64,000 nucleotides of DNA from assembly GCA_964654485.1 (NCBI GenBank), contig CAZZJI010000004.1, positions 1,104-65,103 of the forward strand, in the 5' to 3' direction. A model generated the notes under the pieces. That model worked only from the letters and a program-made list of their open reading frames with translations, ran no database searches and had not been told where the DNA came from. Of the stretch, positions 1 to 64,000 are shown piece after piece (position 1 is the first letter of the stretch; every line of letters starts with the position of its first letter). The position numbers and the translations under genes were made by a program. Origin of the DNA: an uncultured Gammaproteobacteria bacterium (GTDB taxonomy: Bacteria; Pseudomonadota; Gammaproteobacteria; SG8-11).

Positions 1-2048
1 ACGCCAAATTCCCGGGCTCGCTCTGCATCAATCTCCTCATTAAAACCGGACCACATAATCGCTTTCATATTAGGCTGGCTCTGTTTAACCGCATGCAGCA
101 ACTCAGCCCCATTCATACCCGGCATGGTATAATCTGTAATGATCAAATCAAAGAATCCTACCTTTTCTTTCGCTATCAATAGCGCTTCTTGTACTGAGGA
201 TACCGCTATAACTTCACAACCCCAGGATTCCAAGAATTCCTCGGCAAGCCGCATCAAAGAAACTTCATCATCAATAACCAGTACTTTACCTGTTAAGGAC
301 GCGTAATTTCCTTTCGTCGAAACAGGCTCATCAATAGTATGCTCACCTGCATTGCCCTCATCCCTTGGAAATAACAAGCGGAACGTTGCCCCCTCTCCGG
401 GCCTCGACTCCACCAGTATGTGACCTCCGGCCTCATGCATAATGCCATGCACAGTCGATAAGCCCATCCCCGTGCCTTTGCCCGCGTCCTTGGTGGTAAA
501 AAAATTATCAAACATTCTTTCCATGACTTCAGATTTAATGCCCTGCGCGCCATCAGTTACTGAAAGTTCCAGATATTCGGCGGCGATCAACTCGTGACAT
601 GAGGCACAATACTGTTGCGTATAGCTGCCTTTTGATATACGAATATTAATACAACCATGCCCTTCTAATGCATCCCGGGCATTAACACACAAGTTAATCA
701 CAAGTTGATGCAGATGAACCGGGTCACACAAAATTGCAGGCAGGTTTTCTTCGCAATCCAATACAATATCAACCGTTGCCGGAATCGATGCGCGCAGCAT
801 CTTTATGATTTCTTTGACTTGGGGAGCAACCTCCAGTACGCGGGGCTTGCTAATACTGCCACGGCTATATACCAGCATTTGCGCGATCAGGTCTCGTGCA
901 CGACGACTGGCCAGTAATATTTCGTTTAGATATTCCGACATGCTGTTGTCATCGCCCCTGCAGGCTTCCAAAGACAACTCGGTAAATCCCAATACCGCGG
1001 CAAGAATATTGTTAAAATCGTGCGCAATACCGCCTGTTAACTGCCCGATCGCTTCTATTTTTTGCGCTTGTTGCAACTGTTGGCGTAATTGTTTTGGAAA
1101 AGTGATATCACTGATAGAACCTACCATGCGTAACGGTTTGCCATCGCCCTCATCCCATAAGGCCTGGCCCTTGGCATGAAACCAGCGGTAATCATCATGA
1201 TCCGTGTGCACACGAAGTTCAATATCATAGGGCTTTCTATCTTGCAAATGAGCTTGTAGCGCGACTTGCGCAATATCAACATCATCAAGGTGAATGCGAT
1301 TCTCAAAAAACGAACGGGACTTCTCCGCACCACTCGCCTCGCCGACATCCACACCAAGCAATTCCATGAACTGAGGTGAATAATAAACTTCATCCGTCAC
1401 GGTGTTCCAGTCCCAAATACCATCACTGGAACCTCTGACAGCCAAGTCAAATCGCTCTTCGCTGAGGCGAACCGCCGCTTGCGCCCTGACGCTCTCTTGC
1501 AACTTTAATTCCAACTCTTTATTAAGCGCACTCAAGGCGGCTTCCTTTTTTAATAGTACATTATTTTTTTGTTCAAGGTCCGCGGCTTTTTTTTCCAGTT
1601 TTTGAACCAGGGTCTTGCTATATTTCTCATAAAAATCGTCACCTTCCAATTTAGGTGGTTGCGGATGATGATGTGTCGCAACTCCAGAGTGTATTACATC
1701 AATTATTTCTTCAGCCAATTGTTGATGCTCTAACGGTTTTATCAAAAACCGGTCTGCACCCAGACTGAGAGCCAACGCCCTGTCGTCGGATTCAACATAG
1801 GTGGCAGTGTAAAACACAAACGGGATATGACGTAAATCCGGATCAGTTTTCCATTGTCGACACAACTTGAAACCATCCATAACGGGCATGAGAATGTCGC
1901 TGACGATAAGCTCTGGTTGCTGCTGCTTGGCACAATCCAGCGCTTCCTCTCCGTTTGAGGCGACGGCAACGTCATAACCCTCACTTTCCAACAACACGCT
2001 TAGCATGTATCGATTTTGTTCTATGTCATCGACAACCAAAATACTCAC
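1..2048 (-). CDS. Hybrid sensor histidine kinase with N-terminal receiver, PAS, HisKA, HATPase_c and C-terminal receiver domains. The C-terminus runs off the window start. Probable GTG start near 2048.
   Basis: A continuous minus-strand reading frame from position 1 to a GTG at 2046-2048 translates as VSILVVDDIEQNRYML...DILMPVMDG (receiver), a PAS-like segment, the H-box IAHDFNNILAAV, a HATPase_c segment (...GKGTGMGLSTVHGIMHEAGGHILVESRPGEGATF), then a second receiver GKVLVIDDEV...ITDYTMPGMNG. It is absent from the ORF track because no stop codon lies inside the window. Confidence 0.7.
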   Translation of the reverse strand, partial: MSILVVDDIEQNRYMLSVLLESEGYDVAVASNGEEALDCAKQQQPELIVSDILMPVMDGFKLCRQWKTDPDLRHIPFVFYTATYVESDDRALALSLGADRFLIKPLEHQQLAEEIIDVIHSGVATHHHPQPPKLEGDDFYEKYSKTLVQKLEKKAADLEQKNNVLLKKEAALSALNKELELKLQESVRAQAAVRLSEERFDLAVRGSSDGIWDWNTVTDEVYYSPQFMELLGVDVGEASGAEKSRSFFENRIHLDDVDIAQVALQAHLQDRKPYDIELRVHTDHDDYRWFHAKGQALWDEGDGKPLRMVGSISDITFPKQLRQQLQQAQKIEAIGQLTGGIAHDFNNILAAVLGFTELSLEACRGDDNSMSEYLNEILLASRRARDLIAQMLVYSRGSISKPRVLEVAPQVKEIIKMLRASIPATVDIVLDCEENLPAILCDPVHLHQLVINLCVNARDALEGHGCINIRISKGSYTQQYCASCHELIAAEYLELSVTDGAQGIKSEVMERMFDNFFTTKDAGKGTGMGLSTVHGIMHEAGGHILVESRPGEGATFRLLFPRDEGNAGEHTIDEPVSTKGNYASLTGKVLVIDDEVSLMRLAEEFLESWGCEVIAVSSVQEALLIAKEKVGFFDLIITDYTMPGMNGAELLHAVKQSQPNMKAIMWSGFNEEIDAERAREFG

Positions 2049-2085
2049 ACTATATTCCTTTCATAATTTGTGTATTAAGCAATAC

Positions 2086-2448
2086 CTACCCAGCAATTAA
2101 ATAATCTTCGATTTGATCGACAAATTTTTGTGGATCTATCGGCTTTTCAATATAGCCATCGCAGCCTGAGGCCAGAATTTCATCTCGATCACCTGCCATG
2201 GCTTTTGCCGTTAACGCGATAACCCTGAGCGCAGCATTGTTCTGCTTAATCAATTTTGTGGCATCAAGGCCGTTCATCACCGGCATCTGAATGTCCATTA
2301 ATATCAATTCAAAGGCGTGCTGTCTGGCCGCACCCACCGCTTCTTTCCCATCATGTGCTTCCTTTATTGAATGACCGCGCTGCTCAAGTAAAAAACGAGC
2401 AAGATATAGATTCTGTGCATTATCGTCGGCTATTAAGATAAGGCTCAT
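2086..2448 (-). CDS. Single-domain CheY-like response regulator (receiver only)
   Basis: 120 aa. ILIADDNAQN...LMDIQMPVMNGLDATKLIK...ALTAKAMAGDRDEILASGCDGYIEKPI is the classic receiver-fold signature. It is co-directional with the flanking kinases. Confidence 0.85.
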   Translation of the reverse strand: MSLILIADDNAQNLYLARFLLEQRGHSIKEAHDGKEAVGAARQHAFELILMDIQMPVMNGLDATKLIKQNNAALRVIALTAKAMAGDRDEILASGCDGYIEKPIDPQKFVDQIEDYLIAG

Positions 2449-2466
2449 ACCATGTCACCTTTTCAA

Positions 2467-2503
2467 CTAGTACACCGTCAAGGCTATTTTGACGGTGTAC
2501 TAG
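2467..2503. repeat. Perfect 15-bp inverted repeat (ctagtacaccgtcaa ggctatt ttgacggtgtactag) overlapping the kinase stop codon. It resembles a REP-like palindromic element or a transcript-stabilising hairpin.
   Basis: Read directly. The arms are 2467-2481 and 2489-2503 and the loop is 7 nt. The kinase stop codon (2484-2486) lies in the loop. The left arm plus loop recurs at 14055-14077. Confidence 0.8.
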
Positions 2504-5174
2504 AACTCACTGTGAAACTTGGACGGGTCAACACCTGACCCACCTCATGCAACATATCTTGGCGATTAAATTCTCCTTTGCTAAGCACCTGTCCAACATT
2601 TGTGTATAAATAATCCTTCTCGGCTTCGCTCAGGGCTTTCGCACTAACTACAATAAGTGGAATATCTCTGGTTTGTGTTTTCTCTTTTAAGCGCCGGATA
2701 ATTTCAAAACCACTCATGCCCGGCATCATCAAATCAAGCAAAATAATGCCTGGTTTCTTTTTATCCACCATGCCCAAGGCCAAATCACCACTTGTCGCAT
2801 GGCGCACCTGATAACCCTCAGGTTCCAGCATCGACCTGAGCAGTTCGGCATCTTGGCTATGGTCCTCTACAACGAGCACATCGTTGGCCACATCCAACCT
2901 TATTTCATTTAATGCATCAATTAAACGCCCGGACTCAACCGGCTTTCGTATAAAATCCACCGCACCCAATGACAGTCCAAGATTTCGTTCATCAAGAATC
3001 GATATAATAATAACCGGAATATCGAACGTGGCTGGGTCGCCCTTCAGAGACGCCAGTGTTGCCCAACCGTTTTGCCCAGGCATAAAGATATCCAGCGTAA
3101 TAGCAAACGGCTTGTGTTCCTGCGCCAAAGCCAGAGCTTCTCCTCCACTTTTTGTAAGTATTGTTCTATAACCTTCGTTATGCAGATAACTGCGTAACAA
3201 CTCCAGCGCATCTGGCTGGTCATCCACCACCAGCACTAAACGACCTTCGCTTTCGTCACCAACACCATGACCAACACGTCTGGGTGCAATTATTTTATGT
3301 GTATGGCCAAACGAATCAACCGCAAAGGGTAAACAAATTGTAAATATTGAACCCTGCCCGACTTGACTTTCTACTTTGATCTCACCACCCAGCAATGAAA
3401 GAAATTCCTTACAAATAGCCAGACCCAAACCTGTCCCCTGATGTACACGTGTATCACTACTTTCCACCTGACGAAATGCATCAAATACGCCCTCAAGATG
3501 TTCAGTATCGATACCAACCCCGGTGTCTTTAACAACGAAAATTGCATCTTCGCCCTGCTGCCTGCATGAAAGTGTCACGCAACCCTGCTCGGTAAACTTC
3601 AGCGCATTACTCAATAAATTAACCAACACCTGGCGCAGTTTATTTTTATCGGTATATAACGTGGTCGGCGCTTTTTCTGCCTCTACAATCAATTGCAGCC
3701 CCTTCGCCTGCGCTTGCACTGACATCAGTTCCTCTAGCTCTTCGAGCAAAGACTGGATATCTAATTGCGAATTGTTTATGTCAAGTTTCCCGGCCTCCAC
3801 CTTGGAAAGATCGAGCACTTCATTGATCAATTCCAGCAAGTGTTTAGCGCTGTCGTAGACCATACCCAGTTGTTTCTTTTGTTCCTCATTTACCGGTCCG
3901 ACAACACCATCCTTGATGATGCCGCTAAAACCTATTATAGAATTTAACGGGGTACGTAGTTCATGGCTCATGTTGGCCAGAAATTCAGACTTCGCCTGTG
4001 TGGCAGCAAGTGCAGCATCACGCGCCTGCGCCAATTCTTTTGTGCGTTCCTCGACTAGTTCTTCGAGATTATCACGGTGTTGCTTGAGTTCGATCTCGGC
4101 CAGCTTACGATCCGTAATATCAATAAAAGTCACCACCGCACCCACCAGTTCGTTTGCTTGATAAATAGGATGCGACCAATATTCAACCGCAAAACTCGTA
4201 TTATTCTTGCGCCACAGTATCTTACTTTCGATATGTGTCGTCTCCCCTTGTGTAGCGGACCGATATATATGGCAATCTTCAACCGCGTGATGCACACCAT
4301 CCTTGCGGGTGTGATGGATCAACTGATGCGCATCCTGGCCAAGCAAATCGTTTATATTGTCGTAACCCAACATTTCGAGACAGGACCGATTAGCAAATGT
4401 GCATCTACCTTGCCCATCCATACCATAGATAGCCTCAGCCGTTGAATCCATTAATAGCTGCACCTGATCCTGGCTCGCCTTTAATGCCACAAAGGATTGG
4501 TTGATATTACTTTGCATTTCATTTATAGCGTCTACTACAAAATCAAGCTCGTCCACTTGGTTATCATCATTCGCTTTGCGATCAAGCAATAATTTTTTTT
4601 CATTATTAACGTCAAATGTGCGAGTAAAATTTGCGATGCGGATTAAATGCCGGGTAGTCAATTTGTAGAAAACAAAAAGAATAAACCCGGCCACCAAAAA
4701 AGTCTTAATGCCATTGTTAATCAATATAACCCAAACCTTGTCAATCAGGCGTTGATATACACCCGAAAGGCTAGCGACAATGGTCAAGGTGCCAATTTCG
4801 ATATCCCGACCACGGTGCGTATACACCATCGGATATTTCCGGGAAATAGCGTTGTTAACCTGTCGATCTCCGATGGACACCCATACTTTATCCTGATCCC
4901 TGATTTCCAGAAACTGTATATCACGGCGCTGTGAAATACCATCCAAGTGTGTTTTTAATTCCTTGGCATCAGACACCCAAAGCGTCGCCGTTAGACTTTT
5001 TAAATGAACCGTTTCGGTTTCTTGCAATTGCTGTTCGATCAGACTGATATCGCTGTTATAGTCCCGATACAACTGAATTGTGGTTGTTAATAATGTAATA
5101 CAAGAGCTAAACAGCACCACATAAATAATAAGTTTACGGGCAACACCAGACCTGATTTCCAGACGATTATTCAC
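2484..5174 (-). CDS. Hybrid sensor histidine kinase with a TM/periplasmic sensor, PAS, HisKA, HATPase_c and two C-terminal receiver domains
   Basis: 896 aa. N-terminal TM helices are followed by the PAS-like MDSTAEAIYGMDGQGRCTFAN, the H-box MSHELRTPLNSIIGFSG, and a HATPase_c segment with DTGVGI...GTGLGLAICK. Two receivers follow (LVLVVDDQPD...DIFMPGQNG and VLVVEDHSQD...LDLMMPGMSG). Confidence 0.85.
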   Translation of the reverse strand: MNNRLEIRSGVARKLIIYVVLFSSCITLLTTTIQLYRDYNSDISLIEQQLQETETVHLKSLTATLWVSDAKELKTHLDGISQRRDIQFLEIRDQDKVWVSIGDRQVNNAISRKYPMVYTHRGRDIEIGTLTIVASLSGVYQRLIDKVWVILINNGIKTFLVAGFILFVFYKLTTRHLIRIANFTRTFDVNNEKKLLLDRKANDDNQVDELDFVVDAINEMQSNINQSFVALKASQDQVQLLMDSTAEAIYGMDGQGRCTFANRSCLEMLGYDNINDLLGQDAHQLIHHTRKDGVHHAVEDCHIYRSATQGETTHIESKILWRKNNTSFAVEYWSHPIYQANELVGAVVTFIDITDRKLAEIELKQHRDNLEELVEERTKELAQARDAALAATQAKSEFLANMSHELRTPLNSIIGFSGIIKDGVVGPVNEEQKKQLGMVYDSAKHLLELINEVLDLSKVEAGKLDINNSQLDIQSLLEELEELMSVQAQAKGLQLIVEAEKAPTTLYTDKNKLRQVLVNLLSNALKFTEQGCVTLSCRQQGEDAIFVVKDTGVGIDTEHLEGVFDAFRQVESSDTRVHQGTGLGLAICKEFLSLLGGEIKVESQVGQGSIFTICLPFAVDSFGHTHKIIAPRRVGHGVGDESEGRLVLVVDDQPDALELLRSYLHNEGYRTILTKSGGEALALAQEHKPFAITLDIFMPGQNGWATLASLKGDPATFDIPVIIISILDERNLGLSLGAVDFIRKPVESGRLIDALNEIRLDVANDVLVVEDHSQDAELLRSMLEPEGYQVRHATSGDLALGMVDKKKPGIILLDLMMPGMSGFEIIRRLKEKTQTRDIPLIVVSAKALSEAEKDYLYTNVGQVLSKGEFNRQDMLHEVGQVLTRPSFTVSSSTPSK

Positions 5175-6001
5175 CTACCCGCCCCCCAAATCAATGGCAA
5201 CAATATGCGCTGATAAGCACGTTGGTAGCTTCCATCTGCTTTGAGTGCGCGCAACGCAGCAGCCAATTTTGGCACTAATTGCTGGTGTTTTTTGTGTAGA
5301 TACACATACATGCTACTGCGATCCAGTGGCGGCTCAAGAATTCTTATGTCCTTCATCTGATACTGGTTGATATAATCCAACCCCGCCCATCGCGAATAAA
5401 CGATCACATCCACCCGGTCTTTTTGTAACATGGTAAAAAGCTGATAGACATTTTTGACTTTTGTCAGTTCAACCACGTGAGTAATATTTCGCTCCAGAAT
5501 TTTCCAACCGGTGATAATAGAAACAGAATACGCATTCAAACTTTGCCAATTGCTAATTGGCGATGCAACATGTTTAGTAAACACCACAAATTCAAGATCG
5601 ATGATCGGTTCCGGCACTTGGATCAAATTGGGATAGGTTTTCTGCAGCCCACCGATACGCAGTAAATCGCCATCATCGATACCGGCATTCGCATTAATTA
5701 ATGCGCGTTCAGCCGGTAATTTAACTGATTTTAATTTATACCCGATACGTTCTAAAGCGTCTCCTACAATAACATCGACAAAGCCATTTTGTGCGTCGTT
5801 AGTTAACGGGGTCGTAAGCGCAGTGTTCAACACCAAACTTTCGGTCGCAAAAACTAAACCAGAAAAACTACTGACGCTCAGCAGCCAGCACAACAACAAA
5901 AAACGAAATTTTGTTTTATTGCAGCATCGTATTTTATCGTGGCATTGGCACAGTGATACGCATTCATCGCATATCATTTTCCATATTGGCACTATGTTCA
6001 T
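5171..6001 (-). CDS. Periplasmic solute-binding protein, family 3 (amino-acid/ligand-binding type), probably a sensor-associated binding protein. The start is uncertain: the ORF-track start at 6166 overlaps the upstream kinase gene.
   Basis: The signal-peptide-like FLLLCWLLSVSSFSGLVFA is followed by a two-lobe SBP-like sequence (GFVDVIVGDALERIGYKLK...VDVIVYSRWAGLDY). The likely start is an internal Met near 5977-6001, because the kinase gene ends at 6066. Confidence 0.55.
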   Translation of the reverse strand: MNIVPIWKMICDECVSLCQCHDKIRCCNKTKFRFLLLCWLLSVSSFSGLVFATESLVLNTALTTPLTNDAQNGFVDVIVGDALERIGYKLKSVKLPAERALINANAGIDDGDLLRIGGLQKTYPNLIQVPEPIIDLEFVVFTKHVASPISNWQSLNAYSVSIITGWKILERNITHVVELTKVKNVYQLFTMLQKDRVDVIVYSRWAGLDYINQYQMKDIRILEPPLDRSSMYVYLHKKHQQLVPKLAAALRALKADGSYQRAYQRILLPLIWGAGR

Positions 6002-6065
6002 TCTGATCTCCGCTCTGATCTCAGCTCTGATTTCACTCATTGTGAGCTTGTTTAGCCGTCCTTTT

Positions 6066-7634
6066 TTACACCGTCTGCTTGCTGATTTCGGATTCCACAA
6101 CCGCATTCGGTAAGCAAACTGTAAAAACCGAGCCCCGCCCTGGCTCGCTTTGAGCACTGATTTCACCCCCTAATAATGCAACAAATTCTTTGCAAATAGT
6201 CAGACCCAGACCGGTTCCCTGATGTTGTCGGGCAGCTCCCCTCTGTTCCTGGTAAAACGCATTGAAAACTTCCTCTAATTGACCTCTATTTATACCCACC
6301 CCGGTATCTTTTACTGAAAAATAAACTGCTTTTTTTTGCTGCCAGCACGAAAGAGTCACAGTCCCCCGCTCAGTAAATTTAACGGCATTACCTAGCAGAT
6401 TAACCAATACTTGCTTGATTTTGCTTTGATCAGTAAACAAGACTTGCGGCGCGTTGCTTGCTTCAACACGCAAACTTAAGCCCTTTCTATCTGCTTGTAA
6501 GTACAACATATCCTGTAATTCCGCTAACATGGGTTCCAATAAAAACTGTGACTTACTCGCTACCGACATTCCAGCCTCTATTTTAGACAGGTTCAGCACG
6601 TCATTTATTAACTGCAGCAGGTGTTGAGCACTATCAAACACCATACCAAGTTGTTTCTTTTGTTCTTCATTAACAGGTCCGGCTATACCATCCTTGATTA
6701 GCCCACTGAAACCAATAATGGAATTTAATGGAGTACGTAACTCATGGCTCATTTTCGCCAAAAATACGGATTTGGCAGAAACTGCTTCAAGTGCTTCATC
6801 ACGCGCATTTTTTAACTCATTCAACTCACGCATACGCTCTTCTACAAGCTCCTGCAAATGTTTACGCTTACTAATATCATGAACTATGACCAACACTGTC
6901 GGCCGGCCTTGCCAGAGAGTTTTCGCCGCTGTCAATTCCACCGGAATATTTTTACCAAGCTTGTTTACCAACACCGTCTCATAACGATTTCGTACATTTT
7001 CTCCGGCCATACGCCGTTTAAATTGACTCAGGACAAATTCGTATTGATCCGGATGAATCAAATCCTTTATACCGGTTTGATATATTTCTTCTTCACTGTA
7101 GCCCGTCATATCCAGAATATATTGATTGGCAAACGTACAGCGGCCATCCGCGTCAATGCCGTAGATTGCCTCGGCGGTGGAATCAAGCAACAACCGAACC
7201 TGATCTTCACTTTTGTTCGGCGTGTCTTTTGTTTCCTGGTGTGCCTTAACTAGCGTAAGTAACTGGCGATTAATTTTAGACAAAGAAACATACCGCCAAA
7301 TAAACATAACAACCATGGACAGCAACACAAGTGCGCCCATAGAAATCAATACACGTTCTACCGTCCAAAAAATGGGTTGCCCACCATACCATTGAACAAA
7401 ACCTTTGGTATTGCCTTCATCATCGAGACCGTAGAGAGGGGGAGAATTGGCGGGCACAATTGCAACAACATCAAGGGTGTTTTGACGGGTGTTCTGTTGA
7501 TCATCTGCAATATCAGCTGCAGGTGACAACAACGACATAAACAGCAGCGAAAAAAAAGTGATGCTTATGACAACAAGCAAAAACGCGGTTCTTGAGTCAT
7601 ATCGCCAGGTTGGTAAATCGAGTCCACATTTCAC
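6066..7634 (-). CDS. Membrane sensor histidine kinase (TM, PAS, HisKA, HATPase_c; no receiver). It is a paralog of the kinase at 2484-5174.
   Basis: 522 aa. The PAS-like LDSTAEAIYGIDADGRCTFAN, H-box MSHELRTPLNSIIGFSGLIKDG and G-boxes are near-identical to the 896-aa kinase. Confidence 0.85.
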   Translation of the reverse strand: MKCGLDLPTWRYDSRTAFLLVVISITFFSLLFMSLLSPAADIADDQQNTRQNTLDVVAIVPANSPPLYGLDDEGNTKGFVQWYGGQPIFWTVERVLISMGALVLLSMVVMFIWRYVSLSKINRQLLTLVKAHQETKDTPNKSEDQVRLLLDSTAEAIYGIDADGRCTFANQYILDMTGYSEEEIYQTGIKDLIHPDQYEFVLSQFKRRMAGENVRNRYETVLVNKLGKNIPVELTAAKTLWQGRPTVLVIVHDISKRKHLQELVEERMRELNELKNARDEALEAVSAKSVFLAKMSHELRTPLNSIIGFSGLIKDGIAGPVNEEQKKQLGMVFDSAQHLLQLINDVLNLSKIEAGMSVASKSQFLLEPMLAELQDMLYLQADRKGLSLRVEASNAPQVLFTDQSKIKQVLVNLLGNAVKFTERGTVTLSCWQQKKAVYFSVKDTGVGINRGQLEEVFNAFYQEQRGAARQHQGTGLGLTICKEFVALLGGEISAQSEPGRGSVFTVCLPNAVVESEISKQTV

Positions 7635-7861
7635 AAGCAGCCATTCCCATAACAGATGAAAAAGTTACCCGATATGCAAGCGGCCAAGCACACCACCAAA
7701 AAATGACCATTTATATGTCAGGCACACAACAAGCAGAGTAAGCTTCCAGTTACGCCAACAACAAAGATTATAGACCTATTCCAATACAGAGCAAATTTAC
7801 CGATACATCACTTAAAACCAGTACCAAACGACAAACTTATTCAAACAGGCATATCATCGCG

Positions 7862-9082
7862 CTAACCAGTAATCGAAACACGAGCAAAGCGACGTTTACC
7901 TACCTGATAGACATGCGTACTACCAGACTTTATTGTCAGCTTATTATCAACTATACGCTCACCATCTATTTTTACCGCACCCTGTTTAATCATACGGTTC
8001 GCCTCAGAAGTACTGGATGTTAATGCGGCATCTTTCAGTAAATTAGCGATGAGGTAACGCCCCTCCTTTGGATCAAGCTCTATCTCTGGCATTTCGTCAG
8101 GCATGGCGCCTTTCTGAAACCGGGCGATAAAATTTTCCCGGGCTTTTGTCGCACAAGTTGCGTCATGGAATCGCGTAATAATTTCTTCTGCTAGTAAAAA
8201 TTTGATATCACGTGGATTAGCACCAATGGATACTTCATTTTTGAATCTTTCTATTTCCGGCAAAGGCCGAAAGCTCAGTAATTCAAAGTAACGCCACATT
8301 AGCTCATCTGAGACAGACATGATCTTGCCAAACATCTCATCTGGCGCTTCGTTGATTCCTATGTAGTTATTAAGCGACTTTGACATTTTTTGAACACCGT
8401 CCAGGCCTTCCAAGATCGGCATTGTCAACACAACTTGTGACTTTTGCTTGTAATGTTTTTGCAACTCGCGCCCCACCAACATATTAAACTTCTGGTCAGT
8501 TCCGCCCAGCTCAACGTCGGCCTTCATTTCGACAGAATCGTACCCTTGTATTAATGGGTATAAAAACTCATGAATGGCGATCGGCTGTCCACCTGAATAA
8601 CGCTTGTTGAAGTCATCTCGTTCCAACATACGCGCCACAGTGTGCTTTGCCGCCAGTTGCACCAAATCAGACGCACTCATTTGGCCCATCCAGCTTGAAT
8701 TGAACATCACCTGTGTTTTTTCAGGGTCAAGTATTTTGTAAATCTGCGATTCGTAACTACGTGCATTTTCGACAACATCTTCGCGGGTTAATGCGGGACG
8801 CGTGGTGTTTTTACCTGTCGGGTCGCCAATCATGCCGGTAAAATCACCGATCAGAAAAAGGATCTGGTGCCCCAGGTCCTGGAAATGACGTAATTTGTTA
8901 ATCAGCACAGTATGCCCCAGATGCAAATCCGGCGCGGTAGGATCAAATCCGGCCTTGATTCTAAGGGGATGGCCAGATTCAAGTTTTTTAACCAACTCAT
9001 CTTCAAGCAGTATTTCCTGAGCACCCCTTTTTATGAGGTCCAATGATTCATTTAGCGATGGCATAGACTTTTTCTTATTCAC
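7862..9082 (-). CDS. tyrS: Tyrosine--tRNA ligase
   Basis: 406 aa. It has the HIGH-type motif ([12 protein letters not shown]), the KMSKS motif, and a C-terminal S4-like domain. Confidence 0.93.
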
Positions 9083-9445
9083 AATATCCCTTCGAAATCT
9101 CTTTTGACTATAACTTTTGATTACAAAAAGGCAAGATTAACACACTACTGCGGAATAAAAGGACCAGATACACACCCTCGTTGGCCGCCTAAGTGACTTA
9201 AAACAAAAACAAAATTAGGAAATATAGCGTATTGTGCTACATTTAACATGATTTATATTGTAATGAAAAATCAACTTGTCATCATTTTTGGCCGATATAC
9301 TATAAAGCAGTAAAAATAAGGTTTAGGAAGTATGGGCGGCTGTATTTGCGCGCAATTTCCGCACATAAGGATTGATCAGGCATTTCGAGTTCTTGCATTT
9401 TCGAACTTTATTCGAACTTTTAGGGAGCACGATTAACTAACACGT

Positions 9446-10957
9446 ATGTCAAAATACACACCGATAAATCGCGACTATAAAAACCTTCCCTCCCAGAATA
9501 ACCGTATTGCTTCGCCAATATCGAGTAAATATTGGGCGTTAATAACAACCGGGATGGGCTTGGTCGTCGGCGCCATAACCCTTTTTTCGTTAAATACGCC
9601 TTTAACCACAATTCAAACGCCACAGATAAGCATAACGCCTCACTCAACAACAGAAGAACCCGCGTTAGAGAAGCTCACCGCTTTAGAGCCGACGACCATG
9701 CCGACGACGACATCAACATCTGATTCGGCATTTACTTCGACAATTGCTTCTACATCTGCCAAAACGCCTGTTCCAGCAAAACGAAGAGTGTCATTGGCAT
9801 TGCCCCAATTAAATGAAAGCAAAACCAATATTGATCAACTGACACCCAACAGCGAATACTGGCGAACCGTTAAAGTGCGTAAAGGAGACAATCTCGCCCG
9901 CATTTTTTCGCGTTTAGATCTGGACCCAACGCTTTTACAGCGTATTTTATCTTCGGGCAAAAAAGCGCGGCGTCTAAAACACTTGAAACCAGGACAAAAA
10001 ATAAAATTTCTATTCACCGATTATGAATTTACATCGCTAATTCATGAAATTAGCAAAACGAAACATATACGGATTGATAAAAAAGGCATTGATTTTGTCG
10101 CCACTGACATCAAACGCGTACCGGAATCACATATTACACATGCCACGGGCGAAATAACGTCTTCGCTTTTTCGCTCGGCAAAAAAAGCAGGCTTATCAGA
10201 AAATCTGATCATGGATATGGCTAATATCTTTGGTTGGGATATCGATTTTGCGTTGGACTTACGCAAAGGTGATTCTTTTATCGTAGCTTATGAGGAACTG
10301 TTTCTCGATGGAGAAAAAATCAGCAATGGCAAAATCGTCGCCGCCGAATTTATAAATGACCAAAAAACGTTTCGCGCCGTAAGTTACACAGACCCGGCTA
10401 GAAAAACCGGCTATTACACACCCGAAGGCCGCAATATGCGCAAAGCATTTTTAAGATCACCTGTCGATTTTACCCGCATCAGCTCGCGGTTTGGTAAACG
10501 CCGTCACCCAATACTCAACCGTATGCGTGTACACAAGGGGGTGGATTATGCCGCGCCCAGGGGCACACCCATTAGAACAACGGGCGACGGCAAAATCTTT
10601 TTTAAAGGTAGAAAAGGCGGCTATGGAAAAACAATCATCGTGCAACATGGCAGTGGCAAACAAACCTTGTATGCACATATGTCGGGGTATAAGCGCGGCA
10701 TTAAACGCGGTAAACACGTCAAACAGGGGCAAACTATTGGGTTTGTTGGCAGCACCGGCCGTACAACCGGACCGCATTTGCATTACGAATTTCGAATTAA
10801 CGGTGTACACCGTAATCCATTAAAACTGAAATTTGCCAACGCAAAACCGGTCCCAAAAAAATTTGAAGATGACTTTAATCATAAAACCAGCGGATACATC
10901 GCGTTACTGGATGTGTTGGGCAATCGCAACGTCGCACTAACGTCACATTTAAAGTAG
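9446..10957 (+). CDS. Peptidoglycan DD-metalloendopeptidase of the M23 family, with an N-terminal membrane anchor and an OapA/LysM-like region
   Basis: 503 aa. The C-terminal M23 signature is HKGVDYAAPRGTPI...GYGKTIIVQHG...GSTGRTTGPHLHYE. The position between tyrS and anmK matches known gammaproteobacterial synteny. Confidence 0.85.
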   Translation: MSKYTPINRDYKNLPSQNNRIASPISSKYWALITTGMGLVVGAITLFSLNTPLTTIQTPQISITPHSTTEEPALEKLTALEPTTMPTTTSTSDSAFTSTIASTSAKTPVPAKRRVSLALPQLNESKTNIDQLTPNSEYWRTVKVRKGDNLARIFSRLDLDPTLLQRILSSGKKARRLKHLKPGQKIKFLFTDYEFTSLIHEISKTKHIRIDKKGIDFVATDIKRVPESHITHATGEITSSLFRSAKKAGLSENLIMDMANIFGWDIDFALDLRKGDSFIVAYEELFLDGEKISNGKIVAAEFINDQKTFRAVSYTDPARKTGYYTPEGRNMRKAFLRSPVDFTRISSRFGKRRHPILNRMRVHKGVDYAAPRGTPIRTTGDGKIFFKGRKGGYGKTIIVQHGSGKQTLYAHMSGYKRGIKRGKHVKQGQTIGFVGSTGRTTGPHLHYEFRINGVHRNPLKLKFANAKPVPKKFEDDFNHKTSGYIALLDVLGNRNVALTSHLK

Positions 10958-10964
10958 CAACATC

Positions 10965-12083
10965 ATGTCCAAATATTACTTGGGTCTCATGTCCGGCACC
11001 AGCATCGACGCAATCGATGCCGCTGTAGTCGATTTAGGTCAACGTACTGCGACGATCATTCATACACATTCACACCCCTATGCAAATGAAATCCGTGAAA
11101 AGATATTGGCATTGTGTCAGACCGGGCAAAATGAAATAGAACGAATGGGGCAACTCGATATGCAAGTGGGCCACGCGTTCGCTAATGCGGCCCGCACCTT
11201 GTTATCGAAAGCGAATATAGCCGCAACCGACATTATTGCAATAGGCAGTCACGGACAAACCATCAGGCATTTACCTAATGCAAACAATCCATTCAGTTTA
11301 CAGATTGGCAACCCGTCCACAATCGCATTACAAACCGGCATTACCACTGTTGCTGACTTTCGTAATGCGGACATCGCTGCGGGCGGCCAGGGTGCGCCGC
11401 TGGTACCCGCATTTCATCACCACGTTTTTGGTTCAAGCGGCGTTAATCGGGTCATACTTAACATTGGCGGCATCGCCAACCTAACGATTCTGGACGCAAA
11501 AGAACCACACCAGGTTTCTGGTTTTGATACGGGTCCGGGCAACATTTTAATGGATGCATGGACACAGGAATACTTCAATCTATCGTTCGATGATGATGGT
11601 GAACTCGCGCATCGAGGAACCGTTAATAGCGGCCTGTTAAAAATGTTGCTAACTGATCCCTATTTCACAGAACCTCCACCTAAGAGTACCGGGCGAGAAT
11701 ATTTTAATATGAATTGGCTTACTGATTATCTAGGAAATCTAAATAAACCATTCGAGCCAATTGATATCCTGTCAACACTTAACCAATTGACCGTCTCAAC
11801 AATCATTGCTGATGTAAATAAGTACGCCGCCGATACCACCGAGTTACTTGTCTGTGGCGGCGGCGCAAAAAACAAAACACTAATGAACAAATTGGCGTCC
11901 GAATTGAACAACTGTAATGTAGCAACAACTGAAAAATACGGTCTTGATCCCGATTGGGTCGAAGCAGCAGCATTCGCCTGGCTGGCAAAAATGGCCGTGG
12001 ATGGTAACCCGGGAAATATTCCTGCTGTTACAGGTGCGAAACGCAGTATCGTTTTGGGGGGGATATATAAAGGTAGTGGTTAA
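10965..12083 (+). CDS. anmK: Anhydro-N-acetylmuramic acid kinase
   Basis: 372 aa. The N-terminus YLGLMSGTSIDAIDAA and the overall length are typical of AnmK. The stop of the M23 gene and this start are 8 nt apart. Confidence 0.9.
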   Translation: MSKYYLGLMSGTSIDAIDAAVVDLGQRTATIIHTHSHPYANEIREKILALCQTGQNEIERMGQLDMQVGHAFANAARTLLSKANIAATDIIAIGSHGQTIRHLPNANNPFSLQIGNPSTIALQTGITTVADFRNADIAAGGQGAPLVPAFHHHVFGSSGVNRVILNIGGIANLTILDAKEPHQVSGFDTGPGNILMDAWTQEYFNLSFDDDGELAHRGTVNSGLLKMLLTDPYFTEPPPKSTGREYFNMNWLTDYLGNLNKPFEPIDILSTLNQLTVSTIIADVNKYAADTTELLVCGGGAKNKTLMNKLASELNNCNVATTEKYGLDPDWVEAAAFAWLAKMAVDGNPGNIPAVTGAKRSIVLGGIYKGSG

Positions 12084-12116
12084 AAAATTAGATATCAGTA
12101 ACTTAACTTATGAAGT

Positions 12117-12506
12117 CTAGACAGAAAAAGACGAACCACAACCGCAGGTGGTAGTCGCATTTGGATTTTTAATAATAAATTGTGCACCTTCAAGATCTTC
12201 TTTGTAATCTATTTCAGCACCCATCAGATACTGAAAACTCATCGGGTCTATCAACAAGGTCACACCAACATTCTCAACCAGTGTATCGCCTTCACTGACT
12301 TTTTCATCAAAGGTGAATCCATACTGAAAACCGGAACAGCCGCCACCAGAAATAAATACACGTAACTTAAGATTATCGTTACCTTCCTCAGCGATGAGCT
12401 GTGCTACCTTATTTGCGGCATTATCAGTAAAAACAATGGTGCTTTCCGATTTCACAGTAGAACTAGCGGCAGAATTAACCGTTGGGTCAGTTACAGATTG
12501 GTTCAT
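12117..12506 (-). CDS. erpA: Iron-sulfur cluster insertion protein, ErpA/IscA family
   Basis: 129 aa with conserved cysteines in [12 protein letters not shown] and a C-terminal CGCGSSFSV. Confidence 0.85.
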
Positions 12507-12728
12507 TTCTATTTACCTCATTAAAACTAATCTATCGCGTGCTTGACTCTATTTTAAGCTACAAAGTAACTTGATTAAAGCTCTCTCCTCGATAACTTTC
12601 CTATAGACAACAAAATTATCCTATTCCAAAGCAAAATAGTCAAGAATTGCCACGAATTAATAGCCCGAATAATCGAAAATTAATCTATGTCGGGCCAGCA
12701 AATAACTAAAAGAATGCCGTTTGTTTTT

Positions 12729-13178
12729 TTACTTTTGCGTTGCTTGATCCAGCATTATTGGTATCGCGACGTCTGCGACATTATCGGAACTATTATCAGA
12801 CGTAGCAAACGCTTCTGTGTCAATTTGATGAACCAGATTGCCATTCACCTCCGATCCCATGGCCATTTCTATCAAATTGTAATAAACATTGCCTGTCACC
12901 CGGGCATTCGGTGCCAACTCAACACGCTCCAACGCGTAAACATTGCCAATAACAGTACCATTTAAAATAATGTAAGAGACACGTACATCACCTTCCACCA
13001 CGCCCTGTTCACTCACCGATAACATGGACATATCATCCGAATCAGCAATCACATTCCCTTTGACGACACCATCGATATGTAAACCGCCACTGTAGTTGAC
13101 ATCGCCAACCACTTCAGTATTACTGCCTACCAAAGAATCAATTTTGGTATTTTTACGTTTACCGCTACTTTTAAACAT
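12729..13178 (-). CDS. Bactofilin-family polymer-forming cytoskeletal protein
   Basis: 149 aa of repetitive beta-helical bactofilin-type sequence (GDVNYSGGLHIDGVVKGNVIADS...VEGDVRVSYIILNGTVIGNVYA...VTGNVYYN). Confidence 0.75.
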   Translation of the reverse strand: MFKSSGKRKNTKIDSLVGSNTEVVGDVNYSGGLHIDGVVKGNVIADSDDMSMLSVSEQGVVEGDVRVSYIILNGTVIGNVYALERVELAPNARVTGNVYYNLIEMAMGSEVNGNLVHQIDTEAFATSDNSSDNVADVAIPIMLDQATQK

Positions 13179-13190
13179 ATCAATAACACC

Positions 13191-13934
13191 TCATTTCAAA
13201 ATCGCTGTCCAATCATACGCTTTCTCGATCTTGGTTAATTTTTTACCGACGGGCTTCACTTCCAGAAAAACCCGTGTTGGTAGAAATCCGTCCGGAAAAA
13301 CAACATTTCCGACAATTGTTTGGAAATATTTAAACTTCAAATCCAAATTTAGCTTAGCACCACCTGAAGCTTGCTTAATCGAAATTTTCTGCAATTTCCC
13401 CGCATTGACACCTTCAAACGCCAGTTCGATTTTACCTCTGACAACCCGTTGATTTTTCATAACCTGTGTTAACACAAGTTTAAACTGGTAAACGCCCTCT
13501 CGCGGTGTTTCCTCAATATTAAAACTTTGGATATTTAATCCACCAGCCGACTCACGTGAAGAAACAATTCCTCTATAAAACGCAACTTCCTCTTTTAACT
13601 CAAGTATTTCCTGCTGAAGCTCCTGTAACCGGGTATCAACTTCGGCGTAAGCACCACTTTCTACCTGGCGCGAGCGCTCTAACATTGCGACCTGTTCCTT
13701 TAAATTGTCATTATCGCCTTTCAGTTCATCGCGCCGCTCGGTCAGCTGCGCAATTTCTTTGCCAAGATCGACATTGCTGTAACCCGCCTGAACCAGACCA
13801 AAACTATACAAAATCCAACTAATTCCAAATGCAATCGCACCATAAGCAATAACCAAAAACCATGTTTTTGCCGGTTGATGTTGCTTTATGATGAGTTGTG
13901 TAGATCTCTTCGACATCTGACGTGGTGCGTTCAA
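13191..13934 (-). CDS. Membrane-anchored coiled-coil protein of unknown function (single TM, coiled coil, C-terminal beta domain)
   Basis: 247 aa. It has a hydrophobic TM helix (WFLVIAYGAIAFGISWILYSF) and a heptad-rich segment (LKEQVAMLERSRQ...LQELQQEILELKEEV). Confidence 0.5.
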   Translation of the reverse strand: MNAPRQMSKRSTQLIIKQHQPAKTWFLVIAYGAIAFGISWILYSFGLVQAGYSNVDLGKEIAQLTERRDELKGDNDNLKEQVAMLERSRQVESGAYAEVDTRLQELQQEILELKEEVAFYRGIVSSRESAGGLNIQSFNIEETPREGVYQFKLVLTQVMKNQRVVRGKIELAFEGVNAGKLQKISIKQASGGAKLNLDLKFKYFQTIVGNVVFPDGFLPTRVFLEVKPVGKKLTKIEKAYDWTAILK

Positions 13935-14054
13935 TATTTCACTTCAAAACAAAAAATTTGGAGCAGGGCGATATAATTAATCATCGGCATATGGATACAT
14001 TACTTTAAAAGAGTTTTTCACTTTTTCACAAGACCAGCTAATTACAATACAACC

Positions 14055-14077
14055 TAGTACACCGTCAAGGCTATTTA
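14055..14077. repeat. Half-copy of the 2467-2503 palindromic element (23 nt identical to its left arm plus loop). The right arm is degenerate.
   Basis: ctagtacaccgtcaaggctattt is identical to 2467-2489. It lies immediately downstream of the argC stop. Confidence 0.75.
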
Positions 14078-14087
14078 GGACAACGCT

Positions 14088-15134
14088 TTATGGCAACACG
14101 GGCACATACACCAAGCCGGCTGATTCATCCAGACCAAACATAATGTTGAAATTTTGTACTGCTTGTCCGGCGGCGCCCTTCATCAAATTATCTATAACGG
14201 ACAAAACCACAACAACTTTACTGTTTTGAGGCTGGTGTACCGCCAGTCGACAAACGTTGGCACCACTGACACTGCGTGTCTCCGGATGCGCGCCTTGCGG
14301 CATAACATCGACAAATACCGCATTTTTATAGTAGTTTTCAAACAACGCCTGTAAATCCACCCCCTCTTTGATCAACGGTGCATAGAGTGTCGCGTACATT
14401 CCCCTGATCATGGGCGTTAAATGTGGAACAAAAGTCAGATTAAGCGCCTTTCCTGAAGCCGCGATTAATCCTTGGCGTATCTCTGGCAGGTGACGATGCC
14501 CATCAACCCCATAGGCTTTGAAATTTTCTTGTGTTTCACAAAACAACATATCCACCGTTGCCTTCCGGCCAGCACCGCTGACACCCGACTTAGTATCTGC
14601 GATAAGGTTGGATAAGTCGATAAGATCATGCTCGATCAACGGCATAAAACCAAGCTGCACCGCCGTCGGATAACAACCTGGGTTAGCAATCAGTTTAGCC
14701 GTTTTTATCGCATCACGATTGATTTCGGATAAGCCGTAAACCGCTTCTTCCAATAATTCAGGGCAGGCGTGCGCCATGCCATACCACTTTTCCCACTCAG
14801 TTTTGTCCTTGATCCTGAAATCAGCGGCAAGATCAATGACTTTGACACCAGTTCGCAACAATTGCGGCACCATTTTCATCGCCGTCCCGTTTGGGGTAGC
14901 AAAAAAAACGGCATCACAAGCGCTTAAAACAGCGGGATCGGGTTTACTGTATTGAATATCGAGATGCCCCCGAAGATTCGGAAACAACTCTGCTACAAAT
15001 CTACCTGACTCTGACCTGGACGTCACAATCTCGATCTTCACGTCGGGGTGAGTAACAAGCAATCGAAGTAATTCAACGCCGGTATAACCTGTCGCGCCGA
15101 CTATGCCTACTTTAATCATAAGAATTATTACCAA
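14088..15134 (-). CDS. argC: N-acetyl-gamma-glutamyl-phosphate reductase
   Basis: 348 aa. The NAD-binding N-terminus is [18 protein letters not shown]. The catalytic Cys is in the NPGCYPT context. Confidence 0.9.
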
Positions 15135-15237
15135 TAATTTGTTGCCGGAGAATCTCTGATGTTAAGGATTATTCGGCAATAAATGAAGCAAAAAAACAAA
15201 ACCTTCAAGATCCTAGGCTCTTTCGATTAAAAAATCT

Positions 15238-16104
15238 TTATTGAATGTGAGTAGATTGTTTCTCATTTTGTAACTGCTCATCATTTTGACGTTTTTCATT
15301 GTGAATGAAGGCTTTCATTACATACTTAACAATAGCCTGAATCTGCTCTTCATTTAATACCGATTTCCACGCAGACATCGTCGTACCGGGCAACCCATCC
15401 CGAATGACCTGGGTTAATTGTTCCACAGTGACTGATTTCATGCTGACTGAGGTTAAATCTCTCGGGTGGGCATCTAAAAAACTGCCAATCCAGTTTTTAC
15501 CGGTACCATCTGCGCTATGGCAAAATGCACAATTTTGTTGAAACAATCGTTCGCCTTGTTTTTCCTGCTCGCTTAACGACGCTATTACCGGTGCAATTTC
15601 ATGCACGGAATACGGCGTCGCGCCAGACTTTGCATCCACTTTCCTTGGCGCTTTATGAGAATAATTATTCCGCGGATAAGACAAGGGTCTGGATTCCCAA
15701 ACGGCACCCTCGGACTCGACACGCGCTCTATCATGACACGTCACACAGGCAGACATAAAAAGCCGTTTTCCTTTCTGTTGCAGTGGCGTTAATTCGTCCC
15801 AGGGCCTATCCAATGGCACCTCATTCAGGGCAAAGGGAAACGCGACTGCATATTGTTCATGGTTTTCCCAGCCGTTTTCTATTGTATGGTACGTCGTGTT
15901 GATTTTTTTATCCGTCATAAATTCCTGCCGGACAAAATCCACCACGGCTTCAATTTCCTTCGCATTCAAAATACTGCTGAATCCCTTCATCGCAGTATCA
16001 GATTTACCTTGGCTTACCGCAATAATCATAGCATCGCGCTTAAGCTGATCAGGTGACGTGAGCGTAAAATCACGCGGCGGCGGCGACACAAAGGAACTTG
16101 CCAA
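15238..16104 (-). CDS. Class I c-type cytochrome. The annotated TTG start lies after the first heme motif. The real product is probably diheme and may be fused to the upstream gene by a frameshift (see findings).
   Basis: CVTCH and CAFCH occur inside the annotated ORF. A further in-frame CYFCHG is encoded at 16129-16143, upstream of the TTG at 16102-16104, in an open frame (16104-16323) with no canonical start codon and no signal peptide. Confidence 0.65.
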   Translation of the reverse strand: MASSFVSPPPRDFTLTSPDQLKRDAMIIAVSQGKSDTAMKGFSSILNAKEIEAVVDFVRQEFMTDKKINTTYHTIENGWENHEQYAVAFPFALNEVPLDRPWDELTPLQQKGKRLFMSACVTCHDRARVESEGAVWESRPLSYPRNNYSHKAPRKVDAKSGATPYSVHEIAPVIASLSEQEKQGERLFQQNCAFCHSADGTGKNWIGSFLDAHPRDLTSVSMKSVTVEQLTQVIRDGLPGTTMSAWKSVLNEEQIQAIVKYVMKAFIHNEKRQNDEQLQNEKQSTHIQ

Positions 16105-16268
16105 TGTTTTGGCATTTCCAGAATAGCCATGGCAAAAATAACAGCGAAAATTATAAATTTTACGCCCTAATTCGTGATTTGAAAGCGATTGCGGCTGGCT
16201 TTTTGTTGGGCTTGTTTTTATTTTCTGAACAGTATTAGCAGCGTGAATAATGTGAGTCGTTGTTGTAG

Positions 16269-17723
16269 TTACTTCGTTTGATTGACCACTGGCTCTGTTA
16301 CTTTTTTTTTCTCCTCTTTGTTCTCATTGTTCTCATTGTTCTCAGCAATATTCTCAGCGTTCTTTTCTTCACTTTTTTCTTCAATTTTGGCAACGTTGAC
16401 GCCATCATTCACATTAGTAAGCTCTGAGGTTTTTTCTTTGTCAGCGTCTTTGGACGCATCTTTGGAATCACTCTCGGGTTGAATGAATGTTTTAAATACA
16501 AACTCAGTCACATCGGCAATTTGTTGCTCATTTAACACTTTATCCCAAGCCGGCATCACCGTCCCTATTTTGCCTTTTTGTATAGAATCAAACAAACGCG
16601 GTCGATTAAATATTTGGCGAGAAGCGTCACTGGTAAAATTTCTGGGGCGCGGTATAATAAAATGCGATCGGGGTCCTTTTCCATCACCCTTGGTGCCGTG
16701 GCAGACGTGACAATTAGTCAAAAAGAAACCCTCGCCTTTAGAAAAATCACCCCTCAGACCGTTGGGCATGACAGCATCCATATCCACAGCGGCATGCTGC
16801 TGGTCTGGCGTTACTTCTGGCGCAGCGGACTTGGGTGCCGCCGCCGTTGCAGCCGATTTGCTTAGTTCTTTTTCAGGCGCACTTTGTTGTTTTGCGGCAG
16901 CTTCAGCTACGTTATTAGCAACATTAGTACCACTATTATTCGCACCGCCACTATCAGCGATTTGCATGAACGCAGTGCGGATATAGGATACAACCGCTTC
17001 AATATCTGCAGCGGACAACCTGGACGAAAAGGACACCATGGCTGTGCCTGGGCGACCATTGGTAACTGAATCAATCATGCGTTGATGCGAAAGTTCAACT
17101 CTTGCATGTGGCGCAGTGAAGTCCCGCGGTGGCGGATTCAGACCACTTCGAGCCCAAACGGCAGTGGTACCTCTGTCACCATGGCAAGATGAGCAATTCT
17201 TTTCAAAAATTTCTCTACCTAATTCGTTTCCTTTGGTATCTACTGTTAACGCGTTGCCTGGCGGATTTTTCTCGCTACTGGCACTTTGCTCGCTGACGGC
17301 AGCCATTTCATTACTGGCTACTTCTGGCACTTGTGGAAATTTCATAAAATTGTCTCGTATATAATCTACGATCGATGCTATTTCATCGGTGCTCAACGTG
17401 CGTGTGTGTGCCACCATGGCGGTACCCGGCCGACCATTGACAACAGCATCAATCATGCGCTCGCGAGTTAACTCCTGCACTGCTTGTGCGTTGGTAAAAT
17501 CGCGTGGTGGCGGAATCATGCTTCTTACTACCCGTGTTTTGCCCTTGCCATCTTCACCATGGCAAATAGAACAGTATTTCTGAAAAAGCACCTCTGGCGA
17601 AGCCCCTTTTGCGGTTGCGGATGCAGTATTAGTCTCGCTTTGTGCTGCGAAACTGAAACTGGTGAAAACTAAACCTGAGATAAGCAGCAATAACAAGCAG
17701 ATTAATTTGAATTTGATCTTCAT
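16269..17723 (-). CDS. Triheme c-type cytochrome (three class I cytochrome c domains) with a signal peptide and an acidic low-complexity C-terminal tail
   Basis: 484 aa. The heme motifs are CSICHGEDGKG, CSSCHGDRGTT and CHVCHGTKGDG. Each is followed by a PPPRDFT...NGRPGTAM module. The tail is EEKSEEKNAENIAENNENNENKEEKKK. Confidence 0.8.
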   Translation of the reverse strand: MKIKFKLICLLLLLISGLVFTSFSFAAQSETNTASATAKGASPEVLFQKYCSICHGEDGKGKTRVVRSMIPPPRDFTNAQAVQELTRERMIDAVVNGRPGTAMVAHTRTLSTDEIASIVDYIRDNFMKFPQVPEVASNEMAAVSEQSASSEKNPPGNALTVDTKGNELGREIFEKNCSSCHGDRGTTAVWARSGLNPPPRDFTAPHARVELSHQRMIDSVTNGRPGTAMVSFSSRLSAADIEAVVSYIRTAFMQIADSGGANNSGTNVANNVAEAAAKQQSAPEKELSKSAATAAAPKSAAPEVTPDQQHAAVDMDAVMPNGLRGDFSKGEGFFLTNCHVCHGTKGDGKGPRSHFIIPRPRNFTSDASRQIFNRPRLFDSIQKGKIGTVMPAWDKVLNEQQIADVTEFVFKTFIQPESDSKDASKDADKEKTSELTNVNDGVNVAKIEEKSEEKNAENIAENNENNENKEEKKKVTEPVVNQTK

Positions 17724-18246
17724 AATTGACTAAACCATTGACTAAATTAAATTACATTTCGAAATAGAGTGATATTTTGAAATTAAAAGTTGAAAAATCA
17801 AGCCCTTAATGAACTGAACATAAAAATTCAGAAATTTCCAGGCACGCCGATATATACTATAAGGAAATACACTGAGAACGTGTTTAATACATTAATTACC
17901 TTCACCCGACAAATAGCGTGATTTTATTACACAAAATTATATCTAGATACAGAATTTTTCTGTTACAGTAGTTAAAGAGGGTGAAAATCAACCAAGTGGG
18001 TAAATTCAGCAAAATATAACTTGTATTAAAGAGTAAATTATATAAATCTATTATTTATTATAAGTTTACGCTAATTTAGCCTACCTCGATATGTATTATA
18101 CATATATTTATAAATAGGATTAATTGCTATAGGCACTATTTTTTAGCGTCTTTACGAATATATTTATCTCGTAGAATATTACAAATAGCATATTACAAAG
18201 TATATTAAAGAAGCATATAGCTAAAAACCACACAACTGGTGTTCAG
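17724..18246. promoter_or_regulatory. AT-rich, 523-bp divergent intergenic region between the triheme cytochrome gene (minus strand) and the pentaheme cytochrome gene (plus strand). Probable divergent promoters and operator sites.
   Basis: It is very AT-rich compared with its flanks. The direct repeat atattacaaa occurs twice (near 18175 and 18190), and there are many TATA-like stretches. No ORF of 60 aa or more is present. Confidence 0.4.
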
Positions 18247-19059
18247 ATGAAGGAATATAAGGTCAGTCAGCTGTTTTACACAGCAGTACCTGTGATCACC
18301 CTCCTCCTTATCGGGGGGATCTGGGCATCCACAACATTTGCTGAAACAATCATTGGTGATCCAGTATTAGGCGCCAACGACCCTATTCTCGGCTCCAAGC
18401 ATGATTTTACAGGCCTCAACGAACGTGCCGGGGTCGCTGCAATGGCAGGCGTCGCATTTTCTGATTATGGCTATTCCTGCGTCTATTGCCACATACCACC
18501 TGAAGAAACCGGCGCAAATCCCGCTGATTTTGGCGGTATAACGGACTGGAACCGATTCGAACCCGCGACTGAAAACTACAAACTCTATCGAAGCCAGACG
18601 CTTGATTCGATTACTGGCAAACCCAACCCAATCAGCATGTTATGCTTGTCATGTCACGATGGCACAATGGCGGTCGATATGGTGGTTTTCAAACCCGCCA
18701 CATTTGATAGCGCCGCTGATGAAGCAATGCATATGAAACTCAATAACACTGACAATATAGAAAACTGTGGCAAATGCCATAATGGTCAAATAGCCCACGA
18801 TATTTCAGCTAAAGTAATTGGCACCGATTTAAACAATGACCACCCGATCTCGATGCGTTATGCTGGCCTGGATACAGGGCGCGGCATCCTGGATGTAGAC
18901 TTCAGACCCCCTGATCACGCGGCTGGATTTGATAATGGTGTTAAACTTTATAATGGTAATGTAGAATGCGCCACATGCCACAATGTACACAACCCAACAA
19001 ACGAGTTGCTATTACGAACCGAAGCCGAAACACTGTGCTTTACTTGCCATCTGAAGTGA
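18247..19059 (+). CDS. Pentaheme c-type cytochrome of the doubled-CXXCH type, secreted
   Basis: 270 aa with a signal peptide. The heme motifs are CVYCH, CLSCH, CGKCH, CATCH and CFTCH. It is a paralog of the 20665-21723 gene and shares the HNF...CVYCH.P and TCLSCHDGT signatures. Confidence 0.85.
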   Translation: MKEYKVSQLFYTAVPVITLLLIGGIWASTTFAETIIGDPVLGANDPILGSKHDFTGLNERAGVAAMAGVAFSDYGYSCVYCHIPPEETGANPADFGGITDWNRFEPATENYKLYRSQTLDSITGKPNPISMLCLSCHDGTMAVDMVVFKPATFDSAADEAMHMKLNNTDNIENCGKCHNGQIAHDISAKVIGTDLNNDHPISMRYAGLDTGRGILDVDFRPPDHAAGFDNGVKLYNGNVECATCHNVHNPTNELLLRTEAETLCFTCHLK

Positions 19060-19112
19060 CTTGTAATTCCAACTTGTAATTTCAAATATAAAAAATCAGT
19101 AAGAACCATAAG

Positions 19113-20225
19113 ATGATGAGACGCATTGCACCTGTATTGCCAGTATTTTTTGTAATCATTTTTGTCGCCACATCGCTCTCTGGATGCGGCGGCAGTCGAT
19201 CAGCACGTGAGTTCGTCCCCCCTGTCTATCCTGCTCCACCGGAAAAACCTCGATTTGTTTATGAACGTACTTTTCGTTCAAGCCTTGATGTAAAGGAAAT
19301 AACCGGAATGGATCGTTTTAAACAAGCGGTCACTGGCACAATGAGTTCAGGCCGGGGAATAGCGAAACCGTATGGTATTGCGGTATATCAGGGGCGCGTT
19401 TACGTCACCGACACCGTATCTCGCGCAATACTAATGTTTGACGTCCCGGGTAAGGATTTTAAGGCAATCGGCGTAGAGGGTCCGGGTACAATTACTAAAC
19501 CCATCGGCATTACCGTCTCTAACCAGGGTGAATTATATGTTGCTGACCATACCTCGAAAAGAATCATGGTTTATAACAAAGACGGTGATTTTTTGCGTGC
19601 CATTGGTGGCAGTGAGTATATGCGAAAACCTTCTGGCGTTGCGGTGAGTCCTGATGGCAGTCGACTCTATGTCATTGACACTGGCGGCGTGGATAACCGC
19701 GAAAACCACCGTATGACTATATGGGATGCGCAAACAGGTACCCTTATTAAATCCGTGGGTAGTCGGGGTACCGAGCCTGGGAATTTTAATTTACCACTAC
19801 AAGCCTCGGTCGCACCAGATGGTACCGTCTATGTCGTCGATGGCGGCAATTTTCGGGTACAGGCGTTTACCGCTGATGGTGATTACCTCAAAAGTATTGG
19901 CACAATAGGTCGGCGCGGGGGCCAGTTTTCCCGACCTAAAGGTATCGGAACGGATCCGCAGGGTAATATTTATGTTGTTGATACCGCATTTGGTAACACA
20001 CAAATTTTCAGCCCAGATGGCGAATTTCTCATGTGGGTAGGCAACCGCGGTAACAGCGGGCGACCTGGCGAATATATGTTACCTGCGGGTGTCACCGTTG
20101 ATGAAGACGGCCGAATTTACATGGTCGATCAATTCTTTAAAAAGGTCGATGTCTATCGACCTTACGAACTCAAGGAAAATGAAGGCTGGTTATCCAGTAT
20201 ACGAAAAGAGAAAAAAGAAAAATAA
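19113..20225 (+). CDS. NHL-repeat six-bladed beta-propeller lipoprotein
   Basis: 370 aa. The lipobox is SLSGCGG. Six blades end in YV.D-type strands (YVTDTVSRAILMFD, YVADHTSKRIMVYN, YVIDTGG, YVVDGGNFRVQAF, YVVDTAFGNTQIF, YMVDQFFKKVDVY). Confidence 0.85.
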   Translation: MMRRIAPVLPVFFVIIFVATSLSGCGGSRSAREFVPPVYPAPPEKPRFVYERTFRSSLDVKEITGMDRFKQAVTGTMSSGRGIAKPYGIAVYQGRVYVTDTVSRAILMFDVPGKDFKAIGVEGPGTITKPIGITVSNQGELYVADHTSKRIMVYNKDGDFLRAIGGSEYMRKPSGVAVSPDGSRLYVIDTGGVDNRENHRMTIWDAQTGTLIKSVGSRGTEPGNFNLPLQASVAPDGTVYVVDGGNFRVQAFTADGDYLKSIGTIGRRGGQFSRPKGIGTDPQGNIYVVDTAFGNTQIFSPDGEFLMWVGNRGNSGRPGEYMLPAGVTVDEDGRIYMVDQFFKKVDVYRPYELKENEGWLSSIRKEKKEK

Positions 20226-20400
20226 TAATATCTTTGTATTAAAGTCCACTATTGCGGCCATTTAAAATTCCGCAGCAATTCCGCTAATAAGCTTCAACTG
20301 CCTAATAAATACTCAAAAAATAGTATTAAAAACAACCACCTAGTTACTTAAAAATTTGACACGGACTCAGTAATTGGGTACTTTATTCCAATATGCTTAT

Positions 20401-20530
20401 GTAGTAATTAGATAGAATTAATTACTACATGAACATGAGCAATTGTAAGAAATTTAATTAAGTCTCATTTGCATGGCTAGGAAGCCCGACGTATTACCTT
20501 ATCTAATTACTAACACTAGACTAGATAAGG
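20401..20530. promoter_or_regulatory. Cluster of AT-rich palindromes upstream of the pentaheme cytochrome gene at 20665; candidate operator sites
   Basis: The inverted repeat gtagtaatta (8-nt spacer) taattactac lies at 20401-20428. A second inverted repeat, ccttatcta (16-nt spacer) tagataagg, lies at 20497-20530. TAATTA motifs recur. Confidence 0.4.
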
Positions 20531-20664
20531 GTTAGATCATTAATTAGCAAACACAAGTCAGTAGCTGGTAATGATTTATAAAAAGATACGGATTGCCCCA
20601 TTTGTAAGGCCAGGTTTGTCAAATAAGAGCCACAGTTTTAGCTATTAAGGAAGAAGGGGGTAGT

Positions 20665-21723
20665 GTGAACAAAAGGCTAATATTATGCGTAGTTGCGCTT
20701 ATAACAGTTTTATCTTTGAATACGGCAATTGCCGATAACCATGGTGGTGAAGGGTGGGATCCGCAGTCGCGTGCCTCAGCCCAAGGTTCTATATTTAATA
20801 CTCGGCACAATTTCTCGATGCTTTATAGCTCGGCTGAGTTGGAATTGATGGGGGCGGTATCAATGAATCTTTACCCCGAGGTTTGTGTGTACTGTCACAC
20901 ACCTCACGGGGCTAACTCACAAATCGCTGCACCCATTTGGAACCGCACAATTAACACCAGTCAATACACAGTATTTGACAAGCCCAGGATGATAAACCAA
21001 CCCATTACACAACCGGGTCCAGGTTCATTAACCTGCCTTTCATGCCATGATGGCACGATTTCGACCGACTCCGTTATTAACATGCCTGGCTCGGGGCGCT
21101 ACAATAAAGCGGGTGAGACCGTTTGGGATCCTGCTTTTCTCGATCGTTGGAGTGCAGAATTTGGTGGCATTGGCCCTGCGTTTACCGGACCAACTTCTCA
21201 TAAACGAATGCGGCGCGGTGATACTAGTGCAGAAAGTTGTATGGCTTGCCACAATCCCAATGAAGTGGCAGCAGGTGCTGCCCCAGCGCCTGACTTTACT
21301 GTGTTCGGTATCGAAGAAGATCTACGAGATGATCACCCAATCGGTATCTTGTTTCCTTACCTATTCGGCGAATCCTTAATTCCAGGCACCGACTTTTGGG
21401 TGCCTACTGGCACTTTCACTACTCCGTCTGGAGAGGGAAAAATGGACTTCTTCGACACCGATGGAGACGGCAGGCCAGATACAAACGAAGTTCGCATGTA
21501 TGACACTGGCGACGGACCAGAAGTAGAATGTTCTTCATGTCATGATCCACACGGTATTCCTTCAGCAGGTAAAGGTTCGCGCTTTAACCCCAGTTTTCTT
21601 CGCGTGAACAATCTCAGCCCGGCTGGCAATAATGGCGGACCCGGTGTAGCCGGCATCGCCCCGTCAGTCACGGCTCAAGGGTTAACCGAGAGTGCGCTTT
21701 GTTTAACTTGCCATGATAAATAA
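20665..21723 (+). CDS. Pentaheme c-type cytochrome of the doubled-CXXCH type, secreted
   Basis: 352 aa with a signal peptide. The heme motifs are CVYCHTPHG, CLSCHDGT, CMACH, CSSCH and CLTCH. Confidence 0.85.
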   Translation: MNKRLILCVVALITVLSLNTAIADNHGGEGWDPQSRASAQGSIFNTRHNFSMLYSSAELELMGAVSMNLYPEVCVYCHTPHGANSQIAAPIWNRTINTSQYTVFDKPRMINQPITQPGPGSLTCLSCHDGTISTDSVINMPGSGRYNKAGETVWDPAFLDRWSAEFGGIGPAFTGPTSHKRMRRGDTSAESCMACHNPNEVAAGAAPAPDFTVFGIEEDLRDDHPIGILFPYLFGESLIPGTDFWVPTGTFTTPSGEGKMDFFDTDGDGRPDTNEVRMYDTGDGPEVECSSCHDPHGIPSAGKGSRFNPSFLRVNNLSPAGNNGGPGVAGIAPSVTAQGLTESALCLTCHDK

Positions 21724-21744
21724 GTTTTAATATTTTATGATAAA

Positions 21745-21780
21745 AAAAGGCCTCGCATCGCGGGGCTTTTTTTTACGTTA
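21745..21780 (+). terminator. Rho-independent terminator candidate after the pentaheme cytochrome gene
   Basis: A GC-rich hairpin (ggcctcgcatcgcggggc) is followed by a T8 run, directly after the stop codon at 21723. Confidence 0.55.
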
Positions 21781-21861
21781 ATTTTCTGTCGATTAAACCT
21801 AAATAATAAGGTGCTGAGTCTAAAAGACTTTTTGTACTACTATTTTGGACGAAAGCGTATC

Positions 21862-21960
21862 GCCTACAGGGAAATAGGCGAAGCTTCCGCTCCTGCTCAC
21901 GCCCCTCGCCTACTTCCCTGTAGGGCGGTCAACATGTTCTGAAAAATCCTTTATTTTTGT
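21862..21960. repeat. Composite palindromic element. An 11-bp perfect inverted repeat (cctacagggaa ... ttccctgtagg) encloses nested short hairpins. On the minus strand it is preceded by a Shine-Dalgarno plus ATG mini-ORF that copies the ccmA translation-initiation region.
   Basis: The arms are 21863-21873 and 21914-21924. The 27-mer aacatgttctgaaaaatcctttattt (21931-21957) matches 33980-34004 at the ccmA start with 2 mismatches. It encodes the 12-codon minus-strand ORF MLTALQGSRRGA. Confidence 0.5.
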
Positions 21961-22079
21961 GCGTTAGGCGTCCGCACTGCATGGACGCAGAGCAGTTGCC
22001 GAGTAGGTTCAACTGATTTTAAGGAGGAGAATAAGTTCGGCTGATTGTAGCGGAAGAAATTATCAGCTACACATTCACA

Positions 22080-23471
22080 TCAATCTGCGATTTGAATCGT
22101 GCCGACAAAAAGCACAGTGGGAAAATTACGTTGCAGTTCTTTACTGAAAAAATTCGACATAAATACGCCGGTGCTATACTGAATTTTCGTCCCAGTGTTT
22201 AATTTGGTCTTTGGACCCGCTATCCAGATCAAACCATTTTTGGAGTCCAGAACTTGTATATAGTTGTATGCCGTCGCTTCGATCACTTTTCTAACTGTTC
22301 CTTCATTGGGTAAAATTAATTTCTTGTTTTTACGCTCTTGCAGCTTGGTTTTATAGGTTTGTGCTTGTTGTTTGCTGCCCCAAAAACCAATATCCCCTTC
22401 TTTGTTAAACGTAGCGTACACAACACTGTTTAAATACCCTTCGCGATTGGTGCCACCCAACAGATAAATCCAGTCTTTATAAACCAATGCGCTAAATGTC
22501 GCTCTGGGCCGAATCATTGCGGTGGTGTCACGCCACTCGCCTAACCCACTGTCTGAACCCTTGCTTTTTTCGATACTGTCCAGATATTCAGCCCCTGTCA
22601 ATCCACCCAAAGCATACACATAATCACCATGCGCTGCGGTCGCCAGACCATAACGGCCGGTTTGCAACGAGTTAGTAGTTTGCCATTTCTGCATACCACT
22701 CGAAGCAGCAGCGCCAAGTGACCATTCAACATCGGTAATACCGACGCCCTTAGTTTGATCATGACCACCAATAACATAGGCCTTGTTTTGCCACTTTCTC
22801 ACACCCGTGACATAACGTGGTATGGTCAATTTCTCGTTATCCACTTTCCAGGCACTCAAACTACCGTCGGCATTAAATGTGCTGTATTCCACGCTATCCA
22901 GTAAAGCGCCCCCGAAACCACCAAGCGCATAGAGTGCATCATCGAGAATCATCACTTTGCTACAACGACGTGGTAACGCCATTTTTGATTCTACCACCCA
23001 GGGTCCTAAACTGCCGTCCGCAAGAATCTGCGCGCGTTCCACCGTACTCAAATAATTTTCGCCATTCGGGCCATTACCACCACCCACTACATAGATAAAG
23101 CCATTACGTACCGCCGCATCAATGAATACACGCTCTTCTAACAGATTCGGGCCTTGCTGCCATTCACCAACGGAACCATCTTTATTGATACGCGCATAAA
23201 TCGAATCTCTAAAAATTTCCCGGCCTGCAACACCCCCTAATAGATAAATAACGTCGTTATATACGACTGCCGCACCACCCGCACGCGGCGTCGGCATCGC
23301 CATCGTTTCTTGCCAACCCGGCACCCAAACAGAAGCTGAACTCGAATCAGCACTCATATCAGAGCTAATAGTAGAATCAGAACTCTGTTGTTTGTCGGCT
23401 TGCTTATCGCCGCAAGCAAACAATATCGAGAACATAGAAACAATGATTAATCTTGTTATTAGATTATGCAT
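22080..23471 (-). CDS. Kelch-repeat beta-propeller lipoprotein with an extra C-terminal domain
   Basis: 463 aa. The lipobox is LFACGDK. Kelch-type blades are present (VIYLLGG, FIYVVGGG, ALYALGG, KAYVIGG, YVYALGG, WIYLLGG). A roughly 90-aa C-terminal domain has unknown function. Confidence 0.75.
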   Translation of the reverse strand: MHNLITRLIIVSMFSILFACGDKQADKQQSSDSTISSDMSADSSSASVWVPGWQETMAMPTPRAGGAAVVYNDVIYLLGGVAGREIFRDSIYARINKDGSVGEWQQGPNLLEERVFIDAAVRNGFIYVVGGGNGPNGENYLSTVERAQILADGSLGPWVVESKMALPRRCSKVMILDDALYALGGFGGALLDSVEYSTFNADGSLSAWKVDNEKLTIPRYVTGVRKWQNKAYVIGGHDQTKGVGITDVEWSLGAAASSGMQKWQTTNSLQTGRYGLATAAHGDYVYALGGLTGAEYLDSIEKSKGSDSGLGEWRDTTAMIRPRATFSALVYKDWIYLLGGTNREGYLNSVVYATFNKEGDIGFWGSKQQAQTYKTKLQERKNKKLILPNEGTVRKVIEATAYNYIQVLDSKNGLIWIAGPKTKLNTGTKIQYSTGVFMSNFFSKELQRNFPTVLFVGTIQIAD

Positions 23472-23598
23472 AATTGAATTAAATATTAGAGAATAGAAGC
23501 ATTGAGTTTAATCGTGAAGGCACAAAGTACACAAAGAAATATTTTAAACCTTTGCGTACTTTGTGGTGAATAATATTACCTAAGTCCGACTGGCTGAC

Positions 23599-24891
23599 TT
23601 AGAGCTTATAATTAGATATCCGTGCTACACCACCAAAGCTACCCACCCACAGAGTGCCATCAGACGCCTTTGTTAGGGAAAAGACATTATCTGCAAACAA
23701 ACCATCAGTTTTCGTCATGATAGAAAAACCGTTACCATCAGCATTGGGTCTGGCTAAACCTTTATTTGTACCAATCCAAAGGCGGCGATCTTTCTCATCT
23801 AACTGAAGTGTAAAAATATGATTTCCCGGCAATCCGTCTTTTACAGTATAATTTTTCCAGTTGGTACCATCGAAGCGCGATAGTCCACCCCCCCAGGTAC
23901 CACACCAGACGATACCATCGTCATCAACAACTATTGAAACGATATAGTTCGGATTGAAACCAACCTCAATATCACTGCCCGCTTCCGCCGCCTGTGCCGC
24001 ATGATGTTGTGATACCTTTGAAGGATCATTTCTATAAGGAATATCGGCTTGCACTAATTCGTATTTTGCACCAAGACCATCTTTATGCTGCCAATTGCTC
24101 CACTTACCCTCTTTTAGTCTGGCAAGCCCGCCTTCGGTGGCAAACCACATTTCTCCGTTTTTACCAGCCTCTACGCCGTAAACCCAATCATTGGGTAATC
24201 CACCACCGGTATTTTCAGTTGTATAGTTCGACCACTTGGATGGATCATCTAAATCACCTCCCTTAACGAAGTTAGCACCAGACCAAGTCGCTATCCAGAC
24301 ATCGCCATTTCCATCTCTAAGCACATCGTAAACAAACTGATCTGCCAGTCCATCAGGAATATTATAATTTTTCCATTTTTTAGTCGTCAGATCAAAAGTA
24401 GACATGCCGCCACCATAGGTACCCACCATAATGCGATTGTCCAGCTTACTTACATGAAATACGCCGTTTGACAGCAAGCTTTTATTCTTAACATCATATA
24501 ATTCGTACTGATCAGATTTCAGATCATACTGAATAATACCGCCTGAAGTGCCTACCCACACTTTGTCACCATCCGCAAGCATACCTTTAACATTGCGGTT
24601 ACCGACACGAAAATGCGCGAAACCAACACCTTTCTCATTAGCCCGGGCCATCGTTGACTCGGTCCCCCCAGTAGGGTGATTGGGCGGCAAATTCTCTGTC
24701 GGGTTCTGTCCCGAGAGGCCAGGCAAGCTTGTACGACCCGGAGTAGATGGACTTGACCCACTCGCGCTGTTTGAACTACTTGTAACAACGGGCTGTTGCC
24801 CGCCTTGTTTCACGCCTAAAGAAAATGCGCCCGCGACAACTACACCAACGACGATAATTAAAATTGCCAATCCTTTAAAATCAAGCTTCAC
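23599..24891 (-). CDS. Beta-propeller protein with two-component-regulator-propeller (Reg_prop)-type repeats, a TM anchor and a Ser/Pro-rich linker
   Basis: 430 aa. It has recurrent W.GT.GG and KDGL repeats (WVGTSGGIIQY, WIATWSGANF, WFATEGGLARL, WCGTWGGGLSRF, WIGTNKGLAR, WVGSFGGVARI). Confidence 0.7.
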   Translation of the reverse strand: MKLDFKGLAILIIVVGVVVAGAFSLGVKQGGQQPVVTSSSNSASGSSPSTPGRTSLPGLSGQNPTENLPPNHPTGGTESTMARANEKGVGFAHFRVGNRNVKGMLADGDKVWVGTSGGIIQYDLKSDQYELYDVKNKSLLSNGVFHVSKLDNRIMVGTYGGGMSTFDLTTKKWKNYNIPDGLADQFVYDVLRDGNGDVWIATWSGANFVKGGDLDDPSKWSNYTTENTGGGLPNDWVYGVEAGKNGEMWFATEGGLARLKEGKWSNWQHKDGLGAKYELVQADIPYRNDPSKVSQHHAAQAAEAGSDIEVGFNPNYIVSIVVDDDGIVWCGTWGGGLSRFDGTNWKNYTVKDGLPGNHIFTLQLDEKDRRLWIGTNKGLARPNADGNGFSIMTKTDGLFADNVFSLTKASDGTLWVGSFGGVARISNYKL

Positions 24892-24955
24892 TTCAAAACC
24901 TCCGGAGTTAATCAGTGCTAAAAAATCACACCTTACCTTAAATTGTTAACCTTTT

Positions 24956-26122
24956 TTATTTCCCCAATAAAACAACACCTGCTCGTCCACCAACCCAGAC
25001 ACCACCGTCGGACGATAATGCAATAGTATAAATATTGTTATCAAGCAGCCCGTCTTTCATTGTAAACGTATACCAGTTTTTCCCATCATAGCGAGACAGC
25101 CCATTGTTAGTGCCAAACCAGATACTGCCGTCTTTTTTATCTATCGCTAGCGCAAAAACAATATCGCCGGCCAAACCTTGCTCTTGCGTATAATTAGTCC
25201 ACTTTTTGCCGTCAAAGTGACTTGCACCACCGCCCCAGGTCCCCGCCCAAACAGTATCATCTGCGGCGACTTCGAGCGTAAATATATAATTTGGATTATA
25301 GGTCGTTCGCCCTTCTAACATGACACTTAAATCGTGACGCGATCGTGTGCCCAGGCCTGTGTTTTCACTTACTGACAACCCCCCTTTGTTTGCTGCACCT
25401 AGTCCATCCTCATGTGTCCAAGTCAGCCAATTGCTACCATCAAACATGTTCACACCGCCTTCGGTGCCAATCCAAACCTGATCTTTAGAATCCACTGCCA
25501 AACCATAAACCCATTCATTAACCAACTCAGTTAAATAGGTATTAAATTCCTCTGTTTTTACATCATAGGTATTTAACCCGTACCAGGTGCCAATCCAGAT
25601 CGTGCCGTTTGCCTGTTCAGCAAAGGCATACACCCAATAATCGGCCAAACCATGCATCGGGAAATAAGTTTTCCAATTACCATCTTTTAAATATGAGACA
25701 CCACCGCCATTTGTGCCGAACCACTTGCCACCGTGACTGTCCGCCATAATGCCAAAGATATATTCGTTCGCAAAACCAGTATCACGCGTGTAAGTATTGA
25801 GCATATTTCGTGATGCGATATCAACTTGTAACGCACCGACCGTTGTGCCAATCCAAATTTCGTTCTTCGATTCATCGATAGCCAAGGACCGTACAAAGAC
25901 AGTCTCACCCACATCAAATGTTTCCAACACTTTATAACCACTGGCGTTCGCCGCTTTTTCAGGGACTTTTTCAGGGAAGAGCGAAGGAGAAAGCGCAGAA
26001 GACGGTGGCGTCGCAGTGGGTTGTGGTTTCGACGATGATGTTTCGTCTTGTTCCCGATCATCGCCACAGGCATTCAAACCAACCATCGCGCTCAGTATTA
26101 AAAATATTAATGCATTTTTCAT
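24956..26122 (-). CDS. Reg_prop-type beta-propeller lipoprotein; paralog of the 23599-24891 gene
   Basis: 388 aa. The lipobox is LNACGDD. The repeats are WIGTTVGALQV, WFGTNGGGVSYL, WIGTWYGLNTY, WIGTEGGVNMF, WAGTWGGGASHF, WFGTNNGLSRY and WVGGRAGV. Confidence 0.7.
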   Translation of the reverse strand: MKNALIFLILSAMVGLNACGDDREQDETSSSKPQPTATPPSSALSPSLFPEKVPEKAANASGYKVLETFDVGETVFVRSLAIDESKNEIWIGTTVGALQVDIASRNMLNTYTRDTGFANEYIFGIMADSHGGKWFGTNGGGVSYLKDGNWKTYFPMHGLADYWVYAFAEQANGTIWIGTWYGLNTYDVKTEEFNTYLTELVNEWVYGLAVDSKDQVWIGTEGGVNMFDGSNWLTWTHEDGLGAANKGGLSVSENTGLGTRSRHDLSVMLEGRTTYNPNYIFTLEVAADDTVWAGTWGGGASHFDGKKWTNYTQEQGLAGDIVFALAIDKKDGSIWFGTNNGLSRYDGKNWYTFTMKDGLLDNNIYTIALSSDGGVWVGGRAGVVLLGK

Positions 26123-26146
26123 TTGTTTATTCTTTTAATTAATTAA

Positions 26147-26485
26147 CTAAAATATATTTCTTATGTAGGTGATAACATCCATAATTTGTTCATCTTTAAG
26201 AATGCCGTTATATCCTGGCATAATCCCTTTTCCGTTTTTTATGATCACCAGTAATTGTTGATCAGTTGCCATGAGGCCTTCTCTTTTTTTGAAATTTGGC
26301 GCATTTAACATAGGAGTACTACCACTGCTTTCATGACAATCAAAGCAATATTTATAATATATCGGCCTACCATCAAATGGGTTACCCGCAACAGCCTTTC
26401 CCGAGACCAACAGCCCGGTAGTCAACAATGTGGCTGTGAAAAAAACCAGTATGGTAAAATTTTGATTCAACGCTTTTAACTTCAT
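26147..26485 (-). CDS. Small monoheme class I c-type cytochrome, secreted
   Basis: 112 aa with a signal peptide and a single CFDCHESSG heme motif. It is the last gene downstream of ccmI. Confidence 0.8.
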   Translation of the reverse strand: MKLKALNQNFTILVFFTATLLTTGLLVSGKAVAGNPFDGRPIYYKYCFDCHESSGSTPMLNAPNFKKREGLMATDQQLLVIIKNGKGIMPGYNGILKDEQIMDVITYIRNIF

Positions 26486-26564
26486 TTTAATCAGCCTTGA
26501 TTGTCGTTATATTTATTCTTTTATTAAGTATTTTTGTTAAGAGTTAAAATTATTATTTGAATAC

Positions 26565-27875
26565 CTATGGTCTAACTGAGTTTATCAACAATGGTATTTC
26601 GGTAGTGCCAACAGAAATGACCGGGCTTTTGCCCTCAAAGTCTCCACTTTGTGGTGTCGCATTGCCGCTCTTAGAAATCCTGGCACCGACTATAACATCT
26701 TTAAATTTCGACAGTTTAAATGCTGGATTCATTGATGACGAATCATCCAATACAAAAGTAATCGGCAAATCTTTTACTTGTTTCTTCAATATAGCTAGCG
26801 GCATACGCGGACCAGTCGCTGCTCTGGCGAAGATGAAAACTGTATCGGTCGGCGCGGCGCTGCTCGCAAAAACAGGTGCAATTGTCACTACACCACTGAC
26901 GCTGCTGGCTCCCGCCGCCGCGCCCGGTGCCGTAGGAAGTGCCGTAGAAAGTACAGCAGACGATTTTTCAGAGGGCGTCGCGGCAGAACCACCAGATGCA
27001 GTTGGTGATGGAACGGACATACCGCGCAACACCATCAATTCTTTTACTTCCCCAATATTACGCTGAATCTGTTGAGCGCTATCTGACTCGGGCGGAAAAA
27101 GAGATACTAATTTTTCCCAGTAGGCAAGCGCCGCTGGAAAATCTTCTGCTTGATATGCGCCTGTTCCCGCTAACCAGAGTGATTTTTGGTGAAACGGTTG
27201 TAATGTGAGTGCTTTCTTGACCAGCTCATAGGGTCGGCCTGCCATCTGCCGATTATTCGCAACTGCAAGTGTGTCAGCAAAATCAGCCAGTAAATCCGGG
27301 TTGTTTTCACCAGATAATTTTATCGCTTCACCATATGCTTTACTGGCTTCAAGATGACGTTTTTGAAAATAATAAGTACGCCCTAACATAATCCATCCTT
27401 CTACATCGCTTGGATTTGATGCCAAACGCTGCTGCAGCCCTAGGATCACATCGTCGATAGACCCTTCGTGACCTTCAGAACTTGCTACTACTGAGGGGTC
27501 ATTAGGTGAAATCGCGGCCAGCCCCCCGCCTATCTCGTTGTAAATAAGTACTGCTGCCAATGGAATACCTAAACCAATTACGATGGCTGTGGTACTGCCT
27601 TTGGAAACTTGTTGTGAATGCGGGTCATCCGGTTCTTTTACATCTTCCAATAAACTTCGATCAAGTTCTTTGCGAGCACTATCGAACTGTTCATCGGTTA
27701 GTACACCATTTTTTAAATCTTCATCCAACTCGGCTATTTTATCTTTATGAATAGCAATATTAATCTTGTCGCGCTTTACATCTTCCTGCCTTTTACCCGC
27801 GTACAATAAGGGGGGCAATAAAAATAATAATCCTGCAACTAACAATAATACAGCGACAATCCAAAATACTGTCAT
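26565..27875 (-). CDS. ccmI: Cytochrome c-type biogenesis protein CcmI (TM anchor, TPR repeats, long Ala/Ser-rich C-terminal extension)
   Basis: 436 aa. It is the last gene of the ccm operon. The N-terminal TM helix, KRDKINIAIHKDKIAELDEDL and the TPR-like region are typical of CcmI/CycH. Confidence 0.75.
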   Translation of the reverse strand: MTVFWIVAVLLLVAGLLFLLPPLLYAGKRQEDVKRDKINIAIHKDKIAELDEDLKNGVLTDEQFDSARKELDRSLLEDVKEPDDPHSQQVSKGSTTAIVIGLGIPLAAVLIYNEIGGGLAAISPNDPSVVASSEGHEGSIDDVILGLQQRLASNPSDVEGWIMLGRTYYFQKRHLEASKAYGEAIKLSGENNPDLLADFADTLAVANNRQMAGRPYELVKKALTLQPFHQKSLWLAGTGAYQAEDFPAALAYWEKLVSLFPPESDSAQQIQRNIGEVKELMVLRGMSVPSPTASGGSAATPSEKSSAVLSTALPTAPGAAAGASSVSGVVTIAPVFASSAAPTDTVFIFARAATGPRMPLAILKKQVKDLPITFVLDDSSSMNPAFKLSKFKDVIVGARISKSGNATPQSGDFEGKSPVISVGTTEIPLLINSVRP

Positions 27876-28414
27876 GACTTATCCTTTTCTCCAGCACCTT
27901 TTTCTTCAGCGCGCAATAATTCGTTCACTTGCTTGCTTTCGTCATCTGATAGCGTAGGTGAGCTAACAACTTGTTTACTGCGCCGTTTTAAATTTATAAA
28001 AAGTAGTGTGCCACCAATCACAAGAAACAGTGCAGGTCCAAACCAAAGTAACATGGTGGTTGCTTTAATAGGCGGTCGATAACGCACAAAATCACCATAT
28101 CGTTCCACCATATAATCAATAACTTGAACTTCTGTTTTACCAGACGAGAGCATCTCCCGTACCTGATTCTTCAGGTCAACGGCTAACGCAGCGTCGGAAT
28201 CGGCTATCGTCTGATTTTGACAAACCAAACAACGTAATTCAGCGGAAACGGTGTTTACCTTTTCTTCCAATACCGGATCCTTAGCCATTGGCGTGGCTTC
28301 CTTGGCTAATACCGGATTGCTTACCATTATTTCAAGCAAAATAGTCCCAATCAAGACCCCAAGCAAAACTTGTGCGGTTAGGAAAAATTCAACATTTTTG
28401 ATTAGATGTTTCAT
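27872..28414 (-). CDS. ccmH: Cytochrome c-type biogenesis protein CcmH
   Basis: 180 aa. It has the LRCLVCQNQ redox motif and a C-terminal TM helix. The start and stop overlap those of ccmG and ccmI. Confidence 0.85.
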   Translation of the reverse strand: MKHLIKNVEFFLTAQVLLGVLIGTILLEIMVSNPVLAKEATPMAKDPVLEEKVNTVSAELRCLVCQNQTIADSDAALAVDLKNQVREMLSSGKTEVQVIDYMVERYGDFVRYRPPIKATTMLLWFGPALFLVIGGTLLFINLKRRSKQVVSSPTLSDDESKQVNELLRAEEKGAGEKDKS

Positions 28415-28947
28415 CCTTTTTCCAACTCCTTAAGCAATGGCATCACATCTTCTACTAATGATTGTCTAGTCACAGGTCCAATCACTTTGTGCCGAATAAT
28501 GCCTTGTTTATCTATCACAAACGTTTCAGGGACGCCGTATACACCATAATCAATGCCGACTCTACCATCATAATCCACAACACTTAATTTATAAGGATTA
28601 CCATGTTGCTGCAACCATTGCTTCGCGTCTTTGGGCACATCCTTGTAATTCAAGCCATACAAAGGCACATCTCCGCGACGCGCAAATTCCATCAACAATG
28701 GGTGTTCAGCAAGGCACGCTACACACCATGAAGCCCAAACATTTAATAACCATACCTTGCCACGCATTTCCTCTGGTGAAAATGACAACTGAAAATCATG
28801 TAGCTGAGAAAGCTTAAACGCCGGCGCCGCTTTATTAATAAACGGAGACGGCACTTCTCTGGGCTTAAGACTTAAACCCTTCCACAAAAATCCAACCATC
28901 ACAGCAAAAATAATGAGTGGCAGTAAAAACTTAATATAACGTGCCAT
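28411..28947 (-). CDS. ccmG: Thiol:disulfide interchange protein CcmG/DsbE
   Basis: 178 aa. It has a thioredoxin fold with the WCVAC active site and an N-terminal TM anchor. Confidence 0.85.
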   Translation of the reverse strand: MARYIKFLLPLIIFAVMVGFLWKGLSLKPREVPSPFINKAAPAFKLSQLHDFQLSFSPEEMRGKVWLLNVWASWCVACLAEHPLLMEFARRGDVPLYGLNYKDVPKDAKQWLQQHGNPYKLSVVDYDGRVGIDYGVYGVPETFVIDKQGIIRHKVIGPVTRQSLVEDVMPLLKELEKG

Positions 28948-29031
28948 TAAAATACTCCGTTCATCTACCTACCCGTATTAATGCAAACAATGAACCAGGC
29001 AAATAGGGTAAAAATATCGCAAATTAGTGTA

Positions 29032-31056
29032 TTATTCAGTCGCGCCCAAACCCTTTGGATCAGCTTTAGGGCCAGCCAGCACTTCACTTTCTTTCTTCAC
29101 TTCCGGTTGTCCAACCTTACGCCGTGCCAAACGATAGCGACGATCTGAAATTGCAAGAAAACCACCTAAAGTCATAAAAACGGCTCCACCCCAAATCCAG
29201 CCTACAAAGGGCTTATAATATACACGCACACTCCAGGCACCGCCCGCAAGTGGTTCACCCAGGGAGACATAAAGATCCCTGAATAAACCGCTATCGATAC
29301 CCGCTTCGGTCATCGGCATGCGTTGTACGGTATACAATCGTTTTTCAGGCTTGAGTATAGTTTCGAACTCACCGTTTTTTGTTACATAAATTAGTCCCTG
29401 GCTGGCGGTATAATTAGGGCCTTGTATATCCTGCGCGCCATCAAAACGAAAAACATACGGACCGATACCAATGGTGTCACCTATTTCCATTCTAACATCC
29501 TGTTCGGATTCATAATTAACAACACAGGTGATACCAATAATCGTCACCGCAACGCCAAAGTGTGCGAGATTGTGGCCATAATAGCTTCTTGGCAACTTTT
29601 TCAATTTGTGCAACACACTGCCCTTATAGGCGGACACCGATACGCGTTGGTAAATATTGGCAATCACACTAAAAATAATCCAATAAGCCATTAGCAAGCC
29701 CAGGCTGACCAAAGCGGACCATTCACCCGCCAAAAATGGAACAACCAAAGCACTTATCACTGAAGCAATAAAAGGAATGCGCATTTGCTTAAGCAAATCT
29801 GCTGTGTTGGTCTGCTTCCAGCGAGCAACGGGACCTATTCCCATCATAGCAACCAGCACGACGACCAAAGGCACAAATACCGCATTAAAATACGGAGGAC
29901 CCACCGAAATTTTCCCCATACCCAGAGCATCGAGCAATAATGGATAGGTTGTCCCTAATAAAACCGACCCGCAGGCAACCACCAACACAACGTTAGCAAT
30001 AAGCAACATGGTTTCCCTGGAAACTAACTTGAACTCACCGCCTAACCCAACTTTAGGTGCGCGCCAGGCAAACAAAGCGAGTGAAGTGCCAATCGTCACT
30101 AACAAAAAGATAAGAATAAATAAACCACGTTCAGGATCAGTTGCAAACGCGTGCACTGACGTCAACACACCCGACCTCACCAAAAACGTACCTAACAAAC
30201 TAAGTGAAAACGTAAAAATAGCTAACAACACCGTCCAGTTTTTAAAGGTACCGCGTTTTTCTGTTACCGCCAGTGAGTGAATTAACGCAGTCCCCATTAT
30301 CCATGGCATAAATGACGCATTTTCTACCGGATCCCAGAACCACCAACCACCCCAACCTAATTCGTAATAAGCCCACCAGCTTCCTAATGCGATGCCGAGG
30401 GTCAAAAATGCCCAGGCAATGGTTGTCCAGGGACGCGACCAACGAGCCCACGCAGCATCAAAACGTCCACTTAATAACGCCGCGATCGCAAATGCAAACG
30501 CAACTGAAAAACCAACATACCCCATATACAACATCGGCGGATGAATTATTAATCCGAAATCCTGGAGCAAGGGGTTTAAATCTCGCCCGTCTACTGCAGC
30601 CGGTAATAATCTGTCAAAAGGATTGGAAGTAAAAATCATAAAGGACAAAAAGCCTACTGAAATCAGGCTCATTACACCCAGCACTCTGGCGACCATATCC
30701 AACGGTAGATTTTTGCTGAAAATGGATACCGCGTACGCCCAGCCCGCTAACATCAGCATCCACAATAACAATGAGCCTTCATGACCACCCCAGATAGCTG
30801 CGATTTTATACTGTATCGGCATGGCAGAATTTGAATTGGTCGCGACATAAGTCACAGAAAAATCATCATTTAAAAACGCATAAGCCAGGCAGGCGAATGC
30901 CACCGCAACAAACATAAATTGAGCCTGGGCACCAGGGCGAGACATCGCCATCCAGGAATAATCACCTCTGGCAGCACCCGCAATGGATAACACGCCTTGT
31001 ACCAACGCAATGCATAGCGCTATAATTAATGCAAAATGACCGATCTCTGGTATCAT
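29032..31056 (-). CDS. ccmF: Cytochrome c heme lyase subunit CcmF
   Basis: 674 aa polytopic membrane protein. It has the WGGWWFWDPVEN tryptophan-rich motif. Confidence 0.9.
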   Translation of the reverse strand: MIPEIGHFALIIALCIALVQGVLSIAGAARGDYSWMAMSRPGAQAQFMFVAVAFACLAYAFLNDDFSVTYVATNSNSAMPIQYKIAAIWGGHEGSLLLWMLMLAGWAYAVSIFSKNLPLDMVARVLGVMSLISVGFLSFMIFTSNPFDRLLPAAVDGRDLNPLLQDFGLIIHPPMLYMGYVGFSVAFAFAIAALLSGRFDAAWARWSRPWTTIAWAFLTLGIALGSWWAYYELGWGGWWFWDPVENASFMPWIMGTALIHSLAVTEKRGTFKNWTVLLAIFTFSLSLLGTFLVRSGVLTSVHAFATDPERGLFILIFLLVTIGTSLALFAWRAPKVGLGGEFKLVSRETMLLIANVVLVVACGSVLLGTTYPLLLDALGMGKISVGPPYFNAVFVPLVVVLVAMMGIGPVARWKQTNTADLLKQMRIPFIASVISALVVPFLAGEWSALVSLGLLMAYWIIFSVIANIYQRVSVSAYKGSVLHKLKKLPRSYYGHNLAHFGVAVTIIGITCVVNYESEQDVRMEIGDTIGIGPYVFRFDGAQDIQGPNYTASQGLIYVTKNGEFETILKPEKRLYTVQRMPMTEAGIDSGLFRDLYVSLGEPLAGGAWSVRVYYKPFVGWIWGGAVFMTLGGFLAISDRRYRLARRKVGQPEVKKESEVLAGPKADPKGLGATE

Positions 31057-31157
31057 AATCCCTCTCTTGAATCCCTATTCTTTCTGCAGTTGCTAACTTA
31101 TGTTTTTGATTTGAATATGTTTCCTAACGACCTTGCTAACATAAGGTTTGGCTAAAA

Positions 31158-31619
31158 CTATTCTGCCAGGTTTGTAGTATTCATTTTTGCTTTTGCTTTT
31201 TCCGCTTTGTCCAGCGCATCCTGAACCTCGGGTGGCATATAAGTCTCATCGTGCTTGGCGAGCACTTCTTTGGCATAAAAGCTGCCACTATCGTCAAGTT
31301 TGCCTTGTGCAACAACCCCCTGACCTTCCTGAAATAAATCCGGTAAAATACCTTTATAAGTAACGTCAATGGTCTGTAATTTGTCAGTCACTTTAAAATG
31401 CACGGTCAAACCATCATCTTCTCGTTGCAAACTACCTTCTTCCACCATGCCGCCTACTCGAATGGTTTTACCACGCGGCGCTTCATTAGACTTAACTTCT
31501 GTAGGACTGTAAAAAAATGAAACATTGCTATTCAATGCATTCAACACCAATCCAGCAGCAACAGCCAATCCGGATACACCAATCACTACAAACATTAAAC
31601 GCTTATTTCTTGCCTTCAT
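31158..31619 (-). CDS. ccmE: Heme chaperone CcmE
   Basis: 153 aa. It has an N-terminal TM anchor, an OB fold, and a C-terminal LAKHDETYMPPEV carrying the heme-binding His. Confidence 0.9.
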   Translation of the reverse strand: MKARNKRLMFVVIGVSGLAVAAGLVLNALNSNVSFFYSPTEVKSNEAPRGKTIRVGGMVEEGSLQREDDGLTVHFKVTDKLQTIDVTYKGILPDLFQEGQGVVAQGKLDDSGSFYAKEVLAKHDETYMPPEVQDALDKAEKAKAKMNTTNLAE

Positions 31620-31644
31620 ATTCGATAATCCTGTTTCTCTAATA

Positions 31645-31833
31645 TTACTCTGTAGTCTGGTTGCGTTTGTTAGCTCGAATCAAGCGAAACAAACGTTGCA
31701 CTAATGTGCGTCGGCGTCGACTCAGCAAAATCAATTCACCAACCATAAAGGCGGCCGTAACGCCATATGACCACCAAACGAAACTGGCGTAGCCACCCAT
31801 GTGTATAAACTCGGACCAACTGGACCAGTTCAT
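31645..31833 (-). CDS. ccmD: Heme exporter protein CcmD
   Basis: 62 aa single-TM protein located between ccmC and ccmE. Confidence 0.75.
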   Translation of the reverse strand: MNWSSWSEFIHMGGYASFVWWSYGVTAAFMVGELILLSRRRRTLVQRLFRLIRANKRNQTTE

Positions 31834-32627
31834 GCACTGCCCCCTTCTCTCTGGACAGATTTCTGTTGCTCTGTCTTGTCTTGTACAGGACCATCCAGTA
31901 AATCAGCGACCCAAGATGCATTTTTTTCGCGCTCAAGAATTTCACAACGAACGCGCATCAGCGCCACCACGATTGCATACGCCCAGAACGCAAACACCAT
32001 AATCATCATCGTCCATAACATCGTCGGGTCGATTTTCGATTCTTGACCCGGCGCAACCGAGAAAGGTTGATGCAAAGTATTCCACCATTTCACCGAAAAA
32101 TAGATGATAGGCACGTTAACCGCACCCACAATGGCTAACAATGCGCTGGCTTTTGATGCACGTCGTGGATCATCAATCGCCGAGCGTAATGCAATAAACC
32201 CCATATAAAGAAAAAGCATCACCAGGTAGGTAGTTAGTCTTGCATCCCATACCCAATAAGTACCCCATGTAGGTTGGCCCCACAACGCACCCGTCCATAA
32301 TCCAACAAAAGTAAACATCGCACCAGTGGGTGCCAGTGCACCTGCCATCATCTCTGCGAGCTTTACATTCCAGATAAGTCCAACTGCGGCCCAGCCCGCC
32401 ATCACCATATAAATCAACATCGACATCCACACCGCAGGCACGTGGATATAGATAATGCGATAACTGTCACCCATTCGGTAATCGGGAGGCGTGACCAATA
32501 ATCCTAAATACAAACCAATCGCCGTGAGAACAACAGCAATACCCATACACCAAGGTATAATTTTACCGGCAGCCGGATAAAATGTTTTTGGTGATGAGAA
32601 ATACAACCAGAATCGTGATGTGGCCAT
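31830..32627 (-). CDS. ccmC: Heme exporter protein CcmC
   Basis: 265 aa. It has the WGTYWVWDARL WWD motif. Confidence 0.9.
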   Translation of the reverse strand: MATSRFWLYFSSPKTFYPAAGKIIPWCMGIAVVLTAIGLYLGLLVTPPDYRMGDSYRIIYIHVPAVWMSMLIYMVMAGWAAVGLIWNVKLAEMMAGALAPTGAMFTFVGLWTGALWGQPTWGTYWVWDARLTTYLVMLFLYMGFIALRSAIDDPRRASKASALLAIVGAVNVPIIYFSVKWWNTLHQPFSVAPGQESKIDPTMLWTMMIMVFAFWAYAIVVALMRVRCEILEREKNASWVADLLDGPVQDKTEQQKSVQREGGSA

Positions 32628-32659
32628 AAACTAATACTTCTCTATTATTCCGCGCTGAT

Positions 32660-33367
32660 CTATTCAACGCTAATTCTTAAAGCAACACTGGTTGCTAACG
32701 GTGCAAACACAATAGATGCCACTAAAAACGCACCCAGTAACGATAAATGCCCATCGATACTGATGCCCGCGCTATACGCCTCCACCGCACCGGCACCAAA
32801 TATCAGCACTGGTATAAACAACGGCAACACTAACAGCGACAACAATATACCACCTCCGCGCACACCCAATGTAAGTGCCGCGCCGATGGACCCAATTAAA
32901 CTTAAAACAGGTGTACCTAACAACAAGGTAATCACCAATATCTGTATCGTATCTGCACTTAACCCCAACTGCATACCTAACAGGGGTGAGAGCAATGCGA
33001 GTGGCACACCGGTCAACAGCCAATGTGCAAATAATTTTGCTAGTACCAAAACAGACAATGGGTATGGCGCGATCACCATCTGTTCCAATGTGCCATCTTC
33101 AAAATCACTGGCGAACAACGTGCTTAATGACAACATTGAGGCCAATAGCGCGGCAACCCAGATAACACCTGGCGCCATCGTGCGCAACAGTTCCATTTCC
33201 GGACCTACACCCAATGGAAACAGTGTGACGGCAATTATAAAGAAAAACAGCGTCGTAAACACATCCGTACGCCGTCGCATCGCCAGAGTCAGGTCACGTA
33301 CCACCATAAAGCGGAAGGCAGCAATTAACCCCATTTCACCTGTGGATTCTGCCACTGCGTCGCTCAC
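32660..33367 (-). CDS. ccmB: Heme exporter permease CcmB
   Basis: 235 aa polytopic membrane protein, downstream of ccmA with overlapping start and stop. Confidence 0.85.
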   Translation of the reverse strand: MSDAVAESTGEMGLIAAFRFMVVRDLTLAMRRRTDVFTTLFFFIIAVTLFPLGVGPEMELLRTMAPGVIWVAALLASMLSLSTLFASDFEDGTLEQMVIAPYPLSVLVLAKLFAHWLLTGVPLALLSPLLGMQLGLSADTIQILVITLLLGTPVLSLIGSIGAALTLGVRGGGILLSLLVLPLFIPVLIFGAGAVEAYSAGISIDGHLSLLGAFLVASIVFAPLATSVALRISVE

Positions 33368-33984
33368 GAATCCAGATTAATTTGTCGAGCTTGTTTGCCC
33401 GTTGTCAGAGCAACATCCTGGTGTGTAGTTAATATCACCATCCCACCATTTTCGAGATGTGTTCTTATTAATCCTTGCAATAATTCCACAGCCGCAACAT
33501 CCAAGGCGCTAAAAGGCTCGTCCAGAATCCATAATTTTGTCTCGCTGACCAGTAACCTGGCCAAAGCAACACGGCGCTTTTGTCCTTGCGATAAAAATCG
33601 GGTGGGTAAATCCTCTCGACCCATTAGCCCCATTTTTTCCAGGGACTCAAGTGCTCGCGCTTCAGATAATTCGATGCCCGCGAGCTTACTGGAAATCCTC
33701 AAATTTTCAATGCCGGTTAGCTCATCCTTGATCGCATTTAGATGGCCAAAATAGCTAAGTTCCTGATAATACTCCTCACGCAACTCACTTATATTTTCGT
33801 TTTCCCAAAAAACTTCACCCTCAGTGGGCATAAATAAACCACATAAAATCCTCAATAAACTGGTTTTTCCACTGCCATTGGATCCGCGCAAATAAACAAG
33901 TTCCCCGGCGCTAACAGAAAAGCCTAAATTTCTAAATAAAACATGGTCTCCTCGAGTACATTCGAGATTCCGGGCCTCTAACAT
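33364..33984 (-). CDS. ccmA: Heme exporter ATP-binding protein CcmA
   Basis: 206 aa. The Walker A motif is GSNGSGKTSLL, the ABC signature is LSQGQKRRVALARLL, and the Walker B motif is ILDEP. Confidence 0.9.
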   Translation of the reverse strand: MLEARNLECTRGDHVLFRNLGFSVSAGELVYLRGSNGSGKTSLLRILCGLFMPTEGEVFWENENISELREEYYQELSYFGHLNAIKDELTGIENLRISSKLAGIELSEARALESLEKMGLMGREDLPTRFLSQGQKRRVALARLLVSETKLWILDEPFSALDVAAVELLQGLIRTHLENGGMVILTTHQDVALTTGKQARQINLDS

Positions 33985-34265
33985 GTTGTGAAAAATCCTT
34001 AATTCTTATCTCACAAATACAACTTATCATTATCACCAACACCCAAATATCTAATTTTATTGAGGTTAATGGGCGTATCGCGGCCAAGTTTATCACATCC
34101 GATGTGCAGGCCATAGGACATCAAAATAGCAAAATAATGAAGCCCGTTACCAATAACCTAATAAAATAACGGTTAAGCGCCGCGCAACTCTTGCTCACGA
34201 CGAACTATCCACTAAATACTACTCCCTATTTGCTTAATGGCACATGAACGGGGTTCGCAATATTT

Positions 34266-34790
34266 TTATTGTTTGTATAACTGGTTAATTTTTACGACTA
34301 ATTCAGGACTATCCCATTCTCGCCATCCCCAGATAATTTCCTGAATGATGCCGTCTGAACCCACCAGATAAGTTGCGGGATAAACGCGAACACCAAGCAC
34401 ATCATTTGCAATAATTGAGTCGATATCCAAAAAATTTGGGTAGCTGACCTTTTGCTCAATTAAAAACTCACGCACCAGATGTTCATCGTAATCCACCGAT
34501 ATACCAATAACATCAAATTTTTCATCATCCAGTTTGGATTTTAGGCGCTGCAAGCTGGGCAATTCATGCCGACATGGGCCACACCAAGTCGCCCAAATAT
34601 TGATAACCCGTGCTTTTCCCGAAGATGAATCAAGTGAAACATCGTTACCTTCAAGATCTTTCACAACAATATCCGGAAAAGATTGGCCCGAAGCAACAAC
34701 GTTTAACGGTGCCAAGGTTTTATCTTCACAAGCGGGCAATACCGATACCACCAGGATAATGATAAAAAAATAGTTCAAAGAAGATTGCAT
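34266..34790 (-). CDS. TlpA/ResA-like thiol-disulfide oxidoreductase lipoprotein (System II-associated thioredoxin). The start is probably an internal Met; the ORF-track start overlaps the upstream gene.
   Basis: It has a thioredoxin fold with WATWCGPCRHELP and the lipobox-like VLPACEDK. Confidence 0.75.
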   Translation of the reverse strand: MQSSLNYFFIIILVVSVLPACEDKTLAPLNVVASGQSFPDIVVKDLEGNDVSLDSSSGKARVINIWATWCGPCRHELPSLQRLKSKLDDEKFDVIGISVDYDEHLVREFLIEQKVSYPNFLDIDSIIANDVLGVRVYPATYLVGSDGIIQEIIWGWREWDSPELVVKINQLYKQ

Positions 34791-34804
34791 CAAGCACGTC
34801 TGAA

Positions 34805-35443
34805 TTAATTCGATTCGCTCTTTAATGTCCCATCTGGCTGCTCTTTTACACCCTCTATACGCCCTAACCTGGCTTCCCATTCCCATAATGCCGAACGTGC
34901 TTTTGGTAAAAACGGATCATCAGGAGTTGATAAATGAATATAAGATCGCATCGCACCCAATGCGGCTTCATAATCTTTCAACCCTTCCAGTGACAAGGCC
35001 AGACCCCAGTACGCATTAGTTTGATCTACCTTGAGTTCAGTGGCTTTATTAAAAGCATTACCTGCACTTTCATATTGTTCCAGACCTAACAACGCAAACC
35101 CCATATTGACATAAGCTTCCGGTAACTTTGGGGCTAACGCAATCACCTGGTCTAATGCGGTAACGGCATATTCATATTGCTTCGCATGCAGTAGCGCAAT
35201 CGCTTGATCAAAGCGAACTTGTAATTCATGCAATCGTCTATCGCCCGCTTGATTTGCAGGCGACGCATTCTTATTTAACAAAGCAGGTTGTGTAGCAGGA
35301 ACCAAATCAGAATTATTGATTAAAAATGAAACCAAACCGATAATGATAAGCACCACCGCAACAGACAGCGTGGACACAATATTTTCAGAATTGTTTGCTA
35401 AATCAATGCGTTCACTCCCCGTCTCAATTGACTCGCTGTTCAT
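34805..35443 (-). CDS. TPR-repeat protein with an N-terminal TM anchor. The probable start is the Met whose ATG overlaps the ccsA stop (ATGA).
   Basis: TPR-like helices are present (YEYAVTALDQVIALAPKLPEAYVNMGFALLGLEQYESAGNAFNKATEL...AYWGLALSLEGLKDYEAAL). Confidence 0.65.
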   Translation of the reverse strand: MNSESIETGSERIDLANNSENIVSTLSVAVVLIIIGLVSFLINNSDLVPATQPALLNKNASPANQAGDRRLHELQVRFDQAIALLHAKQYEYAVTALDQVIALAPKLPEAYVNMGFALLGLEQYESAGNAFNKATELKVDQTNAYWGLALSLEGLKDYEAALGAMRSYIHLSTPDDPFLPKARSALWEWEARLGRIEGVKEQPDGTLKSESN

Positions 35444-36330
35444 ACCATTCCCTTGTGCGCAGAAGCGCTCAAATACGGTACGCCAAAATAGGTTGTAAAC
35501 GCCAAAATAAAAATGCCGATGATCATCGCACCACTCAGCCAGGCAGGAATTCGGTAAGTCAATCGCAAATGCAAGCCCAGCGCTAGCGCAAGCCAGGTAA
35601 GAAATGCCGATGTCTCCAACGGATCCCAGGACCAATAACGACCCCAGGCATCCTGCGCCCAAACCGCACCCGCGATCAACATCAAACTATCAAATACCAG
35701 CGCCAACATCATAAAACGCCAAGCAATCTTATCCAGAATTTCGTTTGCCGGCATACGTTCGAAATAAACCACAGTGCGTTTAAACTGTCGCAATATCATT
35801 ACACCGGAAAGCCCGACACCGAGTAACAGCAACGCTAGATACACCTTGCCCAGCAACACATGCGCCCATTTCCATTGATTGTAATATGTCGCTGGAAAAT
35901 GGCTCGCTTTTGGTTCAAGCAACAGCACCCAAGTTCCCAGTATCCATAAAATTGGCAGCGCAATGACTGCGCTGGCGCGCAGCCCCGGCAAACGCCAATA
36001 AGCAAGGGTAAAAATCACTCCCAAACTTAATAATTGACTCATGAGTAATTCAAATAAACTAATCCACGGGCCATGGCCAATACGCACCCACCGCATTGCG
36101 ATTGCAATCGTCAAAAATATTAATGCGCTAACTAAAAGAGCAAGTATCAACCTCTCATGTTGATTACCGCTCGTATTACTATTACCTGCTTCATTGATAC
36201 CCCCGATATTATTCATACCAATTTGGTGACGAGGCACCACACCCCAAATAGCAACAAACGTCGCCAACGCATACGCGGCCAACCCAGACCACAACCAGGG
36301 CAATTCTGCAACTATATCAGTGGAATTCAA
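35440..36330 (-). CDS. ccsA: System II cytochrome c biogenesis protein CcsA/ResC-like
   Basis: 296 aa polytopic membrane protein. It has the tryptophan-rich WAQDAWGRYWSWDPLET WWD domain and conserved His residues. Confidence 0.8.
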   Translation of the reverse strand: MNSTDIVAELPWLWSGLAAYALATFVAIWGVVPRHQIGMNNIGGINEAGNSNTSGNQHERLILALLVSALIFLTIAIAMRWVRIGHGPWISLFELLMSQLLSLGVIFTLAYWRLPGLRASAVIALPILWILGTWVLLLEPKASHFPATYYNQWKWAHVLLGKVYLALLLLGVGLSGVMILRQFKRTVVYFERMPANEILDKIAWRFMMLALVFDSLMLIAGAVWAQDAWGRYWSWDPLETSAFLTWLALALGLHLRLTYRIPAWLSGAMIIGIFILAFTTYFGVPYLSASAHKGMV

Positions 36331-37361
36331 ACAACATCTCCTTGCATCTTAGCCGCTGTAGATTTTTCTTTGGATTCTTCTTTGGAATGTTTAACACCGT
36401 CAGGCCATGGCCTGGACGCCATTTTTTCCCAGTAATGCCAACTAAGCCCAAATACACTAATTAAAGAAACAATAAACAACAATTGGATAGTCGGATTATA
36501 AAAAACTTTATAGCCCATCCAGGTGAGCAACTTGTCATATCGCAACTGACCACCGACGATCGGAATTGTATCACCTGGTTGCAACTCAATTCGCTGCTTA
36601 TTTTGTGAGACAACCAAAACACCCGATGAGTTCCTGCCATCCAGACGCCAAGCTTCATCCGCCGTCATACCGGTTTGTAATTGCAGCCAAAACTTTATTT
36701 CCTGATTATTTGGCGTTGTCCAGGTATTACCTTGTTTGTAATCAAATAACGGGTAAGAAGGCATATTAACCGTCCCCGTAACGGGTGACCCTTGTTCGGG
36801 AATCCAGGTTAGCAGCACGGAAAACCCCTTGTTAAATGTAGTGTAAAACCGAAACCCCTCGATGATCAGCGGCCGATCATCTCCAACAACTTTTTTTACC
36901 AGATTCCCCTGTTCATCAGGTATAAACACCTGACTAAAGGTCAACCCCCTGAGCATCCCTGCTCCATAATCCACAGTAAAGGGGCCTTGAATAAAATGCA
37001 CCTTCTCTAATGAGCCAGAGAACAGGGGACCCTTGAATTCTTCGGTTAGCTGACTCGGATCAAACGGTTGGGATTCCACTATTTCTATATGTGCATCCAG
37101 ATAAATCAAACGTCCTATTGCGGCAAGTACTACTATACCCAATAAGGCCAGATGAAAAGTCAGCAGGCCGGGCTGGGAATTAATGCGTGAATTAGAAAAA
37201 ATGGCTGCCAGCAGATTAATGGCTAACAAAGCCAGCGGAATTACAACCACCCAAACCACCGCACCCGGCTGATTGTCATAGGACAACGCAGCTCCAATGC
37301 CTAACAAAACAAAGCCTACCAAAGTAACTTTTAATGAGGCTATGGCCCTTATTATCTTCAT
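36327..37361 (-). CDS. ccsB: System II cytochrome c biogenesis protein ResB/CcsB-like (short form)
   Basis: 344 aa. It has an N-terminal TM helix, a periplasmic domain and a C-terminal TM helix. It is translationally coupled to ccsA by a 4-nt overlap. Confidence 0.65.
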   Translation of the reverse strand: MKIIRAIASLKVTLVGFVLLGIGAALSYDNQPGAVVWVVVIPLALLAINLLAAIFSNSRINSQPGLLTFHLALLGIVVLAAIGRLIYLDAHIEIVESQPFDPSQLTEEFKGPLFSGSLEKVHFIQGPFTVDYGAGMLRGLTFSQVFIPDEQGNLVKKVVGDDRPLIIEGFRFYTTFNKGFSVLLTWIPEQGSPVTGTVNMPSYPLFDYKQGNTWTTPNNQEIKFWLQLQTGMTADEAWRLDGRNSSGVLVVSQNKQRIELQPGDTIPIVGGQLRYDKLLTWMGYKVFYNPTIQLLFIVSLISVFGLSWHYWEKMASRPWPDGVKHSKEESKEKSTAAKMQGDVV

Positions 37362-37708
37362 GCTATCTTCATATTAATATTAGCTTCAAGTAAGCTTCAT
37401 CTTAACAAGTATTTATAGGCACCAGCCCAAACTGCATCCTTGTAATAAACTACTAATAAACTATAACCTAAATCCCGAATTCAGGTTATAGTGAAAACAG
37501 TCTAGCAAAAATTCGTCTTTTTTTCAGCTATATCAAGGCACTAAATACGATCTAAGCGGGAATCAACCGAAAATCATGCGGAAATCTAACGAAAACCAGG
37601 GGAAATTCAATTATTGTTACTTTCGCCGTAAATTACGTTACAAATCTGCCATTGTGCAATCTATAAGCTGAAAAAAAGAACGTCATAAGATATTTAGTAC
37701 CGCATAAT

Positions 37709-38983
37709 TTGCTATTAAATATGAACAAAAATATTTCGCCACATACCTATGTCCTGTCTACGTTATTTGTTGTTGCGGCAACATTGCTTTTTTTTGAATA
37801 TTATGGTTTCAAAGAACAGTATTTTTATATTCCTGTTTTCTCACTCGCAATAATTTATGCTGCCCTCAATTTTATACGTCAACGAAGAGGACTGAGTGCA
37901 TTCTCTACGGATAAAAAAATCAATTTAGCAACGCTAGTTAAAAAATCAATCGCTCGTTATATTGTGTGGCTGACAATCATCTATCTTGCCTACACATTTT
38001 TCAGGCTAGCACCATTTTATGGTTTACCCCCTTACTCTGCGAGCACAGTCAGAGCTAACACAGTATTTTTTGAATATTTTTTAAATATTTACCTCATTGC
38101 TGGATTGCCCTATTTTATTTTAACAAACAAATTCAAAGCATCACGCGTAGAAGACTATTACGATCCCGCAATACGTATCATACACATGTTAAAGCAGGTT
38201 TTTTTACGCACGTTACGGGGTGATAATGTAAACTCAATATTTAGAGTATTTAGAAAAAAATACAATAGAAAAGTGTTGCTAAGCTTTTTGATGCGCACCT
38301 ACTTCGTCCCCATCATGGTCGTTCAGGTTTATAGTTACACGGTATACTCAGTGAATTTTCTGAATAACCCAGTTAACAACTACCAACTATTGTCCATATT
38401 GTTCGGAATTACCGGGATACTGTGGCTTGCCGATACGATAAATGCCAGTCTTAGTTATTGCATAGAATCGAGATGGATGGAAAACCGCACCCGCTCCATC
38501 GATCTGACGCTGGGCGGCTGGTTTGTTTGTTTGATCTGTTACACCCCGCTCAATGAGATCCCTTCTTATTTTTTCTTTTTTGCGCCGACAGTGGTTACAA
38601 ACAATGAAAGCCAGCTAATTATCGAAAATATTAATTTCTTATATACCATAAAAATAATTGAAATACTATTACTGGCCACTCACATTTACATAGACATTTC
38701 CCTTGGACCCTCTGTTGCCAATATAACGCTTAAAAAACTGCAAACAAAGGGTTTTTATGGGTTAATACGTCACCCGGGCACTACATTCAAATTGCTTTTC
38801 TGGCTTATACAATCTGTTTTTTATAAACGCTTCTGGAGCCTAAAAATTATTTTTGGTTATTTTATGTGGGCAACAATATACGTGTTGCGTGCACTCACCG
38901 AAGAACGCCACCTTAGCCAACATGAAGAATATATCGAATACAAAAAGAAAGTAAAATACCGGTTTTTCCCAAAATTATTCTAG
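37709..38983 (+). CDS. Polytopic membrane protein with a C-terminal isoprenylcysteine-carboxyl/phospholipid methyltransferase (ICMT/PEMT-like) domain
   Basis: 424 aa. The C-terminal LIRHPGTTFKLL...TEERHLSQHEEYIEYKKKV matches the RHP...EE..L family signature. It is strongly AT-rich compared with its neighbours. Confidence 0.55.
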   Translation: MLLNMNKNISPHTYVLSTLFVVAATLLFFEYYGFKEQYFYIPVFSLAIIYAALNFIRQRRGLSAFSTDKKINLATLVKKSIARYIVWLTIIYLAYTFFRLAPFYGLPPYSASTVRANTVFFEYFLNIYLIAGLPYFILTNKFKASRVEDYYDPAIRIIHMLKQVFLRTLRGDNVNSIFRVFRKKYNRKVLLSFLMRTYFVPIMVVQVYSYTVYSVNFLNNPVNNYQLLSILFGITGILWLADTINASLSYCIESRWMENRTRSIDLTLGGWFVCLICYTPLNEIPSYFFFFAPTVVTNNESQLIIENINFLYTIKIIEILLLATHIYIDISLGPSVANITLKKLQTKGFYGLIRHPGTTFKLLFWLIQSVFYKRFWSLKIIFGYFMWATIYVLRALTEERHLSQHEEYIEYKKKVKYRFFPKLF

Positions 38984-39000
38984 CGATCTGATGTATTAAG

Positions 39001-39762
39001 TTAAAACGCTTTACGCTTAATGATATACACCATCATTTCCTTTTTATAAACTAGCGACGTTTGCATCTTCATTTCCATTATCTGCAAGCCGTTTTTTTCT
39101 ACCATTTCCTGTATTCTGGGAAAATTAAATAAAAACCCTGATGCATAAATTATTCTGCCATTATGTTTCAAATACTTAGATATTTGCCTAAAAAACCGTT
39201 CATGAACTTCCCACAAAGGATCATCGCTATTGTCCAGGTGTTCAGGATAGTTAATATTATTAATGATGACATCAAATTTTTCGCCGGACTTAACAGGTTC
39301 AAACAAATCACCTAAACGCACATCAATTTTATTCTCCAAACCGAATCGCTTTATATTAATATTTGCGCTTTTAATAGCATCCTCACCAATATCCGTCGCC
39401 ACGATCCAACTTGCTTTATTAGCAGCAAAAATCGCCTGAATACCCGAACCTGTACCAATATCCAGCACCGCTTCACCTTCATTTATCACACTGTTTTCAA
39501 GCAAGAACATACTCTGAATAGAAGGCCGTACAGCCTTACCATAGACATGAAATGTCTTTTGATTCGCGGACACAATAAACGGCTGATCAACTTTGCCTGG
39601 CCGTTGCGAATAATACAGCGTCATTTCGCCCGGATAATCAATGCGGACAAAATTCTTGCCAGGGTCTTTTTGATGTGTGCAAGCTAATAAAAAACCCAGT
39701 GCCATAGCTAAAAATAAATACTTAATTCCCTGTAGCCGTAACACAAGCGATAATCCATTCAT
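39001..39762 (-). CDS. Secreted or lipoprotein class I SAM-dependent methyltransferase (small-domain MTase)
   Basis: 253 aa. It has a signal and lipobox (LLACTHQ), motif I VLDIGTGSGIQAI, and a motif IV-like VIINNINYPE. Confidence 0.6.
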   Translation of the reverse strand: MNGLSLVLRLQGIKYLFLAMALGFLLACTHQKDPGKNFVRIDYPGEMTLYYSQRPGKVDQPFIVSANQKTFHVYGKAVRPSIQSMFLLENSVINEGEAVLDIGTGSGIQAIFAANKASWIVATDIGEDAIKSANINIKRFGLENKIDVRLGDLFEPVKSGEKFDVIINNINYPEHLDNSDDPLWEVHERFFRQISKYLKHNGRIIYASGFLFNFPRIQEMVEKNGLQIMEMKMQTSLVYKKEMMVYIIKRKAF

Positions 39763-39819
39763 ATGTAATCAATCCTTTCCAGTCAATTCTGTTATTATTT
39801 AAACTGCGACAATAGATTA

Positions 39820-40818
39820 TTGTACCTCCATTTATACTGGTTGTCGCAAAACACGGTTTTCGTAGATTGGGATGAGGCGCGAAATCCAAGCTACAAATTA
39901 GAGAATAAGACTATTACCGAACCCATCTCTGAATATAGCTCTCACATCCTCGGCGGCATAGCTGCACTTGGGTCCGCATTGCTATGGGCAATCTCGGCTA
40001 TTCTATTTAAAAAAATCGGCAATAACATGCAACCCATTGCCATGAATTTTACCAAGGGAATCGTTGCGATACTCTGTCTTACGGTTCTTATAATACCCAG
40101 TGATCTTTTGTCGCTAGATAAAACCAGCCTGATGATGCTTGCAATAAGTGGCATTATTGGTATAAGCCTGGGTGATACATTTTATTTCGCAACCCTGGTG
40201 CGTATGGGTCCACGAATTACTCTGCTAATCGGCACATTGATACCCGTTTGCGTAGCCATTATTTCAGTTTTATTTTTACATGAAAAAATAACCTCTATCG
40301 CATGGATTGGCATCACGCTGACCATTGCAGGTGTCGCCACTGTCCTGTGGGAACAATCACCGCACACCGAGGCGCCTAAACACATTGGTCGCGGTGTAAT
40401 ATTCGCGCTGATTTTCATCTTGGCAAATGCGCTTGGCATCATTCTTACAAAATTGGGCGTTGCAAATATTCCCACCCTGGAAGCAACGTTAATACGCGAA
40501 TCAGCGGCAGTGATGGGACTCGCTGTCTGGGGAGCAATGTCGCATTCGTTACTGAAATGGGTCAAGCCACTTAAAAATTTGCAGCTATTAGGCTGGCTTA
40601 CATTCGCCGCAATTATTGGCACATTTTTGGGCACCTGGTTATCCGTTATCGCTCTAAAATACACCTACACTTCTGTCGCCGCAACACTTAACTCCACCAG
40701 CCCTATTTTTATTCTGCCTTTAATCGCTTTTTTCCTCAAAGAACATGTTTCTCTAAAAGCGACCGCAGGTGCATTGATGGCAGTTGGCGGTATAGCCCTA
40801 TATTTTTTCACGCTTTAA
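39820..40818 (+). CDS. DMT/EamA-family transporter. The N-terminal roughly 40 aa of the ORF are probably not translated.
   Basis: It has ten predicted TM helices and two EamA-like halves. Confidence 0.7.
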   Translation: MYLHLYWLSQNTVFVDWDEARNPSYKLENKTITEPISEYSSHILGGIAALGSALLWAISAILFKKIGNNMQPIAMNFTKGIVAILCLTVLIIPSDLLSLDKTSLMMLAISGIIGISLGDTFYFATLVRMGPRITLLIGTLIPVCVAIISVLFLHEKITSIAWIGITLTIAGVATVLWEQSPHTEAPKHIGRGVIFALIFILANALGIILTKLGVANIPTLEATLIRESAAVMGLAVWGAMSHSLLKWVKPLKNLQLLGWLTFAAIIGTFLGTWLSVIALKYTYTSVAATLNSTSPIFILPLIAFFLKEHVSLKATAGALMAVGGIALYFFTL

Positions 40819-40992
40819 CCTTTAAGCTGCCACCAAAGAATATAAGGCACATGATTTAGATCATGTTTATTTTTTTATCAACAGTTTTTTATGAGCATTT
40901 TTTTATTAGCATAGTATAATAGTCCACGCTCTGCACAAGGCTTAGTAATAAAGTCGCAGTCAGTTTTTGTGATGGTTTGAGTGTAATTAAAG

Positions 40993-41038
40993 ATGGGGGG
41001 TAATAAAAATGGGTGTAATAAAGATGGGTGTAATAAAA
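40993..41038 (+). repeat. 15-bp tandem repeat, 3 copies (atggg(g)gtaataaa(a/g)), overlapping the solute-binding-protein start. Each unit carries an ATG.
   Basis: Read directly. Unit 1 has an extra G, which puts it in a different frame (the 78-aa ORF 40993-41229). Units 2 and 3 give the N-terminus MGVIKMGVIK. Confidence 0.8.
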
Positions 41039-42094
41039 AGGGGAGTGGTAAAATTAAATGCAGTAAAACTGTGCTCGCATTTGCTTCATTCTTTTTTATT
41101 CTTGTTGTTCGGGATTTTCATCCCGTTAAACAGCGCATTTGCAAAAGAGCTGTTCGAAGTCTCGGTGGGTATATCACCTGTTATGAGTTCGTCGGCAATG
41201 TTTATTGCCAAAGAACGCGGTTATTTTGAAGAACAAGGAATCAAAGTAATTATCAACCCGTTTAAAGCCTCTGGCGCTAAAATGGTTCCTTTTCTGGCTA
41301 CCGGGCAACTAATGGTAGGCGGCGGAAATATCAGTGCTGGCATGTATAACGCGATTGCCAATGATATTCCAATAAAAATTGTGTCGGACAAAGGCACAGT
41401 AACGCCAGGTCATGGATATCTTGCGCTTATTGTTCGAGCCGATCACATCAAAAGCAGACGATACAGCGGGTTTGCTGATTTGAAAGGTATGACTATGGCC
41501 GTCACCGCAAAGGGTGTATCTCAGGAAATTGTCACAGAACGATTTTTGAAGAAAGCAGGGCTAACCCTCAAAGATATAAAATTGGTAACGCTCGCCTATT
41601 CTGATATCAACATAGCATTGGCAAACAAATCCATTGATGCCTCTATCCAGATTGAACCCTTTGTCGCAGCTGCTGTTGAAAACAATATCGCTATTCGGGT
41701 TGCCGGAAACGACCTGGTTTATCCGAACCAACAAAGCGCAGCGATTATGTATTCACCTGTGTTTATTGAAAAACACCCTGAACAAGCTAAAGCCTTCATG
41801 GTAGCTTATGTCAAGGGTCTACGCGATTACAACGATGCATTTGAAAAAAACATAGGAAAAGATACCGTCATCTCTATGCTGGCAAAAAGCACTCGAATAA
41901 AAAACCGCAAAATATATGAAAAAGTGGTACCTGTTGGCCTGGATCCGAATGGAAAAGTGAATATAGAAAGCCTTAGAAATGATGCACGCTGGTACTTTGA
42001 ACATGGTTATGTTAAAAAATTACCGGATATTGATTCCATTGTCGATCTAAGTTTTGCAGAATATGCGGTAAAGAAACTGGGCAGCTATAAATAA
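41009..42094 (+). CDS. ABC transporter periplasmic substrate-binding protein, NMT1/SsuA/TauA-like (nitrate/sulfonate/bicarbonate family)
   Basis: 361 aa with a signal peptide. The family assignment rests on the overall SsuA-like pattern and its position ahead of a matching ATPase and permease. Confidence 0.7.
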   Translation: MGVIKMGVIKRGVVKLNAVKLCSHLLHSFLFLLFGIFIPLNSAFAKELFEVSVGISPVMSSSAMFIAKERGYFEEQGIKVIINPFKASGAKMVPFLATGQLMVGGGNISAGMYNAIANDIPIKIVSDKGTVTPGHGYLALIVRADHIKSRRYSGFADLKGMTMAVTAKGVSQEIVTERFLKKAGLTLKDIKLVTLAYSDINIALANKSIDASIQIEPFVAAAVENNIAIRVAGNDLVYPNQQSAAIMYSPVFIEKHPEQAKAFMVAYVKGLRDYNDAFEKNIGKDTVISMLAKSTRIKNRKIYEKVVPVGLDPNGKVNIESLRNDARWYFEHGYVKKLPDIDSIVDLSFAEYAVKKLGSYK

Positions 42095-42170
42095 AACACG
42101 CGAAATCAAAAACAAGCCCCCCAATTTGCTAATATTTTGTACGTGAATCTCACAGGAAATTCAATATCAC

Positions 42171-42999
42171 AACTAACGCTATTATTGTTGCAGAAAATTT
42201 AAGCAAAGAATTCTGCAACAACGACAATAAAATAACCGCGTTCCAGGGTTTAAACTTTCAGGTTAATTCTGGTGAATTTCTTTGTTTGCTTGGTCCCAGT
42301 GGTTGCGGTAAATCCACCATTTTGAACACCATCTGCGGACTGGAATCTCCCACGACCGGAGATTTAATCATTGACGATGGTGGTAGCAATACAAAAACAA
42401 AAATAAGTATGGTGTTCCAGGAACACGGGCTATTCCCCTGGATGTCTTTAAAGGACAACATTGCATTTCCGTTAAAAAATGACACCTCTTTCGGGGATAA
42501 CTCTTTCCGTAAAAAAAGTTTCCGTAAAAAAAGTATCGAGCAACTTAGCATACAATTTTTAGAAAAAGTCGGCTTATTGAAATTCGCTAACTTTTTTCCG
42601 CACCAGGTTTCAGGCGGCATGCGGCAACGTATCAGTATCGCAAGAAGCTTTGCTGTTAATCCTGATATTTTATTGATGGACGAACCGTTTGTTTTTCTGG
42701 ATTATCAAAACAGACTGCTATTGCAAGAGTTATTATTGACACTTTGGCAAGACTCGAACAAGACCGTTCTATTTGTTACCCACAATATCAATGAAGCGGT
42801 ATCCCTGTCGGACCGTATTCTAGTAATGACCGCCCACCCCGGTTCAATGAAAGCAAATATAAAAATCAAATTATCTCGCCCCAGAGATATGTTTGAAATC
42901 AGAAAATCGACTGCATTCAGCAATTATGTAAATGACATTACTGATCTGATCAAGCATGAAATAATCGCATCACAGCAACAAACACAAATTGATATTTAA
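42171..42999 (+). CDS. ABC transporter ATP-binding protein (NitT/TauT family). The start is uncertain: the ORF-track TTG at 42286 sits directly on the Walker A motif. The homologous N-terminal strand is encoded upstream with no canonical start codon.
   Basis: The Walker A motif LLGPSGCGKST is at the ORF start. Upstream, the in-frame NAIIVAENLSKEFCNNDNKITAFQGLNFQVNSGEF is ABC-like. The signature is LSGGMRQR and the Walker B motif is LLMDEP. There is an in-frame 15-bp tandem duplication (SFRKKSFRKK). Confidence 0.7.
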
Positions 43000-43009
43000 A
43001 TGAGCAACA

Positions 43010-43753
43010 ATGAAAAGCAACGCAATTAAACTTATGTCCCCTGCTTTACTATTTCTCATTTGGGAAATATGCAGTCAAACCGGTTTAATAGATGTGCGTT
43101 TTTTCCCTCCCCCCAGCTCTATATTTTACCATTTAATTTTTATCAGCCCCGACGAGGGCATTATCACTGATATTTTTGCGACACTTAATCGTATCACTTG
43201 GGGCTATTTGTTTGGCTCTTTAGCGGGTATCGCATTAGGTGTCAGCATGGGGCTGTCCAAAACCACCAGAGCCTTCCTATACCCGCTAGTGGCAATGCTG
43301 TACCCCATTCCAAAAATCGCAATACTGCCCCTCATTATGCTAATTTTTGGCATTGGTGAAATGTCAAAAATTGTCGTAGTATTCATTGGTAGTTTTTTTT
43401 TAGTGCTATTGAATACACTTTATGGTGTAAGCAACTTGCAAAAAATCTATCATGATGTCTCATATGTGTACCGTATAAAAAAAACCAATTTTATTTTTCA
43501 CGTAGTGCTACCCGGTGCGCTGCCTGCGATTTTCACAGGATTAAAGCTGGCTATTGGCTATAGCCTTGTTATCGTCGTTGCAGCAGAATTTTCCGGTGCT
43601 GATGCTGGAATAGGTTATCTGATATGGCAATCCTGGGAAACATTTTCTATAAAAGCAATGTATGCAGGAATATTTGTGATAGGCACATTAGGGTTTATAT
43701 TTGCTCATACCTTAGAATATATCGAACGAAAACTTATTCCCTGGAAACAATAA
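43010..43753 (+). CDS. ABC transporter permease (SsuC/TauC-like)
   Basis: 247 aa with six TM helices. It has an EAA-like loop region. Confidence 0.75.
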   Translation: MKSNAIKLMSPALLFLIWEICSQTGLIDVRFFPPPSSIFYHLIFISPDEGIITDIFATLNRITWGYLFGSLAGIALGVSMGLSKTTRAFLYPLVAMLYPIPKIAILPLIMLIFGIGEMSKIVVVFIGSFFLVLLNTLYGVSNLQKIYHDVSYVYRIKKTNFIFHVVLPGALPAIFTGLKLAIGYSLVIVVAAEFSGADAGIGYLIWQSWETFSIKAMYAGIFVIGTLGFIFAHTLEYIERKLIPWKQ

Positions 43754-43835
43754 TAGATGTAAGTCATCTACTTTAACCTGAGGTATAATGCAGGACGCCC
43801 AACAATCAAACAGAATATAACATTTAAAAAAACAA

Positions 43836-44951
43836 ATGGTTAGAACAGGAACGAGTACTACTAAACAACAAATGATTATAAAACACGCATCACACCGCCT
43901 TTTTTTGTCGCAAATATTACTCATATTATTGTTAATAGTCGGGTTCTTTTTGAGCTTCGGCAGCGTAATTGCCGAAGATGCCGCCGCTACCAATGATAAA
44001 AAGACACTCGTAGATACCCACCATAAGCGCTCTCGACAATGCTTCGAATGCCATTTGGATGTTGAAAGTCCGGCGTTCAAAACAATCTTGAAAAATAATT
44101 GTATTGAATGCCATAAATCCGGCTGGGTGAAGGGAAAGCTGGAGCAATTAGCTAAAGAACCCGACATGTCCAATTCGTTAGCCACTGAAAAAGCCAGTGG
44201 ACAGGGTCCTGGTATGAACGTGCCGATGTACTATGAAAATAGCAAACTTGGCGATAAACTCAACGAATTAATATTGATTCCTGCGGGTGATTTTATTCGC
44301 GGGACAAATAATAGGCTACCCGATGAAGGGCCTCAGCATGTCGTGAATGTGAAGGCATTTTATATCGACAAATACGAAGTAACCAATCTTCAATACAAAA
44401 AATTTCTGGATTCAACGGGACATATACCACCTAGTTTATTTATCCAAGGAATGCCCCCAAAAGGCAAAGTAGACCACCCAGTCGTTTATGTTTCCTGGTT
44501 TGATGCTAAAAAATATTGTGGCTGGGCTGGCAAGCGCTTACCTGATGATAAGGAGTGGGAAAAAGCCGCACGTGGTACCGATGGGCGCAGTTACCCCTGG
44601 GGTGACGAATTCAGTATTGAACGTGTCAACTCACCTGTTAGATGGTCAAATTTGAATCTGATCGGTGATACAACGCCCGCAGGGGCCTTTGATGGCGGGG
44701 TAAGTCCATACGGGCTACACGACACGTCAGGTAACGTATGGGAATGGACCTCTTCCCGCTATGAAGCCTATCCTGGCAATAAGCGAAAATCTGAAAATTA
44801 CGGTGGTAATTATCGCACACTTAAAGGCGGTTCATGGTGGGATTGTTCTTTTTATCAATGTGGTATCTCCGCACCACTGTATAATCGCAGCTTCTTTCAT
44901 CCAAAAACAAAAAATAACAGTTTTGGTTTTCGTTGTGCAAAAGATGGATAA
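43836..44951 (+). CDS. Fusion of an N-terminal diheme c-type cytochrome module with a formylglycine-generating-enzyme (FGE-sulfatase/SUMF1/PvdO/NirV-like) domain
   Basis: 371 aa with a signal/TM segment. The heme motifs are CFECH and CIECH. The FGE domain follows (IPAGDFIRG...YEVTNLQY...GNVWEWTSS...GGSW... and C-terminal FGFRCA). Confidence 0.8.
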   Translation: MVRTGTSTTKQQMIIKHASHRLFLSQILLILLLIVGFFLSFGSVIAEDAAATNDKKTLVDTHHKRSRQCFECHLDVESPAFKTILKNNCIECHKSGWVKGKLEQLAKEPDMSNSLATEKASGQGPGMNVPMYYENSKLGDKLNELILIPAGDFIRGTNNRLPDEGPQHVVNVKAFYIDKYEVTNLQYKKFLDSTGHIPPSLFIQGMPPKGKVDHPVVYVSWFDAKKYCGWAGKRLPDDKEWEKAARGTDGRSYPWGDEFSIERVNSPVRWSNLNLIGDTTPAGAFDGGVSPYGLHDTSGNVWEWTSSRYEAYPGNKRKSENYGGNYRTLKGGSWWDCSFYQCGISAPLYNRSFFHPKTKNNSFGFRCAKDG

Positions 44952-45006
44952 CATTGTTTCATAACACCAAATTACAAAAATCAAACCCCAAACACCAAGG
45001 GAAATT

Positions 45007-45891
45007 ATGAGAAAACAATTTTTTGAGCCTATTTTTCCTATTTTTCTTAGTGCGTGTTTAACCCTTGCCGCATGCAGCAAGGATGATGGCTCGCAACAAA
45101 AAAATTCCTCGCCTACGGCGTCACAACTTACGTTACAAACAAAACAAACTGCGCCAACGATAACCGGCATGGTCTACATCCCAGCAGGGGAATTTGTAAT
45201 GGGCAGTAATGATGTTGATGCAAGTGGTAAATCCGAAGAATTCGGGTTTAACGAACCCTGGTATTTGAACGAACATCCACAACACACGGTTTTTCTGGAT
45301 GCATTTTATATTGATAAAAATGAAGTCACCAATGGGAATTATAAATCTTTTCTGCTGTTAACTGGTCAATACAATACAGAGCAAATAAACGATATCCTGA
45401 AAAAATTTAACCTGGCAGAAAGCAAAGAACCTTTGAGGAACGTCAATTGGCACGATGCTAGCAGCTTCTGCAAAATAATAGGAAAGCGATTGCCTACTGA
45501 GGCAGAGTGGGAAAAAGCAGCACGTGGACCTGATGGACTGGAATTTCCCTGGGGCAATGAATGGAAGCCTGACTACCTAAATGCCGGCGGTGAAGAAATT
45601 GATGTGATGCCAGTAGGGTCATATGAAAAAGGCAAATCTCCTTACGGCGTATACGATATGGCAGGCAACCTAATGGAATGGGTTGAAGACTGGTACCAAG
45701 CATACCCTGGCGCGGATTATAAAAGCCCGCGCTATGGCAAACAACGAAAAGTGGCTCGTGGCGGTAGTTGGGGTGGCATCGGCCATTACGTGATACCTCA
45801 TTATTTCCGTACGGCGTATCGATATAATTATCCTGCGGACAAGGCTTTTAATGATATCGGGTTTCGTTGTGCAAAGGATGTATCTAAATAA
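45007..45891 (+). CDS. FGE-sulfatase (SUMF1-like) domain lipoprotein
   Basis: 294 aa. The lipobox is LAACSKD. The FGE signature is MVYIPAGEFVMGS...NEVTNGNY...GNLMEWVED...RGGSW...IGFRCA. Confidence 0.8.
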   Translation: MRKQFFEPIFPIFLSACLTLAACSKDDGSQQKNSSPTASQLTLQTKQTAPTITGMVYIPAGEFVMGSNDVDASGKSEEFGFNEPWYLNEHPQHTVFLDAFYIDKNEVTNGNYKSFLLLTGQYNTEQINDILKKFNLAESKEPLRNVNWHDASSFCKIIGKRLPTEAEWEKAARGPDGLEFPWGNEWKPDYLNAGGEEIDVMPVGSYEKGKSPYGVYDMAGNLMEWVEDWYQAYPGADYKSPRYGKQRKVARGGSWGGIGHYVIPHYFRTAYRYNYPADKAFNDIGFRCAKDVSK

Positions 45892-45897
45892 ATTCGT

Positions 45898-46728
45898 ATG
45901 CCCCTATTAGCTTTTTTTTTCTACTTTTTATTCAGTGCCTCTGCCCTGGCAAAAGAAAACAATACCACTATAGAAATTAATTATTTCACAGACAAATTGA
46001 CTGATGGCACTGATGGCCCTGAAATGGTTTGGATACCCGCGGGTAATTTTACGATGGGCGACATACAAGGCGTTGGATTGGATGATGAAGTGCCGCCTCA
46101 TAAAATAAATATTAAAAAACGTTTTGCTCTTGGAAAATACCCGATCACATTTTTAGAATATGATTTGTTTTGTGAAAAAACAAACCGTACTAAAGCATAT
46201 GATCATGGCTGGGGAAGAGGCAAGCGGCCTGTTATTCATATTAACTGGTTAGATGCGATAGCCTATACTGAGTGGTTAAGCCAGCAAACAGGAAAAAAGT
46301 ATCGCTTACCAACGGAAGCGGAATGGGAATATGCAGCCCGGGCTGGATCGAAAACGAACTACTGGTGGGGAAACAAAATGCTGCCAGGCATGGCATATTG
46401 TTTTAAATGCGGTGACACAATAGAAAAAAACCAAACAATTACTGTAGGCCGCTTTCCAGCTAACTCATTTGGACTATATGATGTCGTCGGCAACGTTTGG
46501 GAATGGACGGCGTCAAAATGGACTCAAACGTATTTTGGAGAAGAATTAAAACAAATTAACAACAATGAAGTTGTAATTGCTGCTAACCATCTAGAAGCAG
46601 CACAACTCGCCATGCGCGGGGGCGCCTGGAACCTCCAGGAAAAATTTAACCGTTCTTCATCTCGGTATTATGGCGCACCGAAGGCGCGTAACATGAACTT
46701 AGGTTTTAGAATTGCCCGATCGGAATAA
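45898..46728 (+). CDS. FGE-sulfatase (SUMF1-like) domain protein, secreted
   Basis: 276 aa with a signal peptide. The signature is MVWIPAGNFTMGD...GNVWEWTAS...RGGAW...LGFRIA. Confidence 0.8.
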   Translation: MPLLAFFFYFLFSASALAKENNTTIEINYFTDKLTDGTDGPEMVWIPAGNFTMGDIQGVGLDDEVPPHKINIKKRFALGKYPITFLEYDLFCEKTNRTKAYDHGWGRGKRPVIHINWLDAIAYTEWLSQQTGKKYRLPTEAEWEYAARAGSKTNYWWGNKMLPGMAYCFKCGDTIEKNQTITVGRFPANSFGLYDVVGNVWEWTASKWTQTYFGEELKQINNNEVVIAANHLEAAQLAMRGGAWNLQEKFNRSSSRYYGAPKARNMNLGFRIARSE

Positions 46729-46770
46729 AATTACTCGGCGTAGAAAACAAACCCTACGAAGACAGTAAAT

Positions 46771-47700
46771 TTATTTTGTTCTTGCCACACGAAACCCGAC
46801 TGTACTCCACGCTTCGTGCGGCAGTATTACGCCTCTATTTGCAGATCGCATATCTACAATAAAATTATACCAGGAACCACCGCGGATAACCCTTACGCCT
46901 TCATCAAGCCCTTTATTTGAACTAACCAGCTCACTACCGTCATAGAACCCCACATAGTCTGACGCGACCCACTCCCAAACATTTCCGCTAACATCATATA
47001 ACCCGAATGGGTTCGCTAAATAGCTGCCCACAGGCACGGTCTCAACTGTACGCCAATGCGCAAAAAAAAACCGACACCTGGCTTGTTGGCAATCGCCGCT
47101 GTTACCGTTACCCCACCAGTAGCTCGTTTCAGTGCCACCACGAGCGGCATACTCCCATTCCGCTTCCGTTGGCAAACGGTATTGCTTTTCTGTTTGCTGA
47201 CTTAACCAATTGATATATGCAATTGCATCACCCCAGGACACACAAACAACCGGGTGATTATCCTTCTGCCGAAAAAGAGGATTATACCATGCGGCTTCTT
47301 TTTGCTCATGCCACACGACTTTGCGTGCAATGCAACCATCGTTCAACTCGGCTCTTGTTCGATAACCGGTTTTTTCCACAAACAATCGAAATTCTGCCAC
47401 CGTCGTTTCATATTTCGCTAACGCAAAGGGCTGTGACATTTTCACCGAGCGAATAGGCTCTTCATCGCCATCTGTCTGGTCGCTACTAATGTTCCCCATA
47501 CGAAAAATACCTGATGGTATCCACACCATTTCAGGCCCCTGCAGCCCTATATTTAACTTATCTCTAAATACAGAACCGGTATCCGCATCCCAAACAATTT
47601 TTACTGTCGTGCAGGCCGTATTTAACGAGAAAAAGACACATAATTGGAGAATTAAATAACATTTATTGAATAAATTTCCAAGCGTGAATATCTTCTCCAT
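46771..47700 (-). CDS. FGE-sulfatase (SUMF1-like) domain protein, secreted. It is the last gene of the long minus-strand array.
   Basis: 309 aa. The signature is MVWIPSGIFRMGN...GNVWEWVAS...RGGSW...VGFRVA. Confidence 0.8.
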   Translation of the reverse strand: MEKIFTLGNLFNKCYLILQLCVFFSLNTACTTVKIVWDADTGSVFRDKLNIGLQGPEMVWIPSGIFRMGNISSDQTDGDEEPIRSVKMSQPFALAKYETTVAEFRLFVEKTGYRTRAELNDGCIARKVVWHEQKEAAWYNPLFRQKDNHPVVCVSWGDAIAYINWLSQQTEKQYRLPTEAEWEYAARGGTETSYWWGNGNSGDCQQARCRFFFAHWRTVETVPVGSYLANPFGLYDVSGNVWEWVASDYVGFYDGSELVSSNKGLDEGVRVIRGGSWYNFIVDMRSANRGVILPHEAWSTVGFRVARTK

Positions 47701-47763
47701 ACTGGACTACCTTGTCATCACATTCAATTCGCAAAAACGACAAAGGATTATAAAAATGCCAAA

Positions 47764-49173
47764 TCAGGACGCATGAGCCAACTCAGGAAACGGCAAATAC
47801 TTTTTATTAAAAAACTGCATTGCCACTTCATCCGCAAAAAATCGACCACGTGGTGTCAAGAAAACTTTTTCATCATCTTCACCCAGCAAGCCCAATTTTT
47901 TCAGGCGAGCAATTGTGTCGCCAAAAAACGCTTCCACGGTCTCGCCTGTAGCCCGGTTAAATGATTGTTTATGTACAAAACTGTTTTTCAACGGCAAAAT
48001 AAATCGTCTGCGTATCTCATCATCGTGCGTTCTGACCATCCCGCGATTAACAGATACCTTACCCTCATCCACAAGCTGATAATAATTTTCTAAGTTATCA
48101 TCACCCACATTGAGCGAAAACACACCGCGCAGGTTCGACCAGGAAGAAACACCGACTCCTATTACATCGGAAAGATGGCAACATGAATCGCGCAAATAAT
48201 GCGATATATCTTTTTCCTTTTTGGCAAAAATTCGCGTTTGCCGCTCGTCAAATCCATTATCTCTTGAAATAATCAGGCCTAACATTTTCATAACATAGAT
48301 ATCATCAACTTGCGGAAATGTATTCGCTTTTTTATTATAAACTTTTAATATATTCCCCGGCCTGTCACCATGCGGTTTAATACGCAATCGATATAATTGA
48401 TAACCCTCAATATCCAAAGTAACAGCTTCTTGCATTGTCTCAACCCACTGCAGCAAATTTTGCTCAGGGTAACCATAGATAAGATCAATGAATATATTGT
48501 CGATACCCGCTTTACGAATCTGCTCTATGGCCTTCAACGTATCCGCATGAGTGTGAACGCGCCCCATGCGCGCCAATATTGAGTCATCAAATGATTGCAC
48601 ACCCATACTCAATCTATTTACACCGTAATCCTTCATTATTTTTAATTTTTCCAGACCATCTTCACCCAGTATTGTTGTTGGCTCCGGCTCCAGAGAAAAC
48701 TGGGTACAATTGGTTAAATCAAAATGAGTGGTAAATGCTTTTAAAAATCTCTCCATTTGTTTAGCAGATAAATAGGAGGGTGTACCACCGCCTATCAGTA
48801 CTGCATCCACCGGAATTTGCTCCATACCCAATTTTGAGCGGTATAAACCCATCTCTTTCTCCAAGTGGTCAAGATAATTATCCACTTCCTCCGGGCGACT
48901 TTTGGTTTTTGTAATCCAGTGGCAAAAAGTACAACGTGACGGACAAAACGGTATATGCACATAGGCAATCATAGGATTAGCGGGGCGTTCATTTATCTCG
49001 GCAAGAATTGGTTTTTCATCCATTTGCGGATACATTGTCAACGGCGGATAGCCGATAACAGGAAAAAATTTCCCGTCTGTAGGCAGAATGCCAGATGTTT
49101 TTACCTTATCAAGGCCCAGTTCACCCAATTCCATCTTAGCTTTTTCAATCCAGTTTTGTACATCCATAATCAA
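47764..49173 (-). CDS. Radical SAM enzyme of the HemN-like family (oxygen-independent coproporphyrinogen oxidase/HemW/ChuW-like)
   Basis: 469 aa. It has the CPSRCTFC radical SAM cysteine triad inside YVHIPFCPSRCTFCHW, the GGGTPS motif, and a HemN-like C-terminal domain. It lies 20 nt downstream of the double-propeller gene. Confidence 0.75.
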   Translation of the reverse strand: MIMDVQNWIEKAKMELGELGLDKVKTSGILPTDGKFFPVIGYPPLTMYPQMDEKPILAEINERPANPMIAYVHIPFCPSRCTFCHWITKTKSRPEEVDNYLDHLEKEMGLYRSKLGMEQIPVDAVLIGGGTPSYLSAKQMERFLKAFTTHFDLTNCTQFSLEPEPTTILGEDGLEKLKIMKDYGVNRLSMGVQSFDDSILARMGRVHTHADTLKAIEQIRKAGIDNIFIDLIYGYPEQNLLQWVETMQEAVTLDIEGYQLYRLRIKPHGDRPGNILKVYNKKANTFPQVDDIYVMKMLGLIISRDNGFDERQTRIFAKKEKDISHYLRDSCCHLSDVIGVGVSSWSNLRGVFSLNVGDDNLENYYQLVDEGKVSVNRGMVRTHDDEIRRRFILPLKNSFVHKQSFNRATGETVEAFFGDTIARLKKLGLLGEDDEKVFLTPRGRFFADEVAMQFFNKKYLPFPELAHAS

Positions 49174-49192
49174 CCTTTCAACTTAACGCTTA

Positions 49193-51310
49193 TTATTGCT
49201 TAATTTCGGACGTCATCACCAATGCGACTGGTTTCGGCCCGGTATTTATTTCACCCACACGCTGCAAGTCACCATTTACTTTATTTAATCTAAAAATCAT
49301 AATGTTTCTTGAACCTTCATTTATGACATAGACATAATCCCCTGCAGGGCCAATAACAATATCGACCGGATCTTTACCCACAATCACTTTTTTAGAATTC
49401 TTTTTTATCAACCCAGTGGTAGTATCTACCTGATAAATAGAGACAGAACCAGATCCTTTATTTACCACGTAAATAAAGGATCCATCATGCGTTAGAGCGA
49501 TAGACACCGGTTCTTTTTCTGTCATCGTCGACCCTTCCAAGCTACGTAAACCTCCAGACTGAACATGTATTTCATAAGCCGTCAGTGTATTTGATTCTGC
49601 AGAAACAACATATGCGTACCGTCCATTGGGGTCAATCGCCATCGCATTAGCTCCATTTTTTATTTCGACAGGTGAACCAAACTCACTTGCAATCACCAAA
49701 GGTCCATCGTCATAATAATTAAAAAATGAAATATCGTTTGTTAGCGCATTTATAATATACGAATTACGCGCAGACGGATGTAATAATAACTTACTAGGTT
49801 GGCGTTCTAGTTTATATGGGGACGCGTAATACAGCCCGGTTTGTTTTAGCTCCGTTAAAGAACCGTTAGTCGCATCTATTTCAAAAACAGACATCGTGTT
49901 CGATTTAGAATTTAATGTGTAGACATATCTCCCATTGTAATCAACTGCAATTGAGTGGGGCTGTTCGCCAGTTCGATATGGCGAACCAGCAATTTCCTTT
50001 AATTTGCCGTCACGTCGGTTAATCATAAAAGCGGAGATGGTGTTTGATTTTAAATTGGCTACATATAAAAATCGATTTAGTGGATCCAGAGCAAGGGATT
50101 CCGGTGCCAAACCAGTTTTTGCTTTGGCAATTGACTTAAGCGCCCCTGTTTTATTATTAACTTTATATACACTAACCGAATCTGAATCAAAATCGGCCAG
50201 GTAAGCAAAACGTGAGGAAAATTCTACTGGCTTATCACCCATAACAAATGCAATTGACCGGGGACCAGAACGTGCCATTGTGGTCTCACCGATAGACAAT
50301 ACACCCGTTTGCTGGTTCACGGAATAAACCGTGACATGATTACTATCATAATTTGTAACAAAGGCAAAATTCCCGCCCGACTCTACTTCTACTTGAACAT
50401 TCAGACTTCCTACATTGACAAACGGTGAACCGGGGATAGGCATTAACTCACCCGTGAGCATATCGATGGAGAAACCATATGTGCCGCCAAACCAGTTTGC
50501 AACATAGAGAAATTTCCCATTCGGATGAATGGTTAAACCAAAGGGGAATACCCCCTCGCCCAATGGCAAAATATGTTTTTCCAGCAAAGCGCCACTGTCA
50601 TTGTTTATTTCAAATACGATAATTTCCCTACTATTCCAACTGCTCACAAAGGCATACTTACCCGCAGAATGTACTTTTATATACTGCGGTGCGTCTCCTG
50701 CGATAAAGGGTGAACCAGGTATATTGCTCAGTTCACCCGTTGTGCTATTCACGCGATACCCAGACACAGTGTCATCGTTGATATTCGTCATATACACGAA
50801 TCGGTCAGAGGGATGAACCGCAACAGAACGCGGTAAATACCCGCCGGGATAAGGTGACCCCTTAACTAAACTTAATGCACCGGTCTGAGAATCAATTTCC
50901 ATTACAGCAACAGCGTTGGAATTTCTACCCGCGATATATAAATATTCCCCATCTTTGTCTAATGCTGACCAAAAAGGAGAAACCACTTGCGGATCAAAAG
51001 GCGAACCCGGGAGTTCTATCAATCTCCCGGTTGAATGATTAACGCTAAACGCAGAAACTTTCATTCCAGTCTGCTCAGTAACGTAAACAAAACGACCACT
51101 AGGGTGGGCAACAACAGATGAAGGAAATCTGCCGGTGTCCACATGACCATTGTGACGTAACCGACCGGTAACACTGTCTACTGTGTACATCGAAACAGTA
51201 CTGTCATAGGCGTTTACGACATAAGCAAATTTAGGCACCACTGCATTAGCGAGCTGATATTCAAACAACACCGACAGCAAAACAATACTAGATAAACTTG
51301 ATAATCGCAT
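49193..51310 (-). CDS. Secreted tandem (double) 7-bladed beta-propeller of the lactonase / YVTN-like family
   Basis: 705 aa with a signal peptide. It has about 14 repeats of the .Y(V/I).N..S..VSV(F/Y)..(D/N)..TG.L type (YVVNAYDSTVSMYTVDSVTGRL, LYIAGRNSNAVAVMEIDSQTGAL, LYVANLKSNTISAFMINRRDGKL and others). Confidence 0.7.
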   Translation of the reverse strand: MRLSSLSSIVLLSVLFEYQLANAVVPKFAYVVNAYDSTVSMYTVDSVTGRLRHNGHVDTGRFPSSVVAHPSGRFVYVTEQTGMKVSAFSVNHSTGRLIELPGSPFDPQVVSPFWSALDKDGEYLYIAGRNSNAVAVMEIDSQTGALSLVKGSPYPGGYLPRSVAVHPSDRFVYMTNINDDTVSGYRVNSTTGELSNIPGSPFIAGDAPQYIKVHSAGKYAFVSSWNSREIIVFEINNDSGALLEKHILPLGEGVFPFGLTIHPNGKFLYVANWFGGTYGFSIDMLTGELMPIPGSPFVNVGSLNVQVEVESGGNFAFVTNYDSNHVTVYSVNQQTGVLSIGETTMARSGPRSIAFVMGDKPVEFSSRFAYLADFDSDSVSVYKVNNKTGALKSIAKAKTGLAPESLALDPLNRFLYVANLKSNTISAFMINRRDGKLKEIAGSPYRTGEQPHSIAVDYNGRYVYTLNSKSNTMSVFEIDATNGSLTELKQTGLYYASPYKLERQPSKLLLHPSARNSYIINALTNDISFFNYYDDGPLVIASEFGSPVEIKNGANAMAIDPNGRYAYVVSAESNTLTAYEIHVQSGGLRSLEGSTMTEKEPVSIALTHDGSFIYVVNKGSGSVSIYQVDTTTGLIKKNSKKVIVGKDPVDIVIGPAGDYVYVINEGSRNIMIFRLNKVNGDLQRVGEINTGPKPVALVMTSEIKQ

Positions 51311-51466
51311 TATCCGGTTAAACCACCGTATAGTTGTTGAAACACGTACGCACGTAAATCAGTTGCGACACTAACTCGGGTAAGTAGCAGAAAACAGATC
51401 TTGGTTTAGAAAGAAGGAACAAAAAGAGTACCTAAAAACTAATTAAATACTAAAAACAATAAATGT

Positions 51467-54265
51467 TTACGGCACATTAGTACACGCCTCACTACTCATC
51501 GCCATCCAAAACACACCCGTAGCCCCGTTACCTGGCGCTCCGACTGAACCACAATTGGCTACCGTCCAGTTACCACTGAGTGCAAAACTAGTGACCTTTA
51601 ATACAGCTCTATTATAATAGGGACCATTAAAATACCCTGCTCTACCATCACCTGCGGGACCATTTCGAACCTGGACGCCCGATCTGTTAAATCCACCTTC
51701 AAATCCAACGTCATTTAGATTGACAAGAAAAGCCTTGTTTTTCCAACCATGCGGGACTGCAATATGACATAAATTACAGCGAAAGTTTGACACAGCATTC
51801 GCATGAAAAGTATGTAAATTCTGCGTATTCGGCATACACATCATTCCACCGCCACCACCGCTCATACGACCGCCGCCCATGCCGCCGCCGCCCATGCCAC
51901 CGCCGCCCATCATACACATACCACCACCACCACCCAGTGAAAACCCACTATTTTGAGGAAAAGCCGGTGACGGATTGCCGTATTGATTATATCGATGGCA
52001 TTTAAAACATAAATGCGTTGGCTGGCCGATACCGGTTCCGGTTGTGCGTCCACCACTCCACGGACCTTTTAACAGAAAATCATTCTCTGAACCATGCGGT
52101 CCCCAGACACGTCCATCATCACCTGCACCACCACCGCCGGTATTGCCCGTTGGAACTGATGTGCCGTTGTTGGTATCAGAACCATGGCAATCCGTGCAAT
52201 ACATGGTTTGCACACCCACAGCCAGATTAAACGGTGAGGTCCAATTGAGTTGGTTTGCATCACGAATCGCAGGTGTTCTGCCGGTGGACCTAACAACCGG
52301 ATGCCAACTACGATGATTGTTTATAGCAAATGCAGCGCCAGCGCCACTGTTAGGGGCGGTGCCTTCACCCTGATGTTCGACAGGAGAATTATATTCGCTC
52401 GCCTGATTGGTGTACTGCGTCATTTCGTTAGTACCAGATGGGGTACCACCGACAAATGAACCCAACATCGGCGGTGTATTGCCATACGCATAATTTGAGT
52501 GACACTTAAAACAAACCTGGTACTCGCGTGTTACGTAAGGGCTGGAGGTACCATCGTCACCGGGTGGCGCATCAATCGGTGGGCTGCCTCTTTTAATCGC
52601 GAAAGTAATCTGCGCATTAGGAACAGCATTAAAATTGGGGCCTGCGTAAATGGGTTCGACGCCCCATATACCCCTTAAAACACCGGAAGCGACATTAGTA
52701 TGCATTCTAACACCTCCAACAACTGCAAGGTCCGCGTCATTATGCGGGTGTGTGCCCGCTGGACCGGGATTAGCTGGGTCAGCGTTAAATAAACGATTTT
52801 TGATCACGCGGTGCGGATTATGGCAATCGGTACATTCGGCATGTCGATTAGCCAAACGCGTTTGGCTCTCGATAAAATCTTTACCGGCCTGCGGGATGCC
52901 GGGTGCATCACCTATATTGTGAACCTCTTCTGGACTATTCACCCCGAGAGACTGGTCGTCGGTGGTAATCGGCATGCGTGTTGCCAATGTAGTAAAGTCA
53001 GTTTTAATATCCGGCACTTCTGTACCAAGACCTTGGGCGGTTAATGTATTACCATCTGATGAGTGACAGGCGTAACAAGTTTGTTCAATCGCAGGTCGGC
53101 CACCCTGTTTAACCAGGTAACCACCAACAGAAACAGTAGGTCCATCTGTGCCTTCGCGCGTCAGACGTCGTGCACCCTGTACAGTGTGAGTATCATGGCA
53201 TGCAAGACAAGCCGATTCCCATGTTCGTGTACCCAATGGGAATTCTCGTACATTGGCCGCCGCATCCGTGTATATCTCATCAGCGACATCAGGATTAGCA
53301 TGTGCAGAATCAACCCAACCTGCTTTGAGGTGACAGGCAATACAGATAATATCGGCGTTAGTTCCGACGGGTGTACCTGGATTAAACCCAACATCCGCAG
53401 GTCGAGTCGATTGCAATCGGCTCAAACGTAAAAACTTAATATTCTGCTCTAATGTATCATCTCGAATATGCGGATCATGGCAGGTATTACATTGAACCTG
53501 CCCTTGCCCACCAGAATCATCCTGTAGAGGAACGATAGGCGCTGGTTGCCCACGAACCCGGGTACCAAGATGTGACTCTACTGCCGGGTCACGCATTTCA
53601 CCGTCTGCTGCCGCGAGCGCACTATCATACGTCATCGAAATGGGGTGATCATTTGTCAAATCAGTGCCAAGAAAACGAGTAAAACCAGAAAGCCGCCCAC
53701 TGGGGCCTTCAGCGATGGCACCACCCGCAATGGTGCCCGTCATCGCTATATCCTCTGTGGTACCGATTCGATCAGTAAAACGACCTTCAAATACATTGAC
53801 CGCGCCCACAGCCATTGTGCCATCATGGCACGACAGACACAGTTTCGAGATACCTGTCGGTTGTTGTAATGGCTGGCCCGGGCCAATCGCCGAATCCAGC
53901 GATCCTGAACTATAGGTAGGATACTGCGCACCAGATAATTCGCGGTTCCACAATGGACCCTCACTTACCGTGCCACCATGCGGGGCATGGCAAAAAACAC
54001 AAATTTGATTTTCTGTTACTGCCGAGACAACTCGACTTGCCCCCCCAGGCAGTTTTGGAGCAAAATCCGCAGAAAAATTATGTTTGGTATTGGAAATGTC
54101 AGAGATTCGCGCTGCGTGCGCATCAATTGAAAAAGTGGGTACGATACAAATAGCCGCCGTATAGACTAAAATCGCAGTTAATAAAACCGGGAAATATCCA
54201 TTGAAATAAGCATTTAGCTTGGCGCCGCCATAGGAAGAACGACTAAAAATCTTGCACACCCTCAT
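51467..54265 (-). CDS. Giant 11-heme c-type cytochrome (doubled-CXXCH family N-terminus) with a Met/Gly-rich insert
   Basis: 932 aa with an N-terminal TM/signal segment and 11 CXXCH motifs (CVFCH, CLSCH, CNTCH, CIACH, CLACH, CYACH, CTDCH x2, CFKCH x2, CNLCH). The N-terminus shares the HNF...C.FCH.PH / LCLSCHDGT module with the pentaheme paralogs. The insert is GGGGGMCMMGGGGMGGGGMGGGRMSGGGGGMMCM. Confidence 0.85.
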   Translation of the reverse strand: MRVCKIFSRSSYGGAKLNAYFNGYFPVLLTAILVYTAAICIVPTFSIDAHAARISDISNTKHNFSADFAPKLPGGASRVVSAVTENQICVFCHAPHGGTVSEGPLWNRELSGAQYPTYSSGSLDSAIGPGQPLQQPTGISKLCLSCHDGTMAVGAVNVFEGRFTDRIGTTEDIAMTGTIAGGAIAEGPSGRLSGFTRFLGTDLTNDHPISMTYDSALAAADGEMRDPAVESHLGTRVRGQPAPIVPLQDDSGGQGQVQCNTCHDPHIRDDTLEQNIKFLRLSRLQSTRPADVGFNPGTPVGTNADIICIACHLKAGWVDSAHANPDVADEIYTDAAANVREFPLGTRTWESACLACHDTHTVQGARRLTREGTDGPTVSVGGYLVKQGGRPAIEQTCYACHSSDGNTLTAQGLGTEVPDIKTDFTTLATRMPITTDDQSLGVNSPEEVHNIGDAPGIPQAGKDFIESQTRLANRHAECTDCHNPHRVIKNRLFNADPANPGPAGTHPHNDADLAVVGGVRMHTNVASGVLRGIWGVEPIYAGPNFNAVPNAQITFAIKRGSPPIDAPPGDDGTSSPYVTREYQVCFKCHSNYAYGNTPPMLGSFVGGTPSGTNEMTQYTNQASEYNSPVEHQGEGTAPNSGAGAAFAINNHRSWHPVVRSTGRTPAIRDANQLNWTSPFNLAVGVQTMYCTDCHGSDTNNGTSVPTGNTGGGGAGDDGRVWGPHGSENDFLLKGPWSGGRTTGTGIGQPTHLCFKCHRYNQYGNPSPAFPQNSGFSLGGGGGMCMMGGGGMGGGGMGGGRMSGGGGGMMCMPNTQNLHTFHANAVSNFRCNLCHIAVPHGWKNKAFLVNLNDVGFEGGFNRSGVQVRNGPAGDGRAGYFNGPYYNRAVLKVTSFALSGNWTVANCGSVGAPGNGATGVFWMAMSSEACTNVP
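51836..51934. repeat. Imperfect 15-bp tandem repeat (catgccgccgccgcc-type units) that encodes the Met/Gly-rich insert of the 11-heme cytochrome
   Basis: Read directly on the plus strand: ...catacgaccgccgcccatgccgccgccgcccatgccaccgccgcccatcat... Confidence 0.75.
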
Positions 54266-54446
54266 TGCACCCTCTGACTATTTTTTTCGTGTTCGGCCTT
54301 AAATTGAGTAATTACTCATCTCATGAGCTACTCCAACCAAATAAATGCTTATTAATTTTTATAATTATTATTTAAGCTTATTATTATAAATTGATAGTTT
54401 TCTGTTATTTTTATGAGGCTTATCAAGCCTGATTAATTCTGTTTTT

Positions 54447-54505
54447 AGAAACCCATCATTTGAAACCTACTTTACTTTAGAAACCTATCATTTGAAACCT
54501 ACTTA
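54447..54505. promoter_or_regulatory. Two 27-nt direct repeats (agaaacc(c/t)atcatttgaaacctactt) with 32-bp spacing upstream of the 11-heme cytochrome gene; candidate regulator binding sites
   Basis: Copies lie at 54447-54473 and 54479-54505 with 1 mismatch. The tactttag tails are also repeated. They sit 180-260 bp upstream of the start at 54265, in an AT-rich intergenic region. Confidence 0.45.
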
Positions 54506-54556
54506 ACTCACTTTACTTTAGAAACTTAGCACTAGAATGCAATAAATAACCAGGCG

Positions 54557-55654
54557 TCATCCTGGATTATTCAAATATTGTAAAACCACAATACGTCCGT
54601 TGAACATATCTGCAACATAAATACGGTCTTGGGAATCAGACCACACACCTGCTGGCAGGTAAAATTGGCCTATACCCGAACCTGTTCCACCAACCGGAAG
54701 CAGAAATTCTCCCGAATTATTATATACTAGCAAATAATCATAGTAGGATTCTACAACGTAAATAAGGCCTTGATCATCGACCGAAATTCCCTTTGGTCGC
54801 AGCAAATCCCCTATATTTAAGCTACGTTTACCAAATTTACTAACAAAATCCCCGTCCTTATCAAAAATTTGGATCCGCGCATTCATAGAATCAGTCACAT
54901 ACAGTTGCCCCTTATAATAACTGATAAAAGTAGGGAAATTAAACTCACCGGAGCGAACGCCGCGCTGCCCGATGACACTGAGCAGTTCACCGGAATCATC
55001 AAATATCTTTATATTGTGGGCGTGGGTATCTGAGACATAGATACGACCAAATCGCGCGTCTCGAGCCAGACCCGTCGGCCGTTTAAGAAGCCCTCTACCG
55101 AATTGTCCTAACGGTATTCCGTTGCTATCCAACCTAACGACGACGCCTAGTTCAGCATCCGCAACATAAACCTCACCGTCTTTGCCTGGTACGATGCCGA
55201 TTGGCGCAAGAAAATTGCTGCCATCTTCTGAATCAGCCTTTTCCCAGATATTCAACTCGCCCAGTTTATCATCAAATACAAATACGGCCTGCCGACTAAT
55301 GTCTGTTACATAAATACGTTTGCGCTTTTCATCAACAAAACCAGTTTGCGGCCGTTGTAAAACAACTTTTTGAGACGGCTGTGAATCTATGCCAACAAAC
55401 CACTTTACAAACCGCATAAAGACACCGTCCTCTTCGGGCTTTTTATAAAAATTATTTTCCCCGGTCAACTGCCCTATATATTTATAGCGCGGCATTTCCG
55501 GTTCGGACGGCCATACCTTGGAATCATCAACTCGATAACGTAATTCACCCCGTGTATCCGCACAACTGGAGAGAAAAACTGTAAAAACAAGAAAAATGAG
55601 TAGCGAGGAAATTCGTTTATTTAACATTATTCTTGTCACAAATAGTTTATACAA
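54557..55654 (-). CDS. NHL-repeat six-bladed beta-propeller lipoprotein
   Basis: 365 aa. The lipobox is LSSCADT. The blades are IYVTDISRQAVFVFD, VYVADAELGVVVRLD, IYVSDTHAHNIKIFD, LYVTDSMNARIQIFD, IYVVESYYDYLLVYN and IYVADMFNGRIVVLQ. Confidence 0.85.
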   Translation of the reverse strand: MYKLFVTRIMLNKRISSLLIFLVFTVFLSSCADTRGELRYRVDDSKVWPSEPEMPRYKYIGQLTGENNFYKKPEEDGVFMRFVKWFVGIDSQPSQKVVLQRPQTGFVDEKRKRIYVTDISRQAVFVFDDKLGELNIWEKADSEDGSNFLAPIGIVPGKDGEVYVADAELGVVVRLDSNGIPLGQFGRGLLKRPTGLARDARFGRIYVSDTHAHNIKIFDDSGELLSVIGQRGVRSGEFNFPTFISYYKGQLYVTDSMNARIQIFDKDGDFVSKFGKRSLNIGDLLRPKGISVDDQGLIYVVESYYDYLLVYNNSGEFLLPVGGTGSGIGQFYLPAGVWSDSQDRIYVADMFNGRIVVLQYLNNPG

Positions 55655-55705
55655 AGCGTTTTTGTAAAAGTTGTAATATCAAATCCATAACAAGATAAAC
55701 GAGCG

Positions 55706-56824
55706 TTACTGAACTTTAAAAAGATTCTGATCTAATCCGTCTTCCGGAACCACATCGAAAACCTGCACCCGTCTATTTAAGCTATCAGCAACATATAATT
55801 GCTGCTCTTTTGACATCCACATATCAGTAATCGATCGAAAACGACCTGGCGCTGAACCGCTACCCCCTAGCGTCGCGATGAGTCTGATATCATCATAAAC
55901 TCTGATTGTGTTATCGGATTTATCGCTAACATAGACACGCTGTTCCTTATCCAATGCAATCGCGGTTGGCCAGATCAAATCGCCTTCACCCAGACTAAAT
56001 CTGAATCGTCCGGCTGCGCCAGGATCCAATCCCAATTCTTGCACGGGTAACTCAAGACGGTCAGCTATAAAAATACTATTACTTCTTCCTTTCGCTATTG
56101 CAGTAATCGCACGAAATTTTCCTGGTCCCGTTCCACGTGATCCAACGGCACTTAATGGAATACCTAATTTGCTAAATATCACTACGTGACTGAAACTACC
56201 ATCGGCCACATACACTTGACCCGTTAAATCATCAACCATAACATCGATTGGCCGCGATAAATTTACCAGATCACTGTACTGGCGAATTAAATTGCCCAAT
56301 TCATCAAAATACAAAACACGCTTGCCAACTGGGTCCGTTATATAAAAACTCAAATCGGATTCAACGTAAATACTCGTCGGCTCACCTTTAAGCTGCTGGC
56401 CAGCGACACCGAGAACTTCTATCGTTTCGTCAACAGTATTATATCGATAAATAGAAGAGTCACCGCCATCAACGATGTAAAGAAAATTACCGTAACCACC
56501 AACCGCGACGGGTTTTATAAATTTAACTTGCTGACCATCACCACCAACAATAATGCGAGTAAATTCGCCAACCGCACCGTCCAGCTTTAACTTACCACCG
56601 CGTATAATACCTGATGGTCTCAAGACTTCCGGCTCATCACTGCGTTTAAAACGAAGATTTGGCGACGTAGCTGCTGCTGCGGATCCGTCCTCAGATGACT
56701 GTTCACCATCTGTAACTGCTTTTTTAAATTCCGCTAAAGTACAACCAGTAGTTGCCCCAATGAACAAAAAAATTAAACTGGCAATAACGATCAGCAACGG
56801 CGTCAACGTACGTCCAGTTAACAT
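55706..56824 (-). CDS. NHL-repeat beta-propeller lipoprotein. The probable start is the Met at about 56824; the ORF-track start at 56893 overlaps the upstream gene.
   Basis: The lipobox is LFIGATTGC. The blades are LYIVDGGDSSIYRYN, FYITDPVGKRVLYFD, VYVADGSFSHVVIFS, IFIADRLELPVQ, VYVSDKSDNTIRVYD and LYVADSLNRRVQVFD. Confidence 0.8.
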   Translation of the reverse strand: MLTGRTLTPLLIVIASLIFLFIGATTGCTLAEFKKAVTDGEQSSEDGSAAAATSPNLRFKRSDEPEVLRPSGIIRGGKLKLDGAVGEFTRIIVGGDGQQVKFIKPVAVGGYGNFLYIVDGGDSSIYRYNTVDETIEVLGVAGQQLKGEPTSIYVESDLSFYITDPVGKRVLYFDELGNLIRQYSDLVNLSRPIDVMVDDLTGQVYVADGSFSHVVIFSKLGIPLSAVGSRGTGPGKFRAITAIAKGRSNSIFIADRLELPVQELGLDPGAAGRFRFSLGEGDLIWPTAIALDKEQRVYVSDKSDNTIRVYDDIRLIATLGGSGSAPGRFRSITDMWMSKEQQLYVADSLNRRVQVFDVVPEDGLDQNLFKVQ

Positions 56825-56829
56825 TATCC

Positions 56830-56870
56830 TGGTTAGCGAAGACCTACGCCTGATTAGCGAAGACCTACGC
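56830..56870. repeat. 20-bp tandem duplication (ttagcgaagacctacgc x2) covering the stop codon of the triheme cytochrome gene and the 5' UTR of the NHL gene
   Basis: Read directly as ggttagcgaagacctacgcctgattagcgaagacctacgctttcg. The second copy contains the TAA stop of the 56854-57495 gene. Confidence 0.8.
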
Positions 56871-57495
56871 TTTCGCGCGGAACACTGTGACATCGATTAC
56901 ACTCCAATGGAGGAAAGGCGACTTTGCCATGGCACACACCACAATATTCACCTTCAATTATTGCCGCCATAGTGACAAAATTACCGCCACGTTGCGGTAA
57001 AAATATTCCAGGATGGCAGTTTTTGCATGTGAGCCATTTAGTATGCGGTAAATGAGGAAATCGAACATAAGGCATAGACGCGGTATTTCGAAAAATAACA
57101 TCAAAATCCACTGAATGCATTTTCTCTTCACCAGTGATGCCGGTGCGCGGTGAAATCAGGCCTTTGTTCAGTGTTTCTACCCAATTTATGACACCACGTT
57201 TATCACGCGGGAAATTAGCCATCGCTTCAGCTGGCGGTTGCAAGATCTTAACTGCATCATTTGTTGGATCATGCACACCATCTTCAGCGATCGAAACGAC
57301 ATCCCCATGTAATTGAAAATGACCCGTGCCTTCTTCGCCAATGGCCGGGCCAAATACAAACATACACACTGTAAAAAACAATGTTGATATATACCTATAT
57401 ACAACCATACCCTTTCTCGCGCCCATTAATTCGACTTCATTCACCCATCGTGTTGTATAAAATCTTTTTGCCCTTTTACTATATATGCCATACAC
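56854..57495 (-). CDS. Small triheme c-type cytochrome, secreted (paralog family A)
   Basis: 213 aa with a signal peptide. The heme motifs are CKNCHPGIFLPQR, CGVCHGKVAFP and CNRCHS. The HTKWLTC..CHP..F.PQR..N..TMAAI..GE.CGVCHGKV.FP...C..CHS pattern is shared with the genes at 59613 and 60321. Confidence 0.85.
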   Translation of the reverse strand: MYGIYSKRAKRFYTTRWVNEVELMGARKGMVVYRYISTLFFTVCMFVFGPAIGEEGTGHFQLHGDVVSIAEDGVHDPTNDAVKILQPPAEAMANFPRDKRGVINWVETLNKGLISPRTGITGEEKMHSVDFDVIFRNTASMPYVRFPHLPHTKWLTCKNCHPGIFLPQRGGNFVTMAAIIEGEYCGVCHGKVAFPPLECNRCHSVPRESVGLR

Positions 57496-57621
57496 CTTAT
57501 ATTATATACCTTTTTCTAATTATCAGCATCCAATCAACGCTTATGTCGAAAAAACGCAAAAAATCCAGTTTTGCCATGGAAAGATTTTTTAGATCCCGCC
57601 CTTGACTTTCCCCGATAGGAA

Positions 57622-59190
57622 CTACTGACTTACCCCTGCTATGCGCAATGCACGCCTGACTTGGGTTGTAGCCGACAACATCATCGCAATAGCTGTTGGA
57701 AAATCACCTTGCTTTGCTTTTTTAATTGCATCATCGCGCTGACTTCTTCCTTTCACAACGAATCCATCCATAAGTTTCACGGCACCCGGCGCTGGTTTTT
57801 TCCTGGCAATGGCGACAGGTACTAATTCTTCATAACCGGCAAATCGCTTTAATTCATATTGATATTCTTCTTCTGCCGTTTCAAAATTCAGATCATATAC
57901 AATTGTTTGGGAATCAAGCATAACATTGATCGCACTAGTCACGATATTTTCTGCTTTTTCTAACAAAGGAATCGCCTTTAAGTATTTACGTGTATCAGCA
58001 AATGTCTTCGCTTCTTGTAGCAAAGATGTGACTTCTTTTTTGTCGTAATCAACCACTGCCTGTTTGCCACGTGTTTTAACCGTTTGATCCTTGCTTATCT
58101 TATGCGATTGCTCAAAGTTCTTTACAGAATCAAGCAATTCCATATACCGGGCATTTCTTTCCTCTAAGACCTCTTCGCTTGGCACTAACCTGGATGACGT
58201 ACCAATCAAGCGTAATACATCATCTGCAAAAGCCAACGCTTTCTCATTATCACCGGAAGAAAGGTGCTTGCGCGCTTTACCCATTTTTTCCCTAGCCGAA
58301 TTCAACATATTTTTTGCTTCTTTATTATTACTTGCATCTACGCGCTTGGTACCTTTAGACACAAGCATCATGTCAGCAAACGTCATTTTCTGCTTAAGCT
58401 TTGCGATAGAAACTTTCGCTTTTGTTGCTTTCGAGGACTTACCTGCACTTGCTGTAGAAATCTTAACACTCGCAATTAATTTATTGATTTTCGCTTCAGA
58501 TGCATCCTTGTTGACGACAAATATCTTGCCCCCCATTGCGCTGTGGTTTTGACATTGATAATAAATGACATCCGGCATCTTATTGTCAGGCGTTATTTCT
58601 ATTATACCTTTGTAGGTAAACTGCCCCTTAATCCCATCTATAACCACACCGCCACCCCAGCCTACTGGACTCGTGGAAAAATAAACGTCATGCAATACAT
58701 CAGTTCGGACATCAAATTGATAGCGTTCACCACGTCGCATGGCGATTGTTTTTCCTTGCACATCATCCAATGAAAAACCTAATATATGCCCTTTGCCAAA
58801 TGAAGGATGTGATTCATTTTTTTCCGCCACGGTGACTATATAATAATTCGGATCCAATTTTTTGGACGACACATCAGGTTTTTTTGCTTCCGCTGGCTTA
58901 TCAACGGGCGCGGGTTGAATCTCTGAAGTGACATCGGCGGGCATTTCTGTTACTTCGGGAATAGTCGTAATCGGCAACGGCTGCACCATTACAATGGGTT
59001 CATCCGGGGAAACATCATCTTCCTTCGCTTTTGCCTGTTGTTCTTTTTCTTTAGCTGAGGGTTCAACCGGAGCTTCAATGATAGTTGCTGACTGCTCGGC
59101 GGGCATCTGTTCGTTTTTATCGAGCGAGCCGCACGCGGGCACAAAAAGAAAGACTATGAAAAAAAGGGTAAATTTAATGTTCGAGTTCAT
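57622..59190 (-). CDS. Lipoprotein with an amicyanin/plastocyanin-like cupredoxin domain (predicted type 1 copper site) plus a long C-terminal helical domain of unknown function
   Basis: 522 aa. The lipobox is FVPACGS. A Pro/Glu-rich linker follows. The cupredoxin signature is GKGHILGF...YYQCQNHSAMGGKIFVV, with Cys-x2-His-x2-Met spacing as in amicyanin. Confidence 0.55.
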   Translation of the reverse strand: MNSNIKFTLFFIVFLFVPACGSLDKNEQMPAEQSATIIEAPVEPSAKEKEQQAKAKEDDVSPDEPIVMVQPLPITTIPEVTEMPADVTSEIQPAPVDKPAEAKKPDVSSKKLDPNYYIVTVAEKNESHPSFGKGHILGFSLDDVQGKTIAMRRGERYQFDVRTDVLHDVYFSTSPVGWGGGVVIDGIKGQFTYKGIIEITPDNKMPDVIYYQCQNHSAMGGKIFVVNKDASEAKINKLIASVKISTASAGKSSKATKAKVSIAKLKQKMTFADMMLVSKGTKRVDASNNKEAKNMLNSAREKMGKARKHLSSGDNEKALAFADDVLRLIGTSSRLVPSEEVLEERNARYMELLDSVKNFEQSHKISKDQTVKTRGKQAVVDYDKKEVTSLLQEAKTFADTRKYLKAIPLLEKAENIVTSAINVMLDSQTIVYDLNFETAEEEYQYELKRFAGYEELVPVAIARKKPAPGAVKLMDGFVVKGRSQRDDAIKKAKQGDFPTAIAMMLSATTQVRRALRIAGVSQ

Positions 59191-59513
59191 GGCTAATCAC
59201 CTGAGAAAATTGATCTAACGCGGGTTCATGATTGGCTTAAGCGTAGGACCATCCTGAACCTGACTACCTTATCCAGACCATATAAATATCCAGACCCATA
59301 TAAATATAATTCAGTGCATTCTCTATCTCTCCTGTTCGCACTGCCAACTTATCTTGTTATCGGCAAAAAATCGAATTGATTGATTGATACTTTCCTCTAA
59401 TAATGCATTAAAAATTGCTCTGTTGTTGCTCTATGTAAAAGTGCAACCGTCAAAACAAACCAATACTTTTAAAATGGAATTTATCAACCAAAAACTATTT
59501 ACCTCAGTTAATT

Positions 59514-59555
59514 AAGCTTAAAAATACAAACGGTGCAGGTTAAATCACCTGCACC
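59514..59555 (-). terminator. Rho-independent terminator downstream of the triheme cytochrome gene at 59613-60305
   Basis: On the minus strand a perfect 9-bp stem (GGTGCAGGT gattta ACCTGCACC) is followed by gtttgtatttttaag. Confidence 0.7.
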
Positions 59556-59612
59556 GCTGAGTTTTCTGCACTTCTTTCATCTGATAAAAGTACAGCTAGG
59601 TAAAGGTACCAA

Positions 59613-60305
59613 TTACCTCCAGGGGTTTTTAACACTCGCCTGACTCAAAGGTGGTTTCCAATTTTTTGGTTTGGGTTTGGAATGGCATTTTTTGCACGAC
59701 TTAGTGGTAACCGGAAAAGACACTTTACCGTGACACACGCCGCATTTTTCACCCAAAAGTATTGCAGACATCGTTATCTGGTTCGCATTTCTTTGTGGAA
59801 TGAAAATCTTTGGGTGGCAATTGGAACAATGCAACCATTGTGTATGCGGTTTGTGTGGAAAAACCACATCCGGCATGGATGCTTTTACTTCACGCACAAT
59901 GTCTAAATCCATAATAAGTGGCTCAACGGTAGGATCTATACGATCATAGCGAGGCTTCAAATAGCCCTTGTCGAGTGATTGCACCCAATCGACGTAATTA
60001 CCAAATGGCGTCGTTGGTAAGCCTTTGTAAGATATTTTCGGCGGTTGCAGCACATGCGTACCTTCATTAGCCGGATCATGAATACCGTCCTCCGCTGGCG
60101 GTGCATTTTTTTCCTTATCCTTTTTAAGCAGGCGATTAAAAACATTCGCCTTGGTCACATTGCCGCTTTGACCTTGAACGGGCTTTAATTTCATCGTTTT
60201 CTTTGTTGCACCGACTTCAGCCGCGTAAACATTCGCCATAGCAAATGTTAAACCAAACGCACAAACGGTACAGGCAGCCGCTAACAACCTATTGATTTTA
60301 TTCAT
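59613..60305 (-). CDS. Small triheme c-type cytochrome, secreted (paralog family A)
   Basis: 230 aa with a signal peptide. The heme motifs are CSNCHPKIFIPQR, CGVCHGKVSFP and CKKCHS. Confidence 0.85.
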   Translation of the reverse strand: MNKINRLLAAACTVCAFGLTFAMANVYAAEVGATKKTMKLKPVQGQSGNVTKANVFNRLLKKDKEKNAPPAEDGIHDPANEGTHVLQPPKISYKGLPTTPFGNYVDWVQSLDKGYLKPRYDRIDPTVEPLIMDLDIVREVKASMPDVVFPHKPHTQWLHCSNCHPKIFIPQRNANQITMSAILLGEKCGVCHGKVSFPVTTKSCKKCHSKPKPKNWKPPLSQASVKNPWR

Positions 60306-60320
60306 TTTTATTTCATCCCC

Positions 60321-60764
60321 TTATTGCGCGCTCTTTACACCACCTGGCAGCGCTTTATACTGTGGCGCGACTAAACGTTGAATCGTACTCCCGTGGATCT
60401 GTGTCGGTGTTCCAGGAATGCCCGAGTGACACATTCCACAGTTTTCCACGGACCAGGCAATTTCACCGTTATGACAGGCGCCGCAAAATTGGCCGTCAAT
60501 AATTTTAGCCATCGTGATCTTGTTTCCACCTGCTTTAAATTTAAACCCGAGATCGGCATGGCATACTTTGCAGCGAAATCTAATACGATGATACCAATGC
60601 GGAAATACGGCGGGTCGCATACCTGCGGCATCAGCATAATTATTTATTACTACATCCGCGTACTCTGCCTGTGCAGATTGTGGGATCATTATGACGCTAA
60701 GACTGCTTATTAAAGCAAATAAAATTGCCTTCCATTTCACGAGATATTCCAAAAGTGATCTCAT
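60321..60764 (-). CDS. Small triheme c-type cytochrome, secreted (shorter member of paralog family A)
   Basis: 147 aa with a signal peptide. The heme motifs are CKVCHADLGF, CGACHNGEIAW and CGMCHSG. Confidence 0.85.
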   Translation of the reverse strand: MRSLLEYLVKWKAILFALISSLSVIMIPQSAQAEYADVVINNYADAAGMRPAVFPHWYHRIRFRCKVCHADLGFKFKAGGNKITMAKIIDGQFCGACHNGEIAWSVENCGMCHSGIPGTPTQIHGSTIQRLVAPQYKALPGGVKSAQ

Positions 60765-60875
60765 ATCAACCTAACTCCCCTATTATTTATTAGAATTTAA
60801 CCAAATACTATAATTTTTCTTTACCATATTACAAGGGTAAAGCGCATTTTCTAATACCTGTGATCTTACACGACT

Positions 60876-62765
60876 CTAGAAGCTTCGTGTAGCCGAAAAG
60901 TTAACACCAAGCGTCCTTTCTCCTTCAGGAGCTTCAGTTATTCGGATATTAAGCTTGGTTGATAATAAACCAATTGCGTAGGAAAATGAATTTACCCAGG
61001 TTAGATTCCCTCTTTGTGAATCTCCATCTGCTAACAACCTTTCTTGTCTTAATGTCGAGGCATAAGTTAACGCAAATACACCAAATAACCGACTATGGCG
61101 GTAGGCAAACCGGATAGAAGCAGATTCTTCTGTATCTGAGGCCCCAGGTTCGATCGTCAAGGGATTGTCAGTTTTAGAAGCTTGATAATTAAAATTTCCG
61201 GATGCTGAACTAAGACGATTTATCCCCTGATTTCGGGCTAGTGAGAGTGAAGCTAATTGAAATACTACCCCGTCCTCTTCGAGTGTCCGTGAGTCAGAAA
61301 CAGCAACGTTGAAAATTGTGTTGCCACCCCAACCCAGGTGATTCACGCTGGTATTAAAACTTATAGAATGTGCTTTAGTCAGCTCGTCTGTTTCTGTATC
61401 CTCCGTGGATAAAGTCGAATCATTGTCATCTGGAAAACGTTTTGAAACGGCTAAATTTTCTGAAAAACCAAAATTTAAATTTCCACTGTCGAATAGCCAG
61501 GATCTGCTCGCGGCATGACCAATTGACACACTGGCGCTTTGACTACTGGTTTTCGTGTCCTCTACGGGGGGGACTGCAGCCGGATTGCCGTCCAGTTTAC
61601 TATTTGCATTACTGACACTACCGCTCAAGTTCCAGTTATAAAAAAAATCAAAAATGGTCGTCGGGGAGGAAAAAAAACCGATTGTTCCAATTTCGGAGGA
61701 ATTAAGTGACTGCCTACCTTCAGATTCACTTGAATTAGCATTAATCGTTAAATTACCACGTATTTGGCGAGAAAATATATACGACATCGTTAAACCGATG
61801 CCTACCGCACTAGTCTCGACACTGTCCCGAACGCTATTGTCGGTCGTCGTTTTGGAAAAACGCGCACCACCTGACACGGAATAGGGTTTATGCTCAGGTC
61901 GCCAAGAGGCGCTTGTGGACACCTGATTAACCGACGACTCACTACCAGAACCGCCCACCGATTCCGATTTAGACGTGGAATGGCTGAATAATGAAGTAAT
62001 CCCCATTTCTGCACTTGGTAAATACCCGTGCGTCGCGGTTAACGATAAGCTTGTGGAATTATTACCAACATCCTGTTGTTCTGTATCAATATAACTACTA
62101 TCAATACTATAACGCTGTTTAGCCCAGGATCGATTAACGCGTAACCCGGCAATGCTGGATAGAAAATTGCTAAACAATGACTCGAAATCAGATCGATTAT
62201 AGAAAAAATTGATATGCGTACGATCATATGTTGTATACGCCTGTGATATCCCTATGCGTCTGGTCTTGGTTATCAGCGTCGTGGATAACAAACCTTCCTC
62301 TGCATTTGATATACTTTCTGACTCATTTCGACTAAGCGCATAGGTTAATCGAAAAGGAAAGCGACTTAGTGGGAAAACCGCAAACGCCAGATTAACAGTA
62401 TTGGATGTAAAATTACTCTCAGGCGCGTTACTACTGGTGCTCTCACTTGTTGCCAGCCCGAAACCCAACCCTGCTGACATAGTGGCAAACCACGGTCGCC
62501 AAATAGCGCTGTTACCAGCGACATTAACCCTGATCAAATTAACTTCTGATTCCCGATTATTGGTTTTATTAAAACTGTATGTATAACCTATACTTCCGCT
62601 TAAATTTAAACCGTAGGGATCATAAAATTCAGCTCGAGCGGACGTTTGCCCAATCAAGAGCAAGGACAGCCCCAAAAAGCACAATTGAAAAAATTTCGAA
62701 TTCCTCAGTACGGGCTTGTTTACTATCACTACTCCAAACACTCCCCAAAGCGGTTGCCAATACAC
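60876..62765 (-). CDS. Large putative outer-membrane beta-barrel protein (porin-like), secreted
   Basis: 629 aa with a signal peptide (FLGLSLLLIGQTSARA). It has an amphipathic alternating pattern, is rich in Ser, Thr, Asn and Gly, and has the C-terminal aromatic residue (…ATRSF) typical of OMP beta-barrels. Confidence 0.55.
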   Translation of the reverse strand: MYWQPLWGVFGVVIVNKPVLRNSKFFQLCFLGLSLLLIGQTSARAEFYDPYGLNLSGSIGYTYSFNKTNNRESEVNLIRVNVAGNSAIWRPWFATMSAGLGFGLATSESTSSNAPESNFTSNTVNLAFAVFPLSRFPFRLTYALSRNESESISNAEEGLLSTTLITKTRRIGISQAYTTYDRTHINFFYNRSDFESLFSNFLSSIAGLRVNRSWAKQRYSIDSSYIDTEQQDVGNNSTSLSLTATHGYLPSAEMGITSLFSHSTSKSESVGGSGSESSVNQVSTSASWRPEHKPYSVSGGARFSKTTTDNSVRDSVETSAVGIGLTMSYIFSRQIRGNLTINANSSESEGRQSLNSSEIGTIGFFSSPTTIFDFFYNWNLSGSVSNANSKLDGNPAAVPPVEDTKTSSQSASVSIGHAASRSWLFDSGNLNFGFSENLAVSKRFPDDNDSTLSTEDTETDELTKAHSISFNTSVNHLGWGGNTIFNVAVSDSRTLEEDGVVFQLASLSLARNQGINRLSSASGNFNYQASKTDNPLTIEPGASDTEESASIRFAYRHSRLFGVFALTYASTLRQERLLADGDSQRGNLTWVNSFSYAIGLLSTKLNIRITEAPEGERTLGVNFSATRSF

Positions 62766-63186
62766 AAAGTCCTTTTAAAAAAGCAAAATTAAAACTGTGC
62801 CTTGCCGCTTACATTCATTTTATCTTTGGGTCTTTTGAACAGCCAACTTTCTTATATAGATAATAAATACAGTTACTCTAAATAATACGTCGCCAGAACA
62901 AAGTATACGTAACCCGGAACACCCTCAAAAACAAACCCGGGAATGATCAAGAATCTGTCCCAGGAAACTTAATATTGGCTTATTAGTTAATATTTATATA
63001 CTAATTCCACACCAACTAATCGTAAGAAAAAACATCAAATAAGTAAAAAAATCTTCGCATACAAATGATTACAATACATATGATTATTATATTAAATTAC
63101 ATAATATAGCAACGCACAACAACATGCTCGATAAATAAACAGTTCGGCGAATAAATGAGTGCGATATTAAAAAGTCGTCACTTAGG

Positions 63187-64000
63187 CTACTTCTGCACAA
63201 CCTTATATACTGACTTATCCACATCTATTTTTGTCTCAGATCTGAGTTTTTTTATCAAATCCACCCAGGCTTTTTGCCCACGCTCGCGCTTAACAAGGCC
63301 TATTACGGTATCTTTAACCCGCTCATAGCTGTTGATCGTGATTGCTATACGTTCATCAAGCCTGAAAATAGCCACGCCCTGCAGGATAACAACAGGCTCT
63401 GAGACATCTCCAGGATCCATAATATCGATAATTTCTTGTGCTGGCTTAGCGAGCATACCCTTATGTATGTAACCCATATCTCCGCCTTGTGGAGCCGAAT
63501 CATCACCGGAGTGAATTCGCGCCATTTCAGCAAAGTCGGCACCATTTCTTAATTGCGCCACCAATTCATTGGCTTGTTCCGTCGTATCTCGCCATACCTG
63601 ACTGCCTGACGAAGGATCTACTTTTAATAAAATTGTGAAAACGCGCAATTGCTCTGGAATCGTAAATTTATCAGGATTATTTTCAAAGTGAGCCTGAAGA
63701 TCTTTTTCTTGCGGAGGACCGACTTCCTTAACCTTTTTCTCCAGTAGCTTAATCAAGCTATCATGTTCATATTCTTCCCGAATGCCAGGTAAAAGTAGAT
63801 CTCTGTTCTGCTCCCAATTTTTGTCGTTTTCTTTTTTTCTTTTCGCTTCAAATCTCTCAATCTTATTATCAACCACCTCTTTATCTGGTTTAATACCCTG
63901 TCGTTTCGCTTCCCGAACCAATAAAACCCGGTTGATATATTCTTGTCCTACCTGTTCACGAAATTGTTCCATTTCTTTGTCAGGCACTTTTGCGTGAAAA
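63187..64000 (-). CDS. SurA/PpiD-like periplasmic chaperone with a parvulin-type PPIase domain. The N-terminus runs off the window end.
   Basis: The parvulin signature is GGDMGYIHKGMLAKPAQEIIDIMDPGDVSEPVVILQGVAIFRLDER. The frame stays open past the GTG at 63985-63987 to position 64000. Confidence 0.65.
   Translation of the reverse strand, partial: FHAKVPDKEMEQFREQVGQEYINRVLLVREAKRQGIKPDKEVVDNKIERFEAKRKKENDKNWEQNRDLLLPGIREEYEHDSLIKLLEKKVKEVGPPQEKDLQAHFENNPDKFTIPEQLRVFTILLKVDPSSGSQVWRDTTEQANELVAQLRNGADFAEMARIHSGDDSAPQGGDMGYIHKGMLAKPAQEIIDIMDPGDVSEPVVILQGVAIFRLDERIAITINSYERVKDTVIGLVKRERGQKAWVDLIKKLRSETKIDVDKSVYKVVQK

Follow-up and report, generated by a model that had tools for sequence, protein, structure and literature searches.

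The 64,000-nucleotide stretch analysed here (the window) ends in a run of minus-strand genes encoding, in order, a peptidyl-prolyl isomerase (PPIase), a large barrel-type protein, two c7-type triheme cytochromes, a 522-aa lipoprotein, a third c7 cytochrome, two NHL-repeat propellers and an 11-heme cytochrome (Table 1). A tetraheme cytochrome gene lies just past the window end, upstream of the PPIase gene (locus L001), giving all ten genes of uetABCDEFGHIJ in order, a cluster published from Ca. Tenderia electrophaga and the Tenderiales (bioRxiv 10.1101/2022.05.06.490989; cited as mSphere 2022). Named for "undecaheme electron transfer", this extracellular electron-uptake cluster was described as comprising a tetraheme, a PPIase, the barrel UetC, two trihemes, a cupredoxin, a third triheme, two NHL propellers and an undecaheme; the localisations given in that description are predictions and place the trihemes in the periplasm (10.1101/2022.05.06.490989). 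The published UetC is approximately 600 aa long with 28 strands predicted by PRED-TMBB2, and its authors propose it as a cytochrome-sheathing, MtrAB-like barrel whose occupant is left unnamed (10.1101/2022.05.06.490989).

Because gene content and order match uetA to uetJ one for one, the 629-aa barrel protein of the window is probably an orthologue of UetC, the link to the Ca. Tenderia electrophaga protein (ALP54624.1) being drawn from synteny. The locus is already described in the literature: the system is known, the role of UetC is a published hypothesis, and the window adds nothing new in kind. The same gene order was found in Leptothrix sp. BB-4 and in about 40 further loci from Gamma- and Betaproteobacteria, with UetC placed between the PPIase UetB and the c7 triheme UetD as in the published cluster; uetB is missing from eight otherwise complete loci that retain uetC. 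The initial annotation of this DNA had read a chaperone, porin and cytochrome order here, and that order is present, but it covers only part of a conserved cluster with at least ten genes. UetC homologues from Leptothrix were also recovered; this genus had been named as an outlier carrier of the cluster (10.1101/2022.05.06.490989), and Gallionella has also been reported to carry it.

Table 1. Features of the uet cluster and its downstream neighbour, with positions in the window.
Feature	Position	Strand	Basis
UetB-like periplasmic PPIase, SurA_N-like region and one parvulin domain	63187..63987	-	Pfam Rotamase 2.2e-15
uetB-uetC intergenic spacer, 420 bp, AT-rich	62766..63186		sequence inspection
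UetC, predicted 28-strand outer-membrane beta-barrel without plug domain	60876..62765	-	AF2, Foldseek, neighbourhood
UetD, c7-type triheme cytochrome, 147 aa	60321..60764	-	Cytochrome_C7 3.3e-15, TIGR04257 5.6e-18, 3 CxxCH
UetE, c7-type triheme cytochrome, 230 aa, c7 domain C-terminal	59613..60305	-	Cytochrome_C7 3.3e-11, TIGR04257 1.6e-17, 3 CxxCH
UetF, 522-aa probable lipoprotein (..FVPAC↓GS)	57622..59190	-	position of published UetF "cupredoxin"
UetG, c7-type triheme cytochrome, 213 aa, UetE paralogue	56854..57495	-	Cytochrome_C7 1.1e-10, TIGR04257 7.3e-17, 3 CxxCH
UetH, NHL-repeat beta-propeller	55706..56893	-	Pfam NHL 8.9e-12, DUF5128 6-bladed propeller
UetI, NHL-repeat beta-propeller lipoprotein (..FLSSC↓AD)	54557..55654	-	Pfam NHL 8.8e-25, DUF5128 5.9e-19, lipobox
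UetJ, undecaheme cytochrome, 932 aa	51467..54265	-	11 CxxCH
Secreted lactonase-type 7-bladed propeller protein, 705 aa, directly after uetJ	49193..51310	-	Pfam Lactonase 8.3e-87

The 5′ end of uetB is cut by the window edge; the full gene encodes 361-378 aa in locus L001. The Pfam SurA_N_3 match of UetB is weak (5e-4, below cut-off), and its NCBIfam matches of PpiD, PrsA and SurA type all fall far below cut-off. The spacer between uetB and uetC gave no promoter or terminator matches above shuffle expectation. The small cytochromes that the initial annotation placed downstream of the barrel are UetD and UetE, both of which lie outside the stretch it covered. UetF contains a cupredoxin-like stretch (LHDVYF ... 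YYQCQNHSAMGGKIFVV), a motif read by eye, followed by a helical C-terminal half; Pfam and PDB sequence searches returned no match for it, and its position is conserved across the approximately 40 loci. The true start of uetH is probably later than that of the ORF, which overlaps uetG. UetJ carries 11 CxxCH motifs here and in 32/32 full-length homologues, along with a Gly/Met-rich tract at residues 778-812.

The uetC ORF comprises 629 codons counted from the GTG at 62765. In-frame GTG codons at 62741 and 62729 are equally plausible starts, and the closest homologues start at the position equivalent to 62729; the mature protein is identical under all three. The signal peptide consists of a K/R-rich n-region, the hydrophobic core FFQLCFLGLSLLLIG and the cleavage motif ARA↓EF, ending at A45 to leave a mature chain of 584 aa (E46-F629). 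This chain is 17% Ser and 33.7% Ser, Thr and Asn combined, contains no Cys, and ends in ...ATRSF, with the C-terminal Phe kept in 91% of the family (n=78). The signal peptide, the Ser/Thr/Asn richness and the terminal Phe had all been called in the initial annotation and hold. The sole Cys of the precursor, C29, is not conserved and has no lipobox context, so that a lipobox placing the protein in the periplasm is absent. Longer homologues bear N-terminal extensions of Pro/Ala-rich low-complexity sequence, in which no informative fused domain was found.

The UetC family comprises at least 873 representatives at 50% identity by full HMM scan, which rejects the idea of a rare family; the 13-14 matches returned by word-indexed search under-report it. 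A Pfam and NCBIfam search with UetC gave no family at E<=0.1, leaving its members systematically annotated as "hypothetical". Two homologues (P0008 and P0165) do carry the UniRef label "TIGR03016 PEP-CTERM system-associated OMP", and such names would suit an outer-membrane protein for general diffusion or with a link to polysaccharides, placed beside cytochromes by coincidence. TIGR03016 was matched by 0/78 family members at E<=0.01, nor by the query, the other NCBIfam outer-membrane-protein models likewise gave none at this threshold, and UetC keeps a fixed position in about 40 loci that span two classes of Proteobacteria; we consider a coincidental neighbour highly improbable. A Cyc2-type fusion of cytochrome and porin is ruled out by the presence of CxxCH in 0/174 family sequences and by the Cys-free mature protein.

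AlphaFold2 (AF2) modelling of UetC with 13 sequences gave pLDDT 80 and pTM 0.54, rising with 78 sequences to pLDDT 90.5 and pTM 0.72, with all five models near 90; both runs agree on the same 28 long strands. These strands, 11-22 residues in length, and the short loops between them account for all 584 mature residues in the model, which leaves no plug domain. The barrel diameter is 49-56 Å by geometric estimate, closure and lumen size being judged from DSSP, pTM and geometry. Foldseek matches of the model are large outer-membrane barrels only, the best being MtrB (6r2q_B; E 3.9e-9, TM-score 0.33, identity 9%); ushers and LptD are also among them (TM-scores 0.20-0.40) and share no sequence similarity with UetC. 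Hydrophobic alternation, noted in the initial annotation, shows no excess over whole predicted strands (1.16 vs 1.19 shuffled) but does appear when the best window of 9 residues is taken from each strand (1.50 vs 1.28±0.10, reached in 12/1000 shuffles) and in the family-averaged profile (1.51 vs 0.92±0.07, reached in 0/1000 shuffles). UetC is therefore confidently predicted to be a large outer-membrane beta-barrel, as first proposed, and model and structural matches alike give a barrel rather than a soluble beta-helix or adhesin. Sequence conservation is concentrated at one end of this model: 35/48 highly conserved positions sit in the turns facing the periplasm or in the third of a strand nearest to it, and mean conservation is 0.49 on the periplasmic side vs 0.33 elsewhere (Mann-Whitney p 9e-15). 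Outer-membrane proteins are generally more conserved on the periplasmic side, however, and this pattern is not specific to docking.

The comparison with MtrB, PioB and MtoB made in the initial annotation holds for the large size of the barrel, with the 28 strands of UetC exceeding the 26 of MtrB, and finds no support as a statement of family membership: UetC has no Pfam MtrB_PioB or NCBIfam match and structural TM-scores are only 0.33-0.40. No MtrA/DmsE-type decaheme is found next to UetC, its neighbours being c7 trihemes and OmcE-like cytochromes; the DmsE model TIGR03508 is matched by UetJ only, at 28 bits vs a cut-off of 192. A classical porin-cytochrome complex would nevertheless place one or more of the trihemes UetD, UetE and UetG inside UetC, like MtrA in MtrB, to exchange electrons with an extracellular cytochrome. 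The trihemes lie directly downstream of UetC in every Uet-type locus and rank with the most strongly expressed genes of Ca. Tenderia, MtrB is the best Foldseek match of UetC, and the MtrAB-like proposal of the uet authors is compatible with this arrangement (10.1101/2022.05.06.490989). The c7 domain, however, is approximately 70 residues long with three hemes, against ten hemes in MtrA, and a single such domain is probably too short for a barrel with 11-22-residue strands; the same authors also predict the trihemes to be periplasmic (10.1101/2022.05.06.490989), and the OmcE-type clusters of other lineages described below keep a barrel in the same slot without trihemes. We regard a triheme-filled barrel as unlikely.

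This cluster can also be related to the filament-forming cytochrome OmcE. UetA matches the OmcE filament structures 7tfs (E 3.8e-17) and 9yuq (E 1e-18) and retains four CxxCH motifs with four more conserved His residues, identifying it by sequence as a homologue of this nanowire subunit. The N-terminal region of UetJ, approximately 315 residues long, forms an OmcE/UetA-like tetraheme module (7tfs, E 9.3e-18) and is paralogous to UetA (31% identity, E 1e-27) across all four heme motifs. A protein search with UetA is dominated by its closer homologues (7815/8000 candidates), and Geobacter-type omcE loci were reached with an OmcE fragment rebuilt from the PDB alignment and scanned against metagenome contigs. 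In these loci an ORF of approximately 750 aa, barrel-like in character, directly follows OmcE and an NHL propeller, and neither a c7 triheme nor a PPIase is present in those examined; further lineages have a 550-680-aa ORF with a terminal Phe in the barrel slot beside OmcE-like genes. The literature likewise describes omcE clusters as always including a large beta-barrel "putatively functioning as a secretion or anchor". Since an OmcE-like cytochrome, an NHL propeller and a barrel recur across lineages without trihemes, we take these three as the invariant set.

Whether the barrels themselves are related was addressed with profile comparisons. The UetC profile aligns with an intermediate barrel group (Prob 96.7%), including the motifs IWxPWF and FPxSRFPF, and this group aligns with the Geobacter-type barrel (Prob 96.5%), with reversed-profile controls at <=1.1%; the two alignments that make this bridge do not lie in the same half of the proteins. 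When UetC is compared directly with the Geobacter-type barrel by hhalign, the alignment is neither colinear nor significant (Prob 17.9%, E 1.3e-3). Treating the two barrels as the same module is thus partly an analogy.

A rival reading is a pore used for secretion only, in which UetC would export folded UetA and/or UetJ, with UetB acting as a chaperone and assembly assisted by the NHL propellers, and would stand outside the steady-state electron path. This parallels the roles proposed for the Geobacter OmcS companion cluster (folding by the PPIase OscH, secretion by the channel-like OscEFG and morphology by the propeller OscD), and it accords with the "secretion or anchor" role suggested for omcE-cluster barrels and with the requirement for a PPIase in OmcZ nanowire expression. 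Set against this, an empty, plugless 28-strand pore would be a severe leak after export, UetC has neither a plug nor usher-like domains at its termini, and a route for electrons through the outer membrane is still needed in a cluster without a second barrel gene. Such a role outside the electron path seems to us improbable.

In the model we favour, UetC would be the pore that sheathes or anchors an OmcE-like heme wire, and the trihemes would act as relays in the periplasm. UetC would be exported by Sec and inserted by Bam via its C-terminal ...RSF signal, forming a plugless barrel of 28 strands joined by short loops, with a C-alpha to C-alpha diameter of approximately 5 nm. A pore of such size cannot stay open, so that a partner would have to occupy the lumen, and this occupant may be an OmcE-like heme-wire module, either the tetraheme UetA (predicted to be extracellular, and perhaps forming the base of a polymer), the N-terminal module of UetJ that resembles UetA, or both. 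A continuous heme chain could then cross the outer membrane within UetC, while UetD, UetE, UetG and the putative cupredoxin lipoprotein UetF would carry electrons across the periplasm and dock onto the periplasmic rim of UetC, which is strongly conserved. The combination of a UetC orthologue, an OmcE-like module in its lumen and relay roles for the trihemes and UetF has, in our estimate, an even chance of being correct. By analogy with the carrier organisms, which include electroautotrophs and iron oxidisers among the Gamma- and Betaproteobacteria, electron flow is probably inward.

The PPIase UetB and the NHL propellers UetH and UetI may aid folding, threading or holding of the cytochromes. 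UetB need not be the chaperone of UetC, because the adjacent PPIase within Geobacter nanowire clusters is assigned to cytochrome folding, and because the eight loci noted above keep UetC without UetB; the SurA-like chaperone of the initial annotation survives as a parvulin domain with a weak SurA_N-like match that need not serve the barrel. Its trans-outer-membrane conduit agrees with the sheathed-cytochrome hypothesis of the uet authors, yet the trihemes it placed there are the least likely occupants of the lumen, since the OmcE-type clusters of other phyla have the barrel and no trihemes.

A bolder version of the sheath or anchor model, which we put forward tentatively and consider possible rather than probable, would make uet the proteobacterial electron-uptake counterpart of Geobacter OmcE nanowires. 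UetC would be an usher-like pore on which a UetA filament is assembled and kept mounted, and UetJ, with its OmcE-like module and seven extra hemes, would be the specialised end subunit, found either within the barrel, at the base of the filament, or at a tip in contact with minerals. If so, cytochrome nanowires that have an assembly pore of their own in the outer membrane would occur widely among aerobic bacteria that oxidise iron, manganese or cathodes, and the pair of barrel and OmcE-like cytochrome would be an ancient module common to several phyla.

The literature acknowledges as an open question how multiheme cytochromes and cytochrome nanowires traverse the outer membrane and remain fixed to it, and uet is the main candidate electron-uptake route in the uncultured cathode-oxidising Tenderiales, some Gallionella and Leptothrix. 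This re-analysis connects the cluster with the structurally solved OmcE filament family, identifies a UetA-like module inside UetJ, and finds a large barrel travelling with OmcE-like genes in several lineages. Together these yield a testable model of the barrel as a heme-wire sheath or anchor, for which the culturable Leptothrix offers a place to test it.

Compared with known systems, UetC resembles MtrB, MtoB and PioB in its prediction as a large outer-membrane barrel without its own plug, encoded beside multiheme cytochrome genes, and the sheathing of a cytochrome in a barrel, as in MtrCAB-type complexes, is the same idea proposed for UetC. LptD-LptE offers the analogy of a 26-strand barrel plugged by a partner lipoprotein. 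The ushers PapC and FimD offer that of a large barrel where a polymer is assembled and stays mounted, although, unlike UetC, they are 24-stranded, carry a plug inside the barrel and have periplasmic domains at both termini; under the nanowire interpretation UetJ would likewise be comparable to the two-domain tip adhesins of chaperone-usher pili. The omcE clusters of Desulfuromonadia (e.g., locus L054) share with uet an OmcE-like tetraheme and NHL propeller lipoproteins beside a large barrel, and their barrel, like UetC, has a signal peptide and a C-terminal Phe; unlike uet, clusters with the longer Geobacter-type barrel lack c7 trihemes, a cupredoxin and an undecaheme. An adjacent PPIase is common to uet and to the osc and omcZ clusters. 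The closest counterpart is the uet cluster of Ca. Tenderia itself. There uetJ is followed by ccsAB (system II cytochrome c maturation), which is absent from this place in the window, where the 705-aa propeller, a HemN-like radical-SAM gene and FGE-sulfatase paralogues are found instead. The propeller gene adjoins uetJ in six related loci and is likely a lineage-specific extension of the cluster; ResB/CcsA genes follow uetJ in loci L005, L051 and L052, and the ccsAB trait belongs to the extended uet module rather than to UetC itself. All ten uet genes, their neighbours and order, the size of UetC and its 28-strand prediction are shared between Ca. Tenderia and this locus.

UetC is a secreted 28-strand barrel with neither a plug domain nor a heme motif, and lies within a cytochrome-rich cluster. 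The signal peptide proposed in the initial annotation comprises a basic n-region, a hydrophobic core (FFQLCFLGLSLLLIG) and an ARA-EF junction after residue 45. The lipobox that would have placed the protein in the periplasm was not found in UetC, whose sole Cys is unconserved and lies in the hydrophobic core, outside any lipobox context. The start may be GTG 62741 or 62729 in place of 62765; the nearest homologues begin at the 62729 position. The predicted Ser/Thr/Asn richness and C-terminal Phe are both borne out: Ser makes up 17% and Ser+Thr+Asn 33.7% of the mature protein, which contains no Cys and ends in ...ATRSF, the terminal Phe being retained in 91% of a 78-member alignment. The proposed alternation of hydrophobic residues stands in part: UetC shows no detectable dyad alternation across whole predicted strands. 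Within membrane-length windows the alternation can be detected, with 12 shuffles in 1000 reaching the observed value, and the family-averaged profile shows it strongly (0 of 1000).

Two AlphaFold2 runs returned the same UetC topology, with 28 long strands that are antiparallel and span residues 53/54-628, in agreement with the large barrel (possibly 20-plus strands) first suggested. The model built on 13 sequences reached a pLDDT of 80 and a pTM of 0.54, and that built on 78 diverse sequences a pLDDT of 90.5 and a pTM of 0.72, with all five models near 90. Extracellular loops span 2-17 residues and periplasmic turns 2-8, and no residue stretch remains to make a plug domain. Foldseek searches of the PDB with the predicted structure returned large outer-membrane barrels only, led by MtrB (E 3.9e-9) and including TonB-dependent transporters, LptD and PapC/FimD, and not the soluble beta-helix or adhesin that had been considered as an alternative. 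With TM-scores of 0.2-0.4 and identities of 6-13%, this result confirms the fold class of the model and assigns no family. Closure between strands 1 and 28 is probable, judging from the pTM and the Foldseek list, and standard barrel geometry gives a 28-strand C-alpha diameter of ~49-56 A.

Every gene in the uet region of the window lies on the minus strand (see table). The chaperone described as SurA-like is a parvulin-type peptidyl-prolyl isomerase (PPIase) in which the SurA_N-like region is weak. The trihemes noted after the barrel are present, and all three in the window score above the curated threshold of the 'c(7)-type cytochrome triheme domain' model, TIGR04257. A 356-aa tetraheme, UetA, lies upstream of the PPIase just past the window end, on a longer contig of the same organism (L001).

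Features of the uet region, its surroundings and two comparison loci (window coordinates unless a locus is named)
Feature	Coordinates	Strand
UetA tetraheme	L001:7295-8365	
Parvulin-type PPIase (UetB position), cut by window edge	63987..63187	-
AT-rich spacer, 420 bp	63186..62766	
UetC ORF, 629 codons	62765..60876	-
c7-type triheme cytochrome, 147 aa (UetD position)	60764..60321	-
c7-type triheme cytochrome, 230 aa (UetE position)	60305..59613	-
Probable lipoprotein, 522 aa, no family match (UetF position)	59190..57622	-
Third c7 triheme, 213 aa (UetG position)	57495..56854	-
NHL beta-propeller (UetH position)	56893..55706	-
NHL beta-propeller (UetI position)	55654..54557	-
Cytochrome, 932 aa, 11 CxxCH motifs (UetJ position)	54265..51467	-
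Secreted lactonase-type 7-bladed propeller protein, 705 aa, directly after uetJ	49193-51310	-
HemN-like radical-SAM gene beside FGE-sulfatase genes	47764-49173	-
FGE-sulfatase genes	43836-44951, 45007-45891, 45898-46728; 46771-47700	+; -
Barrel-like ORF, 746 aa, after OmcE	L054:10178-12418	

This arrangement corresponds to the published electron-uptake cluster uetABCDEFGHIJ of Ca. Tenderia electrophaga and the Tenderiales, which comprises UetA (tetraheme), UetB (PPIase), UetC (a barrel, likewise predicted with 28 strands), UetD and UetE (trihemes), UetF (cupredoxin), UetG (triheme), UetH and UetI (NHL proteins) and UetJ (undecaheme), with Leptothrix as an outlier carrier (bioRxiv 10.1101/2022.05.06.490989). 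Some Gallionella have since been reported to carry the cluster, and in Tenderia on the cathode the trihemes rank with the genes of highest expression. Given that the genes correspond one for one in their order and that Leptothrix connects the two, the window protein is very probably the UetC orthologue. The locus agrees with the published cluster in predicted strand count and gene order and differs downstream, where Tenderia and Leptothrix carry ccsAB/resB after uetJ as part of the extended module and the window carries the 705-aa propeller protein, also found there in six related loci (L017, L018, L020, L026, L034 and L043).

No Pfam or NCBIfam model matches UetC. Word-indexed protein searches recovered only 13-14 relatives. 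A full HMM scan started from an alignment of the first 13 found at least 873 representatives (clusters at 50% identity), of which 598 fall below 1e-30, so that the family is widespread, though without a model. K-mer prefilters badly under-sample serine-rich, low-complexity barrels, which can give such a family a false look of rarity. Every UetC homologue with a retrieved neighbourhood lies in one common cluster, ordered (NHL), tetraheme, PPIase, barrel, c7, c7, a ~520-aa protein (or two of ~300 aa), c7, NHL, NHL and a ~900-aa 11-heme cytochrome, often followed by ResB/CcsA. This order recurs in a hydrothermal-vent gammaproteobacterium (UetC 32% identity), two more MAGs (24-26%), Leptothrix sp. 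BB-4 and one other genome, and is essentially invariant across a table of ~40 loci. An unrelated porin beside the cytochromes is highly improbable against this constancy. A genome scan with the motif IWxPWFAT identified 43 species-level genomes, all uncultured Gammaproteobacteria (Chromatiales, Ectothiorhodospiraceae, Porticoccus).

Variation within the family was also observed. UetC homologues of 700-890 aa (P0075, P0134-P0136, P0157; L101, L104, L108, L129) carry Pro/Ala-rich N-terminal extensions of 150-300 residues with repeated (L/P)RLKLA-like motifs, in which no heme motif or recognisable domain was found. Eight otherwise complete loci (L021, L025, L027, L029, L032, L033, L035, L050) have no UetB detected between uetA and uetC, so that one clade either does without a dedicated isomerase or encodes it at another site. 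The probable lipoprotein UetF (FVPAC-GS) has a long helical half at its C-terminus, and its LHDVYF...YYQCQNHSAMGGKIFVV is similar to the ligand pattern His...Cys-x2-His-x2-Met found in type-1 copper (cupredoxin) proteins; in betaproteobacterial loci uetF is split into two genes of ~300 aa. Near the uet cluster, the window holds four paralogous FGE-sulfatase (SUMF1-like) genes within 43836-49173; neither these nor the HemN-like gene adjoin the cluster in other loci. Elsewhere lie a 484-aa protein containing three cytochrome c domains of class-I/cbb3 type (16269-17723, minus strand) and three propeller proteins in a row, one Kelch and two Reg_prop (22080-26122, minus strand).

UetA matches the filament structure of the Geobacter sulfurreducens nanowire cytochrome OmcE (7tfs, E 3.8e-17) and, with E 1e-18, the 16-chain entry 9yuq ('putative multiheme cytochrome'), presumably bundled Desulfuromonas OmcE. 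It retains four CxxCH motifs and four further His (H67, H102, H210, H316), three of them invariant and H102 present in six of seven sequences, the pattern described as conserved among OmcE homologues. By sequence, UetA is an OmcE homologue. Residues 1-~315 of UetJ align end to end with UetA across the four heme motifs (31% identity, E 1e-27) and also match 7tfs, so that UetJ, whose N-terminal third is a UetA paralogue, looks like an OmcE-like module fused to seven further hemes; each of the 32 full-length UetJ homologues has exactly 11 CxxCH. Residues 778-812 of UetJ (~window 51830-51934) form a low-complexity tract rich in Gly and Met (GGGGGMCMMGGGGMGGGGMGGGRMSGGGGGMMCMP), which coincides with a local GC rise; like tracts occur in only a few close homologues, near the C-terminus. 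The Met-rich character of the UetJ tract suggests that it may bind metal.

A scan of metagenome contigs with an OmcE fragment recovered Geobacter-type loci. One such locus, L054 (75% identity to OmcE), reads ResB, CcsA-type, two multiheme cytochromes, NHL, OmcE, a 746-aa ORF and then glycosyltransferases, as omcE clusters have been described in the literature. Its 746-aa ORF carries a signal peptide, ends in Phe and belongs to its own family of ~20 members. In other lineages a 547-680-aa ORF ending in Phe lies directly 3' of an OmcE-like gene or PPIase. What stays constant across lineages is thus a trio of OmcE-like cytochrome, NHL propeller and large barrel; c7 trihemes and PPIase are both absent from Geobacter-type omcE loci. 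The barrel-like ORFs form at least three sequence groups, of ~750 aa (Geobacter type; L053-L079, L105), 580-680 aa (L088, L089, L102, L103) and 547-560 aa (L125, L128), the last matching neither UetC nor the Geobacter-type family. No significant match emerges when the UetC profile is compared directly with that of the Geobacter-type family (Prob 18%, E 1.3e-3), and the alignment is not colinear. The intermediate 580-680-aa group aligns colinearly with UetC (Prob 96.7%), pairing IWxPWF with ILWDPRF and FPLSRFPF with FPSRPFPL, and also matches the Geobacter-type family (Prob 96.5%; reversed-profile controls at most 1.1%). A remote shared ancestor is plausible, though the evidence falls short of establishing it, since the two bridging alignments lie in different halves of the proteins.

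A pore as wide as UetC could not stay open, so a partner would have to fill the lumen. The version that follows the initial annotation, with trihemes in the lumen, is unlikely, as the barrel tracks OmcE-like genes across lineages, not trihemes. Since OmcE is experimentally an extracellular filament, the most economical model, given about an even chance, makes UetC the sheath and anchor of an OmcE-like heme-wire module whose heme chain would cross the membrane inside the barrel. A pore for secretion only would leave such a wide lumen without a resident partner, and is as doubtful as the triheme version. In the sheath model, the wire would be UetA (monomer or polymer base) and/or the UetJ N-terminal module, the trihemes and the cupredoxin lipoprotein UetF would relay electrons in the periplasm, and UetB with the NHL propellers would help in folding, threading or retention. 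Comparable roles have been proposed for OscH, OscEFG and OscD of the Geobacter OmcS companion cluster, and a PPIase is required for OmcZ. Electron flow would be inward, by analogy with known uet carriers. Of 48 highly conserved UetC positions, 35 lie at the periplasmic rim (Mann-Whitney p 9e-15), where WxPWF (turn 1), SRFPF (turn 2), HxYxP, WRP (turn 6) and RxF (turn 12) occur. This fits a docking ring but is weak evidence for one, because a better-conserved periplasmic side is common to outer-membrane proteins at large.

The locus represents a published cluster and a published hypothesis found again; what is new is an unannotated UetC member from an uncultured gammaproteobacterium. The tie between UetA and OmcE, with the UetA-like module in UetJ, sharpens a question about UetC that is addressable in culturable Leptothrix. 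Among known systems, membership of MtrB/PioB/MtoB was rejected on the lack of a family-model match, the lack of a decaheme partner and a different strand count, and that of TIGR03016 was rejected despite UniRef labels on two homologues. A Cyc2-type fused cytochrome-porin was rejected on the Cys-free mature protein and on CxxCH being found in 0 of 174 family sequences. Chaperone-usher ushers and LptD/LptE resemble UetC by analogy only. The window protein works like the UetC family, of which it is almost certainly a member.
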